Shown one piece after another: positions 1-64,000 of a DNA stretch of 64,000 nt (positions are counted from its first letter, which is position 1; each line of letters opens with the position of its first letter). The notes under the pieces were generated by a model that was given only the letters and a program-made list of their open reading frames with translations, did not search any database and was not told where the DNA came from. The stretch is from assembly GCA_016182235.1 (NCBI GenBank), contig JACOXT010000003.1, positions 2,209-66,208 of the forward strand, in the 5' to 3' direction. This DNA is from Candidatus Levyibacteriota bacterium (GTDB taxonomy: Bacteria > Patescibacteriota > Microgenomatia > Levybacterales > UBA12049). The position numbers and the translations under genes were made by a program.

Positions 1-1
1 T

Positions 2-631
2 GGTCTGTCGCCTCTTAACGCTGGATTGTGGTCTGTTCCTTCAGCACTTGGTTTTACAATTGGATCTAATATCGCTCCAAGACTTGTTCGAAGATTTCGT
101 CCCCAACAAATTATCAGTTCAAGTCTAGGCTTAGCTGCGATTGGACTAGCGGTACTAAGTCAAGTTGGAGTTGTAAATGGACTTATAATAGTTGTAATTG
201 CCTCAGTCATAATTTCTTTGGGACTTGGTCCCGTATTTGGGTTAACAACCGAACTTATTGTTGGATCGGCTCCTCCTGAAAAAGCCGGTGCGGCATCTGG
301 AATTTCAGAGACTGCTTCGGAATTGGGAGGCGCACTTGGCATTTCGATCTTGGGCAGTATTGGTGTAGCAATCTACAGAAGCAGATTAGCTGATTTACTG
401 CCCAAAGAAATTCCGCCTAATGTTGCGGAAATTGCCAAAGATACACTTGGCGCTGCTGTTGGTATCGCAAAAGAGCTGCCAAATGAACTTAGTATGACAC
501 TTCTTGAAACTGCCCGAAGCGCATTCGTTCAAGGAGTGCAGATAGCAGCTGTCATTAGCGCTATCGTTGCAATTGCTGCCGCATTTCTTACCGCAAAAAT
601 GCTTCGAAAGGTAGGAAAGAGTTCTTTGTGA
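2..631 (+). CDS. MFS-type transporter, C-terminal part (5' end outside window)
   Basis: The frame is open from base 2, upstream of the TTG at 26. The product is a run of Gly/Ala/Ile-rich TM helices with a short basic tail, as in drug/H+ antiporter-type MFS C-termini. TGA stop at 629-631. Confidence 0.6.
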   Translation, partial: GLSPLNAGLWSVPSALGFTIGSNIAPRLVRRFRPQQIISSSLGLAAIGLAVLSQVGVVNGLIIVVIASVIISLGLGPVFGLTTELIVGSAPPEKAGAASGISETASELGGALGISILGSIGVAIYRSRLADLLPKEIPPNVAEIAKDTLGAAVGIAKELPNELSMTLLETARSAFVQGVQIAAVISAIVAIAAAFLTAKMLRKVGKSSL

Positions 632-772
632 TATAAAGATCCCGACAATAACATATGATAAGTCACAAACTAATTATAGGTTTAAAGCTATTTAACCCCG
701 GTATTAGAAGCTAAAGATAAAATTACAATAGCCTAGCAAATCTTCCCTAGAAGTTCTAGAATTGTACTTAAG

Positions 773-1270
773 ATGAGAGTCTTAATTTTTGGTTCTTCAG
801 GATCAGGAAAGACTTACGTTTCAACTGAACTTAGGAAATTAGGAATTAATGCTGTTGATGCGGATTCGGTTGAAGGACTATCTTCTTGGTTTGATGGCTC
901 AGGAAACAAAATGCCTTATAAGGAAGATGCAGATGAGGAGTTTTTGAACAATCACTCCTTTCTTTGGGATAGGAAATTCTTGGAAGAGTACTTAAAAGAA
1001 AATCCAAACATTTATTTATTTGGAGCATCTGGAAATATCTTTGGGATGTTGGATCTTTTTGACAAAGTCTATTTTTTAAAAGTTAATCCTGGTTTACAAA
1101 AGGAAAGACTAGTGCACCAGTCAAGAGAAAATCCTATGGGTAACACTGAGTATCAAAGAGAAAACGCTGTAAGATGGGGTAGAGAATTAGAGAAGAAAGC
1201 TAAAGCTTTGGGAATTGGATTTATTGATGCCACACTTACTCCAGAGGAAATATTTAAGCTAATTAGATAG
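773..1270 (+). CDS. P-loop NTPase (small kinase/AAA-like ATPase)
   Basis: N-terminal Walker A motif MRVLIFGSSGSGKTYVS. At 165 aa it is the size of nucleoside/nucleotide-kinase-like proteins. Confidence 0.55.
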   Translation: MRVLIFGSSGSGKTYVSTELRKLGINAVDADSVEGLSSWFDGSGNKMPYKEDADEEFLNNHSFLWDRKFLEEYLKENPNIYLFGASGNIFGMLDLFDKVYFLKVNPGLQKERLVHQSRENPMGNTEYQRENAVRWGRELEKKAKALGIGFIDATLTPEEIFKLIR

Positions 1271-1327
1271 TTGCTGGGAAGTTATGGATTAGGTTCTGAG
1301 AGGGTGTTTTTGGAGCCATTCTTTTAC

Positions 1328-1558
1328 TTAAATAGTTGCAAAGCCGCGGACATGAAGAATTTCATTTTTTGCCATTGGGCGGATATCTTTATGAATTAAA
1401 GTAAGTACGGCGATAGTTTTACCAGAAGCGGCCACAAATTCTACCTCCATGGCTTTTTCATCACCATATAAATGGACAATTGTACCTAAATCACCCTTTT
1501 TTAGTCCATACTCTTTTATGGCATGGGTAAGAACCACCATATCTAATTCGTCAAACAT
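1328..1558 (-). CDS. DUF4926 domain protein
   Basis: 76 aa. The pattern LDMVVLTHAIKEYGLKKGDLGTIVHLYGDEKAMEVEFV..GKTIAVLTL matches the DUF4926 family as I remember it. It is paired with the DUF6883 gene 22 nt upstream. Confidence 0.65.
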   Translation of the reverse strand: MFDELDMVVLTHAIKEYGLKKGDLGTIVHLYGDEKAMEVEFVAASGKTIAVLTLIHKDIRPMAKNEILHVRGFATI

Positions 1559-1580
1559 AATGCATTTCTCCTAAATTGTA

Positions 1581-1913
1581 TTATACAGGATATGCAGTAA
1601 CGAATCTAGGAGCTTTTTGATCTGGCTCCAGAATCCAGATTGATCTTATTTTTACAATTTTCTTACTTGGTGTGTTAATTTTTCCCTCTATAACATATTT
1701 GTTTCCATGAATGGACCCAGAAACATCTTTAACTTCTTGTGTAATAGCAATACTAAGTAGAAACTTTTCCAATAAAGAGGTATTAGTTTCATTAAAACCA
1801 ACAGATCTGAAAAATTTAGCCTTTGACTTGCCTCCCGAATGTGTTTCTGAAAGTATATAATCTGTTAATTTCTCTTTCGGGATATATGCATTTTTGCGAT
1901 TAGGAAGCTTCAT
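1581..1913 (-). CDS. DUF6883 domain protein
   Basis: 110 aa. MKLPN....IPKEKLTDYILSETHSGGKSKAKFF..VGF ... RSIWILEPDQKAPRFVTAYP matches the DUF6883 family pattern. Confidence 0.65.
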   Translation of the reverse strand: MKLPNRKNAYIPKEKLTDYILSETHSGGKSKAKFFRSVGFNETNTSLLEKFLLSIAITQEVKDVSGSIHGNKYVIEGKINTPSKKIVKIRSIWILEPDQKAPRFVTAYPV

Positions 1914-2036
1914 CTAATCAATTATAGCACCGGGAAAACTAAAAAATCGGGTTACTGAATTTACCCCAAATGCAAAAAAGCGAATAAGTCGCGATACATG
2001 TAGGCGTGGCGTTTTTACTTCTGTTATAATTCAGCT

Positions 2037-2693
2037 ATGAGATTGCTGCTAACTTCTTCTGGAATTACCAATAAATCAATTGAGAAAGCATTGTTGGAAC
2101 TTCTTGGAAAACCTTTTGATAAGTCCAATTTGACCTTCGTTCCAACTGCCGCAAATGTTGAGGAAGGTGATAAAACATGGCTGGTTGATGACATGAATAA
2201 TTTCAGGAAATTAAACTTTGTGTCTTTTGACATTATTGACATCTCTGCTGTGTCAAAAGATATATGGATTCCCAGTTTTGAAAAAGCTGATATTTTGGTT
2301 TTTGGAGGCGGTAATGTTCACCATTTACTGACGTGGATAAAAAGATCAGGATTAGTCAAGCTACTCCCCAAGTTTTTAGAAAATAAAGTATATGTTGGCA
2401 TAAGCGCAGGAAGCATGGTCACTGCAAAGAACTTTTCTCTTTCTACCACAAACATTTTATACTATGAAAAGAATAAAAGTTTAAAAAATACAAAAGGATT
2501 AGGATTTGTAGATTTTGAGATAAGACCCCATCTTAATTCAAAATGGTTTCCAAAAGTAAGACTTAACTATCTTGAAAAGCTGGAAAAAGAAGCCCCGAAT
2601 ACTTTTTACGCAATTGATGATGGTACTGCTATTAAGGTTATAGATAAGAGGGTTACTATTGTTTCAGAAGGTATGTGGAAAAAATTTAATTAA
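2037..2693 (+). CDS. Peptidase E-like / type 1 glutamine amidotransferase-like (S51) protein
   Basis: MRLLLTSSG..., FGGGNVHHLL and GISAGSMV (nucleophile Ser context) are typical of the S51 dipeptidase E family. Confidence 0.6.
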   Translation: MRLLLTSSGITNKSIEKALLELLGKPFDKSNLTFVPTAANVEEGDKTWLVDDMNNFRKLNFVSFDIIDISAVSKDIWIPSFEKADILVFGGGNVHHLLTWIKRSGLVKLLPKFLENKVYVGISAGSMVTAKNFSLSTTNILYYEKNKSLKNTKGLGFVDFEIRPHLNSKWFPKVRLNYLEKLEKEAPNTFYAIDDGTAIKVIDKRVTIVSEGMWKKFN

Positions 2694-2891
2694 TGTGAAA
2701 TTTGAAATAACAGCTTCTGATCCTTTTAAGATCCTCTCTTCCACCAAATTTGCGATGGAAAACGCAAAACGTGTAAGACTTAGTCAAAAAGCAGTGGAGC
2801 AGATTGGGCATGCCATTTGGCTTATGAGTCAAGATCAAGCTTTACAATCACGGATTAAGCCGTATCATAGAACATATACAACATTTTATTA

Positions 2892-3623
2892 ATGGAGATT
2901 TTATTTTTTGTAGCAGCTTTTTTATCCGAAATTGTTGGGACAGTTGCTGGTTTTGGTTCTTCAACAATATTTTTGCCCCTCGCATTAATCTTTTTTGACT
3001 TTAAGACCGCGTTAGTCCTCGTAGCATTACTTCATATTTTCGGTAATATCGGAAGGATTAGCTTTTTTAGACATGGATTGGATAAGAAAACTCTTTTAGT
3101 TTTTGGCATTCCAAGTATTGTTATGACGCTCATAGGGGCATTGTTAGTGGCATATGTTCAACAAGATGTATTAAAAGGTATATTGGGAGTATTTTTAGTT
3201 ATCTATGCCGGGGTTTTCTTTTGGAAGGAAGACTTCAAAGTAAAGCCGACATTATTTAGTTCTATAACAGGCGGAGGATTATCTGGTTTTCTTGCTGGTC
3301 TTATAGGGACAGGTGGAGCTTTACGAGGAGCATTTTTGACAGGTTTTGGATTATCCAAAGAAAGATATATCGCAACAGCTGCCACTATAGCCTTGATGGT
3401 AGACATAACTAGAATTCCTGTTTACTTCGCGCAAGGCTTCTTGGAAAGTGAATATTACTGGTTTATTCCATTACTTTTAGTTATTGCTTTCTTGGGCTCA
3501 TTTACAGGAAAGCAGATAGTAAAACGTGTTCCTCAAAACAAGTTTAAAAAAATCGTTTTGTTGGCAATATTATTGATAGGCTTGAAGTTTATTTATGATT
3601 GGATCTGGGGGTTGATGTTATAA
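2892..3623 (+). CDS. TauE/SafE-family anion exporter-like membrane protein
   Basis: 243 aa, about 7-8 TM helices, with duplicated Gly-rich helices (VAGFGSSTIFLPLAL; GLIGTGGALRGAFL). Confidence 0.55.
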   Translation: MEILFFVAAFLSEIVGTVAGFGSSTIFLPLALIFFDFKTALVLVALLHIFGNIGRISFFRHGLDKKTLLVFGIPSIVMTLIGALLVAYVQQDVLKGILGVFLVIYAGVFFWKEDFKVKPTLFSSITGGGLSGFLAGLIGTGGALRGAFLTGFGLSKERYIATAATIALMVDITRIPVYFAQGFLESEYYWFIPLLLVIAFLGSFTGKQIVKRVPQNKFKKIVLLAILLIGLKFIYDWIWGLML

Positions 3624-3630
3624 TGAATTT

Positions 3631-4950
3631 ATGATTGAAAAACAGGATGAGTTGTCAGGACAGCAAAGGCAGTCTGAGTCTCATGTACTAAAAATTAGTA
3701 CATGGAAGAAAATCTTGTCAAAGAGGATTGTTGTCTTTGCTGCTTTTCCCATGGTATTGCTTTTTCTCGTTGTTGTTTTAATGATATTAACATCCTCGCC
3801 TTCATCTACAAATCAAAACCAAACGGATCACTCTAGGTATAGTCAGGGTAAAGCCGGTCTATTCGGGCAACAATGTGAAGGTAAAGGCTATAATAAATTA
3901 AGTACATTTCCTCTTGATCCTGAGGAGATTGAGTTGATTGTTCCCATGGGGAGAGTGCAGGATTCGCATGTTACGCCAACAGATCATCAATATATTATCC
4001 CCAAAGAAACTAAAAGTGGATCTTTAGTAACAGACAATCCAAGAAAATACGATATAAAAGCTCCGGCAGATGGTTATATTATAAATATTGAGTTATTTAA
4101 AGAACCGGTTGAGGAGGCATATCGAAAAGATCCGTATCAGGAAAATTATCTGGTTGTATTTGAGCATTCTTGTGATTTTTACATCAGGCTTATTCACATC
4201 GATACCTTGTCAGAGAAAGTGCTCTCATCTTTTAAATTCAGTAATCCTCAAGATCAGCATCCTTCTGCGCAAACCAGAATTCCGGTTAAAGAAGGGGAAG
4301 TTATCGGGACTGTTGGCCCTCACTCTTTTGATTTCCAGATTATGGATACCATGCTTAAGAACAAAGATATTATAAGTCCGCAAAACATAGATTTTTTTAG
4401 CTCGTATACTGTTGATACGTTTGACTATCTATCTGAACCTCTAAGAAGCGAGCTTCTTAAGAAAAATTTAAGGGAAAAAGAGCCTTTTGGTGGGAAAATT
4501 GGTTATGATAAAGAAGGAACTCTTCTTGGAAATTGGTTTAGAGTAGGAAGAGACAAAAACAATAGGGAAGCATATTGGACGAATAATATAAGCATTGTTT
4601 ATGATCATATTGATGAAAGTCAGATTAGGATATCGTTTGGCAATTTTGACGGGTATCCCAAAGCTTACGCTGTCCGCGGCAACACGCCGGATCCCGCGAC
4701 AATAGACAAAAACGCTGGTTTAGTCAAATATGAACTGGTACAGTTTGATTATTTTGATGAAAAAGGCAACCGTTGGGACCAAATCCATTTTGCCCAAAAA
4801 TTAACTGCCAAAAATACAGAAGAAAGAAGGGGCGTAGTCCTATTTGAAATTCAGGATGACGGAGCACTTAAAGTTGAAGCTTTTCCGAAAGCAACAAGCG
4901 CAGAACAAGTCCCCGGATTTACCTCAAATGCCAAGATTTACGAAAGATAA
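3631..4950 (+). CDS. Hypothetical membrane-anchored exported protein
   Basis: Long ORF with an N-terminal TM anchor (VVFAAFPMVLLFLVVVLMIL). I recognise no family. Confidence 0.5.
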   Translation: MIEKQDELSGQQRQSESHVLKISTWKKILSKRIVVFAAFPMVLLFLVVVLMILTSSPSSTNQNQTDHSRYSQGKAGLFGQQCEGKGYNKLSTFPLDPEEIELIVPMGRVQDSHVTPTDHQYIIPKETKSGSLVTDNPRKYDIKAPADGYIINIELFKEPVEEAYRKDPYQENYLVVFEHSCDFYIRLIHIDTLSEKVLSSFKFSNPQDQHPSAQTRIPVKEGEVIGTVGPHSFDFQIMDTMLKNKDIISPQNIDFFSSYTVDTFDYLSEPLRSELLKKNLREKEPFGGKIGYDKEGTLLGNWFRVGRDKNNREAYWTNNISIVYDHIDESQIRISFGNFDGYPKAYAVRGNTPDPATIDKNAGLVKYELVQFDYFDEKGNRWDQIHFAQKLTAKNTEERRGVVLFEIQDDGALKVEAFPKATSAEQVPGFTSNAKIYER

Positions 4951-4980
4951 ACTATTGTAAGAATGTGATATAATGTTTAT

Positions 4981-5355
4981 ATGTTAAATTTTAATTCTAT
5001 AATGATAGGAACACATCAACCAAAGGTATTGGCTGATTTTTATGAAAAAGTTTTTGGCAAACCAGCTGATTGGAATGATGGAAGTTGGTATGGTTGGCAA
5101 GTGGGAAGTACTCATTTGACAATTGGCGAACATTCAGAAGTAAAAGGTAAAGCTAAAGAGCCACAAAGAATAATTCTAAATCTTGAGACGGAGGAAGTGA
5201 AAGGAGAATTTGATAGAATTAAAAAAGAGGCAAAAGCAAAAGTCATAAAAGAACCATACGAAATGCAGGGCGCGTGGATTGCAACTTTTGCCGATCCAGA
5301 CGGAAATTATTTTCAACTCATGTCCCCTTGGGAAAATGAAAGCCAAGCCAACTAA
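4981..5355 (+). CDS. VOC/glyoxalase-family protein
   Basis: 124 aa. The C-terminal FADPDGNYFQLM is typical of the glyoxalase/bleomycin-resistance fold. Confidence 0.6.
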   Translation: MLNFNSIMIGTHQPKVLADFYEKVFGKPADWNDGSWYGWQVGSTHLTIGEHSEVKGKAKEPQRIILNLETEEVKGEFDRIKKEAKAKVIKEPYEMQGAWIATFADPDGNYFQLMSPWENESQAN

Positions 5356-6046
5356 CATATTCTCCACCTTCAATAAGTTCCCCCACCTACTAATTGCTAT
5401 GTCTAAAAGAAAAGATGGGTCAATGAAGAACAGCTCTTTTAATAGACAAAAATTCTTAAGTCAGTTTAGAATTGACAATAAAGACACAGTAACAGCAGGT
5501 TTGGTGCATGGAAACAATATCAAACACGTCTCAAAATACGATCTGGGAAAATTTATTAAAAATACAGATTCTTTAATTACCAATGAAAAAGGAGTTTTTC
5601 TTACAATAACAACAGCAGATTGTTTACCAATATTATTATACGATCCGAAAAAAGAAGCAATTGGCTTAATTCATGCAGGATGGAGAGGGTTAGTGCTAAA
5701 TATTGTTGGTCATACAGTAAAACGCATGGGGAAAGATTTCGGAAGTAAAGCAAAAAATATAATTGCAGGAATCGGGCCGGGAATTAGCGTGTGCCATTTT
5801 GAGGTAAAAAAAGACATAGAAAAAAAATTTAAGAAATATCAGAAGGCAATAGAAAAAAGAAATGGCAAGATCCTTATTGATCTTAAAAAAATAGCTTTCT
5901 TACAATTACTGGAAGGAGGAGTAAAAAGAGAAAATATAGAAATAAACCCAGAGTGTACATTCCACAAAGAAATATACTTTTCCTTTAGAAGGGATAGAGT
6001 CTTGCCTCTAAAAGCCCAACTTGTGGTTATGGGATTGACTAAGTAA
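5336..6046 (+). CDS. pgeF: Purine nucleoside phosphorylase/laccase-domain protein YfiH/PgeF (DUF152)
   Basis: Motifs HGNNI, TADCLPILLYD and IHAGWRG are present. I chose the start at ATG 5336 so that the conserved N-terminal strand is included. The ORF-track start at 5279 overlaps the previous gene more. Confidence 0.65.
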   Translation: MKAKPTNIFSTFNKFPHLLIAMSKRKDGSMKNSSFNRQKFLSQFRIDNKDTVTAGLVHGNNIKHVSKYDLGKFIKNTDSLITNEKGVFLTITTADCLPILLYDPKKEAIGLIHAGWRGLVLNIVGHTVKRMGKDFGSKAKNIIAGIGPGISVCHFEVKKDIEKKFKKYQKAIEKRNGKILIDLKKIAFLQLLEGGVKRENIEINPECTFHKEIYFSFRRDRVLPLKAQLVVMGLTK

Positions 6047-6068
6047 TGCATGATGGTCTACTATAATA

Positions 6069-6467
6069 TTGATGCGGAACTATAAAATCGTTGAATGGAT
6101 TTTAAGAATCGCGGTATTTGGAGAATTTGTAGGGCATGGAGTTTTCGCACTTTTGGGAAAGAAAGATTGGCTTAACTGGATTTCCCAATTAACAGGGGCT
6201 TCAGATGTTTTGGCGGTTCAGCTCCTAACTCTTATTGGAATATCAGATATTTTAGTAGGTTTTATTGTGTTGATAAAGCCAATAAGAATTGTAGTTTTGT
6301 GGGCGGCAGTTTGGGGATTCTGGACAGCTATTATTAGGCCAATCGTTGGTGAGCCAATCTGGGATTTTGTTGAAAGATGGGCTAATTGGGGGGCGCCTCT
6401 TGCGCTCCTTTTTATCTTGGGTTTTCCCAAGTCACTGAAAGACTTGTGGAAATTAGGAAAAGACTAA
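6069..6467 (+). CDS. Small integral membrane protein (4 TM)
   Basis: 132-aa hydrophobic ORF with no recognised family. Confidence 0.45.
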   Translation: MMRNYKIVEWILRIAVFGEFVGHGVFALLGKKDWLNWISQLTGASDVLAVQLLTLIGISDILVGFIVLIKPIRIVVLWAAVWGFWTAIIRPIVGEPIWDFVERWANWGAPLALLFILGFPKSLKDLWKLGKD

Positions 6468-6487
6468 GTCTAGCAACACCTTATAAC

Positions 6488-7264
6488 TTAAGTAAATTCT
6501 AAGATCATGGGGCGGTGGTCGGAGATATTGATATTTGGAACTTCAAAGTTTATAACCTTAATCCCAGGAGAAACAAGAGTATAGTCCGCAAACTTATGCC
6601 TTCTTGTATAAAGACTAGTTCTCGTGGAAGATATATTATATTTCTTAATTAGGTTTGTTAAATGATTTTCCAGTATTTTGAGGCTTTTTGTATCAGGATC
6701 TAGATTGAGATCTCCTACAACAATTTTTTCACCATATTGTTTTTGAATAAATTGTTCTATTTTTCTTGATTGTCCTATTCTTTCTTCACTGTCTTTGTTA
6801 CCGCCAGAAGAATCCGGAGTCCATATTCCGTGCAAATTATAAACATTGAGTATTTTATTTTCTGACTTAACTTGCACAAATTGTAGTTTTCTTGAAGTTT
6901 CAAGATAATTCTTTCTCTTGATTATCCCTCCTTCAACATGATGAATAAATATATCTTCATAGAATGTAATATTAAAAGATTTTTTTACAAAAATTGCTAT
7001 GCCAAAATAGACTTCGAAATCAACAAACTTTGTCATATCATATCCTTTGAAAGTTCTGGCAAAATATCCTTTAAAATCTTTTAACGAGATACTAAGATCG
7101 CCAAAAATGTTCATTCTATATCCAGAGCTTTCAAAAATACCAGAATTGCTTTGGGATACTTCTTGAAAACAAAAAATATCAGTCGTTTCTGAATGTTTTT
7201 CTATAAATTCCACAAGAGGTTTATAAATTTTGCCTCCCCAGATATTTAAAGAAATAAGTTTCAT
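6488..7264 (-). CDS. Endonuclease/exonuclease/phosphatase (EEP) family protein
   Basis: MKLISLNIWGG, CFQEV, GDLNL and SDHRPM are the canonical EEP catalytic motifs. Confidence 0.65.
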   Translation of the reverse strand: MKLISLNIWGGKIYKPLVEFIEKHSETTDIFCFQEVSQSNSGIFESSGYRMNIFGDLSISLKDFKGYFARTFKGYDMTKFVDFEVYFGIAIFVKKSFNITFYEDIFIHHVEGGIIKRKNYLETSRKLQFVQVKSENKILNVYNLHGIWTPDSSGGNKDSEERIGQSRKIEQFIQKQYGEKIVVGDLNLDPDTKSLKILENHLTNLIKKYNISSTRTSLYTRRHKFADYTLVSPGIKVINFEVPNINISDHRPMILEFT

Positions 7265-7328
7265 ATTTTTTATAAAATTTTATTATCTATTGACTTTCTT
7301 AGGATAATACTTAATTATTGAATTATAT

Positions 7329-7835
7329 ATGAATACGGCGATGAAAGAGAAATTACCTCTCATTGTAGGCATAGTTCTTCCATTTTTTTTGATTCTATAT
7401 GTTGCGATTACTGCTTATGTTCCCTCATTTTTTGTAAAACCTAAATATAATTTTGTTTATACTAATAATTATAATAATGATTACAATATCAACGTAATCG
7501 ATGGCAGGATTAATTTCAATCTAAGATATATCGATAGCACAAACAGAAACTATGTTTCCAGAAGAGAGCCCACATTATTCTTATATGACGTAGCGGCAGA
7601 TAAGTCTACGCAAATTATACTTACTCAAGCTCAGGCATATATTTTAGATCCATCAAATAAATCACCAGATGGATTTACAGTTGGAAGAAGCGAATATAAC
7701 AGCTATTCATATTTTCCATTTTTCTTTGGTGGCAGCAACAGAGGAGTTTATCTTATGGGTAAGGGATTAAATAGGAAGATTACAGATCAAGATTCTTATT
7801 ATTTTAAGCTTGTGGGGTGGGTTGTAAATGAATGA
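7329..7835 (+). CDS. Hypothetical membrane-anchored protein
   Basis: 168 aa with an N-terminal TM helix. It overlaps the next gene by 8 nt (ATGAATGA), which suggests translational coupling. Confidence 0.45.
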   Translation: MNTAMKEKLPLIVGIVLPFFLILYVAITAYVPSFFVKPKYNFVYTNNYNNDYNINVIDGRINFNLRYIDSTNRNYVSRREPTLFLYDVAADKSTQIILTQAQAYILDPSNKSPDGFTVGRSEYNSYSYFPFFFGGSNRGVYLMGKGLNRKITDQDSYYFKLVGWVVNE

Positions 7836-8862
7836 ACAGGATAAACCTAAAGTCAATCAGGTCTTAACTGATCTGTCAACGCTTATTAAGAATAACCTGG
7901 TAACTGAAAAACAGGTTTTAGGCGTTATCAGGGAGGCTGAATTCAAATCTGAGCAACCCCATTCATTACAAGAGAAAATAAATCTTCAGAAAATATTGTA
8001 TTATATTGGCGGATTTATTGTTCTTTTAGGCATTACATTTTTCTTTTATCAAAATTGGGAGACAATGAACCAGGTTTCAAAAACCATTCTTACTCTTGGG
8101 GCAGCGGTTTCGGCTTATGCTCTTGGTTACTATTTTTTCAAAAATACCCCAAGTAAAGAATTTGGCCATGCTTTCTTAGTGATATCAGCGGCCTTATTCC
8201 CGCTTGGAGTTGGTACTTCTTTGGATGCTATTGGAGTGTCGGCAACCAGAAGTGGCGGAGTTTCGGTGAATTCTGCTGTACTTTTTATGATTTTCTTTGT
8301 TTCCTATTCAGTCTTAAGAGCTGCAATTTTCTTGCCTTTTTCAATAATAGCAGCATCAACTTTATTTTTCAGCCTTACAAATTTCTTATTAAAGGATGCA
8401 GGAGTTATACCCCATTTTTATGAATATCGAGTCTTGGTATTGGGGGTAACTTATATATTACTAGGTTATTATTTCTCCCAGACTAATAGAAAGTTCATGA
8501 TAAATTTGATGTATGTATTTGGTTTATTAATGTTTTTTGGCGTAAGCATGTCTTTACAGGGATATTCTCCTAGGGCCAATTTTTTTTGGCAGATTGCGTA
8601 TCCATTCTTATTAGTATTAGGATTTTGGGGAAGCATAAAGCTTCAAAGCAAGGCATTTTTACTAATGTCTACATTATTCACGTTTGGCGAAATACTTAAA
8701 TTGACTGCAGAGTATTTTAGCAAAAGTATCGGATGGCCGGTTTCTTTAATTATCGCTGGATTGATTATCATGGGAATTGGATATATGAGTTTTGAATTAA
8801 ACAAAAGGCTTATTATAAAATTAACAGATAACAAACAGTCGACAATTCGAAATACCTCTTGA
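7828..8862 (+). CDS. Polytopic membrane protein with soluble N-terminal segment
   Basis: 344 aa, with about 9 predicted TM helices after a roughly 55-aa polar N-terminus. Confidence 0.5.
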   Translation: MNEQDKPKVNQVLTDLSTLIKNNLVTEKQVLGVIREAEFKSEQPHSLQEKINLQKILYYIGGFIVLLGITFFFYQNWETMNQVSKTILTLGAAVSAYALGYYFFKNTPSKEFGHAFLVISAALFPLGVGTSLDAIGVSATRSGGVSVNSAVLFMIFFVSYSVLRAAIFLPFSIIAASTLFFSLTNFLLKDAGVIPHFYEYRVLVLGVTYILLGYYFSQTNRKFMINLMYVFGLLMFFGVSMSLQGYSPRANFFWQIAYPFLLVLGFWGSIKLQSKAFLLMSTLFTFGEILKLTAEYFSKSIGWPVSLIIAGLIIMGIGYMSFELNKRLIIKLTDNKQSTIRNTS

Positions 8863-8873
8863 GTTAAATTTGG

Positions 8874-9236
8874 ATGAAAATTATAAATATTGAAAAAGTT
8901 ACCAAACATCATCTTAATGCTCCATTATTTACCGGTAAGGTCACCAGGCAGTCTCCTGTTAAAGATGATGAGGGAAGCGATTTAAGTATAAATTATATAC
9001 ATTTTCCTAAAGGAGTCAGAAATAAGTTTCACAAACATTCAAACGACCAGGTTCTTATTGTTCTTAGGGGCAATGGGATTGTTGAGACAAAGAATAAAAC
9101 ATTCAAGGTTAAAAAAGGAGATGTCATCTGGACCAAGAGAGGCGAAGTGCACCGTCATGGAGCAGGCTCCAACTCTTCTTTCTCCCATATCTCTGTCACG
9201 AGATCCCACACCCAACTTACGCAGACAGAAAAATAG
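8874..9236 (+). CDS. Cupin domain protein
   Basis: HKHSNDQVLIVLRG.G......F.VKKGDVIWT..GEVHRHGA is the two-motif cupin His pattern. Confidence 0.6.
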   Translation: MKIINIEKVTKHHLNAPLFTGKVTRQSPVKDDEGSDLSINYIHFPKGVRNKFHKHSNDQVLIVLRGNGIVETKNKTFKVKKGDVIWTKRGEVHRHGAGSNSSFSHISVTRSHTQLTQTEK

Positions 9237-9257
9237 TGGTTTTGGTATAATCATGGT

Positions 9258-10118
9258 ATGGATGAAAGCTCAGAAGAAGTAGTTGAAGATTTAAGAAAAC
9301 CAGAATCCCTTGAGGGAAAAGTTTTTTTAGTTAAGAAGGCATTTGGAGTCGCATCCAAGCATTTTGAAGCCCGAGAAGGCAAAGAGAATCCTAGATATAG
9401 CCATCTAGAATCCGTTGTTGATCTTGGTCATGTTATCCAACTTAGTGATGAGGAAATGACAAAAACTCTTCGAAAATTTGGCTCTGATATTGAAAAAGCC
9501 CAAATTATCCCTGCGATTTATATAGGGGAAAGGGGCGGGGCATTAGTAGATGCAGTGGTCACAAGGGAAGGCGTTGACGTTAAGTCATTACTTCTACTTC
9601 ATGAGTTTGTACATCGCGCTGCTGCTCAAGGAGAAATACAAAAAAATAAGGAACCATTCGACGAGCAGATGTATCAAATACTTGATTTTCCTAAAGAGGA
9701 AAGAGAAAAGATGAAAAGAAATTCTCTAGAGGAATATCAAGCTGAACTTGAAAACAGAAAAGTAGTAATGCGCATTTTTAATGAGGGGATTACCCAGTGG
9801 GCCACTCTTTATCTTGCTAATAAAGTTGAACAATTTAATCCTCCAATTACAGAGGAAGTTTATGCTGACGAAGTTTCGGCAATTATTGAGTCATTTCAAT
9901 CATCTTTGTCTCATAGAGGATTGTCTACGGATCAAGTCGAAGATCTTATGCTTGATTTAGCACTGACAGGTGATTTTTCAAAGATTAGATCAGCCTTATC
10001 CGTGAGCGAAGATCGAAAACAAGATGGTTACAGCTCTGATTTTTATACTTGCTTACTATTAGGATCAGTACGCGATAACTATGTTCTCAAGACCCTTGAT
10101 CGCGCTTTTGGACAATAG
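9258..10118 (+). CDS. Hypothetical protein with HExxH motif (putative Zn-metallopeptidase-like)
   Basis: LLLLHEFVHR at aa 111-120 (HEFVH at nt 9600-9614), with NEGITQW about 60 aa downstream. Otherwise unrecognised. Confidence 0.45.
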   Translation: MDESSEEVVEDLRKPESLEGKVFLVKKAFGVASKHFEAREGKENPRYSHLESVVDLGHVIQLSDEEMTKTLRKFGSDIEKAQIIPAIYIGERGGALVDAVVTREGVDVKSLLLLHEFVHRAAAQGEIQKNKEPFDEQMYQILDFPKEEREKMKRNSLEEYQAELENRKVVMRIFNEGITQWATLYLANKVEQFNPPITEEVYADEVSAIIESFQSSLSHRGLSTDQVEDLMLDLALTGDFSKIRSALSVSEDRKQDGYSSDFYTCLLLGSVRDNYVLKTLDRAFGQ

Positions 10119-10142
10119 AGCTGGGTTTCATCGTAATTTCTC

Positions 10143-10715
10143 ATGAACAATCGTTTTGTTAGGCAAAATTATGAAAAGTTGCTGATAAGTATTTAGCAAA
10201 AAGACACAAATTCAAAAATGACAAGTGTCTTGAAAAGCTAATATATTTACTTCCTTCTAGCTCGACAATCCTTGACATTGGTTGCGGAGCAGGAATTCCG
10301 ATTGACAGTTTCTTAATTGTCAAAGGACGTAAAGTAATTGGGATTGATATTTCCAAGAGGCAATTTGCCCTTGCGAAAAAACTTATTCCGCAAGGACGAT
10401 CAGAAGTTAAATATGTCATATCTTAAAGAGAAAGAATACTTGGTTGATGCAGTAGTTTCATTTTATGCAATTTTCCATACTACTCGGGACGCCCATCAAG
10501 ATATTCTTAAAAAGATTTATTCGTTCTTAGGAAAAAATGGGTTTATTTTAATCACAATGGGCGCAAGTGAATGGGAAGAGAAAGAAGATAATTTTTTTGA
10601 AGGAGTAATGTATTGGAACCATTATGGCGCAAAGACAAAAAGAAGATTAGTTGAAAAAATAGGATTTAATGCGCTGTTGGATGAGATAGACGCATCTGGC
10701 GGCGAAAAACACTAA
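10143..10715 (+). pseudogene. Class I SAM-dependent methyltransferase disrupted by two frameshifts
   Basis: Three pieces in two frames. MNNRFVRQNYEK occupies 10143-10177. (V)ADKYLAKR...ILDIGCGAGIPID...VIGIDIS occupies 10178-10426 and ends at a TAA. MSYLKEKEYLVDAVVSFYAIFH...GFILIT occupies 10413-10715. Read together they make a normal methyltransferase. Confidence 0.6.
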
Positions 10716-10748
10716 GTAATCCTCGCACAGAGAGCTTGATACAAGTTT

Positions 10749-11366
10749 CTAACCAGTTTTATCATTGACCTGCCAGAGGATTGCGCAGGCATAGGTGCGA
10801 TATGGAGACCATTTTTTAGAGATTTTTTCAATTTGCTTTCGCGTTGGTTCTTTTCTAAAACCATAAAGTTTTTTGATTGCTTTCCGAAGCCCTAAGTCTC
10901 CATGAGAGAAAACATCTTGACGGGCAAGAGAGAACATAATAAACATTTCAGCTGTCCAAGGTCCAATACCTTTTATTTTTGTAAGTTCTCTTATTGCCTC
11001 TTCATCTGTCATGTTATCGAGTTTTTCAAATTCTAATTCTTTATTTACCACTTTTTGAGCTAAAGATTTTATAAATCTTGCTTTTGCATTTGATGTTCCG
11101 GCTGCTCTTATTTCTTCGTGTGTTAATTTTGTAGTATATTCGGGAGTTATTCTTCTGTCTGGATACAGTTTTTGGAATCTTTCATAAATTGTCGCACTTG
11201 CCTTATCTGAAAGCTGTTGATTTATGATTTCGCCGCAAAGCTTTTTGAAATAATCTTTTGAAGAAGCCTTTTCTAAAGGATAAAGATCTTTTATTGATGC
11301 ATAGAGAATAATATCAACTTTCTTGAAATGGTTTTTAATTTTTTGAAGAAGATGATTTTCTGCCAT
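10749..11366 (-). CDS. HhH-GPD DNA glycosylase (3-methyladenine DNA glycosylase II-like)
   Basis: LTKIKGIGPWTAEMFIMF and HGDLGLRKA are present. The start is set at MAENH (11366). The longer track ORF adds a non-homologous hydrophobic extension that runs through the divergent promoter. Confidence 0.65.
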   Translation of the reverse strand: MAENHLLQKIKNHFKKVDIILYASIKDLYPLEKASSKDYFKKLCGEIINQQLSDKASATIYERFQKLYPDRRITPEYTTKLTHEEIRAAGTSNAKARFIKSLAQKVVNKELEFEKLDNMTDEEAIRELTKIKGIGPWTAEMFIMFSLARQDVFSHGDLGLRKAIKKLYGFRKEPTRKQIEKISKKWSPYRTYACAILWQVNDKTG

Positions 11367-11369
11367 TTG

Positions 11370-11378
11370 TGGTATAAT
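11370..11378 (+). promoter_or_regulatory. Extended -10 element (TGgTATAAT) 7 nt upstream of the 11386 ATG
   Basis: tgg-tataat at 11370-11378. Only aacatat separates it from the start codon, and there is no SD. Confidence 0.4.
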
Positions 11379-11385
11379 AACATAT

Positions 11386-11640
11386 ATGACGCAAAAGAGC
11401 GAGGAAACATTTAAAGTAAAAGGCGAGAAACTTCTTGGGAAAGTGAAGGAATTGGTGCGTGAGGGGAATGTCAGAAGAATTATCATAAAAGACAAAAAAG
11501 GCAAGGTTTTGGTTGAGTTTCCCTTGACCTTAGGAGTTGTTGGAGCGGTCCTTGCTCCAATGCTAGCTGCAATTGGTGCGATCGCTGCACTAGTTACTGA
11601 GTGTTCAATAACAATTCAAAGAGAAGTGGAGAAAAAGTAA
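11386..11640 (+). CDS. DUF4342 domain protein
   Basis: EETFKVKGEKLLGKVKELVREGNVRRIIIKD.KGKVLVEFPLTLGVVGAVLAPMLAAIGAIAALVT matches the DUF4342 pattern. Confidence 0.6.
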   Translation: MTQKSEETFKVKGEKLLGKVKELVREGNVRRIIIKDKKGKVLVEFPLTLGVVGAVLAPMLAAIGAIAALVTECSITIQREVEKK

Positions 11641-11643
11641 TAT

Positions 11644-13011
11644 TTATTCTAAGTTGCTACATGCGATCTTTATCCCTTCGCTAAATGTTGGATACGCGTG
11701 AATCATCCTTGCAAGCGTTTCGGCTTTTACTCTTAGATTGATAGCTAAAGCAAGCTCATGGATCATCTCACCACCCCTCGGAGCAACAATTGATGCGCCA
11801 ATGATAACTCCTTTTTTATCAGTAATTACTTTCACAAATCCATCGAACTCTTCAGAGGTATTAGCACGTCCCAATATTGAGATTGCCGCAAGCCCCTTTT
11901 TAATTTTGATTCCCTTTTCTTTGGCCTGCGTTTCTGATAATCCAATAGAGGCAACTTCAGGAGTTATAAAAACACATCTTGGGATAGCCTTATAATCAAC
12001 TGAGATTTTATTGCGTGAGAAAGCGTTATGGGAAGCGATATAGCTTTGATATTCTCCAGAGTGAGTAAAAAGATATGGCCCAACTACGTCTCCTGCAGCA
12101 AAAATATTAGATGAGGTTGTTTGTAAATATTTATTTACTAGAATTCCAGAATGGTTAATTCGAACTTTCGCCTTTTCAAGACCAAGATCAAGATTAGGAG
12201 TTTTGCCTGTTGCGACAAGAATTTCTTTAACTTCGGTTGATTCATGCTTTCCTCCATAAACATAAGAGACAATTTTTTTACCATTGACTTTTTCAACTCT
12301 ATCCACAGTAACACCATTTAATACTGTTATTTTTCTATTTTCAAATAGAGCTTGCACCAGTTCAATTACCTCTTTATCCTCATTTGACAAAATGGTAGAT
12401 CTTGTTGCTATCGTCACTTTTGTTCCAAAAATTGAGAAAATTTGTGCAAATTCACATGCTACTGGCCCTCCGCCTATAATAAAAAGTGATTCCGGAGGTT
12501 TTTTTAAGTCTGAAGCTTCTTTAAAAGTAATATATTCTGATTCTTGAAGACCAATAATCTTTGGAATAAAGACTGAAGATCCTGATGCAATGATAAATTT
12601 GCGAGAACTAAAGCGTATTCCGATAGATTCAATTTCATAAGGAGAGACAAAAGTGGCCTTATGGGGAACTACATGGATTCCGTTTTTTTCAAAAACTTCT
12701 TTTCCATGCGCTGCACCGGTTCTTGAAACAACCAGATTTTTTCTCTTATGAATTTGTTCAAAGTCTACGGATAAATTTTTTACATTGATGCCAAAAGCTT
12801 GTGCGTTTTTTATAGTTTCAAGAATTTCTCCTGATTGTAAAAGCGCTTTTGTTGGAACGCAGGCAAAATTTGGACATTCTCCGCCAATTACTCCTTTTTC
12901 AAAAATTGCAACCTTTTTGCCAATTCGGGCGGCATAATGTGCCCCAACGCTTCCTCCGGCACCTGAACCAATAACAATAAGGTCGTAATCATGTTTTTTA
13001 AGTCTTAACAT
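11644..13011 (-). CDS. Class I FAD-dependent pyridine nucleotide-disulfide oxidoreductase (dihydrolipoamide dehydrogenase/glutathione reductase-like)
   Basis: It has the GxGxxG motif DLIVIGSGAGG, the redox-active disulfide GGECPNFACVPTK, and the C-terminal interface motif HAYPTFSEG. Confidence 0.8.
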   Translation of the reverse strand: MLRLKKHDYDLIVIGSGAGGSVGAHYAARIGKKVAIFEKGVIGGECPNFACVPTKALLQSGEILETIKNAQAFGINVKNLSVDFEQIHKRKNLVVSRTGAAHGKEVFEKNGIHVVPHKATFVSPYEIESIGIRFSSRKFIIASGSSVFIPKIIGLQESEYITFKEASDLKKPPESLFIIGGGPVACEFAQIFSIFGTKVTIATRSTILSNEDKEVIELVQALFENRKITVLNGVTVDRVEKVNGKKIVSYVYGGKHESTEVKEILVATGKTPNLDLGLEKAKVRINHSGILVNKYLQTTSSNIFAAGDVVGPYLFTHSGEYQSYIASHNAFSRNKISVDYKAIPRCVFITPEVASIGLSETQAKEKGIKIKKGLAAISILGRANTSEEFDGFVKVITDKKGVIIGASIVAPRGGEMIHELALAINLRVKAETLARMIHAYPTFSEGIKIACSNLE

Positions 13012-13017
13012 TTTTCA

Positions 13018-13722
13018 TTAACCGAAATTTATCGTCCCATTTGCTATAAGAATCAAAAGCCAGCCAAGACCAATCAACATGAGTCCAATCATCAGACGCA
13101 TATAGCCTTTGCTTCCTTCTTTCCAATTTTGTATTGCGCTTATTTTTGTTCCTCCTGCGACAAGGAATAAAATAACAACTAATGGAAGTACAAAAATTAT
13201 ATTGTATAGAATTAGAAGGAGGAAGGCCGCGAAATTAAAATTTAACGAAAGAACAGTGATGATTGCCAAGTAAGGTGCTCCGGTACAGGGTAATTCAACT
13301 CCTGCAATGAACGCTCCCAAAAATATAACTCCTGGAATTGTTAGGTTTTTAGAAAACTTGTGAATCTTATTTGAGAAATATGAGGGTATTTGAAGAGAAA
13401 AACCTTTTCCATACCAGTAAAAATCTTTTATCTCAAGAAGGCCAGCCAGAATGATAATGCCTCCAACAACAAGAGCCAAATATTCTGCGACAAATAATGG
13501 TATACTTGCTAAGAAATAAATTAGCCCGAGACCTGCCAATAAATATGTGAGAAAAATAGCAAATATATATAATCCTCCCAAAGTCAAAAGTCTTCTTACC
13601 GATCCTTTGCCTCCCATTACAACAGATACCATAAGAATCAAAACTCCTATTGCGCAAGGATTTATCGAGTCAATTGCGGCAGATATGACAACTAACGATA
13701 GCGTTGGCAACTCAATTCCCAT
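13018..13722 (-). CDS. CcdA/DsbD-family thiol-disulfide transporter-like membrane protein
   Basis: 234 aa with about 6 TM helices and two membrane-embedded Cys motifs (DSINPCAIG and ELPCTGAPY). Confidence 0.6.
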   Translation of the reverse strand: MGIELPTLSLVVISAAIDSINPCAIGVLILMVSVVMGGKGSVRRLLTLGGLYIFAIFLTYLLAGLGLIYFLASIPLFVAEYLALVVGGIIILAGLLEIKDFYWYGKGFSLQIPSYFSNKIHKFSKNLTIPGVIFLGAFIAGVELPCTGAPYLAIITVLSLNFNFAAFLLLILYNIIFVLPLVVILFLVAGGTKISAIQNWKEGSKGYMRLMIGLMLIGLGWLLILIANGTINFG

Positions 13723-14458
13723 ATTTTAGTCCTCTTATTTTTCCTAAAGCTTCCTGGACCTTAAAGCTTCTGCAAAGTTTGTCGGTTTTGTTTTTAAACT
13801 CACCGAATTCAATAATAATACAGTCTCCTGGTGGTACATTTGTATGGGGAGAAATGACGTAGTTTGCCGGATCATCAATTTTCTCTTGATAAAAAATTCC
13901 GTTTTGAGTTTTGTATACAAAAACCTGAAGCTGTCCTATGGCTCCATTTTGGCACATATAGTTGGATTTTAATGTAAGGGGTCCATTGTGAGTTCGAATA
14001 GATAATGAATTTGGAGTTATATAACCTCCTAATTCCTCGAAAAAATTGCCAAGGCTTGCGCTAAGATTGTCCACAACAACCCCCTCAAGATGAATTCTGG
14101 AGTCATTATGTTCATGAAGGGTAGATGTACCAACTTTATTTTCTAAACCTTCCGGATCTTCAAGTTCAATTTCTTCTCCGCAATTCCAAATTTCAAAATC
14201 AGCATGGTAATGAACAGGACCCTTACTCAAAGATACGGTATTGAGATAAATAGTGGAACCCATCAAAAATAATGTTACAGAAATTACAATTGCTACAATA
14301 GAAAAGAATAAGATTTTTTTAAGAGAATTGGACAATTTTTTGCTTGCCAAAGAAATAAATACAAGAATTAGCAATAAAATCGAGCCATAAATTGTGACTT
14401 GTATGGAATAGGAAGAAATTATTGTGTCAATTTGCATAACTATATCCACTATATGCAA
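13712..14458 (-). CDS. Membrane-anchored exported protein with paired His motifs
   Basis: N-terminal TM helices are followed by HYHADFEIWNCGEEIEL...TLHEHNDSRIHLEG. Function is unknown. It is tightly packed between the ATPase and CcdA-like genes. Confidence 0.5.
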   Translation of the reverse strand: MHIVDIVMQIDTIISSYSIQVTIYGSILLLILVFISLASKKLSNSLKKILFFSIVAIVISVTLFLMGSTIYLNTVSLSKGPVHYHADFEIWNCGEEIELEDPEGLENKVGTSTLHEHNDSRIHLEGVVVDNLSASLGNFFEELGGYITPNSLSIRTHNGPLTLKSNYMCQNGAIGQLQVFVYKTQNGIFYQEKIDDPANYVISPHTNVPPGDCIIIEFGEFKNKTDKLCRSFKVQEALGKIRGLKYGN

Positions 14459-14461
14459 TTT

Positions 14462-17161
14462 TTATGTTTGGGGCAAGTGGTATTTGTACGTTAAACTTAG
14501 AAGCCTTAAGATTGACTTAAATACGATCCACAATACGAAACACGATAAGATAATATATATAGACTCAAATAATCTTAAATTTTCTATCTTAAAAAGATTG
14601 GAGACAAAGGGGACATAGGCAATTAAAGCTTGAATAGCAACCGTTACAAAAACAGCAAGAACAAGCCACACATTTGAAAAAAAAGAAGTTTTGAAGCGTG
14701 AGCGAATGATATAAAGCATAATAAGCTCAAGCATAACTATTGCTGTAAACGCTGAAGCCCGAGCTTGAGAGGTCCCCTCATTAATGCTTATCGAAAATAT
14801 TCCAAGTACGGCTATAGTCATAAGCAGTCCGTATATGAACATCTCTGCCAAGAGTTTTTTATTAATGATTTTTCCTTGAAATAATTTTGGAGAATGATTT
14901 AAAATTCCCTTTTCGGGAGGATCAAGTCCCAAGGCAACTGCCGGCAGCCCGTCTGTAACCACATTTATCCACAAAAGCATAGTTGCGGTCAAGGGAAGTT
15001 TTTGGAAAATCATTAACCCGATAAAAACTACCAAAACTTCTCCGATATTACATGAAAGAAGATAATTTACGAATTTAGAAATATTTTGAAATATTCCGCG
15101 TCCTTCCTCAATCGCAGAGACGATTGTTGAGAAATGATCATCCAAAAGAACCATGTCTGAGGCTTCTTTCGCGACATCAGTTCCAGAGATTCCCATTGCA
15201 ATTCCAATATCTGCTCTTTTTAGAGCGGGAGCATCATTTACTCCGTCTCCAGTCATGGCAACAATATGGCCTTTTTTCTTAAGCGCATCAACTATTCTCA
15301 TTTTTACGCTAGGATTTACCCGTGCATAAATACTTATATTCTCAACTTTATCTTCAAATTCCTGATCAGTCATTTTGTCTAAGTCGTCTCCAGTTAGAGT
15401 ACTGCCTGTAATTCCAACGTCTTTCGCAACTGCTTGTGCTGTCAGACTATGATCGCCAGTAATCATAATCACACGAATACCAGAATTATCCAGATTCTCG
15501 ATAAGGCTTTTTACTTCTGCTCTCGGAGGGTCAATCATGCCCTGGATTCCAACAAATGTGAGGTCTTTCTCAAGATTTTTTTCATCTTTCAATTGTTCTT
15601 TATACTCCGCTTCAGTCAGTTTTTTATATCCAAATCCAAGGCTCCTTAAGGCTTTGGAGGACATCTCTTCATTGATTTTCAGGATATTTTTTCTATCCTC
15701 CCTTGTAATCGTTGGTTCTTTTTCTTTTTTTAATACATAAGAACACTTTGCTAAGATAATTTCCGGGGCGCCTTTTGTGTAGATAAGATAAGTTTCTCTA
15801 TCTCTTAGAACTATAGACATAAGTTTTCTTTCACTCGTGAATGGAATTTCGTGTACACGGTCTAGATTGGTATTGACTTCTCCTTTTTTTGCACTCACAA
15901 GAAGGGCTATTTCCGTAGGGTCTCCTATTTTATTTTCAGAAGACAAAGAAGCGTTGTTGCACAAAAGGCCAATTTCAAGAAGGAGTTTAAATATGTTCGG
16001 ATTGACCTTTTTATTCCTCAAGCTAAATTCCCCAGAAGTTTCGTATCCAACGCCAGAAACCTCGTAATTTAGGCCATCATAATAAATATTGCGAACTGTC
16101 ATCTCCCCGCGAGTTAAAGTGCCTGTTTTATCAGAGCAAATAATATCAGTTGAGCCAAGAGTCTCGACAGAGTTTAGCTTTCTAATAAGCGCATTTTTTT
16201 TAAGCATTCTTTGTGTGCCAAAAGCTAAAGAAATAGTTACAACCGCTGCCAATCCTTCAGGGACTGCAGCAACAGCCAAAGCAACGGAGGCTATAAAAGA
16301 GTGTATAATCCGCTGAGTAAGAGACAGTGTATTAAAGTCTTTGGCAAGAAACACAATAAAGACAAAAACAAGAAGACATATTCCTAAAATAATATATCCA
16401 ATCATTTTTCCAACCTCATCTAATCTTTTTTGGATTGGTGTTTGGTCCTCTTTTGTCTCGGAGACATCCCTCGCGATCTTGCCGATTATTGTTTGGTTTC
16501 CTGTTGTTATTACAATTCCCATTCCGCGTCCTGAGGCAACCGAAGTACCAGAGAAGACCATATTTTTCTGATCAGCGATTTGTTTGTTTCCTGTTAAAAC
16601 ATTTACTTCTTTTCCAACAGGATTGGATTCTCCGGTAAGAGGCGCTTCGTTTACTCTTAAGCTAAATGCTTTAATTATCCTTATATCTCCCGGTATTTTT
16701 GCTCCTTCTTCAAGAACCACAATATCTCCCGGAACAAGATATTTTACGTCTATTTCCTGTGTTTTACCTTGTCTTACCACTTTTGTTTTATATGCAAGAA
16801 TTTTTTTAAGTGCTTCTATTGCCTTTTCCGCCTTGAACTCCTGGACAAATCCCAAAATAGTCGTCATCAAAATAATTGCAAGTATTAATCCTGCCTCGAT
16901 AAGATTTGAGGCATCACGATCTCCAAGAAAATAAATAAAAAAAATTAGGAAAGTTGCGGCAAGAAGAATAATGGTTAAAGTGTTCTTGAATTGTTTTAAA
17001 TAGAGGGAAATAAGTGATGCTTTTTTTGGAGGCTTAAGTTGATTTAACCCGTACTCTTTAAGTCGTTTTTCTGCCTCATCATTTGACAATCCAGATTCAG
17101 TCGTGTTAAGTTTTTCTAAAATGCTTTCTATCGGTTGAGAATAAGGGTTTTGTAACTGCAT
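14462..17161 (-). CDS. P-type cation-transporting ATPase (P2/Ca2+-ATPase-like)
   Basis: Motifs LTGES, ICSDKTGTLT, PEGLAAVVTISLA, MITGDH and MTGDGVNDAPALK are present. 899 aa. Confidence 0.9.
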   Translation of the reverse strand: MQLQNPYSQPIESILEKLNTTESGLSNDEAEKRLKEYGLNQLKPPKKASLISLYLKQFKNTLTIILLAATFLIFFIYFLGDRDASNLIEAGLILAIILMTTILGFVQEFKAEKAIEALKKILAYKTKVVRQGKTQEIDVKYLVPGDIVVLEEGAKIPGDIRIIKAFSLRVNEAPLTGESNPVGKEVNVLTGNKQIADQKNMVFSGTSVASGRGMGIVITTGNQTIIGKIARDVSETKEDQTPIQKRLDEVGKMIGYIILGICLLVFVFIVFLAKDFNTLSLTQRIIHSFIASVALAVAAVPEGLAAVVTISLAFGTQRMLKKNALIRKLNSVETLGSTDIICSDKTGTLTRGEMTVRNIYYDGLNYEVSGVGYETSGEFSLRNKKVNPNIFKLLLEIGLLCNNASLSSENKIGDPTEIALLVSAKKGEVNTNLDRVHEIPFTSERKLMSIVLRDRETYLIYTKGAPEIILAKCSYVLKKEKEPTITREDRKNILKINEEMSSKALRSLGFGYKKLTEAEYKEQLKDEKNLEKDLTFVGIQGMIDPPRAEVKSLIENLDNSGIRVIMITGDHSLTAQAVAKDVGITGSTLTGDDLDKMTDQEFEDKVENISIYARVNPSVKMRIVDALKKKGHIVAMTGDGVNDAPALKRADIGIAMGISGTDVAKEASDMVLLDDHFSTIVSAIEEGRGIFQNISKFVNYLLSCNIGEVLVVFIGLMIFQKLPLTATMLLWINVVTDGLPAVALGLDPPEKGILNHSPKLFQGKIINKKLLAEMFIYGLLMTIAVLGIFSISINEGTSQARASAFTAIVMLELIMLYIIRSRFKTSFFSNVWLVLAVFVTVAIQALIAYVPFVSNLFKIENLRLFESIYIILSCFVLWIVFKSILRLLSLTYKYHLPQT

Positions 17162-17189
17162 AATTTAACTATACGTAAAACGCTTAACC

Positions 17190-17219
17190 TTGACAAGCAG
17201 TTTTATAGCATGTTACTAT
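17190..17219 (+). promoter_or_regulatory. Sigma70-type promoter (TTGACA-N18-TGtTACTAT)
   Basis: ttgaca at 17190-17195 and tgt-tactat at 17211-17219, with the ATG at 17230. Confidence 0.45.
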
Positions 17220-17229
17220 CCGAAACATT

Positions 17230-17904
17230 ATGACAATGGAGTATTTGAAAGGAGAATTGTTAAAAACTGGTAACCCGAGTGATTCAGAATATGCAAAGGG
17301 GATTGCTGATATGCTTAGATCAAGAGGTGCAGATATTCCTTTACCTTCAGAATTTCGTCAATTTACAGATCGAGAAAAAGAATCTTTAAAAAACGATGGA
17401 GCAATTATTTATGAATTAAATGGAGAAACAATTTTAGATCAAATGAATAAAGGAAGATTATTTGGGTATGTAGCGCGTGGAGGAAATAGATTGCTAAGGG
17501 TACCATCATTGAGAACTCAGGTGGCTATTTATCTTGATCCAGAAAAATTCTTTATATCAAATAGCAATAAAGAGTTATTGGCTCAGGAAAAATTAGCTGA
17601 GAGGGATAGTCAAGAATTAAGAGATAAATTGGGTTTTGATAGTTTAACTGTAATTATTCCAAATCAAGCATCTACTCTTACAGAATTAGCTTTTAAACAT
17701 TTAGATGAAACAGGAGTTTGGTTATTTGGGAGAGGCTATAGTTATCTTTATGGTAGAACTAACAATCCAGTAAATGAAACTGGATCTAATGTTGCTCATG
17801 TTGGCAACTCCAACCCTAGTAATGGTATCAGCATCGGTTACTGGCCGAGTCGCAATGGCAGTCGCTGGGTTTACGTTGTTCGACTAATTGTGGCAATAAG
17901 ATAG
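17230..17904 (+). CDS. Hypothetical protein
   Basis: 224-aa ORF downstream of a consensus promoter. No family recognised. Confidence 0.45.
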   Translation: MTMEYLKGELLKTGNPSDSEYAKGIADMLRSRGADIPLPSEFRQFTDREKESLKNDGAIIYELNGETILDQMNKGRLFGYVARGGNRLLRVPSLRTQVAIYLDPEKFFISNSNKELLAQEKLAERDSQELRDKLGFDSLTVIIPNQASTLTELAFKHLDETGVWLFGRGYSYLYGRTNNPVNETGSNVAHVGNSNPSNGISIGYWPSRNGSRWVYVVRLIVAIR

Positions 17905-17953
17905 ACAGAATCTAATCCTTGACAAATGGCCTTGTAATTTTTTAAAGTAAATT

Positions 17954-18073
17954 ATGGGGATTTTTGGTTTGATGTCGGGAAAGAAAAAGAGCAGTAAAAA
18001 GGCGATAGCTCGTAAAATTATTCGTTCAAAAAGAAAGCAAAGAAAAAAGTCCAACAACTGCGAATTCTGCTAA
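17954..18073 (+). CDS. Possible 39-aa highly basic peptide (MGIFGLMSGKKKSSKKAIARKIIRSKRKQRKKSNNCEFC)
   Basis: It is below the ORF-track cutoff. TTGACA (17919-17924)-N18-TAAAGT (17943-17948) lies 5 nt upstream of the ATG. Confidence 0.3.
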   Translation: MGIFGLMSGKKKSSKKAIARKIIRSKRKQRKKSNNCEFC

Positions 18074-18084
18074 AATCCATTCCT

Positions 18085-18648
18085 TTACGCCTTAAATATG
18101 ATTACTGAGGCGATGGAGAAGTAAATAAGAAGACTAATTAGGTCTTGAATTGCAGTTGTAAAGGGCCCGGAACCAACCGCCGGATCTTTGTGTTCTTTCT
18201 GGAGAATTGTTGGCATAATAAGAGATACCGCTGGTGCAATGGCCATACTTATGAACATAGCAAGTCCTACAGTGAGAGAAATAGGAAAAGATTTAAACCA
18301 AATTAGAGCAAAAACTCCTAAGCATATTCCAAATATTAGACCGAGAAACAATCCCAATAGCAGTTCCTTAAAGAGATATTTTACAAAGCTAATTCTCTCC
18401 TTTCCTAAATTTCTAATATATACTTCTTCTGTTTGGTGTCCTACGGCATCAGCCATATAGACAATAACAGGAATAAAGTACGCGAGATCTAAATTTTGTA
18501 ATAGCACTTTTTCAAACTGAGAAGCGAAAATGGCGGCAATCATTCCTCCTGTTAATCCGACAAAAAGCCATGGGACTCTATGTCTAATCAAGAGCGAAAC
18601 ACGTTCTTTGGCGTCATCTTCTAATTGCGAAGACTGAAGTGTTGCCAT
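18085..18648 (-). CDS. MgtE-family divalent cation transporter, TM domain only
   Basis: PVIVYMADAVGHQTE and GSGPFTTAIQDLISLLIYF are MgtE membrane-domain motifs. At 187 aa there is no room for the N-terminal or CBS domains. Confidence 0.6.
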   Translation of the reverse strand: MATLQSSQLEDDAKERVSLLIRHRVPWLFVGLTGGMIAAIFASQFEKVLLQNLDLAYFIPVIVYMADAVGHQTEEVYIRNLGKERISFVKYLFKELLLGLFLGLIFGICLGVFALIWFKSFPISLTVGLAMFISMAIAPAVSLIMPTILQKEHKDPAVGSGPFTTAIQDLISLLIYFSIASVIIFKA

Positions 18649-19312
18649 ATAAGTTTATATTTATCATATCAGATTTTTTATTTTGCCTTAACATCTTTTT
18701 TATTGGCGCATAGGATTTACGGTGGATTGGGGAGATTCCATGTTTTTTTAATGCTTCTTGATGCGCTTTAGTTCCATAGCCAACATTTTTGGAAAAATAA
18801 TAATATGGGTATTTTCTCGCAAGTTTTTTCATGATTCTATCTCTTGTAACTTTAGCCAAAACCGATGCGGCAGAGATTGAATAGTGAAATAATCCTCCTT
18901 TTTTAATTCTTCTTGATTTATATTTATAAAGTCTTAGAGTTTTTCCTCCATCGACCAAAACAAGTGAAATATCTATTCCGAAATTTGCTTTTAAATTTTC
19001 CAAAGACAAAAACATTGCTTTTCGAACTCCTTTTTGGATTCCAAGAACATCAATATCTCTTTCGCTAACAATTCCTATGCCATATCCAGAAGATTTTTTG
19101 CAAATCTTATGATAGGCTTTCTCTCTTTGACTTTTAGTCATTTTTTTACTATCCCGAACGCCGGCAACTATCTGATTTTCCGAGTGGATAACAACAGAGG
19201 CAGCAGTTACAGGACCGGCCCACGGGCCGCGTCCTGCTTCGTCAACGCCCGCGATATTTTTAAACCCTTTTTCCCAAAGCGATTTTTCCAAAAATAATGT
19301 AGGAGTGATCAT
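18614..19312 (-). CDS. rnhB: Ribonuclease HII
   Basis: GVDEAGRGPWAGPV and the SAASVLAK context are present. Typical length. Confidence 0.85.
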   Translation of the reverse strand: MITPTLFLEKSLWEKGFKNIAGVDEAGRGPWAGPVTAASVVIHSENQIVAGVRDSKKMTKSQREKAYHKICKKSSGYGIGIVSERDIDVLGIQKGVRKAMFLSLENLKANFGIDISLVLVDGGKTLRLYKYKSRRIKKGGLFHYSISAASVLAKVTRDRIMKKLARKYPYYYFSKNVGYGTKAHQEALKKHGISPIHRKSYAPIKKMLRQNKKSDMININLYGNTSVFAIRR

Positions 19313-19851
19313 GTAACATCGTTCTTAAATTCTTTTAAAAGTTTTTGAATTTTTGGATTTATTACTATTTGGCAATAGGCAGATGTTTGATTTTTTTCAT
19401 AGAAACTTTGATGGTATTCTTCCGCTTTGTAGAAGGTCGAAAAAGGGAGTATCTCCGTTACGATTTTTGAATTGAATTTTGCGGATTTCTCTAATTTTTC
19501 CTTAGACTCTTCGGCTGATTGTTTCTGCTTTGCAGAATGGTAAAAAATTATAGATCTATATTGCGTTCCAATATCTGCCCCTTGGCGATTAAGTGTTGTT
19601 GGGTCATGCGTTGCGAAGAATACGTCAAGAATTTTCTCATAGGAAATAATAGAAGGATCAAATTTTATTTGAATAGATTCAGCATGTCCCGTTGTACCCA
19701 TCGAAACTTGATCATAAGACGGATTGGAATTTTCTCCTCCCGTACCTCCTGCGTAGCCGGACATAACAGATACAACGCCTTTTAATCTTTTAAATATCGC
19801 CTCCGTGCACCAAAAGCAACCCCCTCCTAAAGTCGCAGTTTCAAGATTCAT
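19309..19851 (-). CDS. msrA: Peptide-methionine (S)-S-oxide reductase
   Basis: GGGCFWCTEA active site and the HDPT..NRQG.D.G.QYRS motif. Confidence 0.9.
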   Translation of the reverse strand: MNLETATLGGGCFWCTEAIFKRLKGVVSVMSGYAGGTGGENSNPSYDQVSMGTTGHAESIQIKFDPSIISYEKILDVFFATHDPTTLNRQGADIGTQYRSIIFYHSAKQKQSAEESKEKLEKSAKFNSKIVTEILPFSTFYKAEEYHQSFYEKNQTSAYCQIVINPKIQKLLKEFKNDVT

Positions 19852-19929
19852 AAGTCTATTTTATCAGATTATTCTATTGACTTTTGGATCTTTTAATGAA
19901 ACACTAATTATTGGAAGGGGGTGATAAAA

Positions 19930-20097
19930 ATGGATGCAAAAATGAAGGCATGCTTTACTCCACACGCCATGATGCACGGTTTATTTGGTATTGGTTTGGG
20001 AATAATTTTGGTATCGCTTATCCCGGGGCTTAATTCGCTGTGGCTGGGAGTGGTGGTCGCGGCCGTTGCTTTGGCCGTGGACATGATGCGTAAATAG
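19930..20097 (+). CDS. Small (55 aa) two-TM membrane protein, not in ORF track
   Basis: A strong SD, GAAGGGGGTGAT, lies 4-5 nt upstream of the ATG. The product is MDAKMKACFTPHAMMHGLFGIGLGIILVSLIPGLNSLWLGVVVAAVALAVDMMRK. Confidence 0.45.
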   Translation: MDAKMKACFTPHAMMHGLFGIGLGIILVSLIPGLNSLWLGVVVAAVALAVDMMRK

Positions 20098-20130
20098 ATT
20101 GCTGTAATATTTTTACGGATTTAATCGACG

Positions 20131-20373
20131 TTGTATATGATGAGTGAGCCTTATCACGAGTTTGGACTGGCTCAACAGCCCCAAAAAAAGATCAGTATTC
20201 ATTGGATTGCTCAGGAGATACCAGATGTAGTTTCAACTATTCTCGGTATAGTGATTGTTATAATAGTTGCTATAGTGTCCTATAACTTAGGAGCAATAAA
20301 AGGTCAGCCGATAATTAGAGTTATCGGCGGATCAAGTCAAGTTTGCCAATACGATCAAGCTCTGAGAAAATAG
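20131..20373 (+). CDS. Hypothetical small membrane protein
   Basis: 80-aa ORF with one TM helix. The real start is probably ATG 20137 or 20140. Confidence 0.35.
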   Translation: MYMMSEPYHEFGLAQQPQKKISIHWIAQEIPDVVSTILGIVIVIIVAIVSYNLGAIKGQPIIRVIGGSSQVCQYDQALRK

Positions 20374-21057
20374 TTACTTTGTGGTAATGTGAATTCTTGC
20401 CTGGTCAAGTATTGCGGGAGCTTTAAGCTGGGTTTTCATTTGCACTTTATATAATTTGTTTCCCTGATCTAATGTAATTGGTTTTGAAACCAAAAATTGA
20501 GGTGTTCCTCCTTCCATAGATACCTCTGAAAACCACACGGGATGTTTGTCTGTTTCATTGAAAAGTCTCACATAGGCAACTTGATTTCCCGTAGGTATTC
20601 TAACCGATGCCTCAAAAACAACGCTCTTGATTGATGGATATTGGGAACTGTCAATATACGCCTTTAGGCCGCCTACATCTTCCCAGTCTTCAGCAGAACT
20701 TGATCCTGATCCAAAAGGCACAAAAAACTCCTTTGTTTGAGAAGTTGCATTACTGGCTGAAACAGGAGATTTTGTTGGTGTCGCATTTTTTTCGCTGGAT
20801 GGCGAAGCTAGCTTAACCGATGATGTCGCTTCATAAATTGCCGCAATACAACTATTTGGACAAATTTGAGACGGTTCTCCCTGGTTTGCTGTGTTTTGGG
20901 CAGGAGTAACTAGAGTATTTTCCTTTCCGGAAGATTTATTAAGATCTCTAAAGTATACAAAATCCAGATAAGCCAGGTTGATAAGTATTATAAGTAGTAC
21001 TATCAAATTAAGTATTTTAAAGGAGAATATGGTGTTAGGGTTTTGGTTATTTTCCAT
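20374..21057 (-). CDS. Hypothetical membrane-anchored exported protein
   Basis: 227 aa with an N-terminal TM helix, a Ser/Thr/Pro-rich linker and a beta-rich C-terminal domain. Confidence 0.45.
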   Translation of the reverse strand: MENNQNPNTIFSFKILNLIVLLIILINLAYLDFVYFRDLNKSSGKENTLVTPAQNTANQGEPSQICPNSCIAAIYEATSSVKLASPSSEKNATPTKSPVSASNATSQTKEFFVPFGSGSSSAEDWEDVGGLKAYIDSSQYPSIKSVVFEASVRIPTGNQVAYVRLFNETDKHPVWFSEVSMEGGTPQFLVSKPITLDQGNKLYKVQMKTQLKAPAILDQARIHITTK

Positions 21058-21101
21058 AAGATGTATATTCTATACTTAACTGTAATTTAAATTTTAAACA
21101 T

Positions 21102-21503
21102 TTGCAAATTCTCAAGATAATGATTTTTGTATGTTATACTTGGATTGTGAGCAACCAAAATCTTCCTTCTTTTTTGATAAGAATGGGACTGGCTTTTGTT
21201 TTTCTATATGCCGCTGTCTATATGACCTTTGCTCCTGAAAAATATATCATTTATTTTCCTGATTTTATGAGGACCTTGGTTCCGGGGAATCCGTTACTTC
21301 ATATATTCGCTATTTTCGAAGTGGTCCTTTCAGTCTTTCTTATTATCGGAAGATTTACTTTTATCGCCGCGATTATTTCTTTTTTGACAATGTTGGCATT
21401 AACAGTTGTTAATTTAGATAAATTTTCTGTTCTTTTCAGAAACGTTTCGATAATCCTTTCCGCCCTTGCCCTCGTTATCCTAAGTAAAAAGAATGAACAA
21501 TAA
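21102..21503 (+). CDS. Small integral membrane protein (DoxX-like topology)
   Basis: Four hydrophobic helices. The track start is a TTG, and ATG 21120 is an alternative. Confidence 0.4.
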   Translation: MQILKIMIFVCYTWIVSNQNLPSFLIRMGLAFVFLYAAVYMTFAPEKYIIYFPDFMRTLVPGNPLLHIFAIFEVVLSVFLIIGRFTFIAAIISFLTMLALTVVNLDKFSVLFRNVSIILSALALVILSKKNEQ

Positions 21504-21544
21504 TTTTAATAGACTAAGCAATATATTGATGTCTTTTGTCCTAA

Positions 21545-21573
21545 TTGACAAGCTATTCGAAAAAGATTAATCT
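21545..21573 (+). promoter_or_regulatory. Sigma70-type promoter (TTGACA-N17-TAATCT) for the TasA-like/vWA gene
   Basis: ttgaca at 21545-21550 and taatct at 21568-21573. The ORF-track 'start' at 21545 is the TTG of this -35 box. Confidence 0.45.
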
Positions 21574-21625
21574 GATTGCGGCATCAACAAGAAGTACCCG
21601 GGCAGGAATCAAAAAGATTTTTAAG

Positions 21626-23038
21626 ATGTCAAAAGCAATCAATACTCGGATAATACTTTCCTTTGTAACACTGCTTTTAGCGGCTTCTGTTATAATCGGC
21701 GGAACTATAGCCTTCTTCTCCGACACCGAAACATCGAAAGAAAATGAAATCGCGGCAGGAGCAATAGATCTTAAGATTGATAACACAAGCTATCTCAACC
21801 ACGCCACGTCTTCGGCAACCACATGGGAGCTTAAAGATCTTACCCCAAACGACTTATTTTTTAACTTTACCGATATAAAACCAGGCGATGAGGGCGAAGA
21901 TACCATAAGCATTCATGTTGATGATAATGACGCGTGGGCGTGCATGGATATGACGCTTACCAAAGATGATGATGTTGACTGTACAGAGCCTGAACTTCTC
22001 GATGATCCAACGTGTTCAGAAAATGATGACTTAAATGATGGAGAACTTGGGGGCTTACTTAGTTTTCTTTTCTGGACGGATGACGGAGACAATGTATTTG
22101 AGACTCACGAATCCGTTATTGCGTCAGGATCGGCGTCGAGTGTTTTGGATAGCAATATTGTTTTGGCAGACGCGGTTACAAACAATGTCGGCGGCCTTCC
22201 TGGAAATCCTTTGACTGGAGGTCAGACATACTATATTGGCAAAGCGTGGTGTTTTGGCACGCTTACTCAAAATCCAGTTGCCGACAATAATGGAATAAGT
22301 CCTATTGTTGATTCAGGAGTACTCTGCGATGGGTCACTCTTGGACAATGCTTCGCAGACAGATTCGGTTATGGGAGACATAAGTTTTAGCGCGGTGCAAT
22401 ACAGAAATAACCCAAGCTTTACTTGCGATGGGACAGAGCCCTCAATTACTCCAACCCCTACACTTACAGCCTGTTTACAGGCAGATGTGATGCTTGTCTT
22501 GGACCGCTCCGGCAGTATCAATTCGGGAGAGCTAGGACAGCTTAAAACCGCGGCAAAAGATTTTGTTGACGCTTTAGGGCTTACCCCACTTGGTATCCAT
22601 GCAGGGCAAACAAGCTTTGCGACAAACGGCAGTCTTGACCATATTCTGAGTTCCAATTCGGTGACTCTTAAGGCGGCAATAGACGCTCTTGTCTCAGGCG
22701 GATTCACAAATCTAAAATCAGGCATTGATTTGGCAACAGGAGAGCTAGCGGGAGTTAACGATAGAGCGGACATAACATCTCCTGACAAGATGATAATTAT
22801 TACAGACGGACATCCAAATAGACCGTTTCCTTCAGCCACCGCTCCTGTCGCGGCAAAATCTTCAGCAGATATAGCAAAGCTGGCAGGAACTGAGATATTT
22901 GTAGTCGGAGTCGGAAGCGATGTCAATACTTCCTATCTGGAGGATGACATCGCGAGTCCCGGACCCGGACATTATTTCCCGGTTAGCGATTACTCGGATC
23001 TGGAAACAGCTTTAGAAAACCTAGACATTTGCGAATAA
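21626..23038 (+). CDS. TasA/camelysin-family N-terminal domain fused to von Willebrand factor A domain, SipW-cognate signal peptide
   Basis: The signal is MSKAINTRIILSFVTLLLAASVIIGGTIAFFSDTETS..AAGAIDL. Blocks are shared with the 23491 paralogue (DIKPGDEGEDTIS, WTDDGDNVFE, YYIGKAWCFG, TQTDS..DISFSAVQYRNN). The C-terminal vWA domain has the MIDAS motif DVMLVLDRSGSI and ITDGHPN. Confidence 0.75.
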   Translation: MSKAINTRIILSFVTLLLAASVIIGGTIAFFSDTETSKENEIAAGAIDLKIDNTSYLNHATSSATTWELKDLTPNDLFFNFTDIKPGDEGEDTISIHVDDNDAWACMDMTLTKDDDVDCTEPELLDDPTCSENDDLNDGELGGLLSFLFWTDDGDNVFETHESVIASGSASSVLDSNIVLADAVTNNVGGLPGNPLTGGQTYYIGKAWCFGTLTQNPVADNNGISPIVDSGVLCDGSLLDNASQTDSVMGDISFSAVQYRNNPSFTCDGTEPSITPTPTLTACLQADVMLVLDRSGSINSGELGQLKTAAKDFVDALGLTPLGIHAGQTSFATNGSLDHILSSNSVTLKAAIDALVSGGFTNLKSGIDLATGELAGVNDRADITSPDKMIIITDGHPNRPFPSATAPVAAKSSADIAKLAGTEIFVVGVGSDVNTSYLEDDIASPGPGHYFPVSDYSDLETALENLDICE

Positions 23039-23058
23039 ACAAGTAATAAGTATAAAGG

Positions 23059-23433
23059 ATGAAGTATGAAGTTAAACCGGAAGATATTAGACAAAGAACA
23101 TTTAAATTTGGACTTAGAATAATCGCACTTTGTAAAGAATTACCAAGAAACGAAGTTAATAGGATTTTAATAAACCAAGTGTTAAGATCCGGGACATCAA
23201 TCGGAGCGAATTTGGAAGAGGCAACAGGCGCGCATACTAAATCGGAGTTTATTAATTGTACGAATATTGCAAGAAGAGAGGCGCGGGAAACGCATTATTG
23301 GCTGAAGTTGATTTATGAAATAAGTAATCAAATGATTAAAAATAAGATGAAAGATTTGATAAATGAGTCTAACGAAATCGTAAGTATACTTGTCGTTTCA
23401 GTTAAAAATTTGCAAAGAAATAACAAAAAGTGA
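23059..23433 (+). CDS. Four-helix-bundle protein (23S rRNA intervening-sequence protein family)
   Basis: 124 aa. RTFKFGLRII...NQVLRSGTSIGANLEEA......EFI....IARREARETHYWL is the family signature. Confidence 0.75.
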   Translation: MKYEVKPEDIRQRTFKFGLRIIALCKELPRNEVNRILINQVLRSGTSIGANLEEATGAHTKSEFINCTNIARREARETHYWLKLIYEISNQMIKNKMKDLINESNEIVSILVVSVKNLQRNNKK

Positions 23434-23437
23434 AAAA

Positions 23438-23472
23438 TTCATACTTCGAAGTTCATAATTCGAAGTTCTGAG
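23438..23472. repeat. Degenerate heptamer array (ttcatac ttcgaag ttcataa ttcgaag ttctgag)
   Basis: Five 7-nt units with constant TTC, ending 19 nt before the 23491 ATG. It is related to the array at 41728-41755. Confidence 0.7.
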
Positions 23473-23490
23473 AAGGGGGGTGATAAAATT

Positions 23491-24402
23491 ATGTTACAGG
23501 CAATTAATACAAAAGTTTTACTAAGCGCAGTAACCATACTCGCGGCAGCAGCAATTGCAATCGGCGCGACATTCGCTTTCTTTAGCGACACCGAAACATC
23601 AACAGGCAATGTCCTAGCCGCCGGCGCAATTGATCTGAAGGTTGACAACACATGTTACTACAACGGTAACGCTTGTGTTCATGGTGAATTTGAAGGTACA
23701 GACACGCGATGTTCTTGTACTTGGGAACCGACTGATCTATCTGAAGAGCATTTGTTCTTTGACCTTTCTGATATTAAACCAGGAGATTGGGAAGAAGATA
23801 CTATTAGCTTGGCAGTCGAGAATAACGAAGCTTGGCTTTGTGCTGATGTTACGCTTACGAGCGATGATGACAATAGCATCACAGAACCAGAAGCAGAAGA
23901 TGGAGACCCTGATACCGCACCAGGAATTGGACTAGGTGAGTTAGCAGACGCTGTTAACTTCTACTGGTGGGCTGATGATGGAGACAATGTCTTCGAGTGT
24001 GTAATGGAACAAACATCTGAAGGCTTAGTGTGTAATCCAGACGCAGAAGGCTCAGAACATCTTTTACCAGCAGGTCCCATGGGGAACCTTGATGTAGACG
24101 AAACAGCAACAGTTGCCCTAGCTGATTCTGATGAAAATATCTGGGGATTACCAGGACCTATTCCTCAAGGAGGGGAAACTTTTTATATCGGTAAGGCCTG
24201 GTGTTTTGGAGACTCGGATATGACTCCTTATCCTCAGGGTGAGCAGAGTGGTCCTGATGAAAGACCAGTAACGTGTGATGGTTCTGATGTGAATAATATT
24301 ACTCAGACCGATAGCTTCACAGCTGATATAGCATTCAGAGCTGTTCAGGCAAGGAACAATGATGAGTTCCAATGTGAGGTTCCAACACCAACCCCATCAT
24401 AA
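23491..24402 (+). CDS. TasA/camelysin-family secreted protein with SipW-cognate signal peptide
   Basis: MLQAINTKVLLSAVTILAAAAIAIGATFAFFSDTETS..AAGAIDLKVDN. It is a paralogue of the N-terminal half of the 21626 gene. The SD is GAAGGGGGGTGAT. Confidence 0.75.
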   Translation: MLQAINTKVLLSAVTILAAAAIAIGATFAFFSDTETSTGNVLAAGAIDLKVDNTCYYNGNACVHGEFEGTDTRCSCTWEPTDLSEEHLFFDLSDIKPGDWEEDTISLAVENNEAWLCADVTLTSDDDNSITEPEAEDGDPDTAPGIGLGELADAVNFYWWADDGDNVFECVMEQTSEGLVCNPDAEGSEHLLPAGPMGNLDVDETATVALADSDENIWGLPGPIPQGGETFYIGKAWCFGDSDMTPYPQGEQSGPDERPVTCDGSDVNNITQTDSFTADIAFRAVQARNNDEFQCEVPTPTPS

Positions 24403-24486
24403 TTTAATCAGTGGTTGGTTTTAGAACAAAGGGAGGTTGCTGAAGTACAAAGCGCCTCCCCGGGACCCTGCGAGAGGTGAAGTTTG

Positions 24487-24575
24487 AATTGCGAAGTGCG
24501 AATTATGAAATCCAAAGAACTTCCGTATACCTCATAGCTCATACTTCATAATTCATAATTCATAATTCATAATTC
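24487..24575. repeat. Heptamer arrays upstream of sipW (aattgcg aagtgcg aattatg ... catagct catactt cataatt x4)
   Basis: 24487-24507 and 24533-24575. The two halves are partly reverse-complementary (gaattatgaa versus ttcataattc). The last unit ends 7 nt before the ATG at 24582. Confidence 0.7.
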
Positions 24576-24581
24576 TTTTCT

Positions 24582-25916
24582 ATGCGTACGATATTCAAAT
24601 GGATAAATATCCTTCTTTCGGTTGGGATTTTTTTTGTAGCATTGGGAGTGCTCTATGTTGCCATTCCGTATTTTGGCAATCAGGCTTTAGTAGTCCGTTC
24701 GGGATCAATGAGTCCAGCAATTGACGCCGGTTCAATTGTTGTTGTCCGCGCGGGCCGGGATTTCATTTCCCCAATTGCTTCTGCTCCTATATACAACACA
24801 GGCGATATTATTGCTTTCCGCTCTGATAAAAATCAAAATACCATCATAACTCACAGAATTGTCGGTACCAAGGCAGAAGCATCCGGCGTTGTTTACAAGA
24901 CAAAAGGAGACGCGAACAAAGACGTTGATGGTTGGGTAGTCAAAGAAGAAAATGTTTTGGGAAAAGCTTCTTTTAATTTACCGCAGTTTGGATATGTTTT
25001 GGCTTTTGCGAGATCAAATTTAGGATTTCCGCTTCTTATTATAGTGCCAGCTTTATTTGTGATCTTGTTGGAGCTTTATAATATTACTAAGACTATAAGA
25101 GAGGCAACAAGTGTAAAAAAGATAAAAATTGTAAGAGAGATAAGAAGCCATCTGCATCATCCGCTTCACCTATCAGGAATTAAGACTTTTGTTCCGATTC
25201 TCTTGATTGGTTTGGCAATCCCAATCGCTTTCGCGTTTCCAAGCGATACGGAAACAAGTTCCAACAATGTCTTTACCGCCGCGGAGGATTTTTTTGTAGA
25301 TTCATCTACAACTCCAACCCCACCGCCTCCTCCGACCGCGTTTGGAATCGCGGATCATATCGTGATCAGCGAGGTACAGATTGCCACTTCCGGCGCAACC
25401 ACTAGTGATTTTGTTGAACTTTATAATCCTACATCTTCCAGTATCAATTTAAGTGGATTCCATTTAGTAAAACGCACATCAACAGGAACTTCTTCTGCAA
25501 ATCTGAAAGCATTTTCTTCCTCTGATATTATTCCAGCTCACGGTTTTTATTTGTGGGCTAGTACAGACGGAGGGTATGCCACGCAAATTGGGGCAGATGT
25601 AAGTACAGGAGAAAACATTACAAGCAATAACAGCGTTGCCCTTTTAGATTCTTCCGATGTAATAGTTGATGCTGTTGCTTGGGGAAGTGGCCATACAGCT
25701 CCTCTTATTGAGGGAAGCGCTTTTTCAATAAATCCTGGTGCAAATCAAAGCATGGAAAGAAAAGCATTGTCAACATCAACAGTTGCTACAATGGATATTG
25801 GAGGCGCGGATGAGTTTAAGGGAAACGGTTTTGACTTGGATGATAATTCAACAGATTTTATTCTAAGAACTCTTTCTCAGCCGCAGAATAGCGGAAGTTT
25901 GATAGAAATGCCCTAA
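24582..25916 (+). CDS. sipW: SipW-type (ER/archaeal-type S26B) signal peptidase I fused to a lamin-tail domain
   Basis: The peptidase boxes are VRSGSMSPAI, IITHRIV and KGDANKDVD, followed by a C-terminal TM helix. After that come a second TM helix, AFAFPSDTETSSNNVFTA (nt 25242-25259 = SDTETS) and a Pro/Thr linker. The LTD pattern is IVISEVQ...SDFVELYNPTSSSINLSGFHL...NNSVALLDSSDVIVDAVAWG. Confidence 0.8.
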   Translation: MRTIFKWINILLSVGIFFVALGVLYVAIPYFGNQALVVRSGSMSPAIDAGSIVVVRAGRDFISPIASAPIYNTGDIIAFRSDKNQNTIITHRIVGTKAEASGVVYKTKGDANKDVDGWVVKEENVLGKASFNLPQFGYVLAFARSNLGFPLLIIVPALFVILLELYNITKTIREATSVKKIKIVREIRSHLHHPLHLSGIKTFVPILLIGLAIPIAFAFPSDTETSSNNVFTAAEDFFVDSSTTPTPPPPPTAFGIADHIVISEVQIATSGATTSDFVELYNPTSSSINLSGFHLVKRTSTGTSSANLKAFSSSDIIPAHGFYLWASTDGGYATQIGADVSTGENITSNNSVALLDSSDVIVDAVAWGSGHTAPLIEGSAFSINPGANQSMERKALSTSTVATMDIGGADEFKGNGFDLDDNSTDFILRTLSQPQNSGSLIEMP

Positions 25917-25917
25917 T

Positions 25918-26272
25918 GTCATTCTGGGGAGTTCCGCTTAGCGGGACGACTCCAGAATCAGAGAAATATGAAGCAAATGTTTGTTTATATTATGGCAAAT
26001 CATAGGCCCACTCTATATACAGGCGTGACAAACAATCTGATCAAGAGAGTTTGGCAGCATAAGCAAGAATTGATTGAGGGTTTTACGAAAAAATACCATT
26101 TACATAAGCTTGTTTATTACGAAACTGTAGAAGGAGAATTACAAGCGATTGTTAGAGAAAAACAAATAAAGGATATGAATAGACAAAGCAAACTGAAAAT
26201 GATTTGGAAGTTCAATCCAGACACGCATGATTTATATGAATCAATTTCGGATTCTGGACAAGCCAGAATGAC
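25918..26272 (+). mobile_element. GIY-YIG gene cassette bounded by 10-bp terminal inverted repeats and terminal hairpins
   Basis: gtcattctgg at 25918-25927 and ccagaatgac at 26263-26272 are exact reverse complements. Each end folds on ATTCTGG/CCAGAAT stems (25921-25958 and 26251-26269). A 77-bp derivative lies at 42536-42612. Confidence 0.7.
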
Positions 26273-26276
26273 ATAG
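25968..26276 (+). CDS. GIY-YIG nuclease family protein
   Basis: FVYIMANHRPTLYTGVTNNLIKRVWQHK.....GFTKKY.LHKLVYYE.......AI.REKQIK is the GIY-YIG/UPF0213-type signature. The last 4 codons lie in the right TIR. Confidence 0.8.
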   Translation: MKQMFVYIMANHRPTLYTGVTNNLIKRVWQHKQELIEGFTKKYHLHKLVYYETVEGELQAIVREKQIKDMNRQSKLKMIWKFNPDTHDLYESISDSGQARMT

Positions 26277-26284
26277 GGAAAAAT

Positions 26285-27112
26285 ATGAAAAAGTTAGTCA
26301 GAATTTTAGTTTTGCTTCTTGTCATAGGTTTACTACTTAGGTTTTCAGGCGTGGAGCTTTTTAGGCCTTCGACAGTTCGCGCTGTTGGAAATTTGGTTGT
26401 TGATTTTCATGTTCCGGAAGGGGATCCTATTTTTACTGTTAACGACTTCAAGCCCTGCGACGTTGAAGAACGTACGGTTGATATTACGAATAATTACGAC
26501 GAGCCTAAGCAAATTAGCATTATTGGAGTAAATACAGAAGAAACAGGAGAAATAGCAAATGTTATCCAGTTTGCAATCTCAAACGGCAGCGCCGATATTT
26601 ACGGCGGGGCAACGGGCACAAAAACCCTAAAAGATTTTTTTGAAGACTCTGAGGATCCTTCGGGAGTTGTTTTGGCAATCCTAGATCAAAATCAGTCTCA
26701 AAATTTTTTCTTTACAGCTACTTTTGAGTGCGATAGCGGAAATGAATTTCAGGAGAAAAAAGTGGTCTTTGATCTTAGAATTGGTGTTTTAGTTGACTTT
26801 GGAGAATGTCCTGATGTTGAAGGGACTATAAAGGTATATTATCCTGAAGGTTGGCACGCGATTGTCGGGATGGACGAAAATCAGTATGGGGCAGACAAGG
26901 TATTTGATATAGGAGGAAATAATTTTGTTCAGTGTTATTTCCCGCCATCTGGCAACGAAGGAATCCAGACAAATTGGCTGGCAGCCGCGGATTTTATAGA
27001 GTCGCAAATTAGTGAGTTTATTGCCGATGGATGGACTTTTATCACCAATGGATTCGACTGGGGTTTGCCAATTCAAGAATATCTCGCCAAAAACTTCCTC
27101 TTTACGTTCTAA
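26285..27112 (+). CDS. Exported protein, probable third TasA/camelysin-fold paralogue with extra C-terminal domain
   Basis: It has a signal anchor, FTVNDFKPCDVEERTVDITNN, and GNEFQEKKVVFDLRIG, which resembles the camelysin/TasA C-terminal strand motif. The assignment is weaker than for the other two paralogues. Confidence 0.45.
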   Translation: MKKLVRILVLLLVIGLLLRFSGVELFRPSTVRAVGNLVVDFHVPEGDPIFTVNDFKPCDVEERTVDITNNYDEPKQISIIGVNTEETGEIANVIQFAISNGSADIYGGATGTKTLKDFFEDSEDPSGVVLAILDQNQSQNFFFTATFECDSGNEFQEKKVVFDLRIGVLVDFGECPDVEGTIKVYYPEGWHAIVGMDENQYGADKVFDIGGNNFVQCYFPPSGNEGIQTNWLAAADFIESQISEFIADGWTFITNGFDWGLPIQEYLAKNFLFTF

Positions 27113-27149
27113 TCCTACCAATTTTGCCGGATGTGGGACATGGCGTAGT

Positions 27150-28700
27150 CTAGATCTCCAAAAACTTTTTTTCGCGGATTAAATATGTTGTTTGGATCAA
27201 AAATCTTTTTTGTTTGTGCTCTCCGGTGATTGACCCTTTGTATTTTGAGATAATTGGATAGACCTGATTTGAGATTTCCGGTATTGCTTTTATCACTTTA
27301 GGATCGGCAATATCAACTAAAGGAATAATATGAAAATTACCGTTCCCTATATGTCCGGCAACAGTGTAAATAAATTCCGGATACTTCTTGAGAATGTTTG
27401 TTACTTGTAAAAGCACCTCATTAATGTATTCAGGTTTTATAACGAAATCATCTATAAATGGAACCGTATGCTTGTTTCTAATTTTTTTACGAAGAAGATT
27501 AAAGCTCTCGCGTCTTACAAGCCAGTATTTTTTTTCCTGGTTTCCTTCGGCAATTTGAATTAGAGGATGTAAGGGTTTAAGTTTCTCGCGAAGGATTGTC
27601 AATTTTTGATCTATTTCTTCCCTGTTGTTACTGGTAAAATCAACCTGCAAAACGAGTTTTGGAAGACTTCTCCCAAGGAACATGGAAAGAAAAGCAGGGA
27701 GAAAAGCAAGTCCTGCCTGAATCATGCCAACAGGTCCCAATTGTCTCATAAATTCTGGAAAATACTTAAGAGCAAGTTTTAATGTGTTGTCATCATATGA
27801 TTCGAAACTTTCCGGTTTAAGAGCTGAAACTTCATTTATAATTTGTCCAAGATGAGACATATCCTTAAGATATATGATTAACATTCCCCGATGTTTGTGT
27901 ATGGGAACAAGCTCCAAATCTCCTTCCAGAAGCATTCCAAGCGTTCCTTGAGCGCCAGTCCAAAGCTGAGATAAATCAAACGTATTCCTCTTTTTGTCTA
28001 TAACATTCCAGAGAAAGTAGCCCGCTGAATTTTTGGTGACATCTGGTTTTGCTTTCATGATTAGCTCGTAATTTTCTGTAATAAGATGATGTATTTTTTT
28101 ATAAATCTCCCCCTCAAAATCTTTTTGTATTAGTTTTTTTTCAAGTTCCTCTTTTGATAGGGGTTTTAACTCATAAGTATTTCCATCACTTAGAACCACT
28201 TTTACTCTTTTTACATATTTCTCTGTTTTGCCATATTGAAGAGACTTTTCTCCGCCTGAATTGTTGTTGATAATTCCGCCCATTGCGCAAATCTCACGGC
28301 TGGCAGGGTAGGAAGGAAAAATAAGATTGTGTTTTAGAGTTTCTATTTCAAAATCGCGATAATAAACTCCGGGCTCTGTGGTCGCGGTATTGTTATTTAT
28401 TTTTGGTGTGTGGTTAAAATATTTGGCAAATTCAACGATAATGGAATCATTTATTGACCCACCAGACATATCTGTTCCTGCCGATCTTGCGGTTAGAGAA
28501 AGGGTAGGATTGTTTTTTTTATTTTCGCTTACTAATTTTACAAGTACCTTAACATCTTCTTCACCTTTTGGAAAAACAACTACCTGTGGTTTTATTTCAA
28601 AAAGAGAAGCATCATGACTGTATTCTTTTAGAGTTTCCTCATCGGTTAGAACATCGCCCTTTACGGTTTCTTTTAGCTGTATGAGTAGGTTGCCGTCCAT
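27150..28700 (-). CDS. FAD-linked oxidase (GlcD/D-lactate dehydrogenase-like), C-terminus aberrant
   Basis: The PCMH-type FAD-binding N-terminal domain is present (VVFPKGEEDV..LV, ARSAGTDMSGG, GGIINNNSGG) along with GSITGEH. The conserved terminal FDPNNIFNPRK motif is only found in another frame. Confidence 0.7.
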   Translation of the reverse strand: MDGNLLIQLKETVKGDVLTDEETLKEYSHDASLFEIKPQVVVFPKGEEDVKVLVKLVSENKKNNPTLSLTARSAGTDMSGGSINDSIIVEFAKYFNHTPKINNNTATTEPGVYYRDFEIETLKHNLIFPSYPASREICAMGGIINNNSGGEKSLQYGKTEKYVKRVKVVLSDGNTYELKPLSKEELEKKLIQKDFEGEIYKKIHHLITENYELIMKAKPDVTKNSAGYFLWNVIDKKRNTFDLSQLWTGAQGTLGMLLEGDLELVPIHKHRGMLIIYLKDMSHLGQIINEVSALKPESFESYDDNTLKLALKYFPEFMRQLGPVGMIQAGLAFLPAFLSMFLGRSLPKLVLQVDFTSNNREEIDQKLTILREKLKPLHPLIQIAEGNQEKKYWLVRRESFNLLRKKIRNKHTVPFIDDFVIKPEYINEVLLQVTNILKKYPEFIYTVAGHIGNGNFHIIPLVDIADPKVIKAIPEISNQVYPIISKYKGSITGEHKQKRFLIQTTYLIREKKFLEI

Positions 28701-28794
28701 AATTTGAAATTTTCAATTTTTAATGAATTTTTAATATTTAAAATTTAAATTTTCATTTCAAATTTCGAATTTTAAATTGAAAATTATAGTTTAC
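28701..28794. repeat. AT-rich heptamer-periodic array filling the whole intergenic space
   Basis: aatttga aattttc aattttt aatgaat ttttaat atttaaa atttaaa ttttcat ttcaaat ttcgaat tttaaat tgaaaat. It is related to the arrays at 46500-46548 and 53007-53086. Confidence 0.7.
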
Positions 28795-29790
28795 CTATTG
28801 ATTCTTTCTGGCAATTACTTTTCTTACCGTATCTTTTATTGCTTTTGTTCCCATTCCGTATTTTTCTAATAATTCTTTGGGTTTTCCTGATTCCGCGAAT
28901 GTATCTTGAAGGCCAATAAATTCAATTGGCGTTGGCTTTGTTTTCGCCAGGCATTCCGCGATTGCCCCGCCCAAGCCTCCCATTACCTGGTGGTCTTCAA
29001 CAGTGACGAATGCACGTGAGTCTTGGGCAAGACTCAAGATTGTTCCCTCGTCCAGAGGTTTAATGCTCGCGACATTGGCGACTGCTGTTTTTACTCCTTC
29101 CTGTTCTAATTCTTTTGCGGCAACTAGTGCGTAGTAAGTCATGTATCCTGTTGATAGGATCGTTACGACTGGATTCTCGCTAGTCCAAAAGATCTGGATT
29201 TTTCCTATTTCAAATGGAGTTTCAATAGTTGTCATAACAGGTGTTTTGTCTCGGGTGAGACGGATATAGACCGGACCGTCAATATTCGAGATCTTTTCGG
29301 TTGCTTTTTGTGCTTCCAGTGAATCGCAGGGGACTATAACTTTGATCCACGGCCAGGAGCGGGTCATAGCAATATCTTCTGTTGCCTGGTGCGTTGCGCC
29401 ATCAGGCCCTGTCATAATGCCCGCGTGGTGACCGGCAATTTTAACATTTGATTGGTTATAAATAATAGTTGTTCGGATGGTCTCCCAGTTTTTGCCTGGA
29501 GAAAAAGTGGCGTATGAGGACATAAAAGGTATTTTTCCGCTGACTCCAAGTCCCGCGGCAATCGCGGCCATATTTTGCTCGGCTACTCCGCATTCGAAAA
29601 ATCTGTCAGGAAACTTTTCCTGGAATTTGTTTGCCTTTGTTGACTCTGAGAGATCCGCGGTAAGCGCCACAACATTTGGGTTTTTTATGCCTGCCTCCAA
29701 AAGCCCGTCTCCGTAACCTTCACGCGTGGCTTTTTGCTCAACATCGTCATCGAATAATTTTGGATTAAGTTTTAAGTCAGGATTAAGCAT
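28795..29790 (-). CDS. Transketolase, C-terminal (pyrimidine-binding) subunit
   Basis: FFECGVAEQNMAAIAAGL and GPDGATHQATEDIA are present. At 331 aa it is the split-transketolase type. Confidence 0.85.
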   Translation of the reverse strand: MLNPDLKLNPKLFDDDVEQKATREGYGDGLLEAGIKNPNVVALTADLSESTKANKFQEKFPDRFFECGVAEQNMAAIAAGLGVSGKIPFMSSYATFSPGKNWETIRTTIIYNQSNVKIAGHHAGIMTGPDGATHQATEDIAMTRSWPWIKVIVPCDSLEAQKATEKISNIDGPVYIRLTRDKTPVMTTIETPFEIGKIQIFWTSENPVVTILSTGYMTYYALVAAKELEQEGVKTAVANVASIKPLDEGTILSLAQDSRAFVTVEDHQVMGGLGGAIAECLAKTKPTPIEFIGLQDTFAESGKPKELLEKYGMGTKAIKDTVRKVIARKNQ

Positions 29791-29791
29791 A

Positions 29792-30658
29792 TTATTGGTG
29801 TTCGCTTTCTATTTTCCCCTGCAAAGTTCTTAATTCTTCAAGTGCTTTTTTTGCCTGTTCGGGGTTTGGAGGAATTCCATGCCATTCAAACCTATTCTCC
29901 ATAAAATCTACGCCTAACCCGGGAATAGTATGGGCAATAATAACTGTTGGTTTTTCAAATACGGCTCTTGCTATTTTGACCGCGTCAACAAATGCACGAA
30001 TATTATTTCCGTCAACTTCCAAAACTTCCCAATTAAAAGCCTCATATTTTGCTCTTAATGGTTCAAGCGGCATGACGTTTTCCGTGAATCCGTCAATTTG
30101 AATATTATTTCTGTCAATTATCACGGTTAAATTATTGATTTTATACTTACCGGCAAACATCGCGGCTTCCCAAGTATTGCCTTCTTGCTGTTCACCATCG
30201 GATGCTACGCAATAGATGTGATGTCTTTTGCTGTTTAATTTTGCAGCCAATGCCATGCCAATTGCCTGAGAAATTCCTTCCCCCAAAGGACCAGATGTTG
30301 TTTCAACTCCAGGAAGAGCAGTTCTATGAGGATGTCCTTGGAGACGGGAGTTTATCTTGCGAAGTGTTTTTAATTCTTCAATTGGGAAATATCCGGACAA
30401 AGCCATCGTGGCATATCTTACCGGGCAGATATGGCCATTTGACAAAACCAGTCTATCTCTGTCTTCCCAATTTGGATTTTTCGGTTCATGCTTTAGGATA
30501 TGAAAATAAAAAGCCGTAAAAATATCAGCCATTCCCAGAGGTCCTGCGGAGTGTCCTGATCCTGCCTCAACCAGCATTTCTATAATAAGCTTCCTAATTT
30601 TGACTGCTTTTATCTCAAGATCTTTTAATTTTTCGTCATGCAGTTCCGCTATCATCAA
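29792..30658 (-). CDS. Transketolase, N-terminal (TPP-binding) subunit
   Basis: GSGHSAGPLGMADI, SNGH and ASDGEQQEGNTWEAA are present. 288 aa. It lies 1 nt from the C-terminal subunit gene. Confidence 0.85.
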   Translation of the reverse strand: MMIAELHDEKLKDLEIKAVKIRKLIIEMLVEAGSGHSAGPLGMADIFTAFYFHILKHEPKNPNWEDRDRLVLSNGHICPVRYATMALSGYFPIEELKTLRKINSRLQGHPHRTALPGVETTSGPLGEGISQAIGMALAAKLNSKRHHIYCVASDGEQQEGNTWEAAMFAGKYKINNLTVIIDRNNIQIDGFTENVMPLEPLRAKYEAFNWEVLEVDGNNIRAFVDAVKIARAVFEKPTVIIAHTIPGLGVDFMENRFEWHGIPPNPEQAKKALEELRTLQGKIESEHQ

Positions 30659-30694
30659 TTCATCTTAACACTTACTTCAGTTGATTTTCAATGC

Positions 30695-31972
30695 TTATTT
30701 TCTTAGGACAATCATTAGGTCCGAGACATTGGAGGGTAGGCGGCCCGTATTTATTCCATCGCCGACTTTTTCAAAGAATGGAAATGTATTATTGTTTTGC
30801 AGGAACTCTTCAAGATTTAAATTGAGTCTTTTTGCTTTTTCAAGAGTTTTATAATCTCCAACTGCTCCTGCAAAGGCAGAATTATCCCAACCATCAGAAT
30901 CAAAAGAGGAAATGACGACATCATTTGAAACAGTTCTTAGCGCATTTAGCACAAGCTCTTGATTTCTGCCTCCTTGTCCTTGTCCTTTTACTTTTAGAGT
31001 AGTTTCTCCAGCTGCCAAAAGTATGGTATGAGGAGGTGTTTTTTCAATAAGCATTTTTCCAATTGTTTGTGCGTCTGCCTGTAATTTGTCTGATTCAATA
31101 AGTATTTTATATCCGAAGTTTTTGGCTTTTTTTTCCATTGTCTCTAATGCAGTTTTATTGCTAGATATGAGAATATTAGAGATATTTCTAAAATACATAT
31201 CTTCTTTTGGTGTTTCCAAAAGTTCATCAATAGAAAGACTAAGTGTTTCCCAGAGATTATATTTTTTTAAGATGTCAAAAGCATCCTCTTTTGTAGTTAC
31301 ATCTTTCACTGTTGGTCCAGAGGCAATAGTTGAAAGATCATTTCCTGGGACGTCTGATGCAATTAAAGTCACTAGGCGAGCAGGATAAAGAATTTTCGCC
31401 AGTCCTCCGCCTTTGACTAGATCAAGATGTTTCCTCACAACATTCATTTCAGAAATAGTTGCTCCGGATCTCAAAAGCATTTTGTTTGTCTCGATTAATT
31501 TTTCTAAAGAGATATTATAGGGATTAACAAGTAATGCCGATCCGCCTCCGGCAATTACAACTATAACAAGGTCAGTAATTGTTAGATTGTTAAATTGTTG
31601 TATTGTTTTTCGAGTGAATAATAGGTTTTTTTCTGATGGCAATGGATGAGTGCCAATCGTATACTCTATTTTTTTAAAATGTTCGGGAACAAGGTCAATT
31701 ACAAAGCCCTTGATCAGATGATTTATTAATAACTGTTCAATATAATAGGAGAGTTTTGCTGAGCCTTTACCAAAACCAAGAAGAAATATTCTATGAAATT
31801 CATTGAGGTCAATCGTTAGATTTTGTATTGTAAGTCTATTATTAGAGATGGAAACATTTTTTTTAATGACTTTATCTGGCTGAATGGAAGATAAAGCAGT
31901 TTCTACTAGCTCTAAACACATCTTTCTTTCTGGAGTTTTGTTTAAAGCATCGAAATTTTTAACAAGTCTCAT
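30695..31972 (-). CDS. Glycerate 2-kinase (DUF4147/MOFRL family)
   Basis: AAGETTLKVKGQGQGGRNQELVL and GTDGWDN-like SFDSDGWDNSAFAGA are present. 425 aa. Confidence 0.7.
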   Translation of the reverse strand: MRLVKNFDALNKTPERKMCLELVETALSSIQPDKVIKKNVSISNNRLTIQNLTIDLNEFHRIFLLGFGKGSAKLSYYIEQLLINHLIKGFVIDLVPEHFKKIEYTIGTHPLPSEKNLLFTRKTIQQFNNLTITDLVIVVIAGGGSALLVNPYNISLEKLIETNKMLLRSGATISEMNVVRKHLDLVKGGGLAKILYPARLVTLIASDVPGNDLSTIASGPTVKDVTTKEDAFDILKKYNLWETLSLSIDELLETPKEDMYFRNISNILISSNKTALETMEKKAKNFGYKILIESDKLQADAQTIGKMLIEKTPPHTILLAAGETTLKVKGQGQGGRNQELVLNALRTVSNDVVISSFDSDGWDNSAFAGAVGDYKTLEKAKRLNLNLEEFLQNNNTFPFFEKVGDGINTGRLPSNVSDLMIVLRK

Positions 31973-32415
31973 TAACTTTCAATTTTTTTGATTTTCTCGA
32001 TTCTTCTAACATGACGTTCTTCGTTTGAAAAAGGGGTTTCCAAGAAAGTTTTAACTAGCTCTTTGGCTGGGTTTTCTTCTACAAATGCACTGCCTAAAGA
32101 CAAAACATTTGCATCATTATGAAGTCTGGAAAGCTCAACATTCTCTTTATTAAAACCAAGTATTGCTCTTATGCCTTTTATTTTGTTTGCTACAATACAT
32201 TCTCCGGCTCCAGATTTGCCAAATACAATTCCTTTTGAATCTGGATTACTAGAAACACCAATTGCAGCTTTTGAAATAAAATCCGGATAATCATCATTTT
32301 TATCGAACTCGAATGCACCACAATCTTCAACTTCGTATCCTTGTTCTTTAAGAAAAGCTTTAATTTGTTCTTTTAATTCAAACCCCGCATGGTCTGTTCC
32401 TAAATAGACTTTCAT
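31972..32415 (-). CDS. rpiB: Ribose-5-phosphate isomerase B
   Basis: MKVYLGTDHAGFELK and GAGECIVANKIKGIRA are present. 147 aa. Confidence 0.85.
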   Translation of the reverse strand: MKVYLGTDHAGFELKEQIKAFLKEQGYEVEDCGAFEFDKNDDYPDFISKAAIGVSSNPDSKGIVFGKSGAGECIVANKIKGIRAILGFNKENVELSRLHNDANVLSLGSAFVEENPAKELVKTFLETPFSNEERHVRRIEKIKKIES

Positions 32416-32420
32416 AAATA

Positions 32421-32452
32421 CTGTTGTTACATTGTTAAATTGCTATATTGTT
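32421..32452. repeat. Octamer-periodic repeat (ctgttgtt acattgtt aaattgct atattgtt)
   Basis: Four 8-nt units with constant TTGYT. They lie between the DUF2090 stop and the rpiB start, 5 nt from the ATG. Homologous arrays are at 31576-31607 and 53797-53836. Confidence 0.65.
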
Positions 32453-33293
32453 ACGACCTGCCTAGTTGAAAAATATCGTAAAAATGTTTGAAATTATTTG
32501 CAATTTGGCTGATTGTTTCTTCTCTTGATATCTTACCACTTTTAAATTCAATAAGAGGTTTCGAGAATACAGTTCTTCCTATAGCAAAACCTATGACTCC
32601 CTTAATCAACCTTCCAGCATTTATCCATTGTTCTACTTTTTCCTTATTTTCTCCACGTCCTAAAATTACAAGTTCGACATTTATTCTTTCGTCCTCCTGA
32701 ATTTTTTCAATGACTGCCTCATACTCGTTTTTGTTTTCCATTCCTTCCAATTTCCAAACATCAGGCTCAATTCTTTTTTGCCTAAGTTCATTTATTATGC
32801 TTATTAAACTTTCACTTTTGACAATATCTAACCCGCTTAACACTTCTAATAAGAATTTATAATTATTTTTATGGCAATAATCTGAAAGAATTTTTAATTT
32901 GGTCCAATCCGCATTTTGCTTGTATCTAATAAGTGCTTTTGCAAAAGTAGGTTTATATTTTTCAATATGCTCACCAAATTGATCTTCATACTCAAAATCA
33001 AATGTAGGATTGCCGCTTTTTTCTGTAGTTAGTATTGTAGTAAATCCCTGATCTTTAGCATCTTTAAGGATTGCGTCTCCATACTCTTCATCTACCAAAA
33101 TTGCAGATTCGTCTTTTGAGATTCCTTGTAAAATAGATTTTTTAAAAGCTTCATAAATAATTTGCTTACAAGACTTTATATAATCTTTTTCTTCATCAGA
33201 TAAGTTTACAAATCCAAACATTTTTGCAAAAGATGCACGGTGGTCAAAAGGAAGGATAAAAAGTTTTTTGTTGTAACCAAGATTATTGTTCAT
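32451..33293 (-). CDS. DUF2090-type aldolase-like protein (as in the C-terminal domain of long IolC proteins)
   Basis: KKLFILPFDHRASFAKMFG resembles the DUF2090 N-terminal motif. I prefer ATG 33293 over the TTG at 33317. Confidence 0.5.
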   Translation of the reverse strand: MNNNLGYNKKLFILPFDHRASFAKMFGFVNLSDEEKDYIKSCKQIIYEAFKKSILQGISKDESAILVDEEYGDAILKDAKDQGFTTILTTEKSGNPTFDFEYEDQFGEHIEKYKPTFAKALIRYKQNADWTKLKILSDYCHKNNYKFLLEVLSGLDIVKSESLISIINELRQKRIEPDVWKLEGMENKNEYEAVIEKIQEDERINVELVILGRGENKEKVEQWINAGRLIKGVIGFAIGRTVFSKPLIEFKSGKISREETISQIANNFKHFYDIFQLGRS

Positions 33294-34221
33294 AAAGAAG
33301 ACCTGTTTGAGCACCAACTTTACTAATCACCGACGTTGCGTTTCTTGCTCCATATAACATTGCTTCTTTTACTGATTTATTATGTAGAATTGCAGAGAGA
33401 AAACCTGAAGAATAGGCATCACCTGCTCCAGTTTTTTCTACAATTTTTGCTTCAATTATTCCCTGTTGAAAGAAATTCCCATTTTCTTCCAGTGCATATG
33501 ATCCATTTTTCCCATCAGTAATAACCACAATTTTCGGTCCAAGCTTTTGCAAAGCTCTTAAAGCTTCTTTTATACTTGATACTCTATACTTATTACTTAA
33601 TACTTTTTCCGCTTCTTCTTTATTTAGAAAAAGAATATCCGCAATAGACATTTGTTTTTGAATATCTTTAAAATCTCCGTTAATTTGCAAAGTTCCGGGA
33701 TTAAAAGCAAGCTGGCAATTTGTTTTCTCCACAAATTCGTAAGTTTTGTCATATGTATTCTTCCATTCTTCACCAAGAGATGTTAAATAAATCCATTTTG
33801 TTTGGATACTATTGAAATTGAAATCATGATCTCTTTTTACGTGTTCTGAAAAAATAGTTCTTTCACCTTGAAAATTTATAATTGTGGAAAATGATGAATT
33901 CTGACCTTTTGTTTGTTTAAGAAATGAAGTTGAAACATTTTCTTTTTTGAGGGTATTTATTATTTTCTGTGCAAATTCATCATTTCCTAGTTCTGCCATA
34001 AGTCCTACTTTTAAACTCATTCTAGAAAGTCCAACGCTTACATTTGCAGCATTTCCTCCAACTAAAAGATCAACTTTGTCAACCGTAATTTTTTCACCAA
34101 ATTTTATGCAAAGCTCGTTTGTTTCTGGAAGAAATCTGAGGTATTTTTTTGCTTCTTTAAGGGTCAAAAATGCATCGACTGTAGCATTTCCAACACATAC
34201 CATGTCGAAATTTTGAGGCAT
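33283..34221 (-). CDS. PfkB-family carbohydrate kinase
   Basis: VGGNAANV and TGAGDAYSSGFLSA (ATP/anion-hole motif) are present. 312 aa. Confidence 0.75.
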   Translation of the reverse strand: MPQNFDMVCVGNATVDAFLTLKEAKKYLRFLPETNELCIKFGEKITVDKVDLLVGGNAANVSVGLSRMSLKVGLMAELGNDEFAQKIINTLKKENVSTSFLKQTKGQNSSFSTIINFQGERTIFSEHVKRDHDFNFNSIQTKWIYLTSLGEEWKNTYDKTYEFVEKTNCQLAFNPGTLQINGDFKDIQKQMSIADILFLNKEEAEKVLSNKYRVSSIKEALRALQKLGPKIVVITDGKNGSYALEENGNFFQQGIIEAKIVEKTGAGDAYSSGFLSAILHNKSVKEAMLYGARNATSVISKVGAQTGLLYEQ

Positions 34222-34269
34222 GTTTGTATACTATCGAAAAGTCTTTATTTTTGCAAGAAAATATCTTTG

Positions 34270-34298
34270 TTGACATAGCTTTATATAAGTACTAATAT
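34270..34298 (+). promoter_or_regulatory. Sigma70-type promoter (TTGACA-N17-TAATAT) for sodN
   Basis: ttgaca at 34270-34275 and taatat at 34293-34298. The ATG at 34308 is only 9 nt downstream, and there is no SD. Confidence 0.5.
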
Positions 34299-34307
34299 AA
34301 ATTTGTA

Positions 34308-34832
34308 ATGAAAATCAACAGTCTTTTTTTAGATTTTCTGAAGTTTTTTCCGACTAAAGTTGCATATGCTCATTGTGATATTCCTTGTGGGATTTATGAT
34401 CCCCATATGGCTCAAATGGCATCGCATACTGTTATCAGAATGACGCAGATGTTAAATGATTTAACTGCAGAAAAAGATATTCCATTTGAAGAAAGAAAAA
34501 AAATTATCCATCAAATCGCAAGACTAACTAAAGTTAAAGAAGAGCATGCAGAGCTTGTTAAGCATGAAATAAGAGTTTTATGGGCAGATTATTTTAAGGA
34601 AGAACATCTTAAAAAGTATCCGGATCTTCATAGTCTTATATTTAAAATACTAAAACTTGCTTCCAAAGCTAGACAAGAAATCAATATGGATGCTGCAAAT
34701 GAACTTTTGGAGAATGTGCAAAAAATGGCAGAGATATTTTTTGAAACAAAAGGATTAAAATCAGTACGCGTTAAATCACCTTATCCCACAGGCGGGGAAA
34801 TTGTGTTACAGGACGTCAGACGTCCCCAGTAA
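34308..34832 (+). CDS. sodN: Nickel superoxide dismutase precursor
   Basis: A 21-aa leader is followed by HCDIPCGIYDP, the Ni-hook motif (His-Cys-x-x-Pro-Cys-Gly-x-Tyr). Confidence 0.85.
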   Translation: MKINSLFLDFLKFFPTKVAYAHCDIPCGIYDPHMAQMASHTVIRMTQMLNDLTAEKDIPFEERKKIIHQIARLTKVKEEHAELVKHEIRVLWADYFKEEHLKKYPDLHSLIFKILKLASKARQEINMDAANELLENVQKMAEIFFETKGLKSVRVKSPYPTGGEIVLQDVRRPQ

Positions 34833-34836
34833 ATAA

Positions 34837-35130
34837 ATGCTCCTTTCAATCTTTAAGATTTCCGGCCACAGTATGGAACCTGCGATTAGAGATGGTCAGA
34901 ATGTTTTTGTAAGTGGCATTTCTTACTTATTTTCTAAGCCAAAAGCTGGAGACATAGTAGCTTTTAGAAAGAATGAAAAAGTATTTGTAAAAAGAATTGC
35001 TAAAATTAATAATGATAATTATTTCGTAAGAGGAGATAATAGGGAAGACAGTCTGGATAGTAGGAAAATTGGGTGGATAAATAGAAAAGAAATTTTAGGG
35101 AAAGTAATTTTCAAAATTTCTAATTACTAA
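34837..35130 (+). CDS. sodX: NiSOD maturation protease (S26-like)
   Basis: 97 aa with SGHSMEPAI, VFVKRI and RGDNREDSLDSR. It lies immediately downstream of sodN. Confidence 0.7.
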   Translation: MLLSIFKISGHSMEPAIRDGQNVFVSGISYLFSKPKAGDIVAFRKNEKVFVKRIAKINNDNYFVRGDNREDSLDSRKIGWINRKEILGKVIFKISNY

Positions 35131-35204
35131 TTCCTAATTGACCTAACCAAATCCCAATTCCAAAATTCTTAGAAATTAGATCAATTAGGTTAATTAGGTC
35201 AATT
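35120..35204. repeat. Heptamer-periodic array with internal inverted repeat
   Basis: ctaatta ctaattc ctaattg ... ttagaaa ttagatc aattagg ttaatta. aattgacctaa (35136-35146) is the reverse complement of ttaggtcaatt (35194-35204). The array spans the sodX stop and reaches to 10 nt before the next ATG. Confidence 0.65.
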
Positions 35205-35213
35205 TATGTAGGT

Positions 35214-35738
35214 ATGTTTTTTTGGATTTTCAATATAGCAATACTTCTAATAATTATTATTTTATTTATACTCCTTTCTTGGTTCTGGCCTCCTGATAGT
35301 CCATGGGCGCCATGGTGGAGGACAAATAAGAAAACCGCAAGAGCAATATGCCTTTTGGCAAGGGTTGGAAAAAAAGATATTGTTTATGATTTGGGGTCAG
35401 GAGATGGAACTGCACTTATTGTTGCTAGTAAAGAATTTGGAGCTAAAGGTGTTGGAATAGAAATAGACCCATTAAGGTTTTTAATTTCAAAAGTCAGAAT
35501 TAAATTAAATGGCCTTGATAAGAACATAAGCATTGTTAAAAATAACTTTTATAATAAAAAAATTTCAGATGCGACAGTTGTTTTTGTTTATCTTGTCCCA
35601 AGAGTTCTTAGAAAACTAAAACCCAAATTCCTCAAAGAATTAAAAAAGGGGACGAGAATTGTGAGCTTAAGATATAAGATTGATTTGCCTTTAAGAAAAT
35701 ACGATAAAGAAAATCAGATTAGGATGTATGTGATTTAG
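35214..35738 (+). CDS. Class I SAM-dependent methyltransferase with N-terminal TM helix
   Basis: VYDLGSGDGTALIVA....GAKGVGIEIDP (motif I and post-I). Confidence 0.6.
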   Translation: MFFWIFNIAILLIIIILFILLSWFWPPDSPWAPWWRTNKKTARAICLLARVGKKDIVYDLGSGDGTALIVASKEFGAKGVGIEIDPLRFLISKVRIKLNGLDKNISIVKNNFYNKKISDATVVFVYLVPRVLRKLKPKFLKELKKGTRIVSLRYKIDLPLRKYDKENQIRMYVI

Positions 35739-35745
35739 TTTTGAT

Positions 35746-36579
35746 CTAGAGAGTTGTTATTGGTCTTGATTGTACTATCCAAACTTTAGACTTATCATCA
35801 ATTGCCCATTCTATGTCTTGAGGATTACCAAAATGTTTCTCTATCTTTATTGCCATTTTAGCTAATTCTACAACTTCATCATTGGATATCGCTTGCTTAT
35901 TTCTTTTACTCTCCGGTACAGGTATTTCTTTATTTTGCCCGTCTTTAAAAACCAGCATATTTTCCTGAGATTGAATATCACGACTTTTTATCCTAAAAGT
36001 CTTTTTATCAACGATAAAATTGTTAGGAGTTATAAATCCCTGCACTAACATCTCTCCCAAACCATAACCGGCTTCTAACATAATCTCATTCCTATCTTTA
36101 CTAATTGGATTAGCCGTAAACATTACTCCAGATGCGGCACTTTCTACCATTTTCTGCACAATTACAGCAACTATCATTTTATCTTCTGACAAGTCTTGTT
36201 GGGCGGCGTACGATAGCATCCTTTCTGATTTGATAGAATTCCAACATTTTCTGACATTTTCAATGAGATTGTCTTTAGTAACGTTTAGATAAGTTTCAAG
36301 CTGTCCTGCCCACGATGCAGATGATGAATCTTCCGCGACAGCAGATGAACGCACAGCCACTCTTTTCGCATCAAGCTCATCAAAAGCTTTAAGAATTTTT
36401 TCTTCAACATCAACTGGTAATTCTTGATTATAGAACTGTTGATAGGCATACGTGGTGATAACAAAGCCTGAAGGAACTGGAAATCCGGCATTTGACAATT
36501 CGCCAAGAGATGCTCCTTTACCGCCAACTGTTGTTATATCATTGATATTTATTTCATTAAAATTCTTGATGAATTTCAT
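35746..36579 (-). CDS. Stand-alone PPDK_N-type ATP-grasp (PEP/pyruvate-binding family nucleotide-binding) protein
   Basis: VGGKGASLGEL, VAVRSSAVAEDS, AVIVQKMV..AASGVMFT, EAGYGLGEMLVQG and PQDIEWAID....WIVQSRPITT are present. At 277 aa it carries no swivel or TIM-barrel domain. Confidence 0.8.
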   Translation of the reverse strand: MKFIKNFNEININDITTVGGKGASLGELSNAGFPVPSGFVITTYAYQQFYNQELPVDVEEKILKAFDELDAKRVAVRSSAVAEDSSSASWAGQLETYLNVTKDNLIENVRKCWNSIKSERMLSYAAQQDLSEDKMIVAVIVQKMVESAASGVMFTANPISKDRNEIMLEAGYGLGEMLVQGFITPNNFIVDKKTFRIKSRDIQSQENMLVFKDGQNKEIPVPESKRNKQAISNDEVVELAKMAIKIEKHFGNPQDIEWAIDDKSKVWIVQSRPITTL

Positions 36580-37643
36580 TCTTTTAATCTTTTAATTTCT
36601 CCACTTTTACCATTCATCTCTATAAAGTCATCGTCTTTTAAAACTTTTAAGGCATTGTTTATCCCCACAATGCATGGAATTTTGAGCTCCCTTGATACAA
36701 TGGCAGCATGAGAAAGTATTCCTCCACTTTCAGTTATTACTCCTGAGACTTTTCCTAGAATCACAGTCCATGAAGGATCTGTATGAGCACAGACTAAAAT
36801 ATCACCTTTTCTGATTTTTTTGATTGCATCTTTTACCCATGGGCAAATTTTGACTTTCCCTTTAGTTTTTCCAGGAGAAACACCTAAGCCTTTTAATTCT
36901 TGTGACTTTCTCTTTCTTGCCGGGAATGTAAAGTAATTTTTTGGAGTATCGGTATATTTTATATTCACAGTGAAAATATTTGGTATAGGCTGTTTGAATC
37001 TAAATATACCAGGATGTTTATAAAGAAGCTGTAAGACTGAATTGTGCATTAGCTCAGTAAAGTCTTTAAATCCAAATATTCTCTTAATTTCTTTTTGATA
37101 ACTTCTTTTTACAATGTGCTTATTTAACCAGACCACTTTTTTCATTTCGGTCATTATTTCATTTAATATCTCATAAAGATCGATTCCTTCATATTCCTTT
37201 GCGCAATTATATTTAACTTTCTCTAAGGTTTTAAGTTTTTCTTGAAGGACTGAACTTTCCAGATTGAATCCCGGAGGGGGACAATCAATAATTGATTCAT
37301 ATATAAAGTTTTCGCGATCAGTCGAGAAATAAGCATGAGTTAATGCAAAACCAAAAGCTATTTTTTCTTCATCATCTAAAGTCTTCCATTTGTCTTTGAA
37401 TAAAGATTCTATTTTTCTTAAATCACTTATTGCATTTCTAATTCCTTCCTTTCCCAATTTCTCATATTTTTTTGGATAGGATAAAAATGAATTTACAAAA
37501 TCTTCAACATTTATTGGTTTGAGGTTGAAATAGTAGCTGTAAAACATTTGCACATCTTCAAATTTTTCAGGCATCCCATAAAATGTTCTATACGGAATAG
37601 CCTTTAATGTAGGAAAATTGAAAGAAGTATTTATTGTTTTCAT
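36576..37643 (-). CDS. Unknown N-terminal domain + PEP-utilizer phosphohistidine swivel domain (paralogue C)
   Basis: C-terminal GVSPGKTKGKV...GDILVCAHTDPSW...ITESGGILSHAAIVSRELKIPCIVG. It overlaps the ATP-grasp gene by 4 bp. Confidence 0.7.
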   Translation of the reverse strand: MKTINTSFNFPTLKAIPYRTFYGMPEKFEDVQMFYSYYFNLKPINVEDFVNSFLSYPKKYEKLGKEGIRNAISDLRKIESLFKDKWKTLDDEEKIAFGFALTHAYFSTDRENFIYESIIDCPPPGFNLESSVLQEKLKTLEKVKYNCAKEYEGIDLYEILNEIMTEMKKVVWLNKHIVKRSYQKEIKRIFGFKDFTELMHNSVLQLLYKHPGIFRFKQPIPNIFTVNIKYTDTPKNYFTFPARKRKSQELKGLGVSPGKTKGKVKICPWVKDAIKKIRKGDILVCAHTDPSWTVILGKVSGVITESGGILSHAAIVSRELKIPCIVGINNALKVLKDDDFIEMNGKSGEIKRLKE

Positions 37644-37651
37644 GATTGGTA

Positions 37652-39049
37652 TTAATTTTCTTGATTTATAATCTTTACAATTCCTTTATTCGCATCTACT
37701 TCTACCAAATCGCCGTCTTTTAATACGTCTGTTGCGATATGCGTGCCGACCATGCAAGGAATTTTTAGTTCCCTTGATACTATTGCGGCGTGAGAGGTAA
37801 CTCCTCCATAGTTTGCAACAATCGCTACACAACGCCTGATTGCAGGCATTAAGTCAGGGCGTGTATTATTTGCAACAATAATATCTCCGTTTTTAACTTT
37901 ATCAATATCTTTAACGCCTTTTACGATTTTCGCTATGCCACGAACACAACCCAAAGACGCAGTCGTCCCTTTGAAACTTTTTACTGGTTTAGTTTTTTCA
38001 AGATTTAATATCTTCATTATCTTGTTAAAGTTTTTCTTTCCATAAAAAACGCCAATTTTTCCGTTTATTTGCGCCATAACTCTGAATTGTTTTCTCTGGC
38101 TCAAATCGGGATTACTAAGCTTGGCATTTTTTCTCACTAAAGACTCAAGTTCAGAAAAAGTGTACCAACCAAGTTCTTTAAAAAGAATTCTATGACTTTT
38201 GGATAATAGCTCTTGAAATAGGAAGTCAATTCTTTCATACAAATCTGATGCGTAATTATCAATATAGAGATGTTTGTTAATTAAGCTCAACAGAAGTAGG
38301 TTGTCTTTATTCAAAAAAGATTTAGTTTTTTTACTTATTTTGGGCAAGATATTTGAAAAGTTATTATATGGGGTTAATTCTTTCAGTTCTTCTTGGTAAT
38401 CATTTATTGAAGCTGGTTTGGTATCTATATCAGATGTTGTAAGGAAGCTATATTTTTCTTGATGTTTTTTTAACAATTTTATAATAGTTTTAGGTAGTAA
38501 ATCTGAAGTTATATCTTTAATTTTTCTAAGATCTTTTTCTTCTTTTTGATACGCTAATGGCTTATGCGGCACAAGATAATAGTTTTTAATTTCCTCAACT
38601 TGTTTTTTTGATAAATTTTTCTTACTTAAAATCTTATCAATTCTCTCTCCAAGGTATTTGCCTATGTCGGCCAAAAACACATACCACAATCCCATTAGAG
38701 TTTTTTTAATTAAAATAAAGCTTTTGAAATCAATCTGTGAAATATTTTCTATTCGCTTAAGAGTGGTTTCTGCCTGAAAAATATAACTTTCTGAATCCGA
38801 TATTAATTTCTGGAAAAATTCTGAACCTAAGTCAGCAGCTTTTATTTGGTCTTCGTCCCATTTTTTACAGACGTTAATCTCGTAGAACCACTGTGTATTA
38901 GTTGCTAGAGAGTCAAGCCCTTGAGTTATAAAAGACTTAGTGAGTGGATTGAAATGAAAACCTAAAAAGCATTGTTCTGTGCTATACCATTTCTCAAACC
39001 ATTCTTCACCTTTTTGCCATCTGTTTTTTTGTATTTCGGAGATTTCCAT
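37652..39049 (-). CDS. Unknown N-terminal domain + PEP-utilizer phosphohistidine swivel domain (paralogue B)
   Basis: C-terminal TASLGCVRGIAKIV...GDIIVANNTRPDL...VANYGGVTSHAAIVSRELKIPCMVG. Confidence 0.7.
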   Translation of the reverse strand: MEISEIQKNRWQKGEEWFEKWYSTEQCFLGFHFNPLTKSFITQGLDSLATNTQWFYEINVCKKWDEDQIKAADLGSEFFQKLISDSESYIFQAETTLKRIENISQIDFKSFILIKKTLMGLWYVFLADIGKYLGERIDKILSKKNLSKKQVEEIKNYYLVPHKPLAYQKEEKDLRKIKDITSDLLPKTIIKLLKKHQEKYSFLTTSDIDTKPASINDYQEELKELTPYNNFSNILPKISKKTKSFLNKDNLLLLSLINKHLYIDNYASDLYERIDFLFQELLSKSHRILFKELGWYTFSELESLVRKNAKLSNPDLSQRKQFRVMAQINGKIGVFYGKKNFNKIMKILNLEKTKPVKSFKGTTASLGCVRGIAKIVKGVKDIDKVKNGDIIVANNTRPDLMPAIRRCVAIVANYGGVTSHAAIVSRELKIPCMVGTHIATDVLKDGDLVEVDANKGIVKIINQEN

Positions 39050-39051
39050 TA

Positions 39052-40371
39052 CTAGCTTAAAATTTCAATAGTTCCTTTATCTGCATTTACTTCAACTAAG
39101 TTGCCAGTTTTTAAAACTTTTGTTGCGTTTTTGGTCCCAACTATACAAGGTATTCCTAGCTCTCTTGAAATAATCGCCGCATGGGAAGTAATCCCTCCAA
39201 GATTAGTAACAATTGCGCTGCATTTTCTAATGGCGCTCATAAAATCAGGAGAAGTCATAAAAGTCACTAGAATTTCACCAGCTTTTAATTTAGCATTTTC
39301 TCTTGCATTCAAAAGTACTCTTACTCTTCCTCTTACTCTTCCTTTTGACGCACAATTACCCTTAATAACTCGTGTTTTGTTTACTTTTGGTGCTAATATC
39401 TCACTCCATTTTTTTGCTTTGTTTCCAATTAAGATTAGAGGTGCTTTTGCTTTTGTTTTCCAAACAACAAGACATTCTCTCCTTCTTTTATTTATAAAAT
39501 CCTCAGTTGTATTACCTTTTAAAATATCTTCAATTTCTTGAGGAAAAGTATCTCTTATTGCATGAAGGCTAATATTTGATCTTTTTCCTATCTCTTTTAA
39601 TAGAATTTCTAAATAGTGTAGATAAACAAGGATATTTCTTTTTCTCTCGTCTTGATAAAGCGCAAAGTTCCTTAGAAGCTCTACAAGTCTTTGTCCTTCA
39701 TTGTTTAAATTTGAGTGTGGTTTCCTAGTAGATAATTTAGTTAATTTAATATGAGCCAATCTTTCCTTAACGTCTCTTTTTGATAAAACTTTAGTCTCAA
39801 AATAATTATTATCTAACCAATAATATTTTTTAATGAAATCCTCAATATTTTTTGTTTGTAGAAGATAATTTTCCGCTTCTTGGATATAAGAAAGTTTATT
39901 AGGGATAGTTAAACTGGCAATCTTTTCGCTACTTAAACTACCAATATTTTTTAATTCTATCTCAGCCTCCATAGCTAAAGGTTCTTGGATTGCCCCGATT
40001 CCATAATAGTTAACAAAAGTGTCATGAAGTTTAAAATATAAGTTTATTAGATCACTACTTTCTAAATCAGAAATAGGAGCTTTGTCTATTTTTTTCTCAA
40101 CTTTTCTTAAAATCTTTAATCTTTTAGAAGTTTCTTTTACCATTTGTTTTTCTTTTTGAGGGTCAGTATAAATTTTTAATAGTCTGGAGCCAAGTCCGTA
40201 AAATTCTTTCTCTTTTACACACCAAGTAACTACACCGTTTCTAAAAATTAAAATTGTAGTTGGGAATCCGAAACCAGAAAATCTTTCAAGAGGGCTCATC
40301 GAGCCTTCAAGAGTTGGAAATAGCAAATGGATTGTTGCCTCTCTTTCCCATCTAAACCATTCATCTTTCAT
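39052..40371 (-). CDS. Unknown N-terminal domain + PEP-utilizer phosphohistidine swivel domain (paralogue A)
   Basis: C-terminal CASKGRVRGRVRVL...GEILVTFMTSPDF...VTNLGGITSHAAIISRELGIPCIVG. Confidence 0.7.
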   Translation of the reverse strand: MKDEWFRWEREATIHLLFPTLEGSMSPLERFSGFGFPTTILIFRNGVVTWCVKEKEFYGLGSRLLKIYTDPQKEKQMVKETSKRLKILRKVEKKIDKAPISDLESSDLINLYFKLHDTFVNYYGIGAIQEPLAMEAEIELKNIGSLSSEKIASLTIPNKLSYIQEAENYLLQTKNIEDFIKKYYWLDNNYFETKVLSKRDVKERLAHIKLTKLSTRKPHSNLNNEGQRLVELLRNFALYQDERKRNILVYLHYLEILLKEIGKRSNISLHAIRDTFPQEIEDILKGNTTEDFINKRRRECLVVWKTKAKAPLILIGNKAKKWSEILAPKVNKTRVIKGNCASKGRVRGRVRVLLNARENAKLKAGEILVTFMTSPDFMSAIRKCSAIVTNLGGITSHAAIISRELGIPCIVGTKNATKVLKTGNLVEVNADKGTIEILS

Positions 40372-40391
40372 AGTCGAATTGTATGGTATTG

Positions 40392-41012
40392 TCAGATCCT
40401 AAAGATATCATTAGGACTTAAACCAAGTTCCTCTCTTACTTTCTTGATTCTATTAACATATTCCTTAAAAATATATTCGGGTTTATGAATTCTGTAAAAT
40501 CCTTCAGCGCCTTTGTACAAAGAGCAATCAAAAACATCTACATCCTTAACTAATTCTACATAGGGGTTGTTTGAATATATTTCTTTTTCGCTGTGATGGG
40601 CAACGGCATTGGTAATTATAGTTATTTCCTTATTGGAAAAACCGCCTATTTCTTCCAAGAGCTTTTTAGCAATCGGAGCACCAAGTTTTGCATGATCTTT
40701 ATATGTTCCATTAATAATTACATAAATGTCATGAAGTGTAGTAGCATTATCTGCAATTTCTGTATTTAATTTTCTTTTTTGTGCCAAGATTCTTGCAATT
40801 TGAGTGCAACCTGACGCATGTTTGAATTCAAACACAATTGAGTCTTCTCTTTGGCTATCCGGAATTTTTGAGGAAAGTATTAGCTCTATAACCTTTCTTT
40901 CTACCTTTTCGAATCGCGTAAGATTACTGCCTTTATAGTGATGGAAATCTTTTAATATTTGTTTTTGGATTTTCACAGCTTGATTATTACAAAAAGATAT
41001 AACCCGTGTCAA
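40392..41012 (-). CDS. HD-domain phosphohydrolase-like protein
   Basis: H(ASGCTQIA)...TTLHDIY gives the H...HD pattern, and there is a later AVAHH. 206 aa. Confidence 0.5.
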   Translation of the reverse strand: MTRVISFCNNQAVKIQKQILKDFHHYKGSNLTRFEKVERKVIELILSSKIPDSQREDSIVFEFKHASGCTQIARILAQKRKLNTEIADNATTLHDIYVIINGTYKDHAKLGAPIAKKLLEEIGGFSNKEITIITNAVAHHSEKEIYSNNPYVELVKDVDVFDCSLYKGAEGFYRIHKPEYIFKEYVNRIKKVREELGLSPNDIFRI

Positions 41013-41020
41013 AACATAAG

Positions 41021-42007
41021 TTATCTAATGGAGTTTTTCATCTTCAGTAAGAACCAGCGGAGCTTGTCGACTATTTTATAAATTTCGTAGAAAAAGGGAT
41101 CGATGACAAGATCATAACTTCCGACAAACTCAACGAGTTCTCCTCCGTAGCCTTGTTTAAATCTATGAAATCCATACCACGGATCTTTAGGATCGGGATT
41201 TGGGCCAAGTGCGCCCCACATATCTAATTTTTTAAGTCCTAATTTTTTTCCAAAACGAATTGTTTCCCACATCATTAGGTTTGACGCCATTGTTTCGCGG
41301 TGTTCAGTGCTAGATGCGCCATAAGGATAGTAAAGAGTATCTTTGTAGACGAATACTATCCAGGCGACTAGAGTTTTTCCTTGATAGTTTGCAAGTAATA
41401 AATGTGAGGATAGTTGATTTATGATTAATGATTTATGATTAATGATTTTATGGGGAAAGGAGCTCCAGTGCAGCCTATGGTAGTTTTCGGTGTGGGCATA
41501 AAAACCCTGTCTTTTGGTTGTTTCTTGAGTAAGTTTGAGATAAGTTTCAAAAGCCTCATCAGAATTATCTTCGACAACTATAACTTTATGTTTTTGGGCA
41601 ACTTTTATATTGTAACGAGTCTTGGGGTGCATGTTTTTGAGTAATTCATCTTCTGATTTTGTCAGATCGAGGACGAAAGTATACTTGGTGAATAATGGAT
41701 GAAAAGAATTGCGAATTGCGAATTGCGAATTAAGTTCATAGTTCTGAGTTCTTTGGACATTTGGTTCAAGCTGGATGAAAATACATTTTTCTATTTTTCC
41801 AATCTCTTTAAGCTTGGAGAGCATTTCTTTAGTTGGCAATGGCCCTTTTGGTATATACCCAATAGTAAAAGGAGTATGAGGAATTTTATGGATAGTTATT
41901 AGTAAGTCATTTTCTCTTATTACTTTAACGCCTGTTTTTTTGCGAAACTCACCCCATTCTACAGACTGGAGAGGATGCACGGAAAGGTTGTTTGTATTCA
42001 TAACCAT
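41021..42007 (-). CDS. FemAB-family peptidoglycan bridge-formation aminoacyltransferase
   Basis: HPLQSVEWGEFRKKTG and GFHRFKQGYGG are present. It contains two heptamer-repeat segments (41414-41448 and 41707-41755). Confidence 0.7.
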   Translation of the reverse strand: MVMNTNNLSVHPLQSVEWGEFRKKTGVKVIRENDLLITIHKIPHTPFTIGYIPKGPLPTKEMLSKLKEIGKIEKCIFIQLEPNVQRTQNYELNSQFAIRNSFHPLFTKYTFVLDLTKSEDELLKNMHPKTRYNIKVAQKHKVIVVEDNSDEAFETYLKLTQETTKRQGFYAHTENYHRLHWSSFPHKIINHKSLIINQLSSHLLLANYQGKTLVAWIVFVYKDTLYYPYGASSTEHRETMASNLMMWETIRFGKKLGLKKLDMWGALGPNPDPKDPWYGFHRFKQGYGGELVEFVGSYDLVIDPFFYEIYKIVDKLRWFLLKMKNSIR

Positions 42008-43908
42008 TCTGATATTTTGCCTTCTGTCCTATTAAATGGTTTGAGATTTTGGCTTAAGACATTTTCTGGAAGCTCTAACAAAAAGCGAGAAACCGTATTG
42101 GATATTTTTTGGCCAAAAAATAGTCTTCTTGTGGCGTATGTTAAGAAAAGTTTTTGTTTGGCGCGAGTCATGCCAACATAACAAAGCCTTCTTTCTTCCT
42201 CGAGTTCATTTTTATCCATAAGAGATCTTGAGTGCGGAAAAAGTCCTTCTTCCATGCCAATCATAAATACATACGAGAATTCAAGCCCTTTTGCCGCATG
42301 AAGAGTCATTAAAGTTACAGCATTTTTTTTAAGCTCGCCGTTGGGTTTATCTGGCATATATTCCTGCTCAACTAATGAGACATTTTCCAAAAACTTCGTA
42401 AGATCGGAAAAATTAAGAGCAACGGAGCGAAGCTCTTTTATATTCTCAAGCCTTTGCCTCTCTTCCTCATCCTTTTCGTCATACATGGTAAGATAATCAG
42501 TTTCTTTTATCACTCTGTCCAAAAGTTCTAAAGTCGTCATTCTGGCTTGCCCAGAAGCTCCAATCGTTTTAAGAGATTCTGGATGCACTCGTTTCTCGCT
42601 TACCAGAATGACGCCTTGTTGAAATTCAAGAAATTTTTGTAGACGTCTTTTTCCCAATTTCTCAATCCTTTTTAAAGAAATTTTGTCTTTTTTGTTACTT
42701 AAGACTCTGAGAAACGCGAGTATATCTTTGATCTCTTTTCTTTCATAAAATCTTGTCCCGCCAATAAGAACATAAGGAATGCTATTATGCAGGAGGATTT
42801 CCTCTAAAACCCTTGATTGAGCATTGGTTCTATATAGTATTGAGATATCGGAGAGATTTAAATTATGATTAAGATTTAAGATTTGGTTTATAATATATTC
42901 GACTTCATCCTGCTCATTTCTTGCCTCATAAATTTCTACATCCTCGCCATGAGAATTCTCTGTCCAAAGTTTTAAGACCGGATGAGTTGTATTTTTGGAT
43001 ATCACTGAGGAGGCAGCATCTAGAATGTTTTGTGTTGAGCGATAATTTTGAGAAAGAGAAAATGTTTTTGTATTTTTGAAGTCGTCTTTAAATTTATTGA
43101 GATTGGTAAAATCTGCGCCGCGCCAGGAATAAATGCTTTGAGAAAAATCTCCAACGACACAGATATTATTCCATTTTTTTGCCAATAATTTTGTCAAAGC
43201 ATATTGCGCATGGTTAGTGTCTTGGTACTCATCGATAAGAATATATCTAAATTTGTTTTGGTATTTATCCAATACTTCACTGTATTTTTCAAAAAGATAG
43301 ACTGTTTTTAGCAGCAAATCATCAAAGTCAAGCGCGTGATTTTCCGCTAAAATTTTTTGATAGACTGGATAGACTTTGGCGACTTTTTCTTGAAAGTTAC
43401 CTCTGGCAAAACTTAAATACATAGAATCCGTTATAAGTTCGTTTTTCGCTTGCGATATGCTGACCAGGATAGATGATGGCTTGTAATCTTTTGTAGAGAT
43501 GTTGAGTATTTTCATAGCTTCTTTTATTGCGTCTAACTGATCTTGGGTATCGTATATCGTAAAATCCGAAGATATGCCAATATATTTACCATCAATCCTT
43601 AGTATTTTTGCGCAAAGAGAATGAAAAGTGGATATAGTTGGCTGTTGACTATTGGTTGTTAGTCGTTGGCTGTTGACTAGATATTTTTGGACGCGTTCTT
43701 TCATTTCCGAAGCCGCTTTATTCGTAAATGTGACCATAAGAATATTAAAAGGGTCTATATGTTTCTCTAAAATTAGATACATAACTTTGTATGTAAGAAC
43801 CCTTGTTTTGCCGGAACCTGCGCCAGCTAAAATTATATTTGGTCCCTCTGTTTGCAAAACCGCAAGTTTCTGCTCGGAATTTAAGTCCTTGAAGATATCT
43901 TTGTTCAT
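41998..43908 (-). CDS. pcrA: ATP-dependent DNA helicase PcrA/UvrD family
   Basis: LNSEQKLAV....GPNIILAGAGSGKTRVLT, TFTNKAA.EMKERV, TFHS, LIDEYQDTN, QNYRS and LMTLHAAKGLEF...VGMTRA are present. I prefer the start MNKDIF (43908) over the track start at 43944. Confidence 0.85.
   Translation of the reverse strand: MNKDIFKDLNSEQKLAVLQTEGPNIILAGAGSGKTRVLTYKVMYLILEKHIDPFNILMVTFTNKAASEMKERVQKYLVNSQRLTTNSQQPTISTFHSLCAKILRIDGKYIGISSDFTIYDTQDQLDAIKEAMKILNISTKDYKPSSILVSISQAKNELITDSMYLSFARGNFQEKVAKVYPVYQKILAENHALDFDDLLLKTVYLFEKYSEVLDKYQNKFRYILIDEYQDTNHAQYALTKLLAKKWNNICVVGDFSQSIYSWRGADFTNLNKFKDDFKNTKTFSLSQNYRSTQNILDAASSVISKNTTHPVLKLWTENSHGEDVEIYEARNEQDEVEYIINQILNLNHNLNLSDISILYRTNAQSRVLEEILLHNSIPYVLIGGTRFYERKEIKDILAFLRVLSNKKDKISLKRIEKLGKRRLQKFLEFQQGVILVSEKRVHPESLKTIGASGQARMTTLELLDRVIKETDYLTMYDEKDEEERQRLENIKELRSVALNFSDLTKFLENVSLVEQEYMPDKPNGELKKNAVTLMTLHAAKGLEFSYVFMIGMEEGLFPHSRSLMDKNELEEERRLCYVGMTRAKQKLFLTYATRRLFFGQKISNTVSRFLLELPENVLSQNLKPFNRTEGKISEWL
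42536..42612 (-). mobile_element. 77-bp gene-less derivative (MITE-like) of the GIY-YIG cassette, in frame within pcrA
   Basis: It has the same 10-bp TIRs (gtcattctgg 42536-42545, ccagaatgac 42603-42612) and the same internal ccagaatc / ttctggRcaagccagaat hairpin arms as 25918-26272. It is read through as VILVSEKRVHPESLKTIGASGQARMT. Confidence 0.7.
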
Positions 43909-43990
43909 AAGTATAATGAATGAGTCGTTTTGTAATTGTACCACATGATCTTTCGACTTTGCTCAGGATCATACTGAGGCAGTCGAACGT

Positions 43991-44680
43991 ATGAAAAAAG
44001 TTTTTATAGTTGCCAACTGGAAGTCGAATAAGATTACAAAAGAAGCCCGTAAGTGGATTGAAGATTTGTCGAATTCAAATTTTAATTTTATGGATTTTAA
44101 AGAAATTATTATATGTCCGTCATTTTCTCTTCTAAGTAGTGTTAAACTGGGAATCCAAGAGATCATAGGTCAAAAGTTAAAAATTAAAGTTGGAGCGCAG
44201 GATATTTCTCAGTTTGATGAAGGCGCATATACGGGAGGAGTTAATGGCAGGCAGATTAAAGAACTCGCTGATTATGTGATAGTTGGCCATTCAGAAAGAA
44301 GAAATAATTTTGGAGAAGACGGGAAGATAGTTAATGAAAAAATTTCTAAAGCGTTGAAATATAATTTAATTCCTATTCTTTGCGTTTCAGATATGAAGCA
44401 AATTCATGATTCTAGGTTAGTGATTCATAATTCAAATTTTATTGTCGCGTACGAGCCAACTTTCGCAATAGGAACGGGTACGCCTGACACGCCAGAAAAT
44501 GCAGATAAGATGGCAAAGAATATTAAAGAGATTTTAGGTGAGATACCAGTATTATATGGGGGAAGTGTAAGCAAGTTCAATATTAAAAGTTTTACTCAAA
44601 TGTCATACATAGATGGAGCGTTGGTTGGAAGGGCTAGTCTTGATGTCAAAGAGTTCGCAACGATCATTCAGAATGCGTAA
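43991..44680 (+). CDS. tpiA: Triose-phosphate isomerase
   Basis: VANWKSN, VGHSERR and YEPTFAIGTG are present. Confidence 0.85.
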   Translation: MKKVFIVANWKSNKITKEARKWIEDLSNSNFNFMDFKEIIICPSFSLLSSVKLGIQEIIGQKLKIKVGAQDISQFDEGAYTGGVNGRQIKELADYVIVGHSERRNNFGEDGKIVNEKISKALKYNLIPILCVSDMKQIHDSRLVIHNSNFIVAYEPTFAIGTGTPDTPENADKMAKNIKEILGEIPVLYGGSVSKFNIKSFTQMSYIDGALVGRASLDVKEFATIIQNA

Positions 44681-45761
44681 AAAAGTAATAGTAATAGTGC
44701 TTCTTTCCCTTTTTGTTGTTTTTTTTGGGAGACTTATCTTTGAGGCTATCAAATGGACACCAGTTTTACTTCAGTATTTCTTTCAAAAAGAAATTAACCT
44801 CAAAAAGACACAGGAAAGGGTAAATATACTATTTCTAGGCATTGGAGGAGGCAAACATGACGGTCCACTTCTAACTGATACTATCATTTATGCCTCGATT
44901 GACAAAGGACAACAAAAGGTAACGCTTATCTCGATTCCACGAGATTTATGGATTCCAGATTTAAAGGCAAAAATTAATACTGCCTATGCATTTGGCGAAG
45001 AGAGGAAGAAAAACGGCGGACTTATTCTTGCTAAAACAATTGTAGAAAGAATTTTCAATCAGCCTGTTGATTATATATTGCGCATTGATTTCAATGGGTT
45101 TATAAAGGCGATAGATATGATTGGAGGAATAGAGGTAGACGTTGAGAGGAATTTTGAAGATCGTGAGTATCCAATTTCTGGAAAAGAAACCGATACGTGT
45201 GGGTTTTCTGGTGAAGAATTTGAGCAGAGAGCAACGTCGTCAGCTATATTTGAGGCATTTCCATGTAGATATGAGCACATTGTATTTCAAGGAGGAATAC
45301 AACATATGAATGGAGAGACTGCCTTGAAGTTTGTCCGCTCACGTCATGCTCAGGGAACGGAAGGAACAGATTTCGCAAGAAGCAAACGTCAAGAAAAAGT
45401 AATTGAGGCATTCAAAGATAAAATGTTTTCCCTACCAACTCTTCTTAATCCTGGAAAACTCATAAGTTTGTACGATGTATTCCAAGATAGCATTCATACC
45501 GACATGCAGCAAAATGAATACGATGATTTCGTGAAGCTTGCAAAGGACTTGCAAGATGCAAAAATCAACAGCGTTTTATTTTTTTATACTGATCAATATT
45601 CAGAGGATCAAGGAATTTTTGTTAACCCACCAACATCAGAAATTTACAAAAATCAATGGGTTTTAATTCCTCGTAAAGGGTCTAATGACTTTTCAGAGAT
45701 TCAGAAGCTTGTGGATTGCGAGATAAATATTGGAAATTGCAACATAACCCCAACTCCTTAG
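44673..45761 (+). CDS. LytR-CpsA-Psr (LCP) family cell-envelope transferase
   Basis: A TM anchor is followed by VNILFLGIGGG......LTDTIIYASID......LISIPRDLWIP and RSRH. The start at MRKKV overlaps the tpiA stop by 8 nt. Confidence 0.7.
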   Translation: MRKKVIVIVLLSLFVVFFGRLIFEAIKWTPVLLQYFFQKEINLKKTQERVNILFLGIGGGKHDGPLLTDTIIYASIDKGQQKVTLISIPRDLWIPDLKAKINTAYAFGEERKKNGGLILAKTIVERIFNQPVDYILRIDFNGFIKAIDMIGGIEVDVERNFEDREYPISGKETDTCGFSGEEFEQRATSSAIFEAFPCRYEHIVFQGGIQHMNGETALKFVRSRHAQGTEGTDFARSKRQEKVIEAFKDKMFSLPTLLNPGKLISLYDVFQDSIHTDMQQNEYDDFVKLAKDLQDAKINSVLFFYTDQYSEDQGIFVNPPTSEIYKNQWVLIPRKGSNDFSEIQKLVDCEINIGNCNITPTP

Positions 45762-45765
45762 AATG

Positions 45766-48039
45766 TTAGTTGATTTTATAGATTTTTGTTTGATCACTTG
45801 AATAGACTATCTGCCCAAGTTTACTAAATTTTTCTTCAGAAAGAGTATATTTTTGTTTTTCTAGATCACCCACAAAAACTAAAGAAATCTTATATTTATC
45901 AATCAGTTTTTTTGCGATTTGCGAATCAACTGTTTCATAGAGAGTTTGAACTTCTTCGATTCTTGGCGATGGAATATCATAAGTTCCTCGCCAAAGCCAT
46001 TCATGGACGGACCATCCTAAAACTGTCGGAAGTCCAGTGTTTGTGGATACTCTGCCATAATCCGTATAAGAGTCACCTTGAGCTTCGAGAATTACGGGCT
46101 GTCCTTTGATATTTTTGTTTATCCATAAAATTGCTTCATAATCAGTTGGATACAGCGATTTAAGATATTTTGTTCCGTCAAGTCCGTGATAGGTTTTTAA
46201 ATCTCCAAAATAAGAATTGATTGCAAAGTAAGGATACACAAATACCAGAAATAATCCAATACTACCAATAACCCAATAAACAAATTTCCAATGAATAAAT
46301 TTACGATTTACGAATAGACGAATGATAGTATAACCAGAGGATAAAGAAAGCATAATAAAGGCTTGGTATACGAGTTTAAACATGGTATTTGCCCGGTAAT
46401 GTGCAGGGTAAATGTCCTTTACGTATATGAATTCTGGAATGATAATAAGAAGAGTGGAGAAAAATATGAGGACTGAAATGAATAAGCCAGATGGGCTTAA
46501 ATTTTCAATTTTGAATTTGAAATTTTTAATGAAATTTAAACAATTAAAACTCTTAAGTTTTTGAATTTTATTTTTGAAATTGAAACGAAGGAGTATAAAT
46601 ACAATCGCCCAAAAGTAAAAAAATCCATAAAGAATAAATAACTGCCAAATGGGCGAACGCTGACAATGATCTTTTTCGAAAAGAAAAGGACCAAGTCTTT
46701 CGATTTTTGTTAAGAATTCAGGTGCGCATAAAATGCCGATTCCGGAAGCAAAGGGCTTGAAGTTTAGATTAAATGGAAGAGAGAATAGAAAGAAACCAAA
46801 AACCAAAAACAAAATACTTAATACATAATATTTAATGCGCTTTGGATTTGAAGAATTGGTTGTGGATCTTAATTGAACAGTAAAGATTACAATTGCAGTA
46901 AGTAAAAGATAAATAAGTCCGTCCCATGCATTGGTCATGTACATGATTGCTAGAATGAATCCTAGCAATAAAATCCTAAATCCAAAATTAGAAATTCTAA
47001 ATAAATTCAAATAACCAAAACTATAATTATCAAAACGTTTTGAGCTTTGAAAATTTGAGCTTATTTGTGATTTGTGATTTGTGATTTGTGATTTTAAAAC
47101 TAGTGATAAAAGTATTGTTATGGTAAGTAGAACAAAAGGTATATCAAGTACGTGTCCATGTAAATCAGATACAACAAAGGAATATATTGGGAATTCATGA
47201 ATAGTATTTTCAATAAAACGAGTAGCATTAGGGTACCAGTAAGAATTTGGGAATTTATCTAGGGAGAATATTAATTGCCAGAATGGTACCGGCGATTCGT
47301 TTTCATAGGGCTTAAAAAAAGTGTAGACAGAGTGGAGATTGCCAGCAAAGGTAATTAGAAGCGCAGATAATAGACCTCCAATGAAAACTCTAAATCCGAG
47401 TTTCGATTTTAATAAAAATATTAAATTAGCTCCGATTGAAAATGCGCCTGCGAATGTAAATCCCGATATTGCAGCAAGCATAAGATTATATGTAATATTT
47501 GGTGGAAGGCTGGATAACTTAGTTAATACTGCTGTTGTCAAATGTCCAAAATAGTAGTAATTAATATATAGAGGCGTTAGCCACATGTCGGAAGGAGGGA
47601 AATACTCACTTCGCAGGATTGAATTTATAAAGCCAAAGTCCATATATTTTTCAAGACCATGAATATCGGGTCCATGGGCGTGAATATAAGACCAAAATAT
47701 TAGAACTGACAAAAAGATAATTTCTTCAAAGACAAATATCCTGAAAAAATACCCTAAAGATTTTATGAGATTAGAATATTTGAATACTAGGAAAATGTTT
47801 AAGATTAAGAATCCAACAATGGTTAATAAAATAGTAAGTACAGTAAAAGGTTGGATTCTCAAGATGCCTAAGATGAAAATTACATAACTGAGAAGGGCAA
47901 TACCTATTATTTTTGAAAATATATATCCCCTATCGGAGAGTGAATGAAATATTATACCTGTTAAGGGGAGAAAAATAATGCCAATAATAAAAATAATTAA
48001 CCACCATTGAAATATGTACAGCAAATCGGAAAAAGGCAT
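45766..48039 (-). CDS. DUF2298 / 'YYY' GT-C-like polytopic membrane protein
   Basis: GLEKYMDFGFINSILRSEYFPPSDMWL...INYYYFGH is the DUF2298 signature as I remember it. 757 aa. It carries three heptamer-repeat segments. Confidence 0.65.
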   Translation of the reverse strand: MPFSDLLYIFQWWLIIFIIGIIFLPLTGIIFHSLSDRGYIFSKIIGIALLSYVIFILGILRIQPFTVLTILLTIVGFLILNIFLVFKYSNLIKSLGYFFRIFVFEEIIFLSVLIFWSYIHAHGPDIHGLEKYMDFGFINSILRSEYFPPSDMWLTPLYINYYYFGHLTTAVLTKLSSLPPNITYNLMLAAISGFTFAGAFSIGANLIFLLKSKLGFRVFIGGLLSALLITFAGNLHSVYTFFKPYENESPVPFWQLIFSLDKFPNSYWYPNATRFIENTIHEFPIYSFVVSDLHGHVLDIPFVLLTITILLSLVLKSQITNHKSQISSNFQSSKRFDNYSFGYLNLFRISNFGFRILLLGFILAIMYMTNAWDGLIYLLLTAIVIFTVQLRSTTNSSNPKRIKYYVLSILFLVFGFFLFSLPFNLNFKPFASGIGILCAPEFLTKIERLGPFLFEKDHCQRSPIWQLFILYGFFYFWAIVFILLRFNFKNKIQKLKSFNCLNFIKNFKFKIENLSPSGLFISVLIFFSTLLIIIPEFIYVKDIYPAHYRANTMFKLVYQAFIMLSLSSGYTIIRLFVNRKFIHWKFVYWVIGSIGLFLVFVYPYFAINSYFGDLKTYHGLDGTKYLKSLYPTDYEAILWINKNIKGQPVILEAQGDSYTDYGRVSTNTGLPTVLGWSVHEWLWRGTYDIPSPRIEEVQTLYETVDSQIAKKLIDKYKISLVFVGDLEKQKYTLSEEKFSKLGQIVYSSDQTKIYKIN

Positions 48040-48040
48040 A

Positions 48041-48580
48041 TTAGGAAAACATGTCGGGAAGGACTTTAATTGCGAATAGATTTTTTTCGATTTTGCTTCT
48101 AACTTTCTTATTCAACCAGAAGAATTTTGTCTTAGGATTCTTTTTCGCCAAATATTTCAAAAGCTCTCGATCATCATCAACATAAAGATCAATTTTAAGT
48201 CTTTGGATAATATCATTTTTAAATAGATGGGTTTGTTGGTTACCGAAATTAAAGTATAAACCCTCAAAGAGTTTATACAGTTCGTGTTTCTGGACAAGTT
48301 TCTGGGTTTTGTTTTTTAGAAATCCAAACCTACCTGAGATTAAATAATGTTTATGCGTATTTTGCGACGCTAACTTTTTCATAAAATCAATGTTTGTTTT
48401 TATTGGCTGACGAAGTAATGGATGATGAATGAGTAAGCGAAGCAACTGTTCGGGTTTTTTAGGAATTCGATAAGAAAGTTTTCCGTTTGCTTTTTTCTTG
48501 TAAAACCTATCAATGATAAAATCCGGGAGAAAAAAGGGATAATCGATAAAGACTTTATCTAAGTCAAATCCAATATTCAT
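48041..48580 (-). CDS. HAD-like hydrolase (tentative)
   Basis: MNIGFDLDKV is a DxDx(T/V)-type motif I, and there is a late YVDDD. The assignment is weak. Confidence 0.4.
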   Translation of the reverse strand: MNIGFDLDKVFIDYPFFLPDFIIDRFYKKKANGKLSYRIPKKPEQLLRLLIHHPLLRQPIKTNIDFMKKLASQNTHKHYLISGRFGFLKNKTQKLVQKHELYKLFEGLYFNFGNQQTHLFKNDIIQRLKIDLYVDDDRELLKYLAKKNPKTKFFWLNKKVRSKIEKNLFAIKVLPDMFS

Positions 48581-48639
48581 AGAAATTATTTACTCTTGTA
48601 TTATAACTTGATTATAGATAAGATTGTAACACTATTTTC

Positions 48640-49680
48640 ATGAGAATTCTCATAACAGGCGGGGCAGGTTTTTTAGGTTTGCATCTTACTTCTTATCTTT
48701 CCAGAAAAAATCACAAACTTACTTTAGTAGACATCCAGGAATTTAGCAAAAATGAATATACAGCAGATTCCAAGAAAGAAGTTTGCGATGTGAGAAGCAA
48801 AAGACAGCTGGACAGCTTGATTAAAGGTCAAGATATTATTATTCATGCAGCTGCAGCTCTTCCGCTTTGGAAAAAAGAAGATATTTATACTACGAATATT
48901 GATGGAACAAAAAATGTTTTGGAGTTGGGGAAAAAACATAAAATAAAACGAGTTATTTATATTTCCTCAACTGCTGTCTATGGTGTTCCCAAAAAACATC
49001 CGATTTTGGAAGATGATCCAAGAGTTGGTGTTGGAGCTTATGGAAAAACAAAAATCTTGGCAGAAGATCTTTGTTTCGGAGAAATTAAAAAAGGATTGAA
49101 AGTAACTATCATCAGGCCTAAAACTTTTGTCGGAACCGGACGTTTGGGGGTTTTTGAGATTCTTTTTGATTGGATTCACGATGGAAAAAAAATTCCCGTT
49201 CTTGGAAATGGGGGAAATAGATATCAATTGTTAGATGTTGATGATTTGGTTGAGGCAATTTATCTATTTTCTCTAAATAATAAAAATTCATATAATGGTG
49301 CTTTTAATATTGGTGCTGAAAAGTTTGAAACAGTGAAAGCAGACCTTGAGGAGCTGTTTAGATTCGCAAAGTCGGGATCAGGAATTTTTCCAACCCCTGC
49401 TTTTATAGTAAAAAAAGCGCTATGGTTTTTTGAGAAGATCGGAGTTTCCCCTTTGTATCAGTGGGTTTATGATACAGCCGATAAAGATTCGTTTGTATCA
49501 ATAGAGAAGATTAAAAAAACACTAAATTGGAAACCAAGATATTCTAATACTGAAGCTTTGATTAAATCATATAGTTGGTATTTGAAAAATTACAAAAAAA
49601 TAAAATCAAGAACTACAGGAGTAACCCATACCACTGGATGGAAACAGGGGATACTAGCATTGTTTAAACGCTTTGCATAG
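48640..49680 (+). CDS. NAD-dependent epimerase/dehydratase (extended SDR)
   Basis: ILITGGAGFLG Rossmann motif, the YGKTK catalytic YxxxK, and SST upstream. Confidence 0.8.
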   Translation: MRILITGGAGFLGLHLTSYLSRKNHKLTLVDIQEFSKNEYTADSKKEVCDVRSKRQLDSLIKGQDIIIHAAAALPLWKKEDIYTTNIDGTKNVLELGKKHKIKRVIYISSTAVYGVPKKHPILEDDPRVGVGAYGKTKILAEDLCFGEIKKGLKVTIIRPKTFVGTGRLGVFEILFDWIHDGKKIPVLGNGGNRYQLLDVDDLVEAIYLFSLNNKNSYNGAFNIGAEKFETVKADLEELFRFAKSGSGIFPTPAFIVKKALWFFEKIGVSPLYQWVYDTADKDSFVSIEKIKKTLNWKPRYSNTEALIKSYSWYLKNYKKIKSRTTGVTHTTGWKQGILALFKRFA

Positions 49681-49684
49681 CAAT

Positions 49685-51250
49685 TTAATGTTTGACAAAT
49701 TTTCCTATAAAAATTTCTGCATTTCCATTGGGAATATAGATATTTTTTTGCTTAATAAATAAAAAATCGTCATATAGAGTTTTTGCCTCAGCAATGTCAT
49801 CTTGTCTAAGGGCAAAAAGTTGTCGTTTGTAAGAGTCAATAGATATGGGGTTTGTCATGACCACACATTTTTTACAATCGTGACTCACGTTATAAAAATT
49901 GAGAAGTTCTTCTCCACGGTTAAATCGATGAGTAATGAGGAGCTGATCATATTGACCTTCTTGCTTTTTAAATTCTTCCAAAATACTTCTATATCCATAT
50001 TGCCATCCCCAATAATCGGAAGAATATAAAGGATATTTTGTAAAATATAAGTGGAGATAATATATAGAAGAAAAAACAATGATTATTAATATACCAAGTG
50101 TTATAATGCGATTAAAGAGTTTTCTAATTCTTGAGAGGAAACTAAATATATAAAATAGTCCTACCGCTGAAATAATTTGGAAAGGAACTACGCCAACAAT
50201 AGATCGCGTTGCCTGAGCACTTTCGGCTATAGTAAACATACTTCCAACGGGATACAGAATTAACCATAGCATAAGCGTAGAGATGAGCCTTTTTTCTGGT
50301 TTAAAGGAAAGATATATAAAACCAAGAATTAGTAAGGGTAATTGAAAAAGATGCATTTCGCCTAATCCTCTGACAGAATGCCTTGCGATAAATTGTCCTG
50401 GCATGTCTATATCGCCTTTTAAAAAAAGGAAATCTAAAGAAAAATGACTCAAGTAATTGTTTAAAATATGAGAAACTATAGTGTGATCTTGGGGTGGTTG
50501 AGAGAATATGCTTACTTGTTGCCAACGTGAAAGAATTGGAGAGGCGAAGAGATTATAAATAAATGGCAGTAATGAAAAAAGTGCCAATAGAGCACATAAG
50601 AATATTATTCTTTTAGTCTTTAGAAAAGTTTTATCATAAATCATGAATAGCAAACTCATAAAAACAGCTATAAAGATTTTTGCAGCACTATAGCTATAGA
50701 ATGCAGTCGCAAAAAGAAGAATACTTAGGAATAGTAATTTTAGATTTACTCTCGATTTGATAAAAAAATAAAGACCTGCGGTTGTAAAAAATACAAACGG
50801 AGATTGCTCAAAAGCAATCCTACTAATATGTACATGCCAGGGAGAGATTGCAAGAAAAAAAGAAGAGAAAACAGCCATCTCCTTTTTATGTTTATTGGCG
50901 TTAAGTAGTTTTTTTGTTAATAAATAAATAAAAATTATAGTACCTGTTCCGTATAGCGCAGCAGGCAATCTAGTGGAAAATTCATTTAATCCAAAAATAT
51001 AAATAAAAGGGATTGCTGAGTAAATATATACTGGGCCTTTATAGTCATCAAGAGATCGGAAGAAAAAAGGAAATGATTTGCGATATTCATCTTTTCCTGT
51101 TGCAAGAACAGAATATGCATTAAATCCAATTGATGCTTCATCCGCAAAAAATCCAGAAGGAACTTCGGCGAGACGATACACACGCAGCGAGAGACCTAAA
51201 AATACTATAAATATTAAAAGTATAGTGTGGAAATTAATATGATATCTCAC
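49685..51250 (-). CDS. GT-C fold membrane glycosyltransferase (GT39/ArnT/PMT-like)
   Basis: 521 aa and polytopic. The first-loop acidic motif is GFFADEAS, and a soluble C-terminal domain is present. Confidence 0.6.
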   Translation of the reverse strand: MRYHINFHTILLIFIVFLGLSLRVYRLAEVPSGFFADEASIGFNAYSVLATGKDEYRKSFPFFFRSLDDYKGPVYIYSAIPFIYIFGLNEFSTRLPAALYGTGTIIFIYLLTKKLLNANKHKKEMAVFSSFFLAISPWHVHISRIAFEQSPFVFFTTAGLYFFIKSRVNLKLLFLSILLFATAFYSYSAAKIFIAVFMSLLFMIYDKTFLKTKRIIFLCALLALFSLLPFIYNLFASPILSRWQQVSIFSQPPQDHTIVSHILNNYLSHFSLDFLFLKGDIDMPGQFIARHSVRGLGEMHLFQLPLLILGFIYLSFKPEKRLISTLMLWLILYPVGSMFTIAESAQATRSIVGVVPFQIISAVGLFYIFSFLSRIRKLFNRIITLGILIIIVFSSIYYLHLYFTKYPLYSSDYWGWQYGYRSILEEFKKQEGQYDQLLITHRFNRGEELLNFYNVSHDCKKCVVMTNPISIDSYKRQLFALRQDDIAEAKTLYDDFLFIKQKNIYIPNGNAEIFIGKFVKH

Positions 51251-53006
51251 GTTTAAAAATCATCACTTTTGGATGGTCATAAACTGTAAAAGATTCATCG
51301 GCGCCTTGGTCATTAATTGGAATATTTAATAATGGGATTGTTGGATAGATGGCAAATTCAGCAACTTTTTTAAATCCTAACTCACTATTGAAAAGTCTTT
51401 CGTAATAATCTGCAGTTTGAGCATAACATCTTCCTGATGGAAGGTTATTGCAATTTGTTAATTTTTGTAAAGGTACATAAAGACGATTAGAAGCGACGAT
51501 GATATAGTCTGTTGTTTCAAGTTTCTGACTAATTCCTCCCCATTTTTCTTGCGTATCCGGATCATACAAAGGAAGACTTATTATATTATATTTTTCTCCT
51601 CCAAAAAGAGGAAGACCGTCGTCCCAATGTTCAATTGCTAATGTTTTTCCATTTGGTAGATTTTGGTTTATCCAATTTGAAGCTAAGACTCGAGTGTTGG
51701 GTTTGGTATAAATATTCATAAAGGATAAAGTCCAAAGCATTACAGAAGTATAAAGTATTAAGTATAAAGTATTAAGTATAGATTTGTTCTTTATAAAAGA
51801 TTTAAGTTTTGGATTAATTAAATTTACTGCAAATATAGCTGCAAAAAGACAGAACAGTGGATAGAGGGGGAGCATGTAGCGCATCCAGCCAACTGCAAAT
51901 TTCCCAACGATGAAAAAATAGGTAAAAAGAAAAACGAGAAGGATTAGTTTTTGATTCCATTTTCTGTCCACCTCGGAGGAGTCGAAGTCGTTGCTTCGCC
52001 ACCATCCGAGGTGTTTACGTATTGAACTAAAACTAATATATACGATCCCCAAAAGAGAAAGTGTCGCAAGCAAGGGTCCTTGGCCCCAGAGGAATACATT
52101 TTTTAATTCATGGAAATATGGGATTTTGCCGACGTACTGCAAGGTGTATGGAAATGTAAAGGCGTCGTATGTCATCTGCCGCTGCTGCATGCTTTGACGC
52201 CAAAATTCTTGAAAATCAATAATTGCGTAAGGTTGGAGAATAACAAACGTAATAATGGTCGCAACTGCAATTGTAATTCCATCGAAAATGAGCCGTTTAA
52301 GAAATCTAGGAATATGCGGAAACCAGATATGGGGCTTATGAGGTTGTTTTATGAAAATAAGTATAAAATCAACAGTAATGGCGACAAGAATTGCGATGAT
52401 AAGAGGAATAGCGCTTATTTTTGTTACTAATGATAATCCAAAAAATACCCCGACCAAAATTGCGTTGGGGAAAGAAGGCTTCTCGTAAAATCTTAGCAAT
52501 TGATAAAGAGTAAGTAGAATAAAAAATGTCAATAGAGTATCAACAGCATAAAAATGCGCTGCTTGAATTGGGAATACGGAAATTGCATAGAAAAAAGAAG
52601 CAATAAGCCCTGCGGTTTGGTTCATGAGTTTTTTCGTAAGTATGAAAACTACAAAAATAGTTCCAATGTCGGCGATCGCCGAAATAGCTCTTCCAACTAG
52701 ATTTATTTTTTCGTACGAGATGTATAAAGGATCAAAATTTGCTAAAAAAGAGGCGACAGCTTTAAGAAGATAAAGTGGAAAATTCCCATAGGCAAAAAAA
52801 TGAGGATTTAAAGGACTTGATGGGCTTAAAAATTCATCGAAACTTTTGGGAAATTCTATAGGTGTTGCAAACATGACAATTGCCCGTTCATCCGGATGCA
52901 GGTGGTGGGCTTGGTCCCAGTTAATGCCATAAAATCTTAGAAGTCCTCCTATAACAATTATTGTGAGTAAATACAACAAGTGTGGTTTTTTAAATAAAGT
53001 CATCAT
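51234..53006 (-). CDS. GT-C fold membrane glycosyltransferase (GT39-like), paralogue 2
   Basis: 590 aa. The first loop is HLHPDERAIV and the C-terminus is ESFTVYDHPKVMIF. It is a paralogue of 53087-54847. Confidence 0.6.
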   Translation of the reverse strand: MMTLFKKPHLLYLLTIIVIGGLLRFYGINWDQAHHLHPDERAIVMFATPIEFPKSFDEFLSPSSPLNPHFFAYGNFPLYLLKAVASFLANFDPLYISYEKINLVGRAISAIADIGTIFVVFILTKKLMNQTAGLIASFFYAISVFPIQAAHFYAVDTLLTFFILLTLYQLLRFYEKPSFPNAILVGVFFGLSLVTKISAIPLIIAILVAITVDFILIFIKQPHKPHIWFPHIPRFLKRLIFDGITIAVATIITFVILQPYAIIDFQEFWRQSMQQRQMTYDAFTFPYTLQYVGKIPYFHELKNVFLWGQGPLLATLSLLGIVYISFSSIRKHLGWWRSNDFDSSEVDRKWNQKLILLVFLFTYFFIVGKFAVGWMRYMLPLYPLFCLFAAIFAVNLINPKLKSFIKNKSILNTLYLILYTSVMLWTLSFMNIYTKPNTRVLASNWINQNLPNGKTLAIEHWDDGLPLFGGEKYNIISLPLYDPDTQEKWGGISQKLETTDYIIVASNRLYVPLQKLTNCNNLPSGRCYAQTADYYERLFNSELGFKKVAEFAIYPTIPLLNIPINDQGADESFTVYDHPKVMIFKREISY

Positions 53007-53086
53007 TAATTTATAATTTTAAATTTACAATTTTCATTGAATTTTCAATTACTTAATTTTCAAATTTCAAATTGAAATTTTTTAGA
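53007..53086. repeat. AT-rich heptamer-periodic array with 17-nt perfect palindrome
   Basis: It fills the gap between two GT-C genes. aatttcaaattgaaatt at 53063-53079 is a perfect palindrome. The tttcaaatttc..aaattgaaa core is shared with 28755-28785. Confidence 0.65.
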
Positions 53087-54847
53087 TTAAATCTCGAGGA
53101 ATCTTGCATATTCTTCTCTGTTTAATTGTTTCTTTTTCTCAAAAGTCCTAATAACTGGGTGGTCAAAAACGCTCCATGTTTCCTCAGCTCCTTCGTCGGG
53201 AAACTCTATATTAAATCCAAATAAAGACAATTTTGGATACGAATGGAATTCTTCGATTTGTTCAAAGCCCAGTTGTCCATTAAATAACGCGTCGTAGAAT
53301 CGCGCGGTTTTTGGATAAAGGTTCCGGAGCCTCTGATGATTGTAGAATATTCGTCTGCTTTGTACAAGAAAATAATCTGATGAGTATAAAGCGTCGACAA
53401 CTTTTTCTCTTATTGAGGAATTTTCCTCTAAGGCATAAAAATCAATCGATGTCCGCTGAAAGTTTCCATGAAGAGGCAAATCAACAGTGTTGCCTCCCTC
53501 TACTAAAAAATTTGAATCTGGTTTGACATGAGATTCAAGCCATTTGGATGCAGTTATACGAATATCCGGATTTGTATAGACTGAAAAAAAAGCCATTGCC
53601 CAAAGCATTGTGAATAAGATTATTATAGCTGTTGCTAAATAAGTAAAAACTTTCATTTTGTTTGTCAGCTCATATAGGAAATAGGCTGCAAATATAGAAA
53701 AAAATGGAAATGTTGGAGCAATAAACCTAGTCCATTTCGCAAACAGGAAAGCGCTGGGAATAAATAGGGAAAGAAATGCAACTATAAGAAGGACATAAAT
53801 TGTTTTATTGTTAAATTGCTTCATTGTTTCATTACTAACTTCTCTACTACTCGTATGTGGAGAAACGCTTGAATGATATAAAATTTTAATGGCTTTTATG
53901 ACAAGATGGATAAACCCTAAGACTCCAAATATAAAAAGACTAGGCCCTAAGGCGTAAGGAAAAATCTTCTCAAATTGAAATAAAACCGGAGCAGTGTCAA
54001 TAAATTGCCTTGTGTAGAAAACTGAGATTTTTCCAATAGCCAGTCCTCCTTCATAATCTAGGTTTGATTTGAAGGCTTGGTAGTCAAGAAAAACATATTG
54101 TGCCACAAGGGCAAAGGTAACAACAGCAACGATCAGACTTATTAGTATTAATCCGATAAATTTTAATATAGATCTAAAAGTGCTTTTTAAGCGCGAAGAG
54201 TTTCTAGAATATGATTTAAGTAGAATTGCTACTGTTAACGGAAAAAGAAAAACTATAGAGCTTATCTTTACTCCTAGGGAAAACCCTAAAGCAATAGAAG
54301 TTGATACTAGATAGAGAATTATATTATATCTAATAAATTTCATCATAAAAAAAAGAGATAGGAATAGAAAGAAGATTAGCGCTGACTCAGGAGTGGCAAA
54401 ATGAGCTTGCTGGATGAGTCCAGGAGTAAGAACGACAAAAAAAGCTGCAAGATACGAAAATCGCTTGTTCATTAAGACTCTTGAGATCTTATAGATGAGT
54501 AGAATAGTTAGGGTAGAAAATAATGCAGAATAAAACCGACCTATCAGGAAAGAGCTAGGAACTATAAACTGCGAACTAAGAACTGAGGACGCGGATTTTA
54601 ATAACTCTTGCGTAAAATAAATTAAATAGATTGTTACTGTTCCATACGAGAAAAAATGCGGATGCATTTGAGACGGGTATGATAGCTGATTAACAGCGGA
54701 TACGATATGATATTCATCGGGATGACTGTACAATCCTTCTCCCCAATCGAGTTTATAGAAACGAAGAATTCCGCTAAAAGCTACAAGGAGGATTAATAAA
54801 ATATATATCTCGTATCTTTTAAAGAATTGCATGATCGCAATAGCCAA
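53087..54847 (-). CDS. GT-C fold membrane glycosyltransferase (GT39-like), paralogue 3
   Basis: 586 aa. The first loop is YSHPDEYHIV and the C-terminus is ETWSVFDHPVIRTF. Confidence 0.6.
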   Translation of the reverse strand: MAIAIMQFFKRYEIYILLILLVAFSGILRFYKLDWGEGLYSHPDEYHIVSAVNQLSYPSQMHPHFFSYGTVTIYLIYFTQELLKSASSVLSSQFIVPSSFLIGRFYSALFSTLTILLIYKISRVLMNKRFSYLAAFFVVLTPGLIQQAHFATPESALIFFLFLSLFFMMKFIRYNIILYLVSTSIALGFSLGVKISSIVFLFPLTVAILLKSYSRNSSRLKSTFRSILKFIGLILISLIVAVVTFALVAQYVFLDYQAFKSNLDYEGGLAIGKISVFYTRQFIDTAPVLFQFEKIFPYALGPSLFIFGVLGFIHLVIKAIKILYHSSVSPHTSSREVSNETMKQFNNKTIYVLLIVAFLSLFIPSAFLFAKWTRFIAPTFPFFSIFAAYFLYELTNKMKVFTYLATAIIILFTMLWAMAFFSVYTNPDIRITASKWLESHVKPDSNFLVEGGNTVDLPLHGNFQRTSIDFYALEENSSIREKVVDALYSSDYFLVQSRRIFYNHQRLRNLYPKTARFYDALFNGQLGFEQIEEFHSYPKLSLFGFNIEFPDEGAEETWSVFDHPVIRTFEKKKQLNREEYARFLEI

Positions 54848-54881
54848 GTATTCTAATTAGATTTAGAAAAAGTTGCAATTT

Positions 54882-56207
54882 TCATAGGAATTTTCTTGAG
54901 GCAGTAAGTAGAAATAATATTACACCGACAATGGTTATCGCAAAAGCCAAGATGCCAAAAAACAGAATATTTGGATCGCCGGTTGGCGGAATTTGATTTA
55001 TTAAGACAGTATCTGGTGTTGGGGTAGGCGTTGGCGTAGCGGTTGGAGTAATCGTGACAGAGATGGATTCAAGTGACTTAGGCGTAGGAGTTGGATCTGT
55101 TTCTGCATATACAATAAACGATTGAGTTATGGTTTTGATTGCTCCAAACGCATCTTTTGTTTGGATGGTGAAAGTATGAGATCCAGGAGTTAAACTTTCT
55201 CCCGGAACAAATACCCAATTTCCGTTGCTATCAGCTGTAATCTCTGCGGTTATAGCATGAGACGAGTGGATGGTGATATTAACTTTCTCATTGGGTAATG
55301 ATTTACCGCGAAATTCAGGTTGCGGATCAGAAAAGGTCTCACCTTTTTCTGGAGTCAAAATTACAGGAGTATGTGTTGCAGCGTTTTTCAAGAGAGCGGG
55401 GGAAGGAAGGACTTCTCGAAATCCTCCTATACCTCCCGAGGCTGTTGCGGTTGGAAAACTGTTATCTAAAGTGAAATCAAAGTCATTGGGCAAACTTATT
55501 GTTGGGAGAGGATTTGTCTTGGAATACGAACTAAGAACGCGTGAAATAAAAAAATCATTAACAAACGTTATCTTTATATTAGGATCCTTATCGAGGCTGA
55601 ATGGGGTAGATAGGTCATCTGAACGAAGAGAATCTAACTGAAAAATAAAACTCCCATCGTTATTAACTAGGGTAGACAATGTTTGTGCTCCTAGAATTGT
55701 CAAATAAGCAATTGTCGTTGTTGGAATACTTGCGTTTGGAAGAATGACTCTGCCGCTTATCGAAGTCTGTGTGGTAGAGGGAGAGATACTTGGTCCGGTA
55801 GTTACCTCAAATGGCGCATTATTATTTAGAAATGTGGTTTGTCCGGAATTAATTACATAGTAATATTTCGTATTTGAGGTAAGATTTTTTAACGTTGTAG
55901 AGTGAATTATACGAGGAGAAATTGTACCTTTTTCGCGGTCTAAATCTTCTATTTCTGTGAATCCAAGATTTATATCTTTACCAAAGCTTATTGTACCCGT
56001 AATACTTTCCTCCGTTGTATAGGAGATATTAAAAGATGTGTCAGAAGTATTGGTTATTGTTATGTTTTGAGGATCCTCTGTGGTTATAGCGCTACTTTTG
56101 AAAATGGTTCTATCTCTTATGAAAAATGACATGAGGATTACACTAAACGCTACTAAACTAATTCCCAAAAGTGTTGGAATACGTTTGTCCAATAGTCTAT
56201 TGATCAT
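54882..56207 (-). CDS. Cell-surface protein with FN3/Ig-like domains and C-terminal sortase-type sorting signal (IPPTG)
   Basis: It has an N-terminal signal anchor, beta-rich repeats and a PT linker. It ends with IPPTGD, then a 22-aa hydrophobic segment, then the basic tail SRKFL. Confidence 0.55.
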   Translation of the reverse strand: MINRLLDKRIPTLLGISLVAFSVILMSFFIRDRTIFKSSAITTEDPQNITITNTSDTSFNISYTTEESITGTISFGKDINLGFTEIEDLDREKGTISPRIIHSTTLKNLTSNTKYYYVINSGQTTFLNNNAPFEVTTGPSISPSTTQTSISGRVILPNASIPTTTIAYLTILGAQTLSTLVNNDGSFIFQLDSLRSDDLSTPFSLDKDPNIKITFVNDFFISRVLSSYSKTNPLPTISLPNDFDFTLDNSFPTATASGGIGGFREVLPSPALLKNAATHTPVILTPEKGETFSDPQPEFRGKSLPNEKVNITIHSSHAITAEITADSNGNWVFVPGESLTPGSHTFTIQTKDAFGAIKTITQSFIVYAETDPTPTPKSLESISVTITPTATPTPTPTPDTVLINQIPPTGDPNILFFGILAFAITIVGVILFLLTASRKFL

Positions 56208-56542
56208 GGCAGTTCTTCTTGAGATGACTCTTCCGTATCTAGGTCAATATTCCCTGAAGAAGTTGCAACAGGAGAGGGAGTTGGCGTTTCAATAGCTGAT
56301 TCAAAGATGGGATTAACTGGTTTTCTTTTCTTAAGCTCATCAAGAGCTTTAGTATCAAAATTAGGATCTATGGGCAAGATCTCTTGGGCGGTAAGCTCAG
56401 ATATGGTAGATTTGTTTAAATTATGATATACGTTTCCTCCCACCCAAACTATAACAATGATTAGTAGTAAAACCAAAATTACAATTAATTTATTTTGTTT
56501 CATAAAATTATTCTTTAAAAAATGCGATTGCGTTAACATCAA
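56204..56542 (-). CDS. Hypothetical single-TM protein (pilus-operon associated)
   Basis: 112 aa. It overlaps both flanking genes, by 4 bp with the downstream gene (56204-56207) and 35 bp with the upstream gene (56508-56542). Confidence 0.4.
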   Translation of the reverse strand: MMLTQSHFLKNNFMKQNKLIVILVLLLIIVIVWVGGNVYHNLNKSTISELTAQEILPIDPNFDTKALDELKKRKPVNPIFESAIETPTPSPVATSSGNIDLDTEESSQEELP

Positions 56543-57128
56543 GGTCTAAGGACGAATTGCCTTGAGTTGCGGATCTTTCTACAGATAACACGTCAACGCT
56601 GACTATTCTTTTCATGCTTGAAAGGTCTGAGATAAATCGATTTATGTCCTCATAGGTTCCATTTCCTGCTATGGAGAATGTAAAAGAATAGTATTTTTTG
56701 TCTATTTTCTTGTCGTTGAAAAGTTCTACTTCAAAGTTTTGAATTTTTTTTATGTGAATATTGGAATCCAAAGCGATAGATTGTACCTGCGCGGTGAGAA
56801 GAGGAACATCTGCTTTTTTAGGCAAGGACTCAAATACAATTGGAAGGTCTTCTTGTAAAGTGGCGTATTGCACTTTAAGTCTATTGATATCTCCTATTTT
56901 TTGATTTAATTGGTTGTTGACAAACTCATTATCTTTAATTTCCTTTCTAAGTTTTGCAATGGTTGAAAATGTCGGATTCAAAGCGAAAGTACCAAAAAAT
57001 GATAAAGCAAAAAGGGTTAACATAATACCCGTTATCTTTTGCGCTTTTTCCTCCTTAAAAAAAGGTAACGAGCTTAGGTATTTATCCTTAAGGGTATCTT
57101 CGCCTTTATTACGTAATGCCATAGTCAT
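56508..57128 (-). CDS. PilO-like type IV pilus assembly protein
   Basis: The organisation (TM helix, coiled coil, then a ferredoxin-like C-terminal half) and the position after a PilN-like gene fit PilO. No sequence-level search was done. Confidence 0.45.
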   Translation of the reverse strand: MTMALRNKGEDTLKDKYLSSLPFFKEEKAQKITGIMLTLFALSFFGTFALNPTFSTIAKLRKEIKDNEFVNNQLNQKIGDINRLKVQYATLQEDLPIVFESLPKKADVPLLTAQVQSIALDSNIHIKKIQNFEVELFNDKKIDKKYYSFTFSIAGNGTYEDINRFISDLSSMKRIVSVDVLSVERSATQGNSSLDLDVNAIAFFKE

Positions 57129-57655
57129 TTAAATAAAGCTGTGATTGCAACAGATATTCCTACATTTGGTATATTCTCCACGTTATCTAGGCTTAGAGAT
57201 TTAGTTTGTGGATAGTTTCTAAGGGAATTTACAAATTCGGTTAAAGATGATACGGACAAAACATCTAAATCTATAGTCGCTTGATCATGTTTTAGGGATA
57301 GCTCTTTGAGCTTTAAGTCTTCGGGGGTGAAACTGACGATATCTTGAAAGCTTTTGTACACTTTGGCGCCATCCTTAGAAAAGTTGGACGCTAAAGAAAG
57401 TCGATCTTGTAGATTTCTGAAATTTTCTTCATCTTTTTTTAGGAGCGACAGTTGAGCTTGTTTTTGTCTTATTTCTCCATGGAGACGGACAAGCTTTTCA
57501 TCTAAGGAGAACCTATAAAGGAATGTTGCTATTGCAATTATTTCGGTAATAATAACAATCAAACGGCCTACACTTAAGGCCCAATCTATAAATTTGTCAA
57601 GAAAAGCTGGTTCTTTTTTTTTGACTAAATTTATAGAGGCAGAAGTATTTTCCAT
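57125..57655 (-). CDS. PilN-like type IV pilus assembly protein
   Basis: A short N-terminus (INLVKKK), a TM helix and a coiled coil fit PilN. It overlaps the PilO-like gene by 4 bp. Confidence 0.45.
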   Translation of the reverse strand: MENTSASINLVKKKEPAFLDKFIDWALSVGRLIVIITEIIAIATFLYRFSLDEKLVRLHGEIRQKQAQLSLLKKDEENFRNLQDRLSLASNFSKDGAKVYKSFQDIVSFTPEDLKLKELSLKHDQATIDLDVLSVSSLTEFVNSLRNYPQTKSLSLDNVENIPNVGISVAITALFK

Positions 57656-57715
57656 GACAAATTTAGTGTAAGCGTTTTTCCCAGCTTTGTCAAAGACCTT
57701 TTTGGAGTTGAGCTT

Positions 57716-58015
57716 TTAAATTTTGGTTTTTTTTGTCTTAGCGGTCACATTTTTCTGTCTTTCTTGAGTTCGGACTCCTTTTTTAGTCAGAAGTTTTGAT
57801 AATCTTGATTTAAGTCTTGAGGCTTTATTTTTATGAATTATGCCTTTTTTTGCACTTTTGTCAATAATACTTATTGCTTCCTGAATATTTTTTTGAGATG
57901 TCAATTTTTCGGCCTTTTTAATAGACGAGTTTAGAATTCTTTCAAGCCTCTCATTTAAAATTTTTCTTTTTTTATCAGCTCGCAGCTTTTTCTTAGCTGA
58001 TTTAATTATTGGCAT
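57716..58015 (-). CDS. rpsT: 30S ribosomal protein S20
   Basis: MPIIKSAKKKLRADKKRK.. and a basic helical 99-aa protein. Confidence 0.85.
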   Translation of the reverse strand: MPIIKSAKKKLRADKKRKILNERLERILNSSIKKAEKLTSQKNIQEAISIIDKSAKKGIIHKNKASRLKSRLSKLLTKKGVRTQERQKNVTAKTKKTKI

Positions 58016-58021
58016 TGTGAC

Positions 58022-58050
58022 ATTTTATCATGCTATACTTGTAAATACAA
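58022..58050 (-). promoter_or_regulatory. Putative rpsT promoter (TTGTAT-N17-TAAAAT) 6 nt from the ATG
   Basis: The minus strand reads ttgtat-ttacaagtatagcatga-taaaat-gtcaca-ATG, which implies a leaderless or near-leaderless mRNA. Confidence 0.4.
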
Positions 58051-58051
58051 T

Positions 58052-59716
58052 ATGCCCCAAAACCTTATAAGGAAAAGCATTGGCATCCTACTTGCCCGCC
58101 AAACAAATATTTTGTCCGCAGCTTTTATAATTATGACAACCATTATTCTCTCTCAGATGCTGGGTCTTGTGAGGCAAAGATTATTAGTTGGTATTTTTGG
58201 AGCTTCTAATACTTTAGGCGTTTACCTTGCTTCATCAAGGTTACCTGACCTTTTATTCCAGCTTATTGTGGCTTCTGCGTTGGTTTCGTCTTTTATTCCA
58301 GTTTTCTCGGATTATCTTTCAAAAAACAAGAGTGATGAGGCACATAAAATGGCATCCAGTCTTTTGGCAATTGGACTCGTAATCTTCTTCATTTTATCAA
58401 TCTTCCTTTTTGTTTTGGCACCGTTCTTCCTTCAAATTTTTAATCTTGGGTCTGGTTTCTCTGCCTCTCAAATGGCTCTCATGGCGGATTTAATGAGAAT
58501 AGTTATTTTGGGACAATTAGTGTTTATTATAGGAACATTTTTCTCAGCTCTTCTTCAATCGTACAATCATTTTTTTATTGCCGGAATTGCCGCGGTTTTC
58601 TATAATGTAGGAATTATTACTGGAATATTGCTTTTTTCTCGATCATTTGGCATCTTTGCGCCGGCTTACGGAATGATTATAGGGGCACTTCTTTTTATCT
58701 TGATTCAATTTCCTATGATCAGAAAAGTTGGATTTACCTTTAAGCCGACACTTTCTTTCGAGGTTCCGGGAGTCATGCACGTAATTAGGCTAATGTGGCC
58801 AAGAACTCTAACGCTTTCGGTTTTTCAACTGGGAACTCTTGCAACAGTTACTTTAATATCTTTTTTGTCTAATCCTGGCCGAAATTACGTTATTTTTGAT
58901 TATGCACAAACTCTTGCTTTTGCGCCAGTTGCTCTTTTTGGCCAGGCAATAGCGCAGGCTGCTTTTCCGGTTTTATCTCGTGAGAAAGAAAAGATGGAAG
59001 AATTCAAATTAACTTTTATAACGAGCTTCAACCAAATGCTTTATATAGTTTTACCCATCTCAGTACTTTTTCTTGTTCTTAGGATTCCTATCGTTAGGTT
59101 GATTTATGGAGCGTCCCTTTTCGATTGGCAAGCAACTGTACTTACAGGTAAAATGCTTGCTCTTTTTAGTATATCTATTTTTGCGCAATCTCTTATAGCC
59201 CTTATTTCTCGTGGATTTTATGCTCTGTTTGATACAAAGACTCCTCTTATTATAGGTACATTCACTACCGTCTTTTTTCTATGTGCTGGCTATATTTCTG
59301 TTTTGGTATTCAAATTGGGGGTTGAAAGTATTGCAGTTTCGTATTCCATAGGAGCAATTTTAAATCTAGTTATTTCTTTGCTTATTTTTTATAAAAAGAT
59401 AGGCGGATTCGGGGGAATTCAGTTATTTTTTCCGGTGTTTAAGATTTTTTTGGCCTCTTTTCTTACAGGTATCGCGCTTTATGTACCAATAAAGCTTCTT
59501 GATCAATTGGTATTTGATACTACTCGTACTATAAATTTAATATTCTTGACTGGTATATCAAGTTTGAGCGGATTAATTTTATACCTTTTTCTCACCTGGG
59601 CCTTTAATGTTAAAGAGGCTAAGACATTTTTATTGATCTTTAGAAAAATTGGAAATTGGAAAGAGATACTAAGCAGAAGCGATGAGATAATTGACGGCGC
59701 CCGCCTTAACCCTTAA
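58052..59716 (+). CDS. murJ: Lipid II flippase MurJ
   Basis: LGLVRQRLLVGIFGAS..LG.YLA.SRLPDLLFQLIV.SAL.SSFIPVFS is present. 554 aa with about 14 TM helices. Confidence 0.8.
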   Translation: MPQNLIRKSIGILLARQTNILSAAFIIMTTIILSQMLGLVRQRLLVGIFGASNTLGVYLASSRLPDLLFQLIVASALVSSFIPVFSDYLSKNKSDEAHKMASSLLAIGLVIFFILSIFLFVLAPFFLQIFNLGSGFSASQMALMADLMRIVILGQLVFIIGTFFSALLQSYNHFFIAGIAAVFYNVGIITGILLFSRSFGIFAPAYGMIIGALLFILIQFPMIRKVGFTFKPTLSFEVPGVMHVIRLMWPRTLTLSVFQLGTLATVTLISFLSNPGRNYVIFDYAQTLAFAPVALFGQAIAQAAFPVLSREKEKMEEFKLTFITSFNQMLYIVLPISVLFLVLRIPIVRLIYGASLFDWQATVLTGKMLALFSISIFAQSLIALISRGFYALFDTKTPLIIGTFTTVFFLCAGYISVLVFKLGVESIAVSYSIGAILNLVISLLIFYKKIGGFGGIQLFFPVFKIFLASFLTGIALYVPIKLLDQLVFDTTRTINLIFLTGISSLSGLILYLFLTWAFNVKEAKTFLLIFRKIGNWKEILSRSDEIIDGARLNP

Positions 59717-59799
59717 GTCAGGGTATTGTCAAGCGAGACAAATAGAATCGTGTATTATATATAGTAATTGTTATTATTATAATAATAACTCTAATTTAG

Positions 59800-61068
59800 A
59801 TGGTTGCTCTGGAAAGAGTTGTTGATAGGCCACACTTTGAATCTTCTTCTCGTGGAAGAGAGGCAAGAGATCTAGATAGAGAATTTCTTCTTGGACAGAT
59901 TAATAAAAGCGCTAGAATACTAATAAGAGAACAACATGATATTAGCCACCTATTTCCTGCTGCTGCTTCAGAAAAATCTGTAGAAAAAGATCATTATCAT
60001 CATAGCTGGGTACGAGACGGCGCTATGATTAAGCATGCTCTTTTGGATCCTATTTTTGGAAAAGTCGGAGACCCTAATTTAGTTAGGGAAGGCAGAAAAG
60101 CAGCTGTTAATGGAATTAAAAGTAGCCTTAGTTTATTTGCCAACGAACCTTGGAGTAGTGGATTTGGACAGAAGATAGAAGAAACAAAAGATGCCTACGG
60201 CCGAGATTGCACAAGACTTACACAAGATGCTCCCCCAATACATTTTATGATAGATGGGAAAAACTGTCCTTGGCCAACACAAAACCAGCCGGATTCCTGG
60301 GGAATCTTACTTACTGTTATAGATCAAGCAGTCAGGCAAAACATTTTAACGTTAACTGAGGAGGAAAAAGAAGTAGTAACTAAAATAAGTAATTTTTTAG
60401 GAAGGGCAAGAATAGGTACTCTTCAGCAATTTTCCATGTGGGAATGGGGAATAGTATACGAGCCTCCTCCTACTTCAACCCTTGCTCTTTGCTCTAGAGG
60501 ATTGGAGTTAGCAATTCCTATTGTTTTAGAGAATCAAAAAGAAGCAAATCGAAGGGCAGCAAGTACATTAAGAAAAGCTGTAGAAAGACAGTATCCTGAA
60601 GAATATACAGTGACAAATGGGCATGAGAGTAAGTCGGATATGGCTACACTTGTTGCAGCTCATATGGGAGCATTAGATGGACTTTCTCTTTATAGATTCT
60701 TCAGGATTGCACATCCGGAACTTGGTAATGGTCAGTATCCTGGAAAAAGGAGATTTCGTGGAGATCATTATTACAGAGTGGATGAAGAAGAAGCGATTTG
60801 GCCAATGGGAGCACTTCTTGAAGCAAACATATTTTTAGGAAAAGCACTTTTTCTTCGTAAGAATGATTCTTCATCTAAGCTCGCAGAAAGATTTGCGCGG
60901 TTGGGGTTAAAGAGTTTGCAAAAAGTACAAGATCTAACCGAAAAATGTGGATACATCCCTGAACTTTTACAAATTAAAAAAGAAGGATTATCTCCAAACG
61001 ATAACCACTTATTGTGGAATGAGGCACTTATGCTTCAAGCTTCTAGTAGAGCTTTTGCTCTTGTTTAG
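59800..61068 (+). CDS. Glycoside hydrolase family 15-like (glucoamylase-related) protein
   Basis: YHHSWVRDGAMI, QPDSWGILL and FSMWEW resemble GH15 (alpha/alpha)6-barrel motifs. Confidence 0.55.
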   Translation: MVALERVVDRPHFESSSRGREARDLDREFLLGQINKSARILIREQHDISHLFPAAASEKSVEKDHYHHSWVRDGAMIKHALLDPIFGKVGDPNLVREGRKAAVNGIKSSLSLFANEPWSSGFGQKIEETKDAYGRDCTRLTQDAPPIHFMIDGKNCPWPTQNQPDSWGILLTVIDQAVRQNILTLTEEEKEVVTKISNFLGRARIGTLQQFSMWEWGIVYEPPPTSTLALCSRGLELAIPIVLENQKEANRRAASTLRKAVERQYPEEYTVTNGHESKSDMATLVAAHMGALDGLSLYRFFRIAHPELGNGQYPGKRRFRGDHYYRVDEEEAIWPMGALLEANIFLGKALFLRKNDSSSKLAERFARLGLKSLQKVQDLTEKCGYIPELLQIKKEGLSPNDNHLLWNEALMLQASSRAFALV

Positions 61069-61097
61069 TTCCTTTGGTTTTCTTATACTACGTGATA

Positions 61098-62849
61098 ATG
61101 AATCAAGCACATATTCGGAATTTTGCGATTATTGCTCATGTGGATCATGGCAAATCAACTTTGGCAGATAGGCTTTTGGAATTGACCAATACTGTTTCAA
61201 GGGAGAAAATGGAAGAGCAATTTCTTGATCGAAATCCAATAAGCAGAAGACGAGGAATTACAATAAAACTCGCTCCTGTTCGCATGAACTATACGCTAGA
61301 CGCTAATAACTATACGCTAAACTTAATTGACACTCCCGGACATGTTGATTTTTCCTATGAGGTTTCTCGCACTCTAGCTGCATGTGAAGGCGCGATATTG
61401 CTGGTTGATGCAACCCAAGGAATTCAGGCGCAAACTGTTGCCCATTTTAGAGAAGCAAAAAGGGAAAATTTAACTTTCATACCAGTTATAAATAAAATTG
61501 ATTTACCAAGCGCTCAAACGGAATTGGTCGCTAATGAGCTAATTGAGACTTTTGGATTTAGGAAAGAGGAGATCTTTCGGATCTCTGCCAAGACCGGTAA
61601 AAATGTTGATCTGTTACTATCTGAAATTGTCAAAAGAATACCTTCACCCCTTGGGCAGAAAGAAAAACCCCTTAGATGTTTAATTTTTGATGCAGTTTAT
61701 GATGAATTCAAGGGTGTAGTTGCCTACGTTAGGGTTGTAGATGGAGAGCTTGGAAAAGGAGATAGAGTTAGATTTTACCAAAATAATTTGGAATCTGAAG
61801 TGACAGATCTTGGATATTTTTCTCCGCATTTAGTTTCATCCAACAATTTATCAACTGGTGAGATTGGCTATATTATTACAGGCGTCAAAGATATTAGGAA
61901 GGTACGTGTAGGCGACACCATCACTGCGGAAGATGGAAGATGGAAAGTGGAAAATTCGGAATTTGAGCCCCTGCCGGGATATGAGATTCCTAAGCCGATG
62001 GTGTTTTTCGGAATGTACCCTAAGAGCACAAATGATTATATTTATTTAAGGGAATCTTTAGGCAAACTTACTTTAAATGATACTGCACTGACATATACTG
62101 AAGAATATTCTTCTTATTTGGGGAGTGGATTTAGGGTAGGATTTTTGGGACTTTTGCATGCGGAGATTGTTAAAGAAAGGATAAAGCAAGAATTTAATTT
62201 AGATGTTTTATTAACTATGCCCCAAGTTCTATACGAAAAAAGGGATGATGGTGTAGTCACAGAGCCATATATGAAGCTTACTGTTTATACACCCAAAGAA
62301 TATGTCGGTCCGGTTATGAATATATGCCAGGGGAAATTAGGTATCCTTTTAGATTTGAATTATCATGAAAGTTTTGCTGTTTTGTCCTATGATATGCCCT
62401 TCTCTATGTTTGTTAGGGGACTTTCCTCTGATCTAAAATCGGTATCGAATGGCTTTGCGAGCATTGATTATATGTTGACTTCTTATAAAGAAGCGGATTT
62501 AGCTAAACTTGAAATAAGAGTAAACGACGTTCCTATAGATGTTTTATCAGAGCTTGTTTATAGAGATGAATCGATACATATTGCCCGAGAAAAAGTGGAG
62601 AGGCTTAAGAACTCACTCCCAAGACAGCAGTTTAGGCAAATTATACAAGGATTAGTTAATGGAGATATTGTTGCCCGATCCGAAATTCCGCCTTTTAGAA
62701 AAGATGTTTTGCAAAAAATGTCTGGAGGAGATCGTAGAAGGAAAGATAAGCTTTTGGAAGCTCAGAAAAAAGGAAAATCCCGCATGATCGCGCATGCCAA
62801 AATTTCCATTCCCCAAGAAGCCCTACTTTCGATGATAGAGGGGAATTGA
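61098..62849 (+). CDS. lepA: Translation elongation factor 4
   Basis: IRNFAIIAHVDHGKSTLADRLL, DTPGHVDF and NKID are present, and the LepA C-terminal domain ends KLLEAQKKGK. The start is at MNQAHIRNF. Confidence 0.9.
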   Translation: MNQAHIRNFAIIAHVDHGKSTLADRLLELTNTVSREKMEEQFLDRNPISRRRGITIKLAPVRMNYTLDANNYTLNLIDTPGHVDFSYEVSRTLAACEGAILLVDATQGIQAQTVAHFREAKRENLTFIPVINKIDLPSAQTELVANELIETFGFRKEEIFRISAKTGKNVDLLLSEIVKRIPSPLGQKEKPLRCLIFDAVYDEFKGVVAYVRVVDGELGKGDRVRFYQNNLESEVTDLGYFSPHLVSSNNLSTGEIGYIITGVKDIRKVRVGDTITAEDGRWKVENSEFEPLPGYEIPKPMVFFGMYPKSTNDYIYLRESLGKLTLNDTALTYTEEYSSYLGSGFRVGFLGLLHAEIVKERIKQEFNLDVLLTMPQVLYEKRDDGVVTEPYMKLTVYTPKEYVGPVMNICQGKLGILLDLNYHESFAVLSYDMPFSMFVRGLSSDLKSVSNGFASIDYMLTSYKEADLAKLEIRVNDVPIDVLSELVYRDESIHIAREKVERLKNSLPRQQFRQIIQGLVNGDIVARSEIPPFRKDVLQKMSGGDRRRKDKLLEAQKKGKSRMIAHAKISIPQEALLSMIEGN

Positions 62850-62870
62850 TTGAAAATAAACTATAGGTTC

Positions 62871-62899
62871 TTGACAAGACATTAGGTTTATTGTATAAG
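62871..62899 (+). promoter_or_regulatory. Sigma70-type promoter (TTGACA-N17-TATAAG) for groES-groEL
   Basis: ttgaca at 62871-62876 and tataag at 62894-62899. I see no CIRCE element. Confidence 0.5.
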
Positions 62900-62948
62900 T
62901 ATTTGCTGTCCATTTTCATTAATGTGTTTTTTTATTGAATAAATTTAT

Positions 62949-64000
<1,052 letters not shown>

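Follow-up and report, generated by a model that had tools for sequence, protein, structure and literature searches.

The genes of a groundwater bacterium with a tiny genome, Candidatus Levybacteria (CPR), contain short head-to-tail arrays of 7-nt units, a length that is not a multiple of three, which raises the question of how such repeats arise and how the reading frames stay open through them. Arrays were examined in a 64-kb stretch of a metagenome-assembled genome (GC ~0.35), referred to here as the window, and in 20-kb syntenic loci of its relatives, using a diagonal match score (+1/-2) with TRF run alongside. The five arrays named in a preliminary description (arrays 1–5 in the table) were all present where it had placed them, with the translations that it quoted, and they lie in frame within genuine genes as judged by Pfam. 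Its count of about 19 arrays in 64 kb was accurate, 17–21 being found where ~1–3 are expected from Markov and codon-shuffle nulls, and the excess over chance, for which it had proposed a statistical comparison, was confirmed against composition-matched nulls. At scores of at least 9 and at least 8, 17 and 21 arrays were found, respectively, compared with 0.87 and 3.2 expected. At a score of at least 12 there were 9 arrays at k=7 against ~0.05 expected (Markov orders 1, 3 and 5) and 6 at k=14 against 0, with other periods giving 0–2. Codon shuffling gave 0.99 arrays (maximum 7) against the 17 observed, and further comparisons under the same null gave 12 versus 0.34 and 9 versus 0.05. The excess is restricted to period 7 and its harmonics 14 and 21, and 1.37 Mb of related loci contained 221 arrays at k=7 as against 4–30 at k=4–13. 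Both TRF and the diagonal score resolve the arrays into head-to-tail 7-nt units, at a density of ~1 per 3.5 kb.

Table. Heptamer arrays and palindromic features in the window (positions are those of the window)
Feature	Gene (positions)	Position	Strand	Repeat or structure
Intergenic hairpin		24479..24575		Arms are heptamer arrays, 31 nt, 77% complementary
Intergenic AT-rich palindrome		28701..28792		AATTTNN heptamers
PfkB array	PfkB-family kinase (33283-34221)	33571..33605	-	Imperfect ATACTTN, variable loop
Array 1	FemAB (41021-42007)	41415..41448	-	TGATTTA/TGATTAA, perfect period-14, 34 nt, TRF
Second FemAB array	FemAB	41706..41731	-	GAATTGC x3.7, perfect; encodes NSQFAIRNS
Second inverted pair	DUF2298 (45766-48039)	46500..46585	-	22-nt arms, 77% complementary
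Two abutting arrays	DUF2298	46793..46836	-	AAACCAA x3 + AATACTT-type x3.4
Palindromic element	DUF2298	46962..47103	-	142 nt, in frame
Array 2	DUF2298	46975..47015	-	Imperfect, coding strand ATTTAGA ATTTCTA ATTTTGG ATTTAGG; encodes NLFRISNFGFRI
Array 3	DUF2298	47063..47094	-	ATTTGTG x4.6, perfect; coding strand (AAATCAC)n, encodes SQITNHKSQI
Array 4	GT-C/PMT_2 gene 2 (51234-53006)	51746..51780	-	AAGTATA/AAGTATT, perfect period-14, x2.5 of 14-mer
Array 5	GT-C/PMT_2 gene 3 (53087-54847)	54552..54586	-	Five degenerate units; encodes SSVLSSQFIVPSS
LepA array	LepA/EF4 (61074-62849)	61928..61953	+	GGAAGAT GGAAGAT GGAAAGT GGAAA; encodes EDGRWKVEN

A constant core of 3–4 nt with variable remaining positions, proposed earlier from a handful of arrays, is seen throughout the wider set. 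The units of 193 arrays align to A-A-A-T-(T/C)-N-N (4.9 bits, compared with 3.46+/-0.09 for random heptamers), with 95 different unit types having the AAAT(T/C)NN core in common and mismatches within arrays clustering at positions 6–7 of the unit. Over these 95 unit types array length shows a sharp peak at 31–33 nt (~4.4 units). Most arrays fall inside ORFs (11 of 17 in the window and 212 of 233 overall); intergenic DNA is ~5-fold enriched (6 of the 17 in 7.5% of the DNA, P=0.001), and start codons are not preferred. Genes remain open through as many as 9 arrays each, and stop codons sort the arrays by location. Of 177 coding arrays, 125 have a consensus unit with a stop trinucleotide on the opposite strand and 66 have one with it on the sense strand; among 20 non-coding arrays, both strands carry stops in 13, compared with 18% for random heptamers. 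The link with envelope genes drawn in the preliminary description holds for FemAB, DUF2298 and GT-C but is not exclusive, as arrays are also found in LepA, the PfkB kinase, UvrD and MurJ. Within proteins the arrays sit in variable loops or, once, in a transmembrane segment; orthologue alignments place most of them in indel-rich loops, whereas a predicted AlphaFold structure was weakly informative on this point because the model was poor.

The trait is inherited by lineage. The array-rich genomes form one clade of 19 related genomes, and composition is ruled out as its cause because sister Levybacteria at equal GC have 0 arrays. Array 1 (x2.4 of a 14-mer) encodes HKIINHKSLIINQ in a hypervariable loop of FemAB, which in the orthologue alignment is rich in indels and carries different heptamer arrays in other genomes, namely (AAAATCA)n in L017, (AAAATGA)n in L007 and a full palindromic element in L002. 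The second FemAB array, which had not been listed previously, sits in the other variable loop of the protein. At the LepA locus, L003 has (GAAGATG)x4 and L008 an unrelated (ATTTCAA)-type array in the same loop. The occurrence of unrelated units in orthologous loops (GGAAGAT versus ATTTCAA in LepA, three different units in FemAB) implies that arrays have repeatedly arisen de novo. Mean conservation is 0.455 for arrays compared with 0.618 for the genes that contain them, and in 46% of orthologue pairs the alignment has a gap where the array lies, a pattern that tolerated insertions should produce.

Two loci show differences of exactly three units. Array 5 is present and is called by TRF at period 14, but it is weak and falls under the score threshold; its coding-strand units (TCAGTTC TTAGTTC GCAGTTT ATAGTTC CTAGCTC; pattern [C/T]AGTT[C/T]N) are a degenerate remnant. 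The corresponding site in L002 holds a clean five-unit array (TCAATTC, TTAATTC, TGAACTC, TTAATTC, TTAATTC), and L001 and L009 have exactly 21 nt fewer there (three units, 7 residues). L034 and L056 are likewise exactly 21 nt shorter at the LepA array. The suggested bias of coding arrays toward multiples of 21 nt is supported by the GT-C3 and LepA orthologues and by the length peak, but not by 7-residue indels at large, for which no general excess was found in orthologues.

Arrays 2 and 3 had been described as independent, which they are not: both are arms of one imperfect palindrome, array 3 belonging to the 5' arm and array 2 to the 3' arm on the coding strand. The arms (46962-47022 and 47043-47103; 61 nt each, 70% complementary) are accompanied by a central palindrome, TCAAAACGTTTTGA, at 47030-47043, and the whole element encodes KSQITNHKSQISSNFQSSKRFDNYSFGYLNLFRISNFGFRI. 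Its predicted RNA fold has z=-3.8, with 0 of 200 shuffles equally stable. The element is missing from about one third of DUF2298 homologues, and its family comprises 21 sites in 13 genomes, with 1 copy in the window. These sites lie in two loops of DUF2298, in FemAB (L002, L001) and elsewhere, non-orthologous sites included. Arm pairing across the family is 68.9%, compared with 29–55% when the arms are slid, and compensatory changes (CG/GC and CG/UA) can be seen. All copies are read in one conserved reading frame and translate to one peptide pattern, K(S/P)(Q/E)I..NSKRF..NLFRISNFEFRI. 'Empty' orthologous sites still bear partial arrays, and therefore no target-site duplication is readable. Array 3 is identical to its L003 orthologue at 31 of 32 nt (gene identity 0.68).

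Other inverted arrangements occur nearby. An array at 46500-46525 (AATTTTC AATTTTG AATTTGA) pairs with an arm at 46564-46585, within a loop encoding FNCLNFIKNFKFKIEN; this array and the abutting arrays at 46793-46836 fall within the range that the preliminary description reported. The intergenic hairpin consists of GAAGTTT GAATTGC GAAGTGC GAATTAT GAA, a 35-nt loop and then (TTCATAA)x4.4. Inverted partners are enriched overall (44 of 193 arrays score at least 14, compared with 18–20 in controls), and searches for a partner of array 1 and of array 4 detected none.

We give about an even chance to an explanation that combines lineage-specific heptanucleotide repeat expansion, selection by the reading frame and a coding palindrome like the Rickettsia palindromic elements (RPE). 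On this view the arrays are tandem repeats of the same broad type as the heptanucleotide long simple sequence repeats (LSSRs) of other bacteria and the cyanobacterial STRR, and they would originate in the DNA itself through a process that operates in a single Levybacteria clade: strand slippage, or some other duplication step specific to heptamers, would copy a short AAAT(T/C)NN-like seed again and again. Arrays could be born at any genome position, and selection would retain only harmless ones. Survivors within genes would lack an in-frame stop in their sense-strand unit, would alter gene length by a net multiple of 3 (21 nt, or three units) and would lie in a permissive loop or a hydrophobic segment; translation would simply turn them into 7-residue-periodic peptides that are presumably neutral. 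Arrays with stops on both strands would persist only between genes, often as inverted pairs, and two inverted arrays around a central palindrome, as at 46962-47103, would yield a small, dispersed, coding palindromic element. According to Mrazek 2007, as relayed by PMC4679880 and PMC4692102, heptanucleotides are the most abundant class of 5–11-nt repeats in many bacteria, and polymerase slippage is proposed for them. Slippage is also the generating step that we infer for the present arrays, but the peak at 31–33 nt counts against slippage in unconstrained form, which does not predict it. The reading-frame filter (one unit plus three) could be the source of the peak, with only 20 non-coding arrays available for comparison. 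Further points against the expansion account are the lack of a general 7-residue indel excess, the high nucleotide identity of some arrays at saturated divergence and the 7-nt unit size, for which it gives no reason; copy-number change is deduced rather than directly seen.

An unlikely alternative is that all arrays stem from small mobile MITE- or RPE-like palindromic elements with terminal inverted repeats of ~4.5 heptamers, solitary arrays being half-elements or decayed copies and a trans-acting enzyme recognising the AAAT(T/C) core at 7-bp spacing. This would accommodate the union of arrays 2 and 3 in one element, its covarying arms and its copies in partly different genes, together with the two intergenic inverted pairs (31–34-nt arms), the enrichment of inverted partners and the high identity of some copies between species, and a fixed arm of ~31 nt with a common core would fit a recognition site. 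However, no inverted partner could be detected for three quarters of the arrays, those in FemAB and GT-C among them, copies of the family are few (1 in the 64 kb of the window), the 95 unit types would need very many families and a target-site duplication is not definable. No transposase, HUH or reverse-transcriptase gene was present among the matches listed for the 64-kb window (the best 25 of 46 families in one listing), and no match was found among plasmids or phages, which also counts against mobility.

Certain arrays are 93–100% identical between genomes whose synonymous sites are saturated, as in GT-C2 and in a (AATTTTC)4...(ATTTCAA)4 insert found in four genomes. Array 4, which encodes part of the hydrophobic segment ILNTLYLILYT, is identical to its L001 orthologue at 30 of 30 nt in the codon alignment, all ten third positions included, whereas identity over the GT-C2 gene is 0.69 and at third positions 0.50. 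Over the whole 34-nt array, identity is 1.0 to L001 and 0.94 to L011 (gene identity 0.60). Where the residue is the same, codon identity is 0.775 inside arrays compared with 0.509 expected. These sequence comparisons suggest nucleotide-level constraint or homogenisation of some arrays, which a purely neutral view does not explain. As a tentative reading of low probability, a dedicated factor in the Levybacteria clade might write or maintain the ~4.5-heptad AAAT(T/C)NN arrays as functional or selfish DNA units of fixed size, near-identical in different species at some sites, differing in unit number among members of a population and secondarily translated; candidates for such a factor would include a protein that binds or transposes DNA and an unusual replication/repair activity. 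If so, the arrays would represent a new route for repeat DNA to remodel envelope and housekeeping protein loops in ultra-small bacteria, and the natural presence and absence of the trait in this group could help to trace why bacteria favour 7-nt repeats, a bias noted long ago.

It is quite improbable that the perfect in-gene arrays are contingency loci, at which one unit more or less would change the reading frame and thereby turn FemAB, DUF2298 or GT-C on or off, making the cell envelope phase-variable. The unit length and the presence of perfect 4–5-unit arrays in envelope genes would suit such switching. So would the k=31 assemblies made from the source population (SRR12113430, SRR12113420): they match the window at 100% identity yet break exactly inside perfect arrays, as they would if the reads contained copy-number variants. 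Logan contigs end at 24568/24572 in the intergenic hairpin, with the next starting at 24548, one stops at 41443 inside array 1, and contigs from both sides end inside array 3 (47066 and 47090/47093). Of 16 break sites, 4 fall in repeats (three heptamer arrays and a period-9 repeat at 35178) that occupy 0.26% of the DNA (P ~9e-8). These breaks are equally explicable by identical 31-mers in co-occurring relatives, however, and 22 of 116 long arrays have a 31-mer in common with an array in another genome. A frameshifted allele is not seen in any consensus, none being found in 79 DUF2298, 53 FemAB, 43 GT-C2 and 43 GT-C3 genes. Although it contains up to 9 arrays, DUF2298 is unbroken in 79 of 80 genomes, as is FemAB in 53 of 53, and the two split genes found are both in array-poor genomes. 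Moreover, the arrays are mid-gene, short and often imperfect, and they occur equally in housekeeping genes such as LepA.

By analogy with the RHH protein omega (ParB) of plasmid pSM19035, which binds 7-bp WATCACW repeats, direct or inverted, in unbroken runs of at least 4 (PMC9499535), the arrays might serve as platforms for cooperative binding by a protein that reads one heptad per subunit, translation being a by-product. We attach little probability to this. The modal ~4.4 heptads would suffice for omega function, both direct and inverted arrangements are present, array 3 fits WATCACW without a mismatch when read as AATCACA x4, array 1 (AATCAT(T/A)) is one mismatch away and some arrays are conserved at the nucleotide level beyond protein need. 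A common core with two free positions would also fit, although the freedom at positions 6–7 can be put down to mutation bias because the variable positions are the G/C-bearing ones. Against binding, the units are very diverse (AAATCAC accounts for just 3 of 193 arrays), orthologues lack most of the arrays or conserve them poorly, and their density and intragenic location are unlike those of known operators or centromeres. No RHH, ParA or ParB gene was found in the 64-kb window among the matches listed (the best 25 of 46 families in one listing). Selection for 7-residue peptide repeats, or chance in AT-rich DNA, is refuted by the controls and retains practically no probability: the low GC and the hydrophobic, conserved nature of some encoded segments, such as that of array 4, would agree with it, but the nucleotide sequence itself repeats exactly every 7 nt, which places each unit in all three frames, arrays also lie between genes, ~1 array rather than 17 is obtained from nulls that preserve composition, oligonucleotides or codons, and sister genomes at equal GC have none.

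Being present in one clade and missing in close relatives of equal composition, the arrays lend themselves to a gene-content comparison that could identify the maker of 7-nt repeats. They indicate that membrane enzymes, and even LepA, can gain peptide loops from non-triplet repeat DNA and stay intact, with stop codons and the 21-nt rule sorting which arrays survive, and that a coding palindrome built of heptamer arrays parallels RPE in an unrelated small-genome lineage. In practical terms, short-read assemblies fragment at the arrays, and the loops of CPR protein families look more variable than they otherwise would.

Bacterial heptanucleotide repeats were first described decades ago. The STRR of heterocystous cyanobacteria (Calothrix/Nostoc) and the GGGAATC/GGGGAYT repeats of Xanthomonas and Nostoc have G/C-rich or G-quadruplex-forming units and form intergenic arrays that can be much longer, whereas the Levybacteria arrays have AAAT(T/C)NN units, are 4–5 units long and are largely coding. 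Simple-sequence contingency loci are known in host-adapted pathogens, e.g. Haemophilus and Neisseria; the present arrays resemble them as perfect short non-triplet repeats inside envelope-related genes but differ in showing no ON/OFF alleles in 80 genomes and in being short, mid-gene and also found in housekeeping genes. With STRR and the GGGAATC/GGGGAYT repeats they share 7-nt units at many loci and occasional inverted pairs (PMC4692102). They also resemble the bacterial heptanucleotide LSSRs of Mrazek, Guo and Shah (2007), as these are summarised in PMC4679880 and PMC4692102, in the over-representation of 7-nt units relative to other lengths, a sporadic, lineage-restricted occurrence and many units per genome. 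LSSRs, in the account given by PMC4679880, are mainly intergenic and are multiples of 3 within genes, whereas the Levybacteria arrays are mostly in genes and read through, have a narrow 31–33 nt mode and occur in a CPR bacterium.

The TAACTGA direct repeats of marine Beggiatoaceae, some cyanobacteria and Bacteroidetes (2–6 copies) are found in ORFs in a minority of cases, in the stop-free orientation, where they encode the 7-residue repeat LSVISYQ (PMC4679880). Orientation is constrained by stop codons in both systems, but TAACTGA is a single unit lying mostly directly upstream of start codons (PMC4679880), unlike the ~95 unit types seen here. The parS/operator repeats of pSM19035 have one consensus and occupy plasmid promoters beside par genes (PMC9499535), whereas the Levybacteria arrays are chromosomal, mostly intragenic and of many units. 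In layout, the 142-nt element is like RPE (PMC10969869): ~100–150 nt, palindromic, dispersed in a small-genome host and in frame in unrelated genes, with one conserved reading frame and the extra peptide in a tolerated part of the protein. It differs from RPE in that its arms are themselves tandem heptamer arrays and its copy number per genome is apparently low, and most arrays in the window lie outside any such element. A literature search found no report of heptanucleotide arrays in CPR bacteria; repeats of this kind, familiar chiefly from the intergenic DNA of cyanobacteria, are here found inside genes.

The five in-gene heptamer runs of the preliminary description (arrays 1-5) lie where it placed them, and the peptides that it quoted are correct in orthologue alignments. 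By TRF, arrays 1, 3 and 4 show perfect repetition, at period 7 or at period 14; array 2 is an imperfect heptamer run; and array 5 consists of five degenerate units in a row, as the codon view also shows. Arrays were scored by matches between positions i and i + k, k being the repeat period (match +1, mismatch -2). For k = 7, nine arrays scored at least 12, against ~0.05 expected under Markov models of orders 1, 3 and 5; 17 scored at least 9, against 0.87, and 21 at least 8, against 3.2 (both Markov order 3). A codon-shuffle null that preserves codon usage gene by gene gave 0.05 expected for the 9 arrays scoring at least 12, and 0.99 (maximum 7) for the 17 scoring at least 9. At a score of at least 12, k = 14 yielded 6 arrays with 0 expected, and the remaining periods from 4 to 16 only 0-2 each. 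As the k = 7 counts far exceed both kinds of null model, the excess suspected from the sequence alone is real and statistically secure, and it is confined to period 7 and its harmonics. Heptad selection on the protein is ruled out, because the periodicity sits in the DNA and is found in intergenic arrays too.

Positions in the window of arrays, contig ends and neighbouring features
Feature	Position	Remarks
Array 1	41415-41448	FemAB
Second FemAB array	41706-41731	absent from the preliminary description
142-nt element	46962-47103	DUF2298; arms contain arrays 2 and 3
Inverted arms of the element	46962-47022; 47043-47103	61 nt each, 70% complementary
Array 2	46975-47015	DUF2298
Array 3	47063-47094	DUF2298
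Array 4	51746-51780	GT-C2
Array 5	54552-54586	GT-C3
MurJ array	59646-59662	AAATTGG AAATTGG AAA, coding for conserved KIGNWK; no insertion in the window
Contig ends inside perfect tandem repeats	24548-24572; 35178; 41443; 47066-47093	35178 in the period-9 repeat, where both assemblies stop
Non-repeat contig ends identical in both runs	62133; 42806/42808	62133 is the start of L081 and L082
Period-9 tandem repeat	35174-35204	AATTAGGTC x3.4; hairpin with 35133-35146, downstream of a short ORF
23S_rRNA_IVP-family gene	23059-23433	small; Avd-like four-helix-bundle protein
Heptamer array and period-14 hairpin	23041-23072; 23438-23468	flank the 23S_rRNA_IVP gene
High-GC block	22000-26000	GC 0.42-0.43 vs ~0.35 for the remainder
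Stand-alone GIY-YIG protein	25968-26276	encoded by the high-GC block
Tandem paralogues	36576-40371	three PEP-utilizers-domain genes adjoining a PPDK_N gene
GT-C/PMT_2 glycosyltransferases	49685-54847	three consecutive genes, near DUF2298, LCP and FemAB

To place the arrays among relatives, 80 loci were compared, each a DUF2298 gene with 10 kb on either side (1.37 Mb in total); they are designated below by handles such as L001. The nearest other relatives of the window's DUF2298 protein are just ~65% identical, and no exact-protein matches to the UvrD, FemAB (two start codons) or GT-C1 of the window are on record. Across these loci 221 arrays were found with k = 7 and 4-30 with k = 4-13. On the DUF2298 tree the window and 18 others form one contiguous array-rich block, each genome of which carries 5-16 arrays per ~20 kb, and a few further array-rich patches lie outside it. 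Many Levybacteria of equal GC (0.30-0.41) have zero arrays, and the array-rich state is therefore not explicable by base composition; the trait follows lineages as an inherited character would. Chance or AT-richness as the source is ruled out by the Markov, codon-shuffle and sister-genome controls together. Many MAGs that are Levybacteria by protein identity and synteny (L001, L003, L008, L010, L012 and many more) bear foreign record titles, among them 'uncultured Gammaproteobacteria bacterium', Lysobacterales and Limnocylindrales, and taxon counts from names are unreliable.

The units are diverse, with 95 canonical types, and align as A-A-A-T-(T/C)-N-N with 4.9 bits, compared with 3.46 +/- 0.09 for random genomic heptamers treated in the same way. 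Mismatches inside arrays pile up at positions 6 (13%) and 7 (8%), with 3-6% elsewhere (chi-square P = 7e-10), which bears out the 'constant core' described earlier; these two positions carry the G/C, so mutation bias suffices for the pattern. Array length is non-geometric, with a sharp peak at 31-33 nt, or four units plus 3-5 nt (9 arrays of 24 nt, 42 of 31 nt and 5 of 38 nt), which persists after duplicate removal and within single unit types. Arrays that are clearly non-coding seem to spread more widely (17-49 nt), although at n = 20 they are too few for comparison with the coding mode. The narrow mode could reflect a frame filter acting on one ancestral unit plus three (10 + 21 nt).

Most arrays lie in genes and are translated. 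Of 80 genomes, 79 have an intact DUF2298 despite up to nine arrays in it, and FemAB is intact in 53 of 53; that the genes stay open and in frame favours translation, speaks against frequent OFF states, and makes untranslated or bypassed inserts unlikely. Stop trinucleotides occur in the consensus unit of 125 of the 177 coding arrays when the antisense strand is read, compared with 66 on the sense strand; in these 66, variant units prevent the stop from falling in frame, FemAB being an example. Non-coding arrays have stops on both strands in 13 of 20 cases, compared with 18% of random heptamers. Intergenic DNA, 7.5% of the total, holds 6 of 17 arrays, a ~5-fold enrichment (P = 0.001). Because PfkB, UvrD and MurJ likewise contain arrays, as does LepA, the earlier restriction to envelope genes is too narrow and is not upheld. 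In the L043 orthologue of MurJ an exact 7-residue insertion, LSRGKAG, stands at the point of the window's KIGNWK array.

General conservation of the arrays was not found. Their mean identity across orthologues is 0.455, below the 0.618 of their genes, and 46% of orthologue pairs show a gap in the partner sequence where the array lies, which is the expected look of tolerated loop insertions. The proposed check for multiples of 21 nt has a mixed outcome, with exact 21-nt differences at only two clean loci. In GT-C3, five units in the window and L002 correspond to two in L001 and L009, a gap of exactly 21 nt; in LepA, the window and L003 carry (GAAGATG)n, L008 an unrelated (ATTTCAA)-type array, and in L034 and L056 precisely 21 nt are missing. 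Neither multiple alignments nor array-restricted pairwise alignments contain an overall surplus of 7-residue indels.

Only a subset of arrays is ultra-conserved, being near-identical between genomes with saturated synonymous sites. The GT-C2 array, which codes for part of a hydrophobic segment, ILNTLYLILYT, common to several orthologues, is identical to that of L001 at 30 of 30 positions, with third positions otherwise 50% identical, and an (AATTTTC)4-spacer-(ATTTCAA)4 insert is ~100% identical in L002, L004, L005 and L008, the flanks of which differ at most synonymous sites. Where gene identity is 0.68-0.72, array pairs that align reach at least 90% identity in 11% of cases. Codon identity at same-residue positions is 0.775 in shared arrays against 0.509 expected, a measure that is partly circular because an array is required at the site in both genomes. 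Each base of a homogenised heptamer is read in turn as codon position 1, 2 and 3, and such a heptamer therefore has no silent sites, which might account for the subset; DNA-level constraint and recent spread are alternatives. Purely neutral slippage does not fit the near-identical subset, the narrow length mode or the lack of an indel surplus.

Arrays 2 and 3 are the arms of one element, a small coding palindrome of 142 nt with the palindrome TCAAAACGTTTTGA at its centre. Its RNA fold has z = -3.8, and 0 of 200 shuffles were equally stable. BLAST and an nhmmer profile identified 21 copies across 13 genomes, in the same DUF2298 loop, a second DUF2298 loop, FemAB (L002, L001) and elsewhere, and the in-gene copies share a single conserved frame, K(S/P)(Q/E)I..NSKRF..NLFRISNFEFRI. 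In a 15-copy alignment 68.9% of cells are paired between the arms, a figure that drops to 29-55% once the opposite arm is shifted by 1-3 columns; the covariation score is higher than in 499 of 500 shuffles, and two subfamilies show changes CG<->GC or CG<->UA at three of the pairs. Each heptamer has one position with a systematic C.A mismatch, equivalent to G.U on the opposite strand. The idea that arrays fall in loops of predicted structures gains a little from the element peptide (residues 317-358), which the AlphaFold model of DUF2298 puts between helices at pLDDT <50, as a loop might be; with a mean pLDDT of 58 and much of the protein likewise <50, the model is poor and the fit carries little weight. 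In L013 (11085-11120) and L032 (1800-1830) the 3' arm is broken or replaced by G/C-rich palindromic sequence, e.g. GGCCTCGCCCCGAGGCTCGGCCCGAGGGG, perhaps a second small element nested within the first.

Palindromic pairing is enriched among arrays yet not general: of the 193 arrays in the loci as a whole, 44 are accompanied by a good inverted partner at most 170 nt away, against 18-20 in controls, and none was found for the FemAB and GT-C arrays of the window. Both FemAB arrays sit in the two indel-rich loops of that protein, where orthologues carry other heptamer units or a complete palindromic element in the same loop. A different G/C-rich in-frame insert (e.g. RQAQGKL, RFAQGKL) occupies the FemAB loop in L043, L010, L009, L031, L038 and L019, and L001 FemAB has one encoding CLPAGKA, which suggests a second short repeat-DNA family translated in Levybacteria proteins.

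An origin of the arrays in mobile elements, to which the dispersed copies of the 142-nt element would lend themselves, is given lower probability than expansion of the heptamers themselves. Copy number is low (one in the window), plasmid and phage BLAST of the element returned zero matches, a search with its consensus peptide gave no candidates, and no transposase, reverse transcriptase, RHH or Par gene was found in the 64-kb window, one of the scans listing the top 25 of 46 families. Rfam and tRNA scans of the window gave no hits. At the Avd-like gene, no reverse transcriptase lies nearby and there is thus no sign of a diversity-generating retroelement. The high-GC block, which also encodes VWA/camelysin-like and LTD-domain secreted proteins, is possibly acquired DNA. 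The neighbourhood of the paralogue runs is syntenic across most related loci.

That the arrays drive phase variation is likewise less probable, given the open genes. A possible sign of instability comes from Logan k=31 assemblies of runs SRR12113430 and SRR12113420, which include contigs (L081-L092) 100% identical to the window. Perfect repeats, 0.26% of the sequence, account for 4 of 16 break sites (binomial P ~9e-8); at array 3 contigs arrive from both sides with a 25-28-nt overlap within the array, and imperfect arrays are run through unbroken. Within a perfect run of 32-37 nt no 30-mer occurs twice, so a break demands additional k-mers in the reads. These could be unit-number variants in the population, or the same array at other loci or in co-occurring relatives. 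The latter source is plausible, since among 116 long arrays 22 have a 31-mer in common with an array from a different genome. The breaks in perfect arrays could reflect the anticipated length polymorphism, but may equally have that other cause. The shared non-repeat breaks hint at strain variants or coverage drops, independent of arrays.

Overall, the arrays are a lineage-specific population of tandem heptanucleotides, mostly genic and translated, and sorted into loops by stop codons and reading frame. The likeliest mechanism, held with middling confidence, is expansion followed by selection: heptamer units would expand, and selection would then filter the arrays by stop codons and frame, into loops. 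Heptanucleotides are the commonest class of 5-11-nt repeats in many bacteria according to Mrazek 2007, as relayed in PMC4679880 and PMC4692102, where polymerase-footprint slippage is put forward for them. With close relatives that have and lack the trait, the long-standing puzzle of the bacterial preference for 7-nt repeats becomes testable, which is the main value of the finding. A literature search found no paper connecting heptamer repeats with CPR or Patescibacteria.

Among known systems, the parS of pSM19035 offers a functional precedent for arrays as protein-binding platforms, since the RHH protein omega binds there to at least four contiguous heptads (PMC9499535). Array 3, read as AATCACA x4, fits its WATCACW consensus, but such a match is limited to 3 of 193 arrays, and the window yielded no cognate gene; this reading has lower probability, and the likeness is taken as a resemblance only. 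Among the closest kinds of repeat are the cyanobacterial STRR, the GGGAATC-type repeats of Xanthomonas and Nostoc and the TAACTGA repeats of Beggiatoaceae, all mainly intergenic, whereas the arrays here are mostly within genes. For the 142-nt element the closest analogue is the Rickettsia palindromic elements (PMC10969869); both are small coding palindromes, and the peculiarity here is that the arms are made of heptamer arrays.

Follow-up and report, generated by a model that had tools for sequence, protein, structure and literature searches.

A gene-less hairpin element, probably derived from an Ssn-type GIY-YIG unit, in a helicase gene of a Levybacteria bacterium

The segment 42536..42612 on the minus strand of the window (the whole 64-kb stretch of DNA analyzed) encodes residues 445-470 of a PcrA/UvrD-family helicase and is composed of two inverted hairpins without a gene. 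With a probability of about 80% we regard this segment as the gene-less miniature form of a hairpin-ended element family in which full-length members carry an Ssn-type GIY-YIG nuclease gene; it would have been inserted into a loop of the helicase by nicking-based movement and then kept by selection. Searches of the open-access literature brought up no earlier report of elements of this kind in protein genes of CPR bacteria.

Read on the minus strand from 42612 to 42536 the mini-element has the sequence GTCATTCTGG-taagcgagaaacgagtgcat-CCAGAATC-tcttaaaacgattggagc-TTCTGGgcaagCCAGAATGAC. Its left hairpin (LE, 42575..42612, minus strand) is built from GTCATTCTGG, a 20-nt loop and CCAGAATC and lies in the orientation of the Ssn motif on the coding strand. 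A spacer of 18 nt (42557..42574, minus strand) has the same position as ssnA in the full-length unit and is followed by the right hairpin (RE, 42536..42556, minus strand; TTCTGG gcaag CCAGAATGAC), which resembles an Ssn-related motif (SRM) and, going by the Ssn motif, would be in the cleavable orientation on the plus strand. Together with one flanking base the segment makes up 26 codons (VILVSEKRVHPESLKTIGASGQARMT) and the helicase reading frame stays open, in agreement with the original prediction. When the bases just outside the ends were compared across 115 copies of the family, 101 of them had a C or T directly before the element and 110 a G or A directly after it. This conservation suggests that the inverted repeat extends by one base on each side, with 42535-42613 as the most likely full extent of the element.

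The full-length unit of 355 bp (LE-ssnA-RE, 25918..26272, plus strand) is found 16 kb from the mini-element. It occupies an entire intergenic gap, from 1 nt past the stop codon of the upstream gene to 12 nt short of the next ATG. The mini-element had been predicted to possess the ends, the inner arm and the right hairpin of this unit but no gene, and the comparison bears this out: the 10-11-nt ends are identical, and the inner arm CCAGAATC and the right-end hairpin (GATTCTGGacaagCCAGAATGAC) recur in both units. In the full-length unit the left hairpin (25918..25959, plus strand) consists of GTCATTCTGG, a 24-nt loop, which itself holds an inner hairpin CCGC-tta-GCGG, and CCAGAATC; the right hairpin (26250..26272, plus strand) reads GATTCTGG acaag CCAGAATGAC. 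The ssnA-like gene of the unit (25968..26276, plus strand) encodes a single-domain GIY-YIG protein of 102 aa with predicted nuclease activity. Its final codons run through the right hairpin (…DSGQARMT*), and the SGQARMT of the helicase insert also terminates this ORF, a shared peptide tail that had likewise been foreseen. Exact matches to GTCATTCTGG number only four in the window and form the two inverted pairs of the mini-element and the 355-bp unit. A search for hairpins of the same general architecture revealed no further family member in the window and only one GIY-YIG gene, so that the 64 kb contain one mini-element and one full-length unit.

Ssn nucleases and their NTS/SRM hairpin repeats have been described by Chenal et al. 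2025 (PMC11893778). The Ssn nuclease family (cd10448) is characterized by a size of ~94 aa, a single GIY-YIG domain and site-specific cleavage of ssDNA beside the hairpin but not of dsDNA or RNA, and SsnA binds the hairpin and cleaves ssDNA upstream of it in an orientation-specific manner (PMC11893778). That the cassette in our window belongs to this published system (PMC11893778) had been missed in the original prediction. The 102-aa protein matches Pfam GIY-YIG (PF01541) over residues 4-75, has no second domain and is matched by none of the NCBIfam models. With tblastn it hit a 94-aa ORF of N. gonorrhoeae (E = 5e-15 in 7.3 Gb; pairwise E = 2e-24) with 46% identity over 92 residues. By its length and NTS context (nine canonical repeats lie around it) this ORF, though distinct from the N. 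meningitidis protein, was taken as the SsnA orthologue. The homology criterion given for the Ssn family is E < 1e-10 to Neisseria SsnA (PMC11893778). With its single domain and an E-value below this threshold the GIY-YIG protein is, by its sequence, a homologue of Neisseria SsnA. The ssnA-like ORF is moreover bracketed by inverted hairpins with a conserved GTCATT-type 5′ flank, as it is in the metagenome loci L174 and L196, and the ends have the architecture of the published Ssn-related motifs, GTCATT-stem-loop-stem-AATC. We ran the published degenerate SRM motif as a regular expression, HGTCWYN(0-2)YYVSBRHN(0-5)WNVSBRGN(0-2)RNCYNB; it matched none of the four hairpins and no site elsewhere in the window, and as a positive control it detected a canonical NTS and gave nine matches within the Neisseria locus. 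We therefore consider the hairpins an SRM-like variant and not strict SRMs. A unit with a Y1 (HUH) transposase as in IS200/IS605 or REP-RAYT was rejected because the gene between the hairpins is that of a GIY-YIG nuclease.

For the search in metagenomes a pattern with 34 specified bases covering the whole pair of left hairpin, spacer and right hairpin was used, and at least 120 loci match it exactly. Many of the loci stem from time-series metagenomes of groundwater such as the Hainich samples. The predicted fold of the 81-nt segment of the helicase gene has an energy of -18.1 kcal/mol as compared to -8.2 ± 1.9 for shuffled sequences (z = -5.2). From this fold and from the number of exact matches we conclude that the likeness to the hairpin family is beyond chance. 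At least 115 distinct mini-elements with a length of 61-92 nt are among the matches, and 53 of them (~46% of those sampled) are located in frame inside genes of at least 43 host gene families (identified by Pfam, among others: UvrA, RecJ, TatD, GT2 and CobQ-type amidotransferase). A scan of a genome collection (596 Gb) with the pattern GTCATTCTGGN{3,30}CCAGAA was loose, most of its rows being probably chance or unrelated matches; only seven CPR matches were useful, and the scan added two in-frame copies to those from the metagenomes, in ArgRS and in a GT2.

In locus L174 a full unit of left hairpin, ssnA and right hairpin is followed after 13 nt by a mini-element, the left-hairpin loops of the two being almost identical; in locus L196 full-length and mini units are arranged in arrays. 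Because the minis adjoin full-length units with near-identical loops, they are internal-deletion derivatives, and the tandem in L174 speaks for the earlier proposal that our element is a gene-less derivative of the GIY-YIG cassette. The mini-element in the window is thus best described as two inverted SRM-like hairpins and a deletion derivative of a hairpin-ssnA-hairpin unit. The designation as MITE-like is apt in that the ends are common to a gene-bearing unit, but the junctions of 108 of the 115 copies lack any direct repeat of at least 2 nt, and since target-site duplications are absent the term applies only in a loose sense.

Intragenic copies of the family are frame-preserving in 43 and frame-breaking in 2 cases, and different hosts read the elements in all three frames. 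Candidates for repeated insertion into one loop are the 2B linker of the helicase and a loop of FemAB, which has a filled/empty allele pattern like that of the helicase. In GATase_3 copies occupy the same loop in three frames (0, 2 and 1), and in an amine oxidase in two (0 and 2). The direction of the host gene is shared by 50 of the 53 genic copies, whereas intergenic copies are oriented 25 times as and 16 times opposite to the neighboring genes (p = 0.21). Stop codons as the cause of the orientation bias are rejected since stop-free frames are about equal in both orientations (forward 52, 21 and 67; reverse 48, 33 and 65). An effect of replication or neighborhood is unsupported as well, given the ratio of the intergenic copies and a GC skew of the window that is uninformative. 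We propose that the bias may arise because right hairpins, with their short loops, could be better nuclease substrates than the long-looped left hairpins.

The host gene (41998..43944, minus strand) is an intact ORF of 648 aa; in the public annotation (P0001) the start is placed 12 codons downstream, giving 636 aa. The helicase keeps every family-invariant residue, contains the UvrD-helicase N- and C-terminal domains (PF00580 at 4e-89 and PF13361 at 1e-68) and is similar to PcrA 1pjr over its full length (E = 4e-163). The TIGR01073 pcrA model scores 724 bits with an equivalog cutoff of 911, and we therefore call the protein a family-level PcrA/UvrD helicase and not a certified PcrA equivalog. 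In a structure model the insert (residues 433-458 of P0001) is mostly coil with a pLDDT of 46-65, flanked by helices at 420-432 and 459-469 with a pLDDT of ~93, and in the alignment with 1pjr it falls into a gap between residues 422 and 478. This low-confidence coil between two confident helices bears out the expected placement in a surface loop. The site of insertion is a short variable linker between two helices in the region homologous to accessory domain 2B. As the gene is open and all invariant helicase residues are kept, the element is most likely translated, and the product would be a 26-residue surface loop; that the helicase copy is translated we infer from the statistics on the element family.

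A similar insert in the same loop is present in 11 of 119 other Levybacteria helicase orthologues. The claim that PcrA orthologues lack the insert is correct for the remaining 108 but not for these 11, which hold variants of it, and among the orthologues the identical 26 residues were not encountered in genomes free of the repeat family. The insert-free majority and the frame-keeping of the family as a whole agree with the original prediction that a mobile palindromic element became part of a protein. On the helicase tree the insert-bearing tips are dispersed and stand beside insert-free close relatives, e.g., P0002 and P0092 at a distance of ~9%. The insert-bearing state is derived. No near-identical pair of genomes with a filled and an empty site was found, the closest pair being ~91% identical in protein. 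Insert-free orthologues have a conserved native linker (e.g., SF-N/D-KN-xxLST) which is missing from the filled alleles. Because the latter are short of ~8 native linker residues, the event was not a pure insertion; the loss of these residues had been overlooked before. The junctions differ by lineage: on the left side 2-6 residues remain behind the conserved F, on the right side 1 or 4 in front of the conserved I/L-D/E. Targeting of the helicase site through mimicry of the stem by downstream codons (GAT ATT CTG GAT in P0092) was also considered and is rejected because stem-like words are not enriched over background in the 40-nt flanks of 109 copies.

A number of other explanations have to be weighed. 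There could have been one ancient insertion in the helicase of an ancestral Levybacteria bacterium, followed by vertical inheritance and many losses, and the copy described here would then be a fossil. Consistent with such a history all 12 helicase inserts are located in one loop in one orientation and some are visibly decayed, the right hairpin arm being eroded in P0016 and P0120 carrying substitutions. The scattered distribution would, however, demand at least nine independent losses, deletion of the element cannot restore the conserved native linker of the insert-free orthologues, and the junction positions vary between lineages. In addition, the hairpin DNA is identical in our sequence and in P0002 while the flanking codons have diverged (protein identity ~73%). 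We therefore regard an ancient single insertion as very doubtful. If instead one or few insertions were followed by a spread of the filled allele among Levybacteria lineages through homologous recombination, the uniform orientation of the helicase inserts (12/12) would be equally expected, and five filled alleles do belong to the same junction class. Moreover, our helicase and the distant P0120 have a common loop subfamily (VILVSE…PESL…) and the same junctions, and the left-hairpin loops of P0002 and P0010 are related despite the different clades. Such a spread is, however, difficult to reconcile with at least four junction classes and with highly unlike loop sequences and lengths among the filled helicases, it cannot yield insertions into the same loop in different frames as seen for GATase_3 and the amine oxidase, and FemAB has the same filled/empty pattern. 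Spread of one allele thus appears unlikely to us.

Possibly the hairpin pair is retained for being useful, either as an Ssn target which limits gene replacement by incoming ssDNA or modulates recombination, or as a loop which tunes the 2B domain. Limiting replacement or modulating recombination is the role that has been proposed for the NTS repeats around Neisseria genes, and NTS-gene-NTS configurations reduce transformation in Neisseria (PMC11893778). The stems are maintained by compensatory changes (TTCTGG/CCAGAA to TCCTGG/CCAGGA in P0120 and, in the inner hairpin, a single such pair by which P0002 and P0010 differ), and the strong orientation bias is confined to genic copies. Intrastrand repair within palindromes would, however, produce compensatory changes as well; ~90% of the orthologues manage without an insert, some copies decay, the host genes are highly diverse and natural transformability of CPR bacteria finds no support in this data set. 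A selected function is for these reasons quite improbable. Alternatively the segment might be removed before the protein is made, be it by intron-like splicing, DNA excision or translational bypass, which would leave a helicase without the 26 residues. There is a precedent in the CPR rRNA genes, whose intervening sequences are excised from the transcripts (PMC11270868), and the segment forms a strong hairpin structure. But removal would free the reading frame and stop codons from constraint, contrary to the ratio of frame-preserving to frame-breaking copies, every one of the three frames is used in one host or another and the elements have no intron- or intein-like sequence resemblance, making removal extremely improbable.

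We thus favor a hairpin-ended mini-element that entered the loop with the help of a nuclease and was then retained. By homology to Neisseria SsnA (PMC11893778) the resident nuclease would bind each hairpin together with the conserved GTCATT flank when the DNA is single-stranded and would nick the DNA a few bases outside the hairpin. Cleavage at the left and at the right hairpin would take place on opposite strands. Nicking could then lead to copying or movement of the units via a single-strand or repair-based route without target duplication, and selection may retain those copies that are in tolerant loops, in frame and co-oriented with the gene. To our knowledge no strand-transfer activity of GIY-YIG nucleases is known.

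More tentatively, the full-length units and the minis might be truly mobile elements of CPR bacteria that enter a small set of protein loops again and again without target duplication. A previously unrecognized Ssn-dependent ssDNA route would then write segments of 20-30 residues into housekeeping proteins, and the orientation bias of genic copies would arise from transcription combined with strand-specific cleavage. We consider this conceivable. The Ssn family was described only in 2025 and mobility of hairpin-gene-hairpin units is solely a hypothesis in that paper (PMC11893778). The CPR locus and its relatives contribute comparative evidence for mobility, i.e., derivatives beside their parents, filled and empty orthologous sites and one loop entered in different frames. 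If the mobility reading is true, this would be the first comparative evidence of transposition by Ssn/SRM systems, and it might also explain short unexplained inserts in CPR rRNA genes, in which GIY-YIG-encoding inserts are known as well (PMC11270868). The CPR hairpins are frequently built into proteins, among them repair and translation enzymes, and offer a concrete system for studying the spread of a nuclease-only element and the origin of new protein segments from selfish palindromes in very small genomes. For annotation it follows that peptides such as VILG…PES…DSGQARMT or HSG…SRI…FWTSQND in CPR proteins should be treated as element-derived and not as features of the protein family.

Among known systems, classical MITEs are deletion derivatives of DDE insertion sequences. 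The CPR minis are similarly small, have terminal inverted repeats and the ends of a parent unit, lack coding capacity and are dispersed in many copies (at least 115) with filled and empty sites (helicase and FemAB); in contrast to MITEs they are without target-site duplication and the parent gene encodes a nuclease and not a DDE transposase. With REP/BIME-RAYT and the "peel and paste" elements IS200/IS605 they share hairpin ends recognized as ssDNA, the absence of target-site duplication, gene-less hairpin derivatives outnumbering the gene and arrays of inverted hairpins. Those systems, however, use a Y1 HUH transposase capable of strand transfer instead of a GIY-YIG nuclease, and REPs are by definition extragenic whereas the CPR elements are often intragenic. 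The intergenic mosaic elements of Neisseria likewise contain inverted hairpin pairs of the dRS3/NTS type around a short spacer, and at the Neisseria locus L244 we find forward-reverse NTS pairs ~105 bp apart adjoining ssnA; the Neisseria elements are intergenic, however, whereas the CPR minis are frequently inside genes and translated. The closest precedents are the Ssn/NTS system and the Rickettsia palindromic elements (RPEs), the mechanism of insertion being our proposal. As in the Ssn/NTS system there is a single-domain GIY-YIG protein of ~100 aa, 46% identical to that of the N. gonorrhoeae ssnA locus, whose gene lies between inverted hairpin repeats of the form (C)GTCATT, stem, loop, stem, AATC, and the repeats are found without the gene and in arrays too. 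The CPR stems, on the other hand, are ATTCTGG/CCAGAAT and not the GC-rich CCCGCG, the left-hairpin loop has 14-24 nt and the host belongs to the CPR bacteria, which go unmentioned in the Ssn paper (PMC11893778). About 46% of the sampled minis are genic and in frame as compared to 2% of the NTS in N. meningitidis, and we observe filled and empty orthologous sites as well as deletion derivatives, which are unreported in that paper (PMC11893778). The RPEs (Ogata et al. 2000, as summarized in PMC10969869) are short palindromes that are inserted in frame in many unrelated housekeeping genes as fold-compatible extra peptides and that have intergenic copies too. Their length is ~100-150 bp and the review names no enzyme that goes with them (PMC10969869), whereas the CPR elements measure 61-92 nt and have ends in common with a nuclease-encoding unit. 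The two kinds of element are comparable in the way they work, the CPR elements being in frame, stop-free and compatible with the fold of the host protein as well. Since Rickettsia is listed among the SRM-rich genera (PMC11893778), a link between RPEs and SRMs is possible.

The mini-element within the helicase gene (42612..42536, minus strand) reads in coding-strand order GTCATTCTGG-taagcgagaaacgagtgcat-CCAGAATC-tcttaaaacgattggagc-TTCTGGgcaagCCAGAATGAC, and this 77-nt segment consists of two inverted hairpins resembling Ssn-related motifs (SRMs) with an 18-nt spacer in place of a gene. As ssDNA the 81-nt helicase segment has a calculated folding energy of -18.1 kcal/mol compared with -8.2 +/- 1.9 for shuffled sequences (z = -5.2). 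Together with one further base the mini-element gives the peptide VILVSEKRVHPESLKTIGASGQARMT, residues 445-470 of a 648-aa ORF (41998..43944, minus strand) which runs uninterrupted across it, in agreement with the 26 in-frame codons first noted. The full-length unit (25918-26272, plus strand) shares with the mini-element its 10-nt ends, the inner CCAGAATC arm and the terminal hairpin GATTCTGGacaagCCAGAATGAC, and the sequence comparison agrees with the common architecture claimed for both elements. Its 355 bp enclose a 102-aa ORF which constitutes one GIY-YIG domain and terminates in …DSGQARMT, the GQARMT tail being indeed common to both. There are four exact matches of GTCATTCTGG within the window, which are the inverted pairs of these two elements; a scan of the window for the generic hairpin layout gave no further family member, and there is one GIY-YIG gene. 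The observation as first written is confirmed; taken by itself, this locus is a correct and clear-cut case of an in-frame mini-element.

The 355-bp ssnA unit occupies the entire intergenic gap (25914-26287), starting 1 nt past the stop codon of the ORF at 24582..25916 and leaving 12 nt between its end and the ATG at 26285. The window also contains AT-rich AATTTTCAATTTTGAATTTGAAATTTTT-like repeats, direct and inverted, at 28701-28786, 46497-46549 and 53008-53082, and just upstream of ORF 24582 a short TTCATAA tandem (24531-24575); both are unrelated to the hairpin family.

Both UvrD-helicase domains, N-terminal (4e-89) and C-terminal (1e-68), are present in the host ORF, which matches PcrA (1pjr) with E = 4e-163 and has pcrA as its top NCBIfam model with 724 bits, below the equivalog cutoff of 911. 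By homology we therefore assign the gene to the PcrA/UvrD family and do not class it as a certified PcrA equivalog. In the public annotation (Candidatus Levybacteria, CPR/Patescibacteria lineage) the protein, P0001, has 636 aa and is encoded on a contig of 600,876 bp. HMMER aligns it to PcrA in two pieces (query 13-435 with PcrA 4-422, query 469-631 with PcrA 478-647), and the mini-element peptide falls in the gap between them. Homology with Rep, PcrA and UvrD places the region in the accessory domain 2B. The 2B domain is regulatory, and in Rep it is dispensable for catalysis. In the structure that AlphaFold predicts for P0001 from a 58-sequence alignment (mean pLDDT 75) the insert, residues 433-458, is mostly coil with pLDDT 46-65 and lies between two helices (420-432 and 459-469, pLDDT about 93 each), which fits the surface loop that had been anticipated. 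No signs of a pseudogene were seen in the ORF or in the invariant columns: the frame is open, and the columns invariant over the 58 aligned helicases are kept in P0001, by construction of that set.

We compared the set of 120 closest homologues, 67-76% identical and with the TIM-helicase-FemAB synteny conserved. The expectation that orthologues lack the insert held for 108 of the 119 other homologues, in which the native linker is short and alignable; it did not hold for the remaining 11, which carry variant "VIL…(A/T)RMT" inserts of 21-44 residues with differing internal sequence. All element-type inserts in these helicases are confined to this loop. In a neighbour-joining tree with the insert loop masked, the insert-bearing tips stand at about nine separate places, each with insert-free near relatives; P0002 (filled) and the insert-free P0092 are about 9% apart, the query and P0009 about 20%. 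The filled alleles retain 4-10 of the roughly 12 linker residues, and the junctions vary between lineages. One ancient insertion followed by many losses is a quite improbable explanation of this pattern, because loss of an ancestral element cannot recreate the linker conserved among alleles without the insert. For the same reason the filled state is derived, having arisen more than once or moved between alleles. Spread of the filled allele by recombination is unlikely, though the least so of the alternatives weighed here. In the DNA, the query and P0002 have identical hairpin parts, although the codons on either side have diverged. Other alleles have decayed to different degrees, the right arm being eroded in P0016. 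The stem of P0120 (L245) carries a compensatory change (TTCTGG/CCAGAA to TCCTGG/CCAGGA), and P0002 and P0010 (loci L001 and L248) are distinguished by a single base pair (C-G to T-A) in the inner hairpin of the left-hairpin loop. These compensatory substitutions suggest that pairing is maintained.

Other insertions are found in these proteins as well. In P0010 (L248, about 3112-3211) the element contains a further palindrome of unrelated sequence, ctccctcaccctaaccctctccc-taa-gggagagggagggggtgaggg (peptide PHPNPLPKGEGGGEG), which takes the place of the left arm of the right hairpin. P0013 and P0023 have the short inserts DLPRRKAGLNHF and DLPAGQVGLNQF in the same linker, which look like the translation of another palindromic repeat type. 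A 19-aa insert unique to P0016 (IRRSPNQMSPIRQAQGDPE, near query residue 358) and an 8-aa PS[AT]SLR[AT]G-like insert common to eleven orthologues (near query residue 529) do not match the element family.

A metagenome scan for the complete pair, left hairpin-spacer-right hairpin with 34 bases specified, returned at least 120 loci with at least 115 distinct copies of 61-92 nt. At the locus L174 a mini-element comes after a full left hairpin-ssnA-right hairpin unit at a distance of 13 nt; the left-hairpin loops of the two differ in a single base, and the identical 13-nt spacer and a further left hairpin are found 3′ of the mini-element; at L196 three mini-elements surround one ssnA gene. Such arrangements, which resemble REP/BIME and Neisseria mosaic arrays, are expected of internal-deletion derivatives and support the proposed origin of the mini-element as a gene-less derivative of the GIY-YIG cassette. 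In another genome (L029) an intergenic copy has a loop of the subfamily seen in the helicase copy (TAAGCGA…GTGCAT). An arginyl-tRNA synthetase gene (L053, about 5320-5370) contains a right hairpin joined directly and in frame to a left one (…CCAGAATGAC|GTCATTCTGG…), as expected of a two-unit junction or circle junction.

Among the metagenome matches listed, 53 of 115 copies are genic, which here means an open frame of 150 aa or more with 40 aa or more open on both sides, and they represent at least 43 host clusters; hosts identified by Pfam among them include UvrA, RecJ, TatD, GT2, CobQ-type amidotransferase and FAD amine oxidase. The genome scan added the in-frame right/left hairpin junction in ArgRS and a single right hairpin in GT2. 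Three reading frames are in use in the matches listed (VILG…PES…DSGQARMT, HSG…SRI…FWTSQND and SFWG…). Among the listed copies that have long open runs of one strand on both sides, the frame is kept without stops in 43 and not in 2, which argues for translation of the intragenic copies and makes their removal before translation highly improbable. No target-site duplication was detected in 108 of the 115 listed copies. The preceding base is C or T in 101/115 and the following base G or A in 110/115, so the inverted repeat is probably one base longer.

Also in the matches listed, the same loop is filled in frames 0, 2 and 1 in GATase_3 orthologues and in frames 0 and 2 in amine oxidase orthologues. 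FemAB, encoded directly downstream of the helicase, has in-frame mini-elements, read in frame 2, in one loop at L001 (12176-12256) and L245 (3536-3595), and no insert there in L002 or in the window (41021-42007). Since these proteins show it too, recurrent use of particular loops is a general family property and not specific to the helicase. In the RecJ-like ORF of L175 the peptide VIPVKTGIQS, presumably the translation of a classical NTS-like hairpin, stands where the RecJ of L172 has the HSG…SQND mini-element; L175 carries a mini-element at another place of this gene.

Of the 53 genic copies in the matches listed, 50 are co-oriented with the gene that hosts them (p = 6e-12); for intergenic copies the bias relative to the neighbours is not significant (25:16, p = 0.21). 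Stop codons were rejected as the cause, stop-free frames in these matches being equally common in both orientations. The bias is thus specific to contexts that are transcribed and translated. Hypothetically, the right hairpin with its short loop is the preferred Ssn substrate, and its cleavable strand would be harmful when exposed as the non-template strand.

The Ssn family (Chenal et al. 2025, PMC11893778) comprises GIY-YIG proteins of about 94 aa which bind a hairpin repeat on ssDNA and cut just upstream on one strand only. The Neisseria repeat NTS (CGTCATTCCCGCG-MAV-GCGGGAATCYRG) was generalised to the SRMs, which lie on both sides of 42% of ssnA homologues; the authors noted the likeness to insertion sequences and hypothesised mobility, reported 2% of NTS to be intragenic in N. 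meningitidis and did not mention CPR bacteria. The window's GIY-YIG protein matches two N. gonorrhoeae chromosomes, which the searched collection lists with the plasmids (E = 5e-15), at a 94-aa ORF amid nine canonical NTS copies in 3.3 kb, with 46% identity end to end (pairwise E = 2e-24). By homology the system belongs to the Ssn family, with variant hairpins.

The data show the anatomy of the element, the homology of the nuclease to SsnA, the parent-derivative relation of full and mini forms, a patchy derived insert, its loop location and the frame constraint. By analogy with Neisseria, the resident Ssn protein would bind each hairpin in ssDNA and nick just outside the hairpins, on opposite strands for the two ends. 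Nicking might then drive the copying or movement of units by way of single strands or repair, with no duplication of the target, and selection could retain in-frame copies in tolerant loops. That the insert was domesticated, either to serve as an Ssn target or to modify the 2B domain, we regard as rather doubtful. The family-level pattern is more interesting than the single locus and would allow a direct test of the open question whether Ssn elements are mobile.

The open-access literature that we searched yielded no earlier account of elements of this kind in the protein genes of CPR bacteria. For CPR rRNA genes, GIY-YIG-encoding inserts have been reported not to be introns, and many short (<200 bp) ORF-less inserts as uncharacterised (PMC11270868); these might belong to the same hairpin/ssnA family. 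The window's hairpins follow the NTS layout, (C/T)GTCATT, stem, loop, stem, AATC, but have ATTCTGG/CCAGAAT as stems and, in the left hairpin, a long loop. Because of these differences, and because the published degenerate SRM motif matches NTS but none of the window's hairpins, we treat them as an SRM-like variant. In-frame insertion into many genes is shared with the Rickettsia palindromic elements (PMC10969869), whereas hairpin ends and the lack of target duplication are shared with REP/RAYT and IS200/IS605, from which the system differs in the class of its enzyme.
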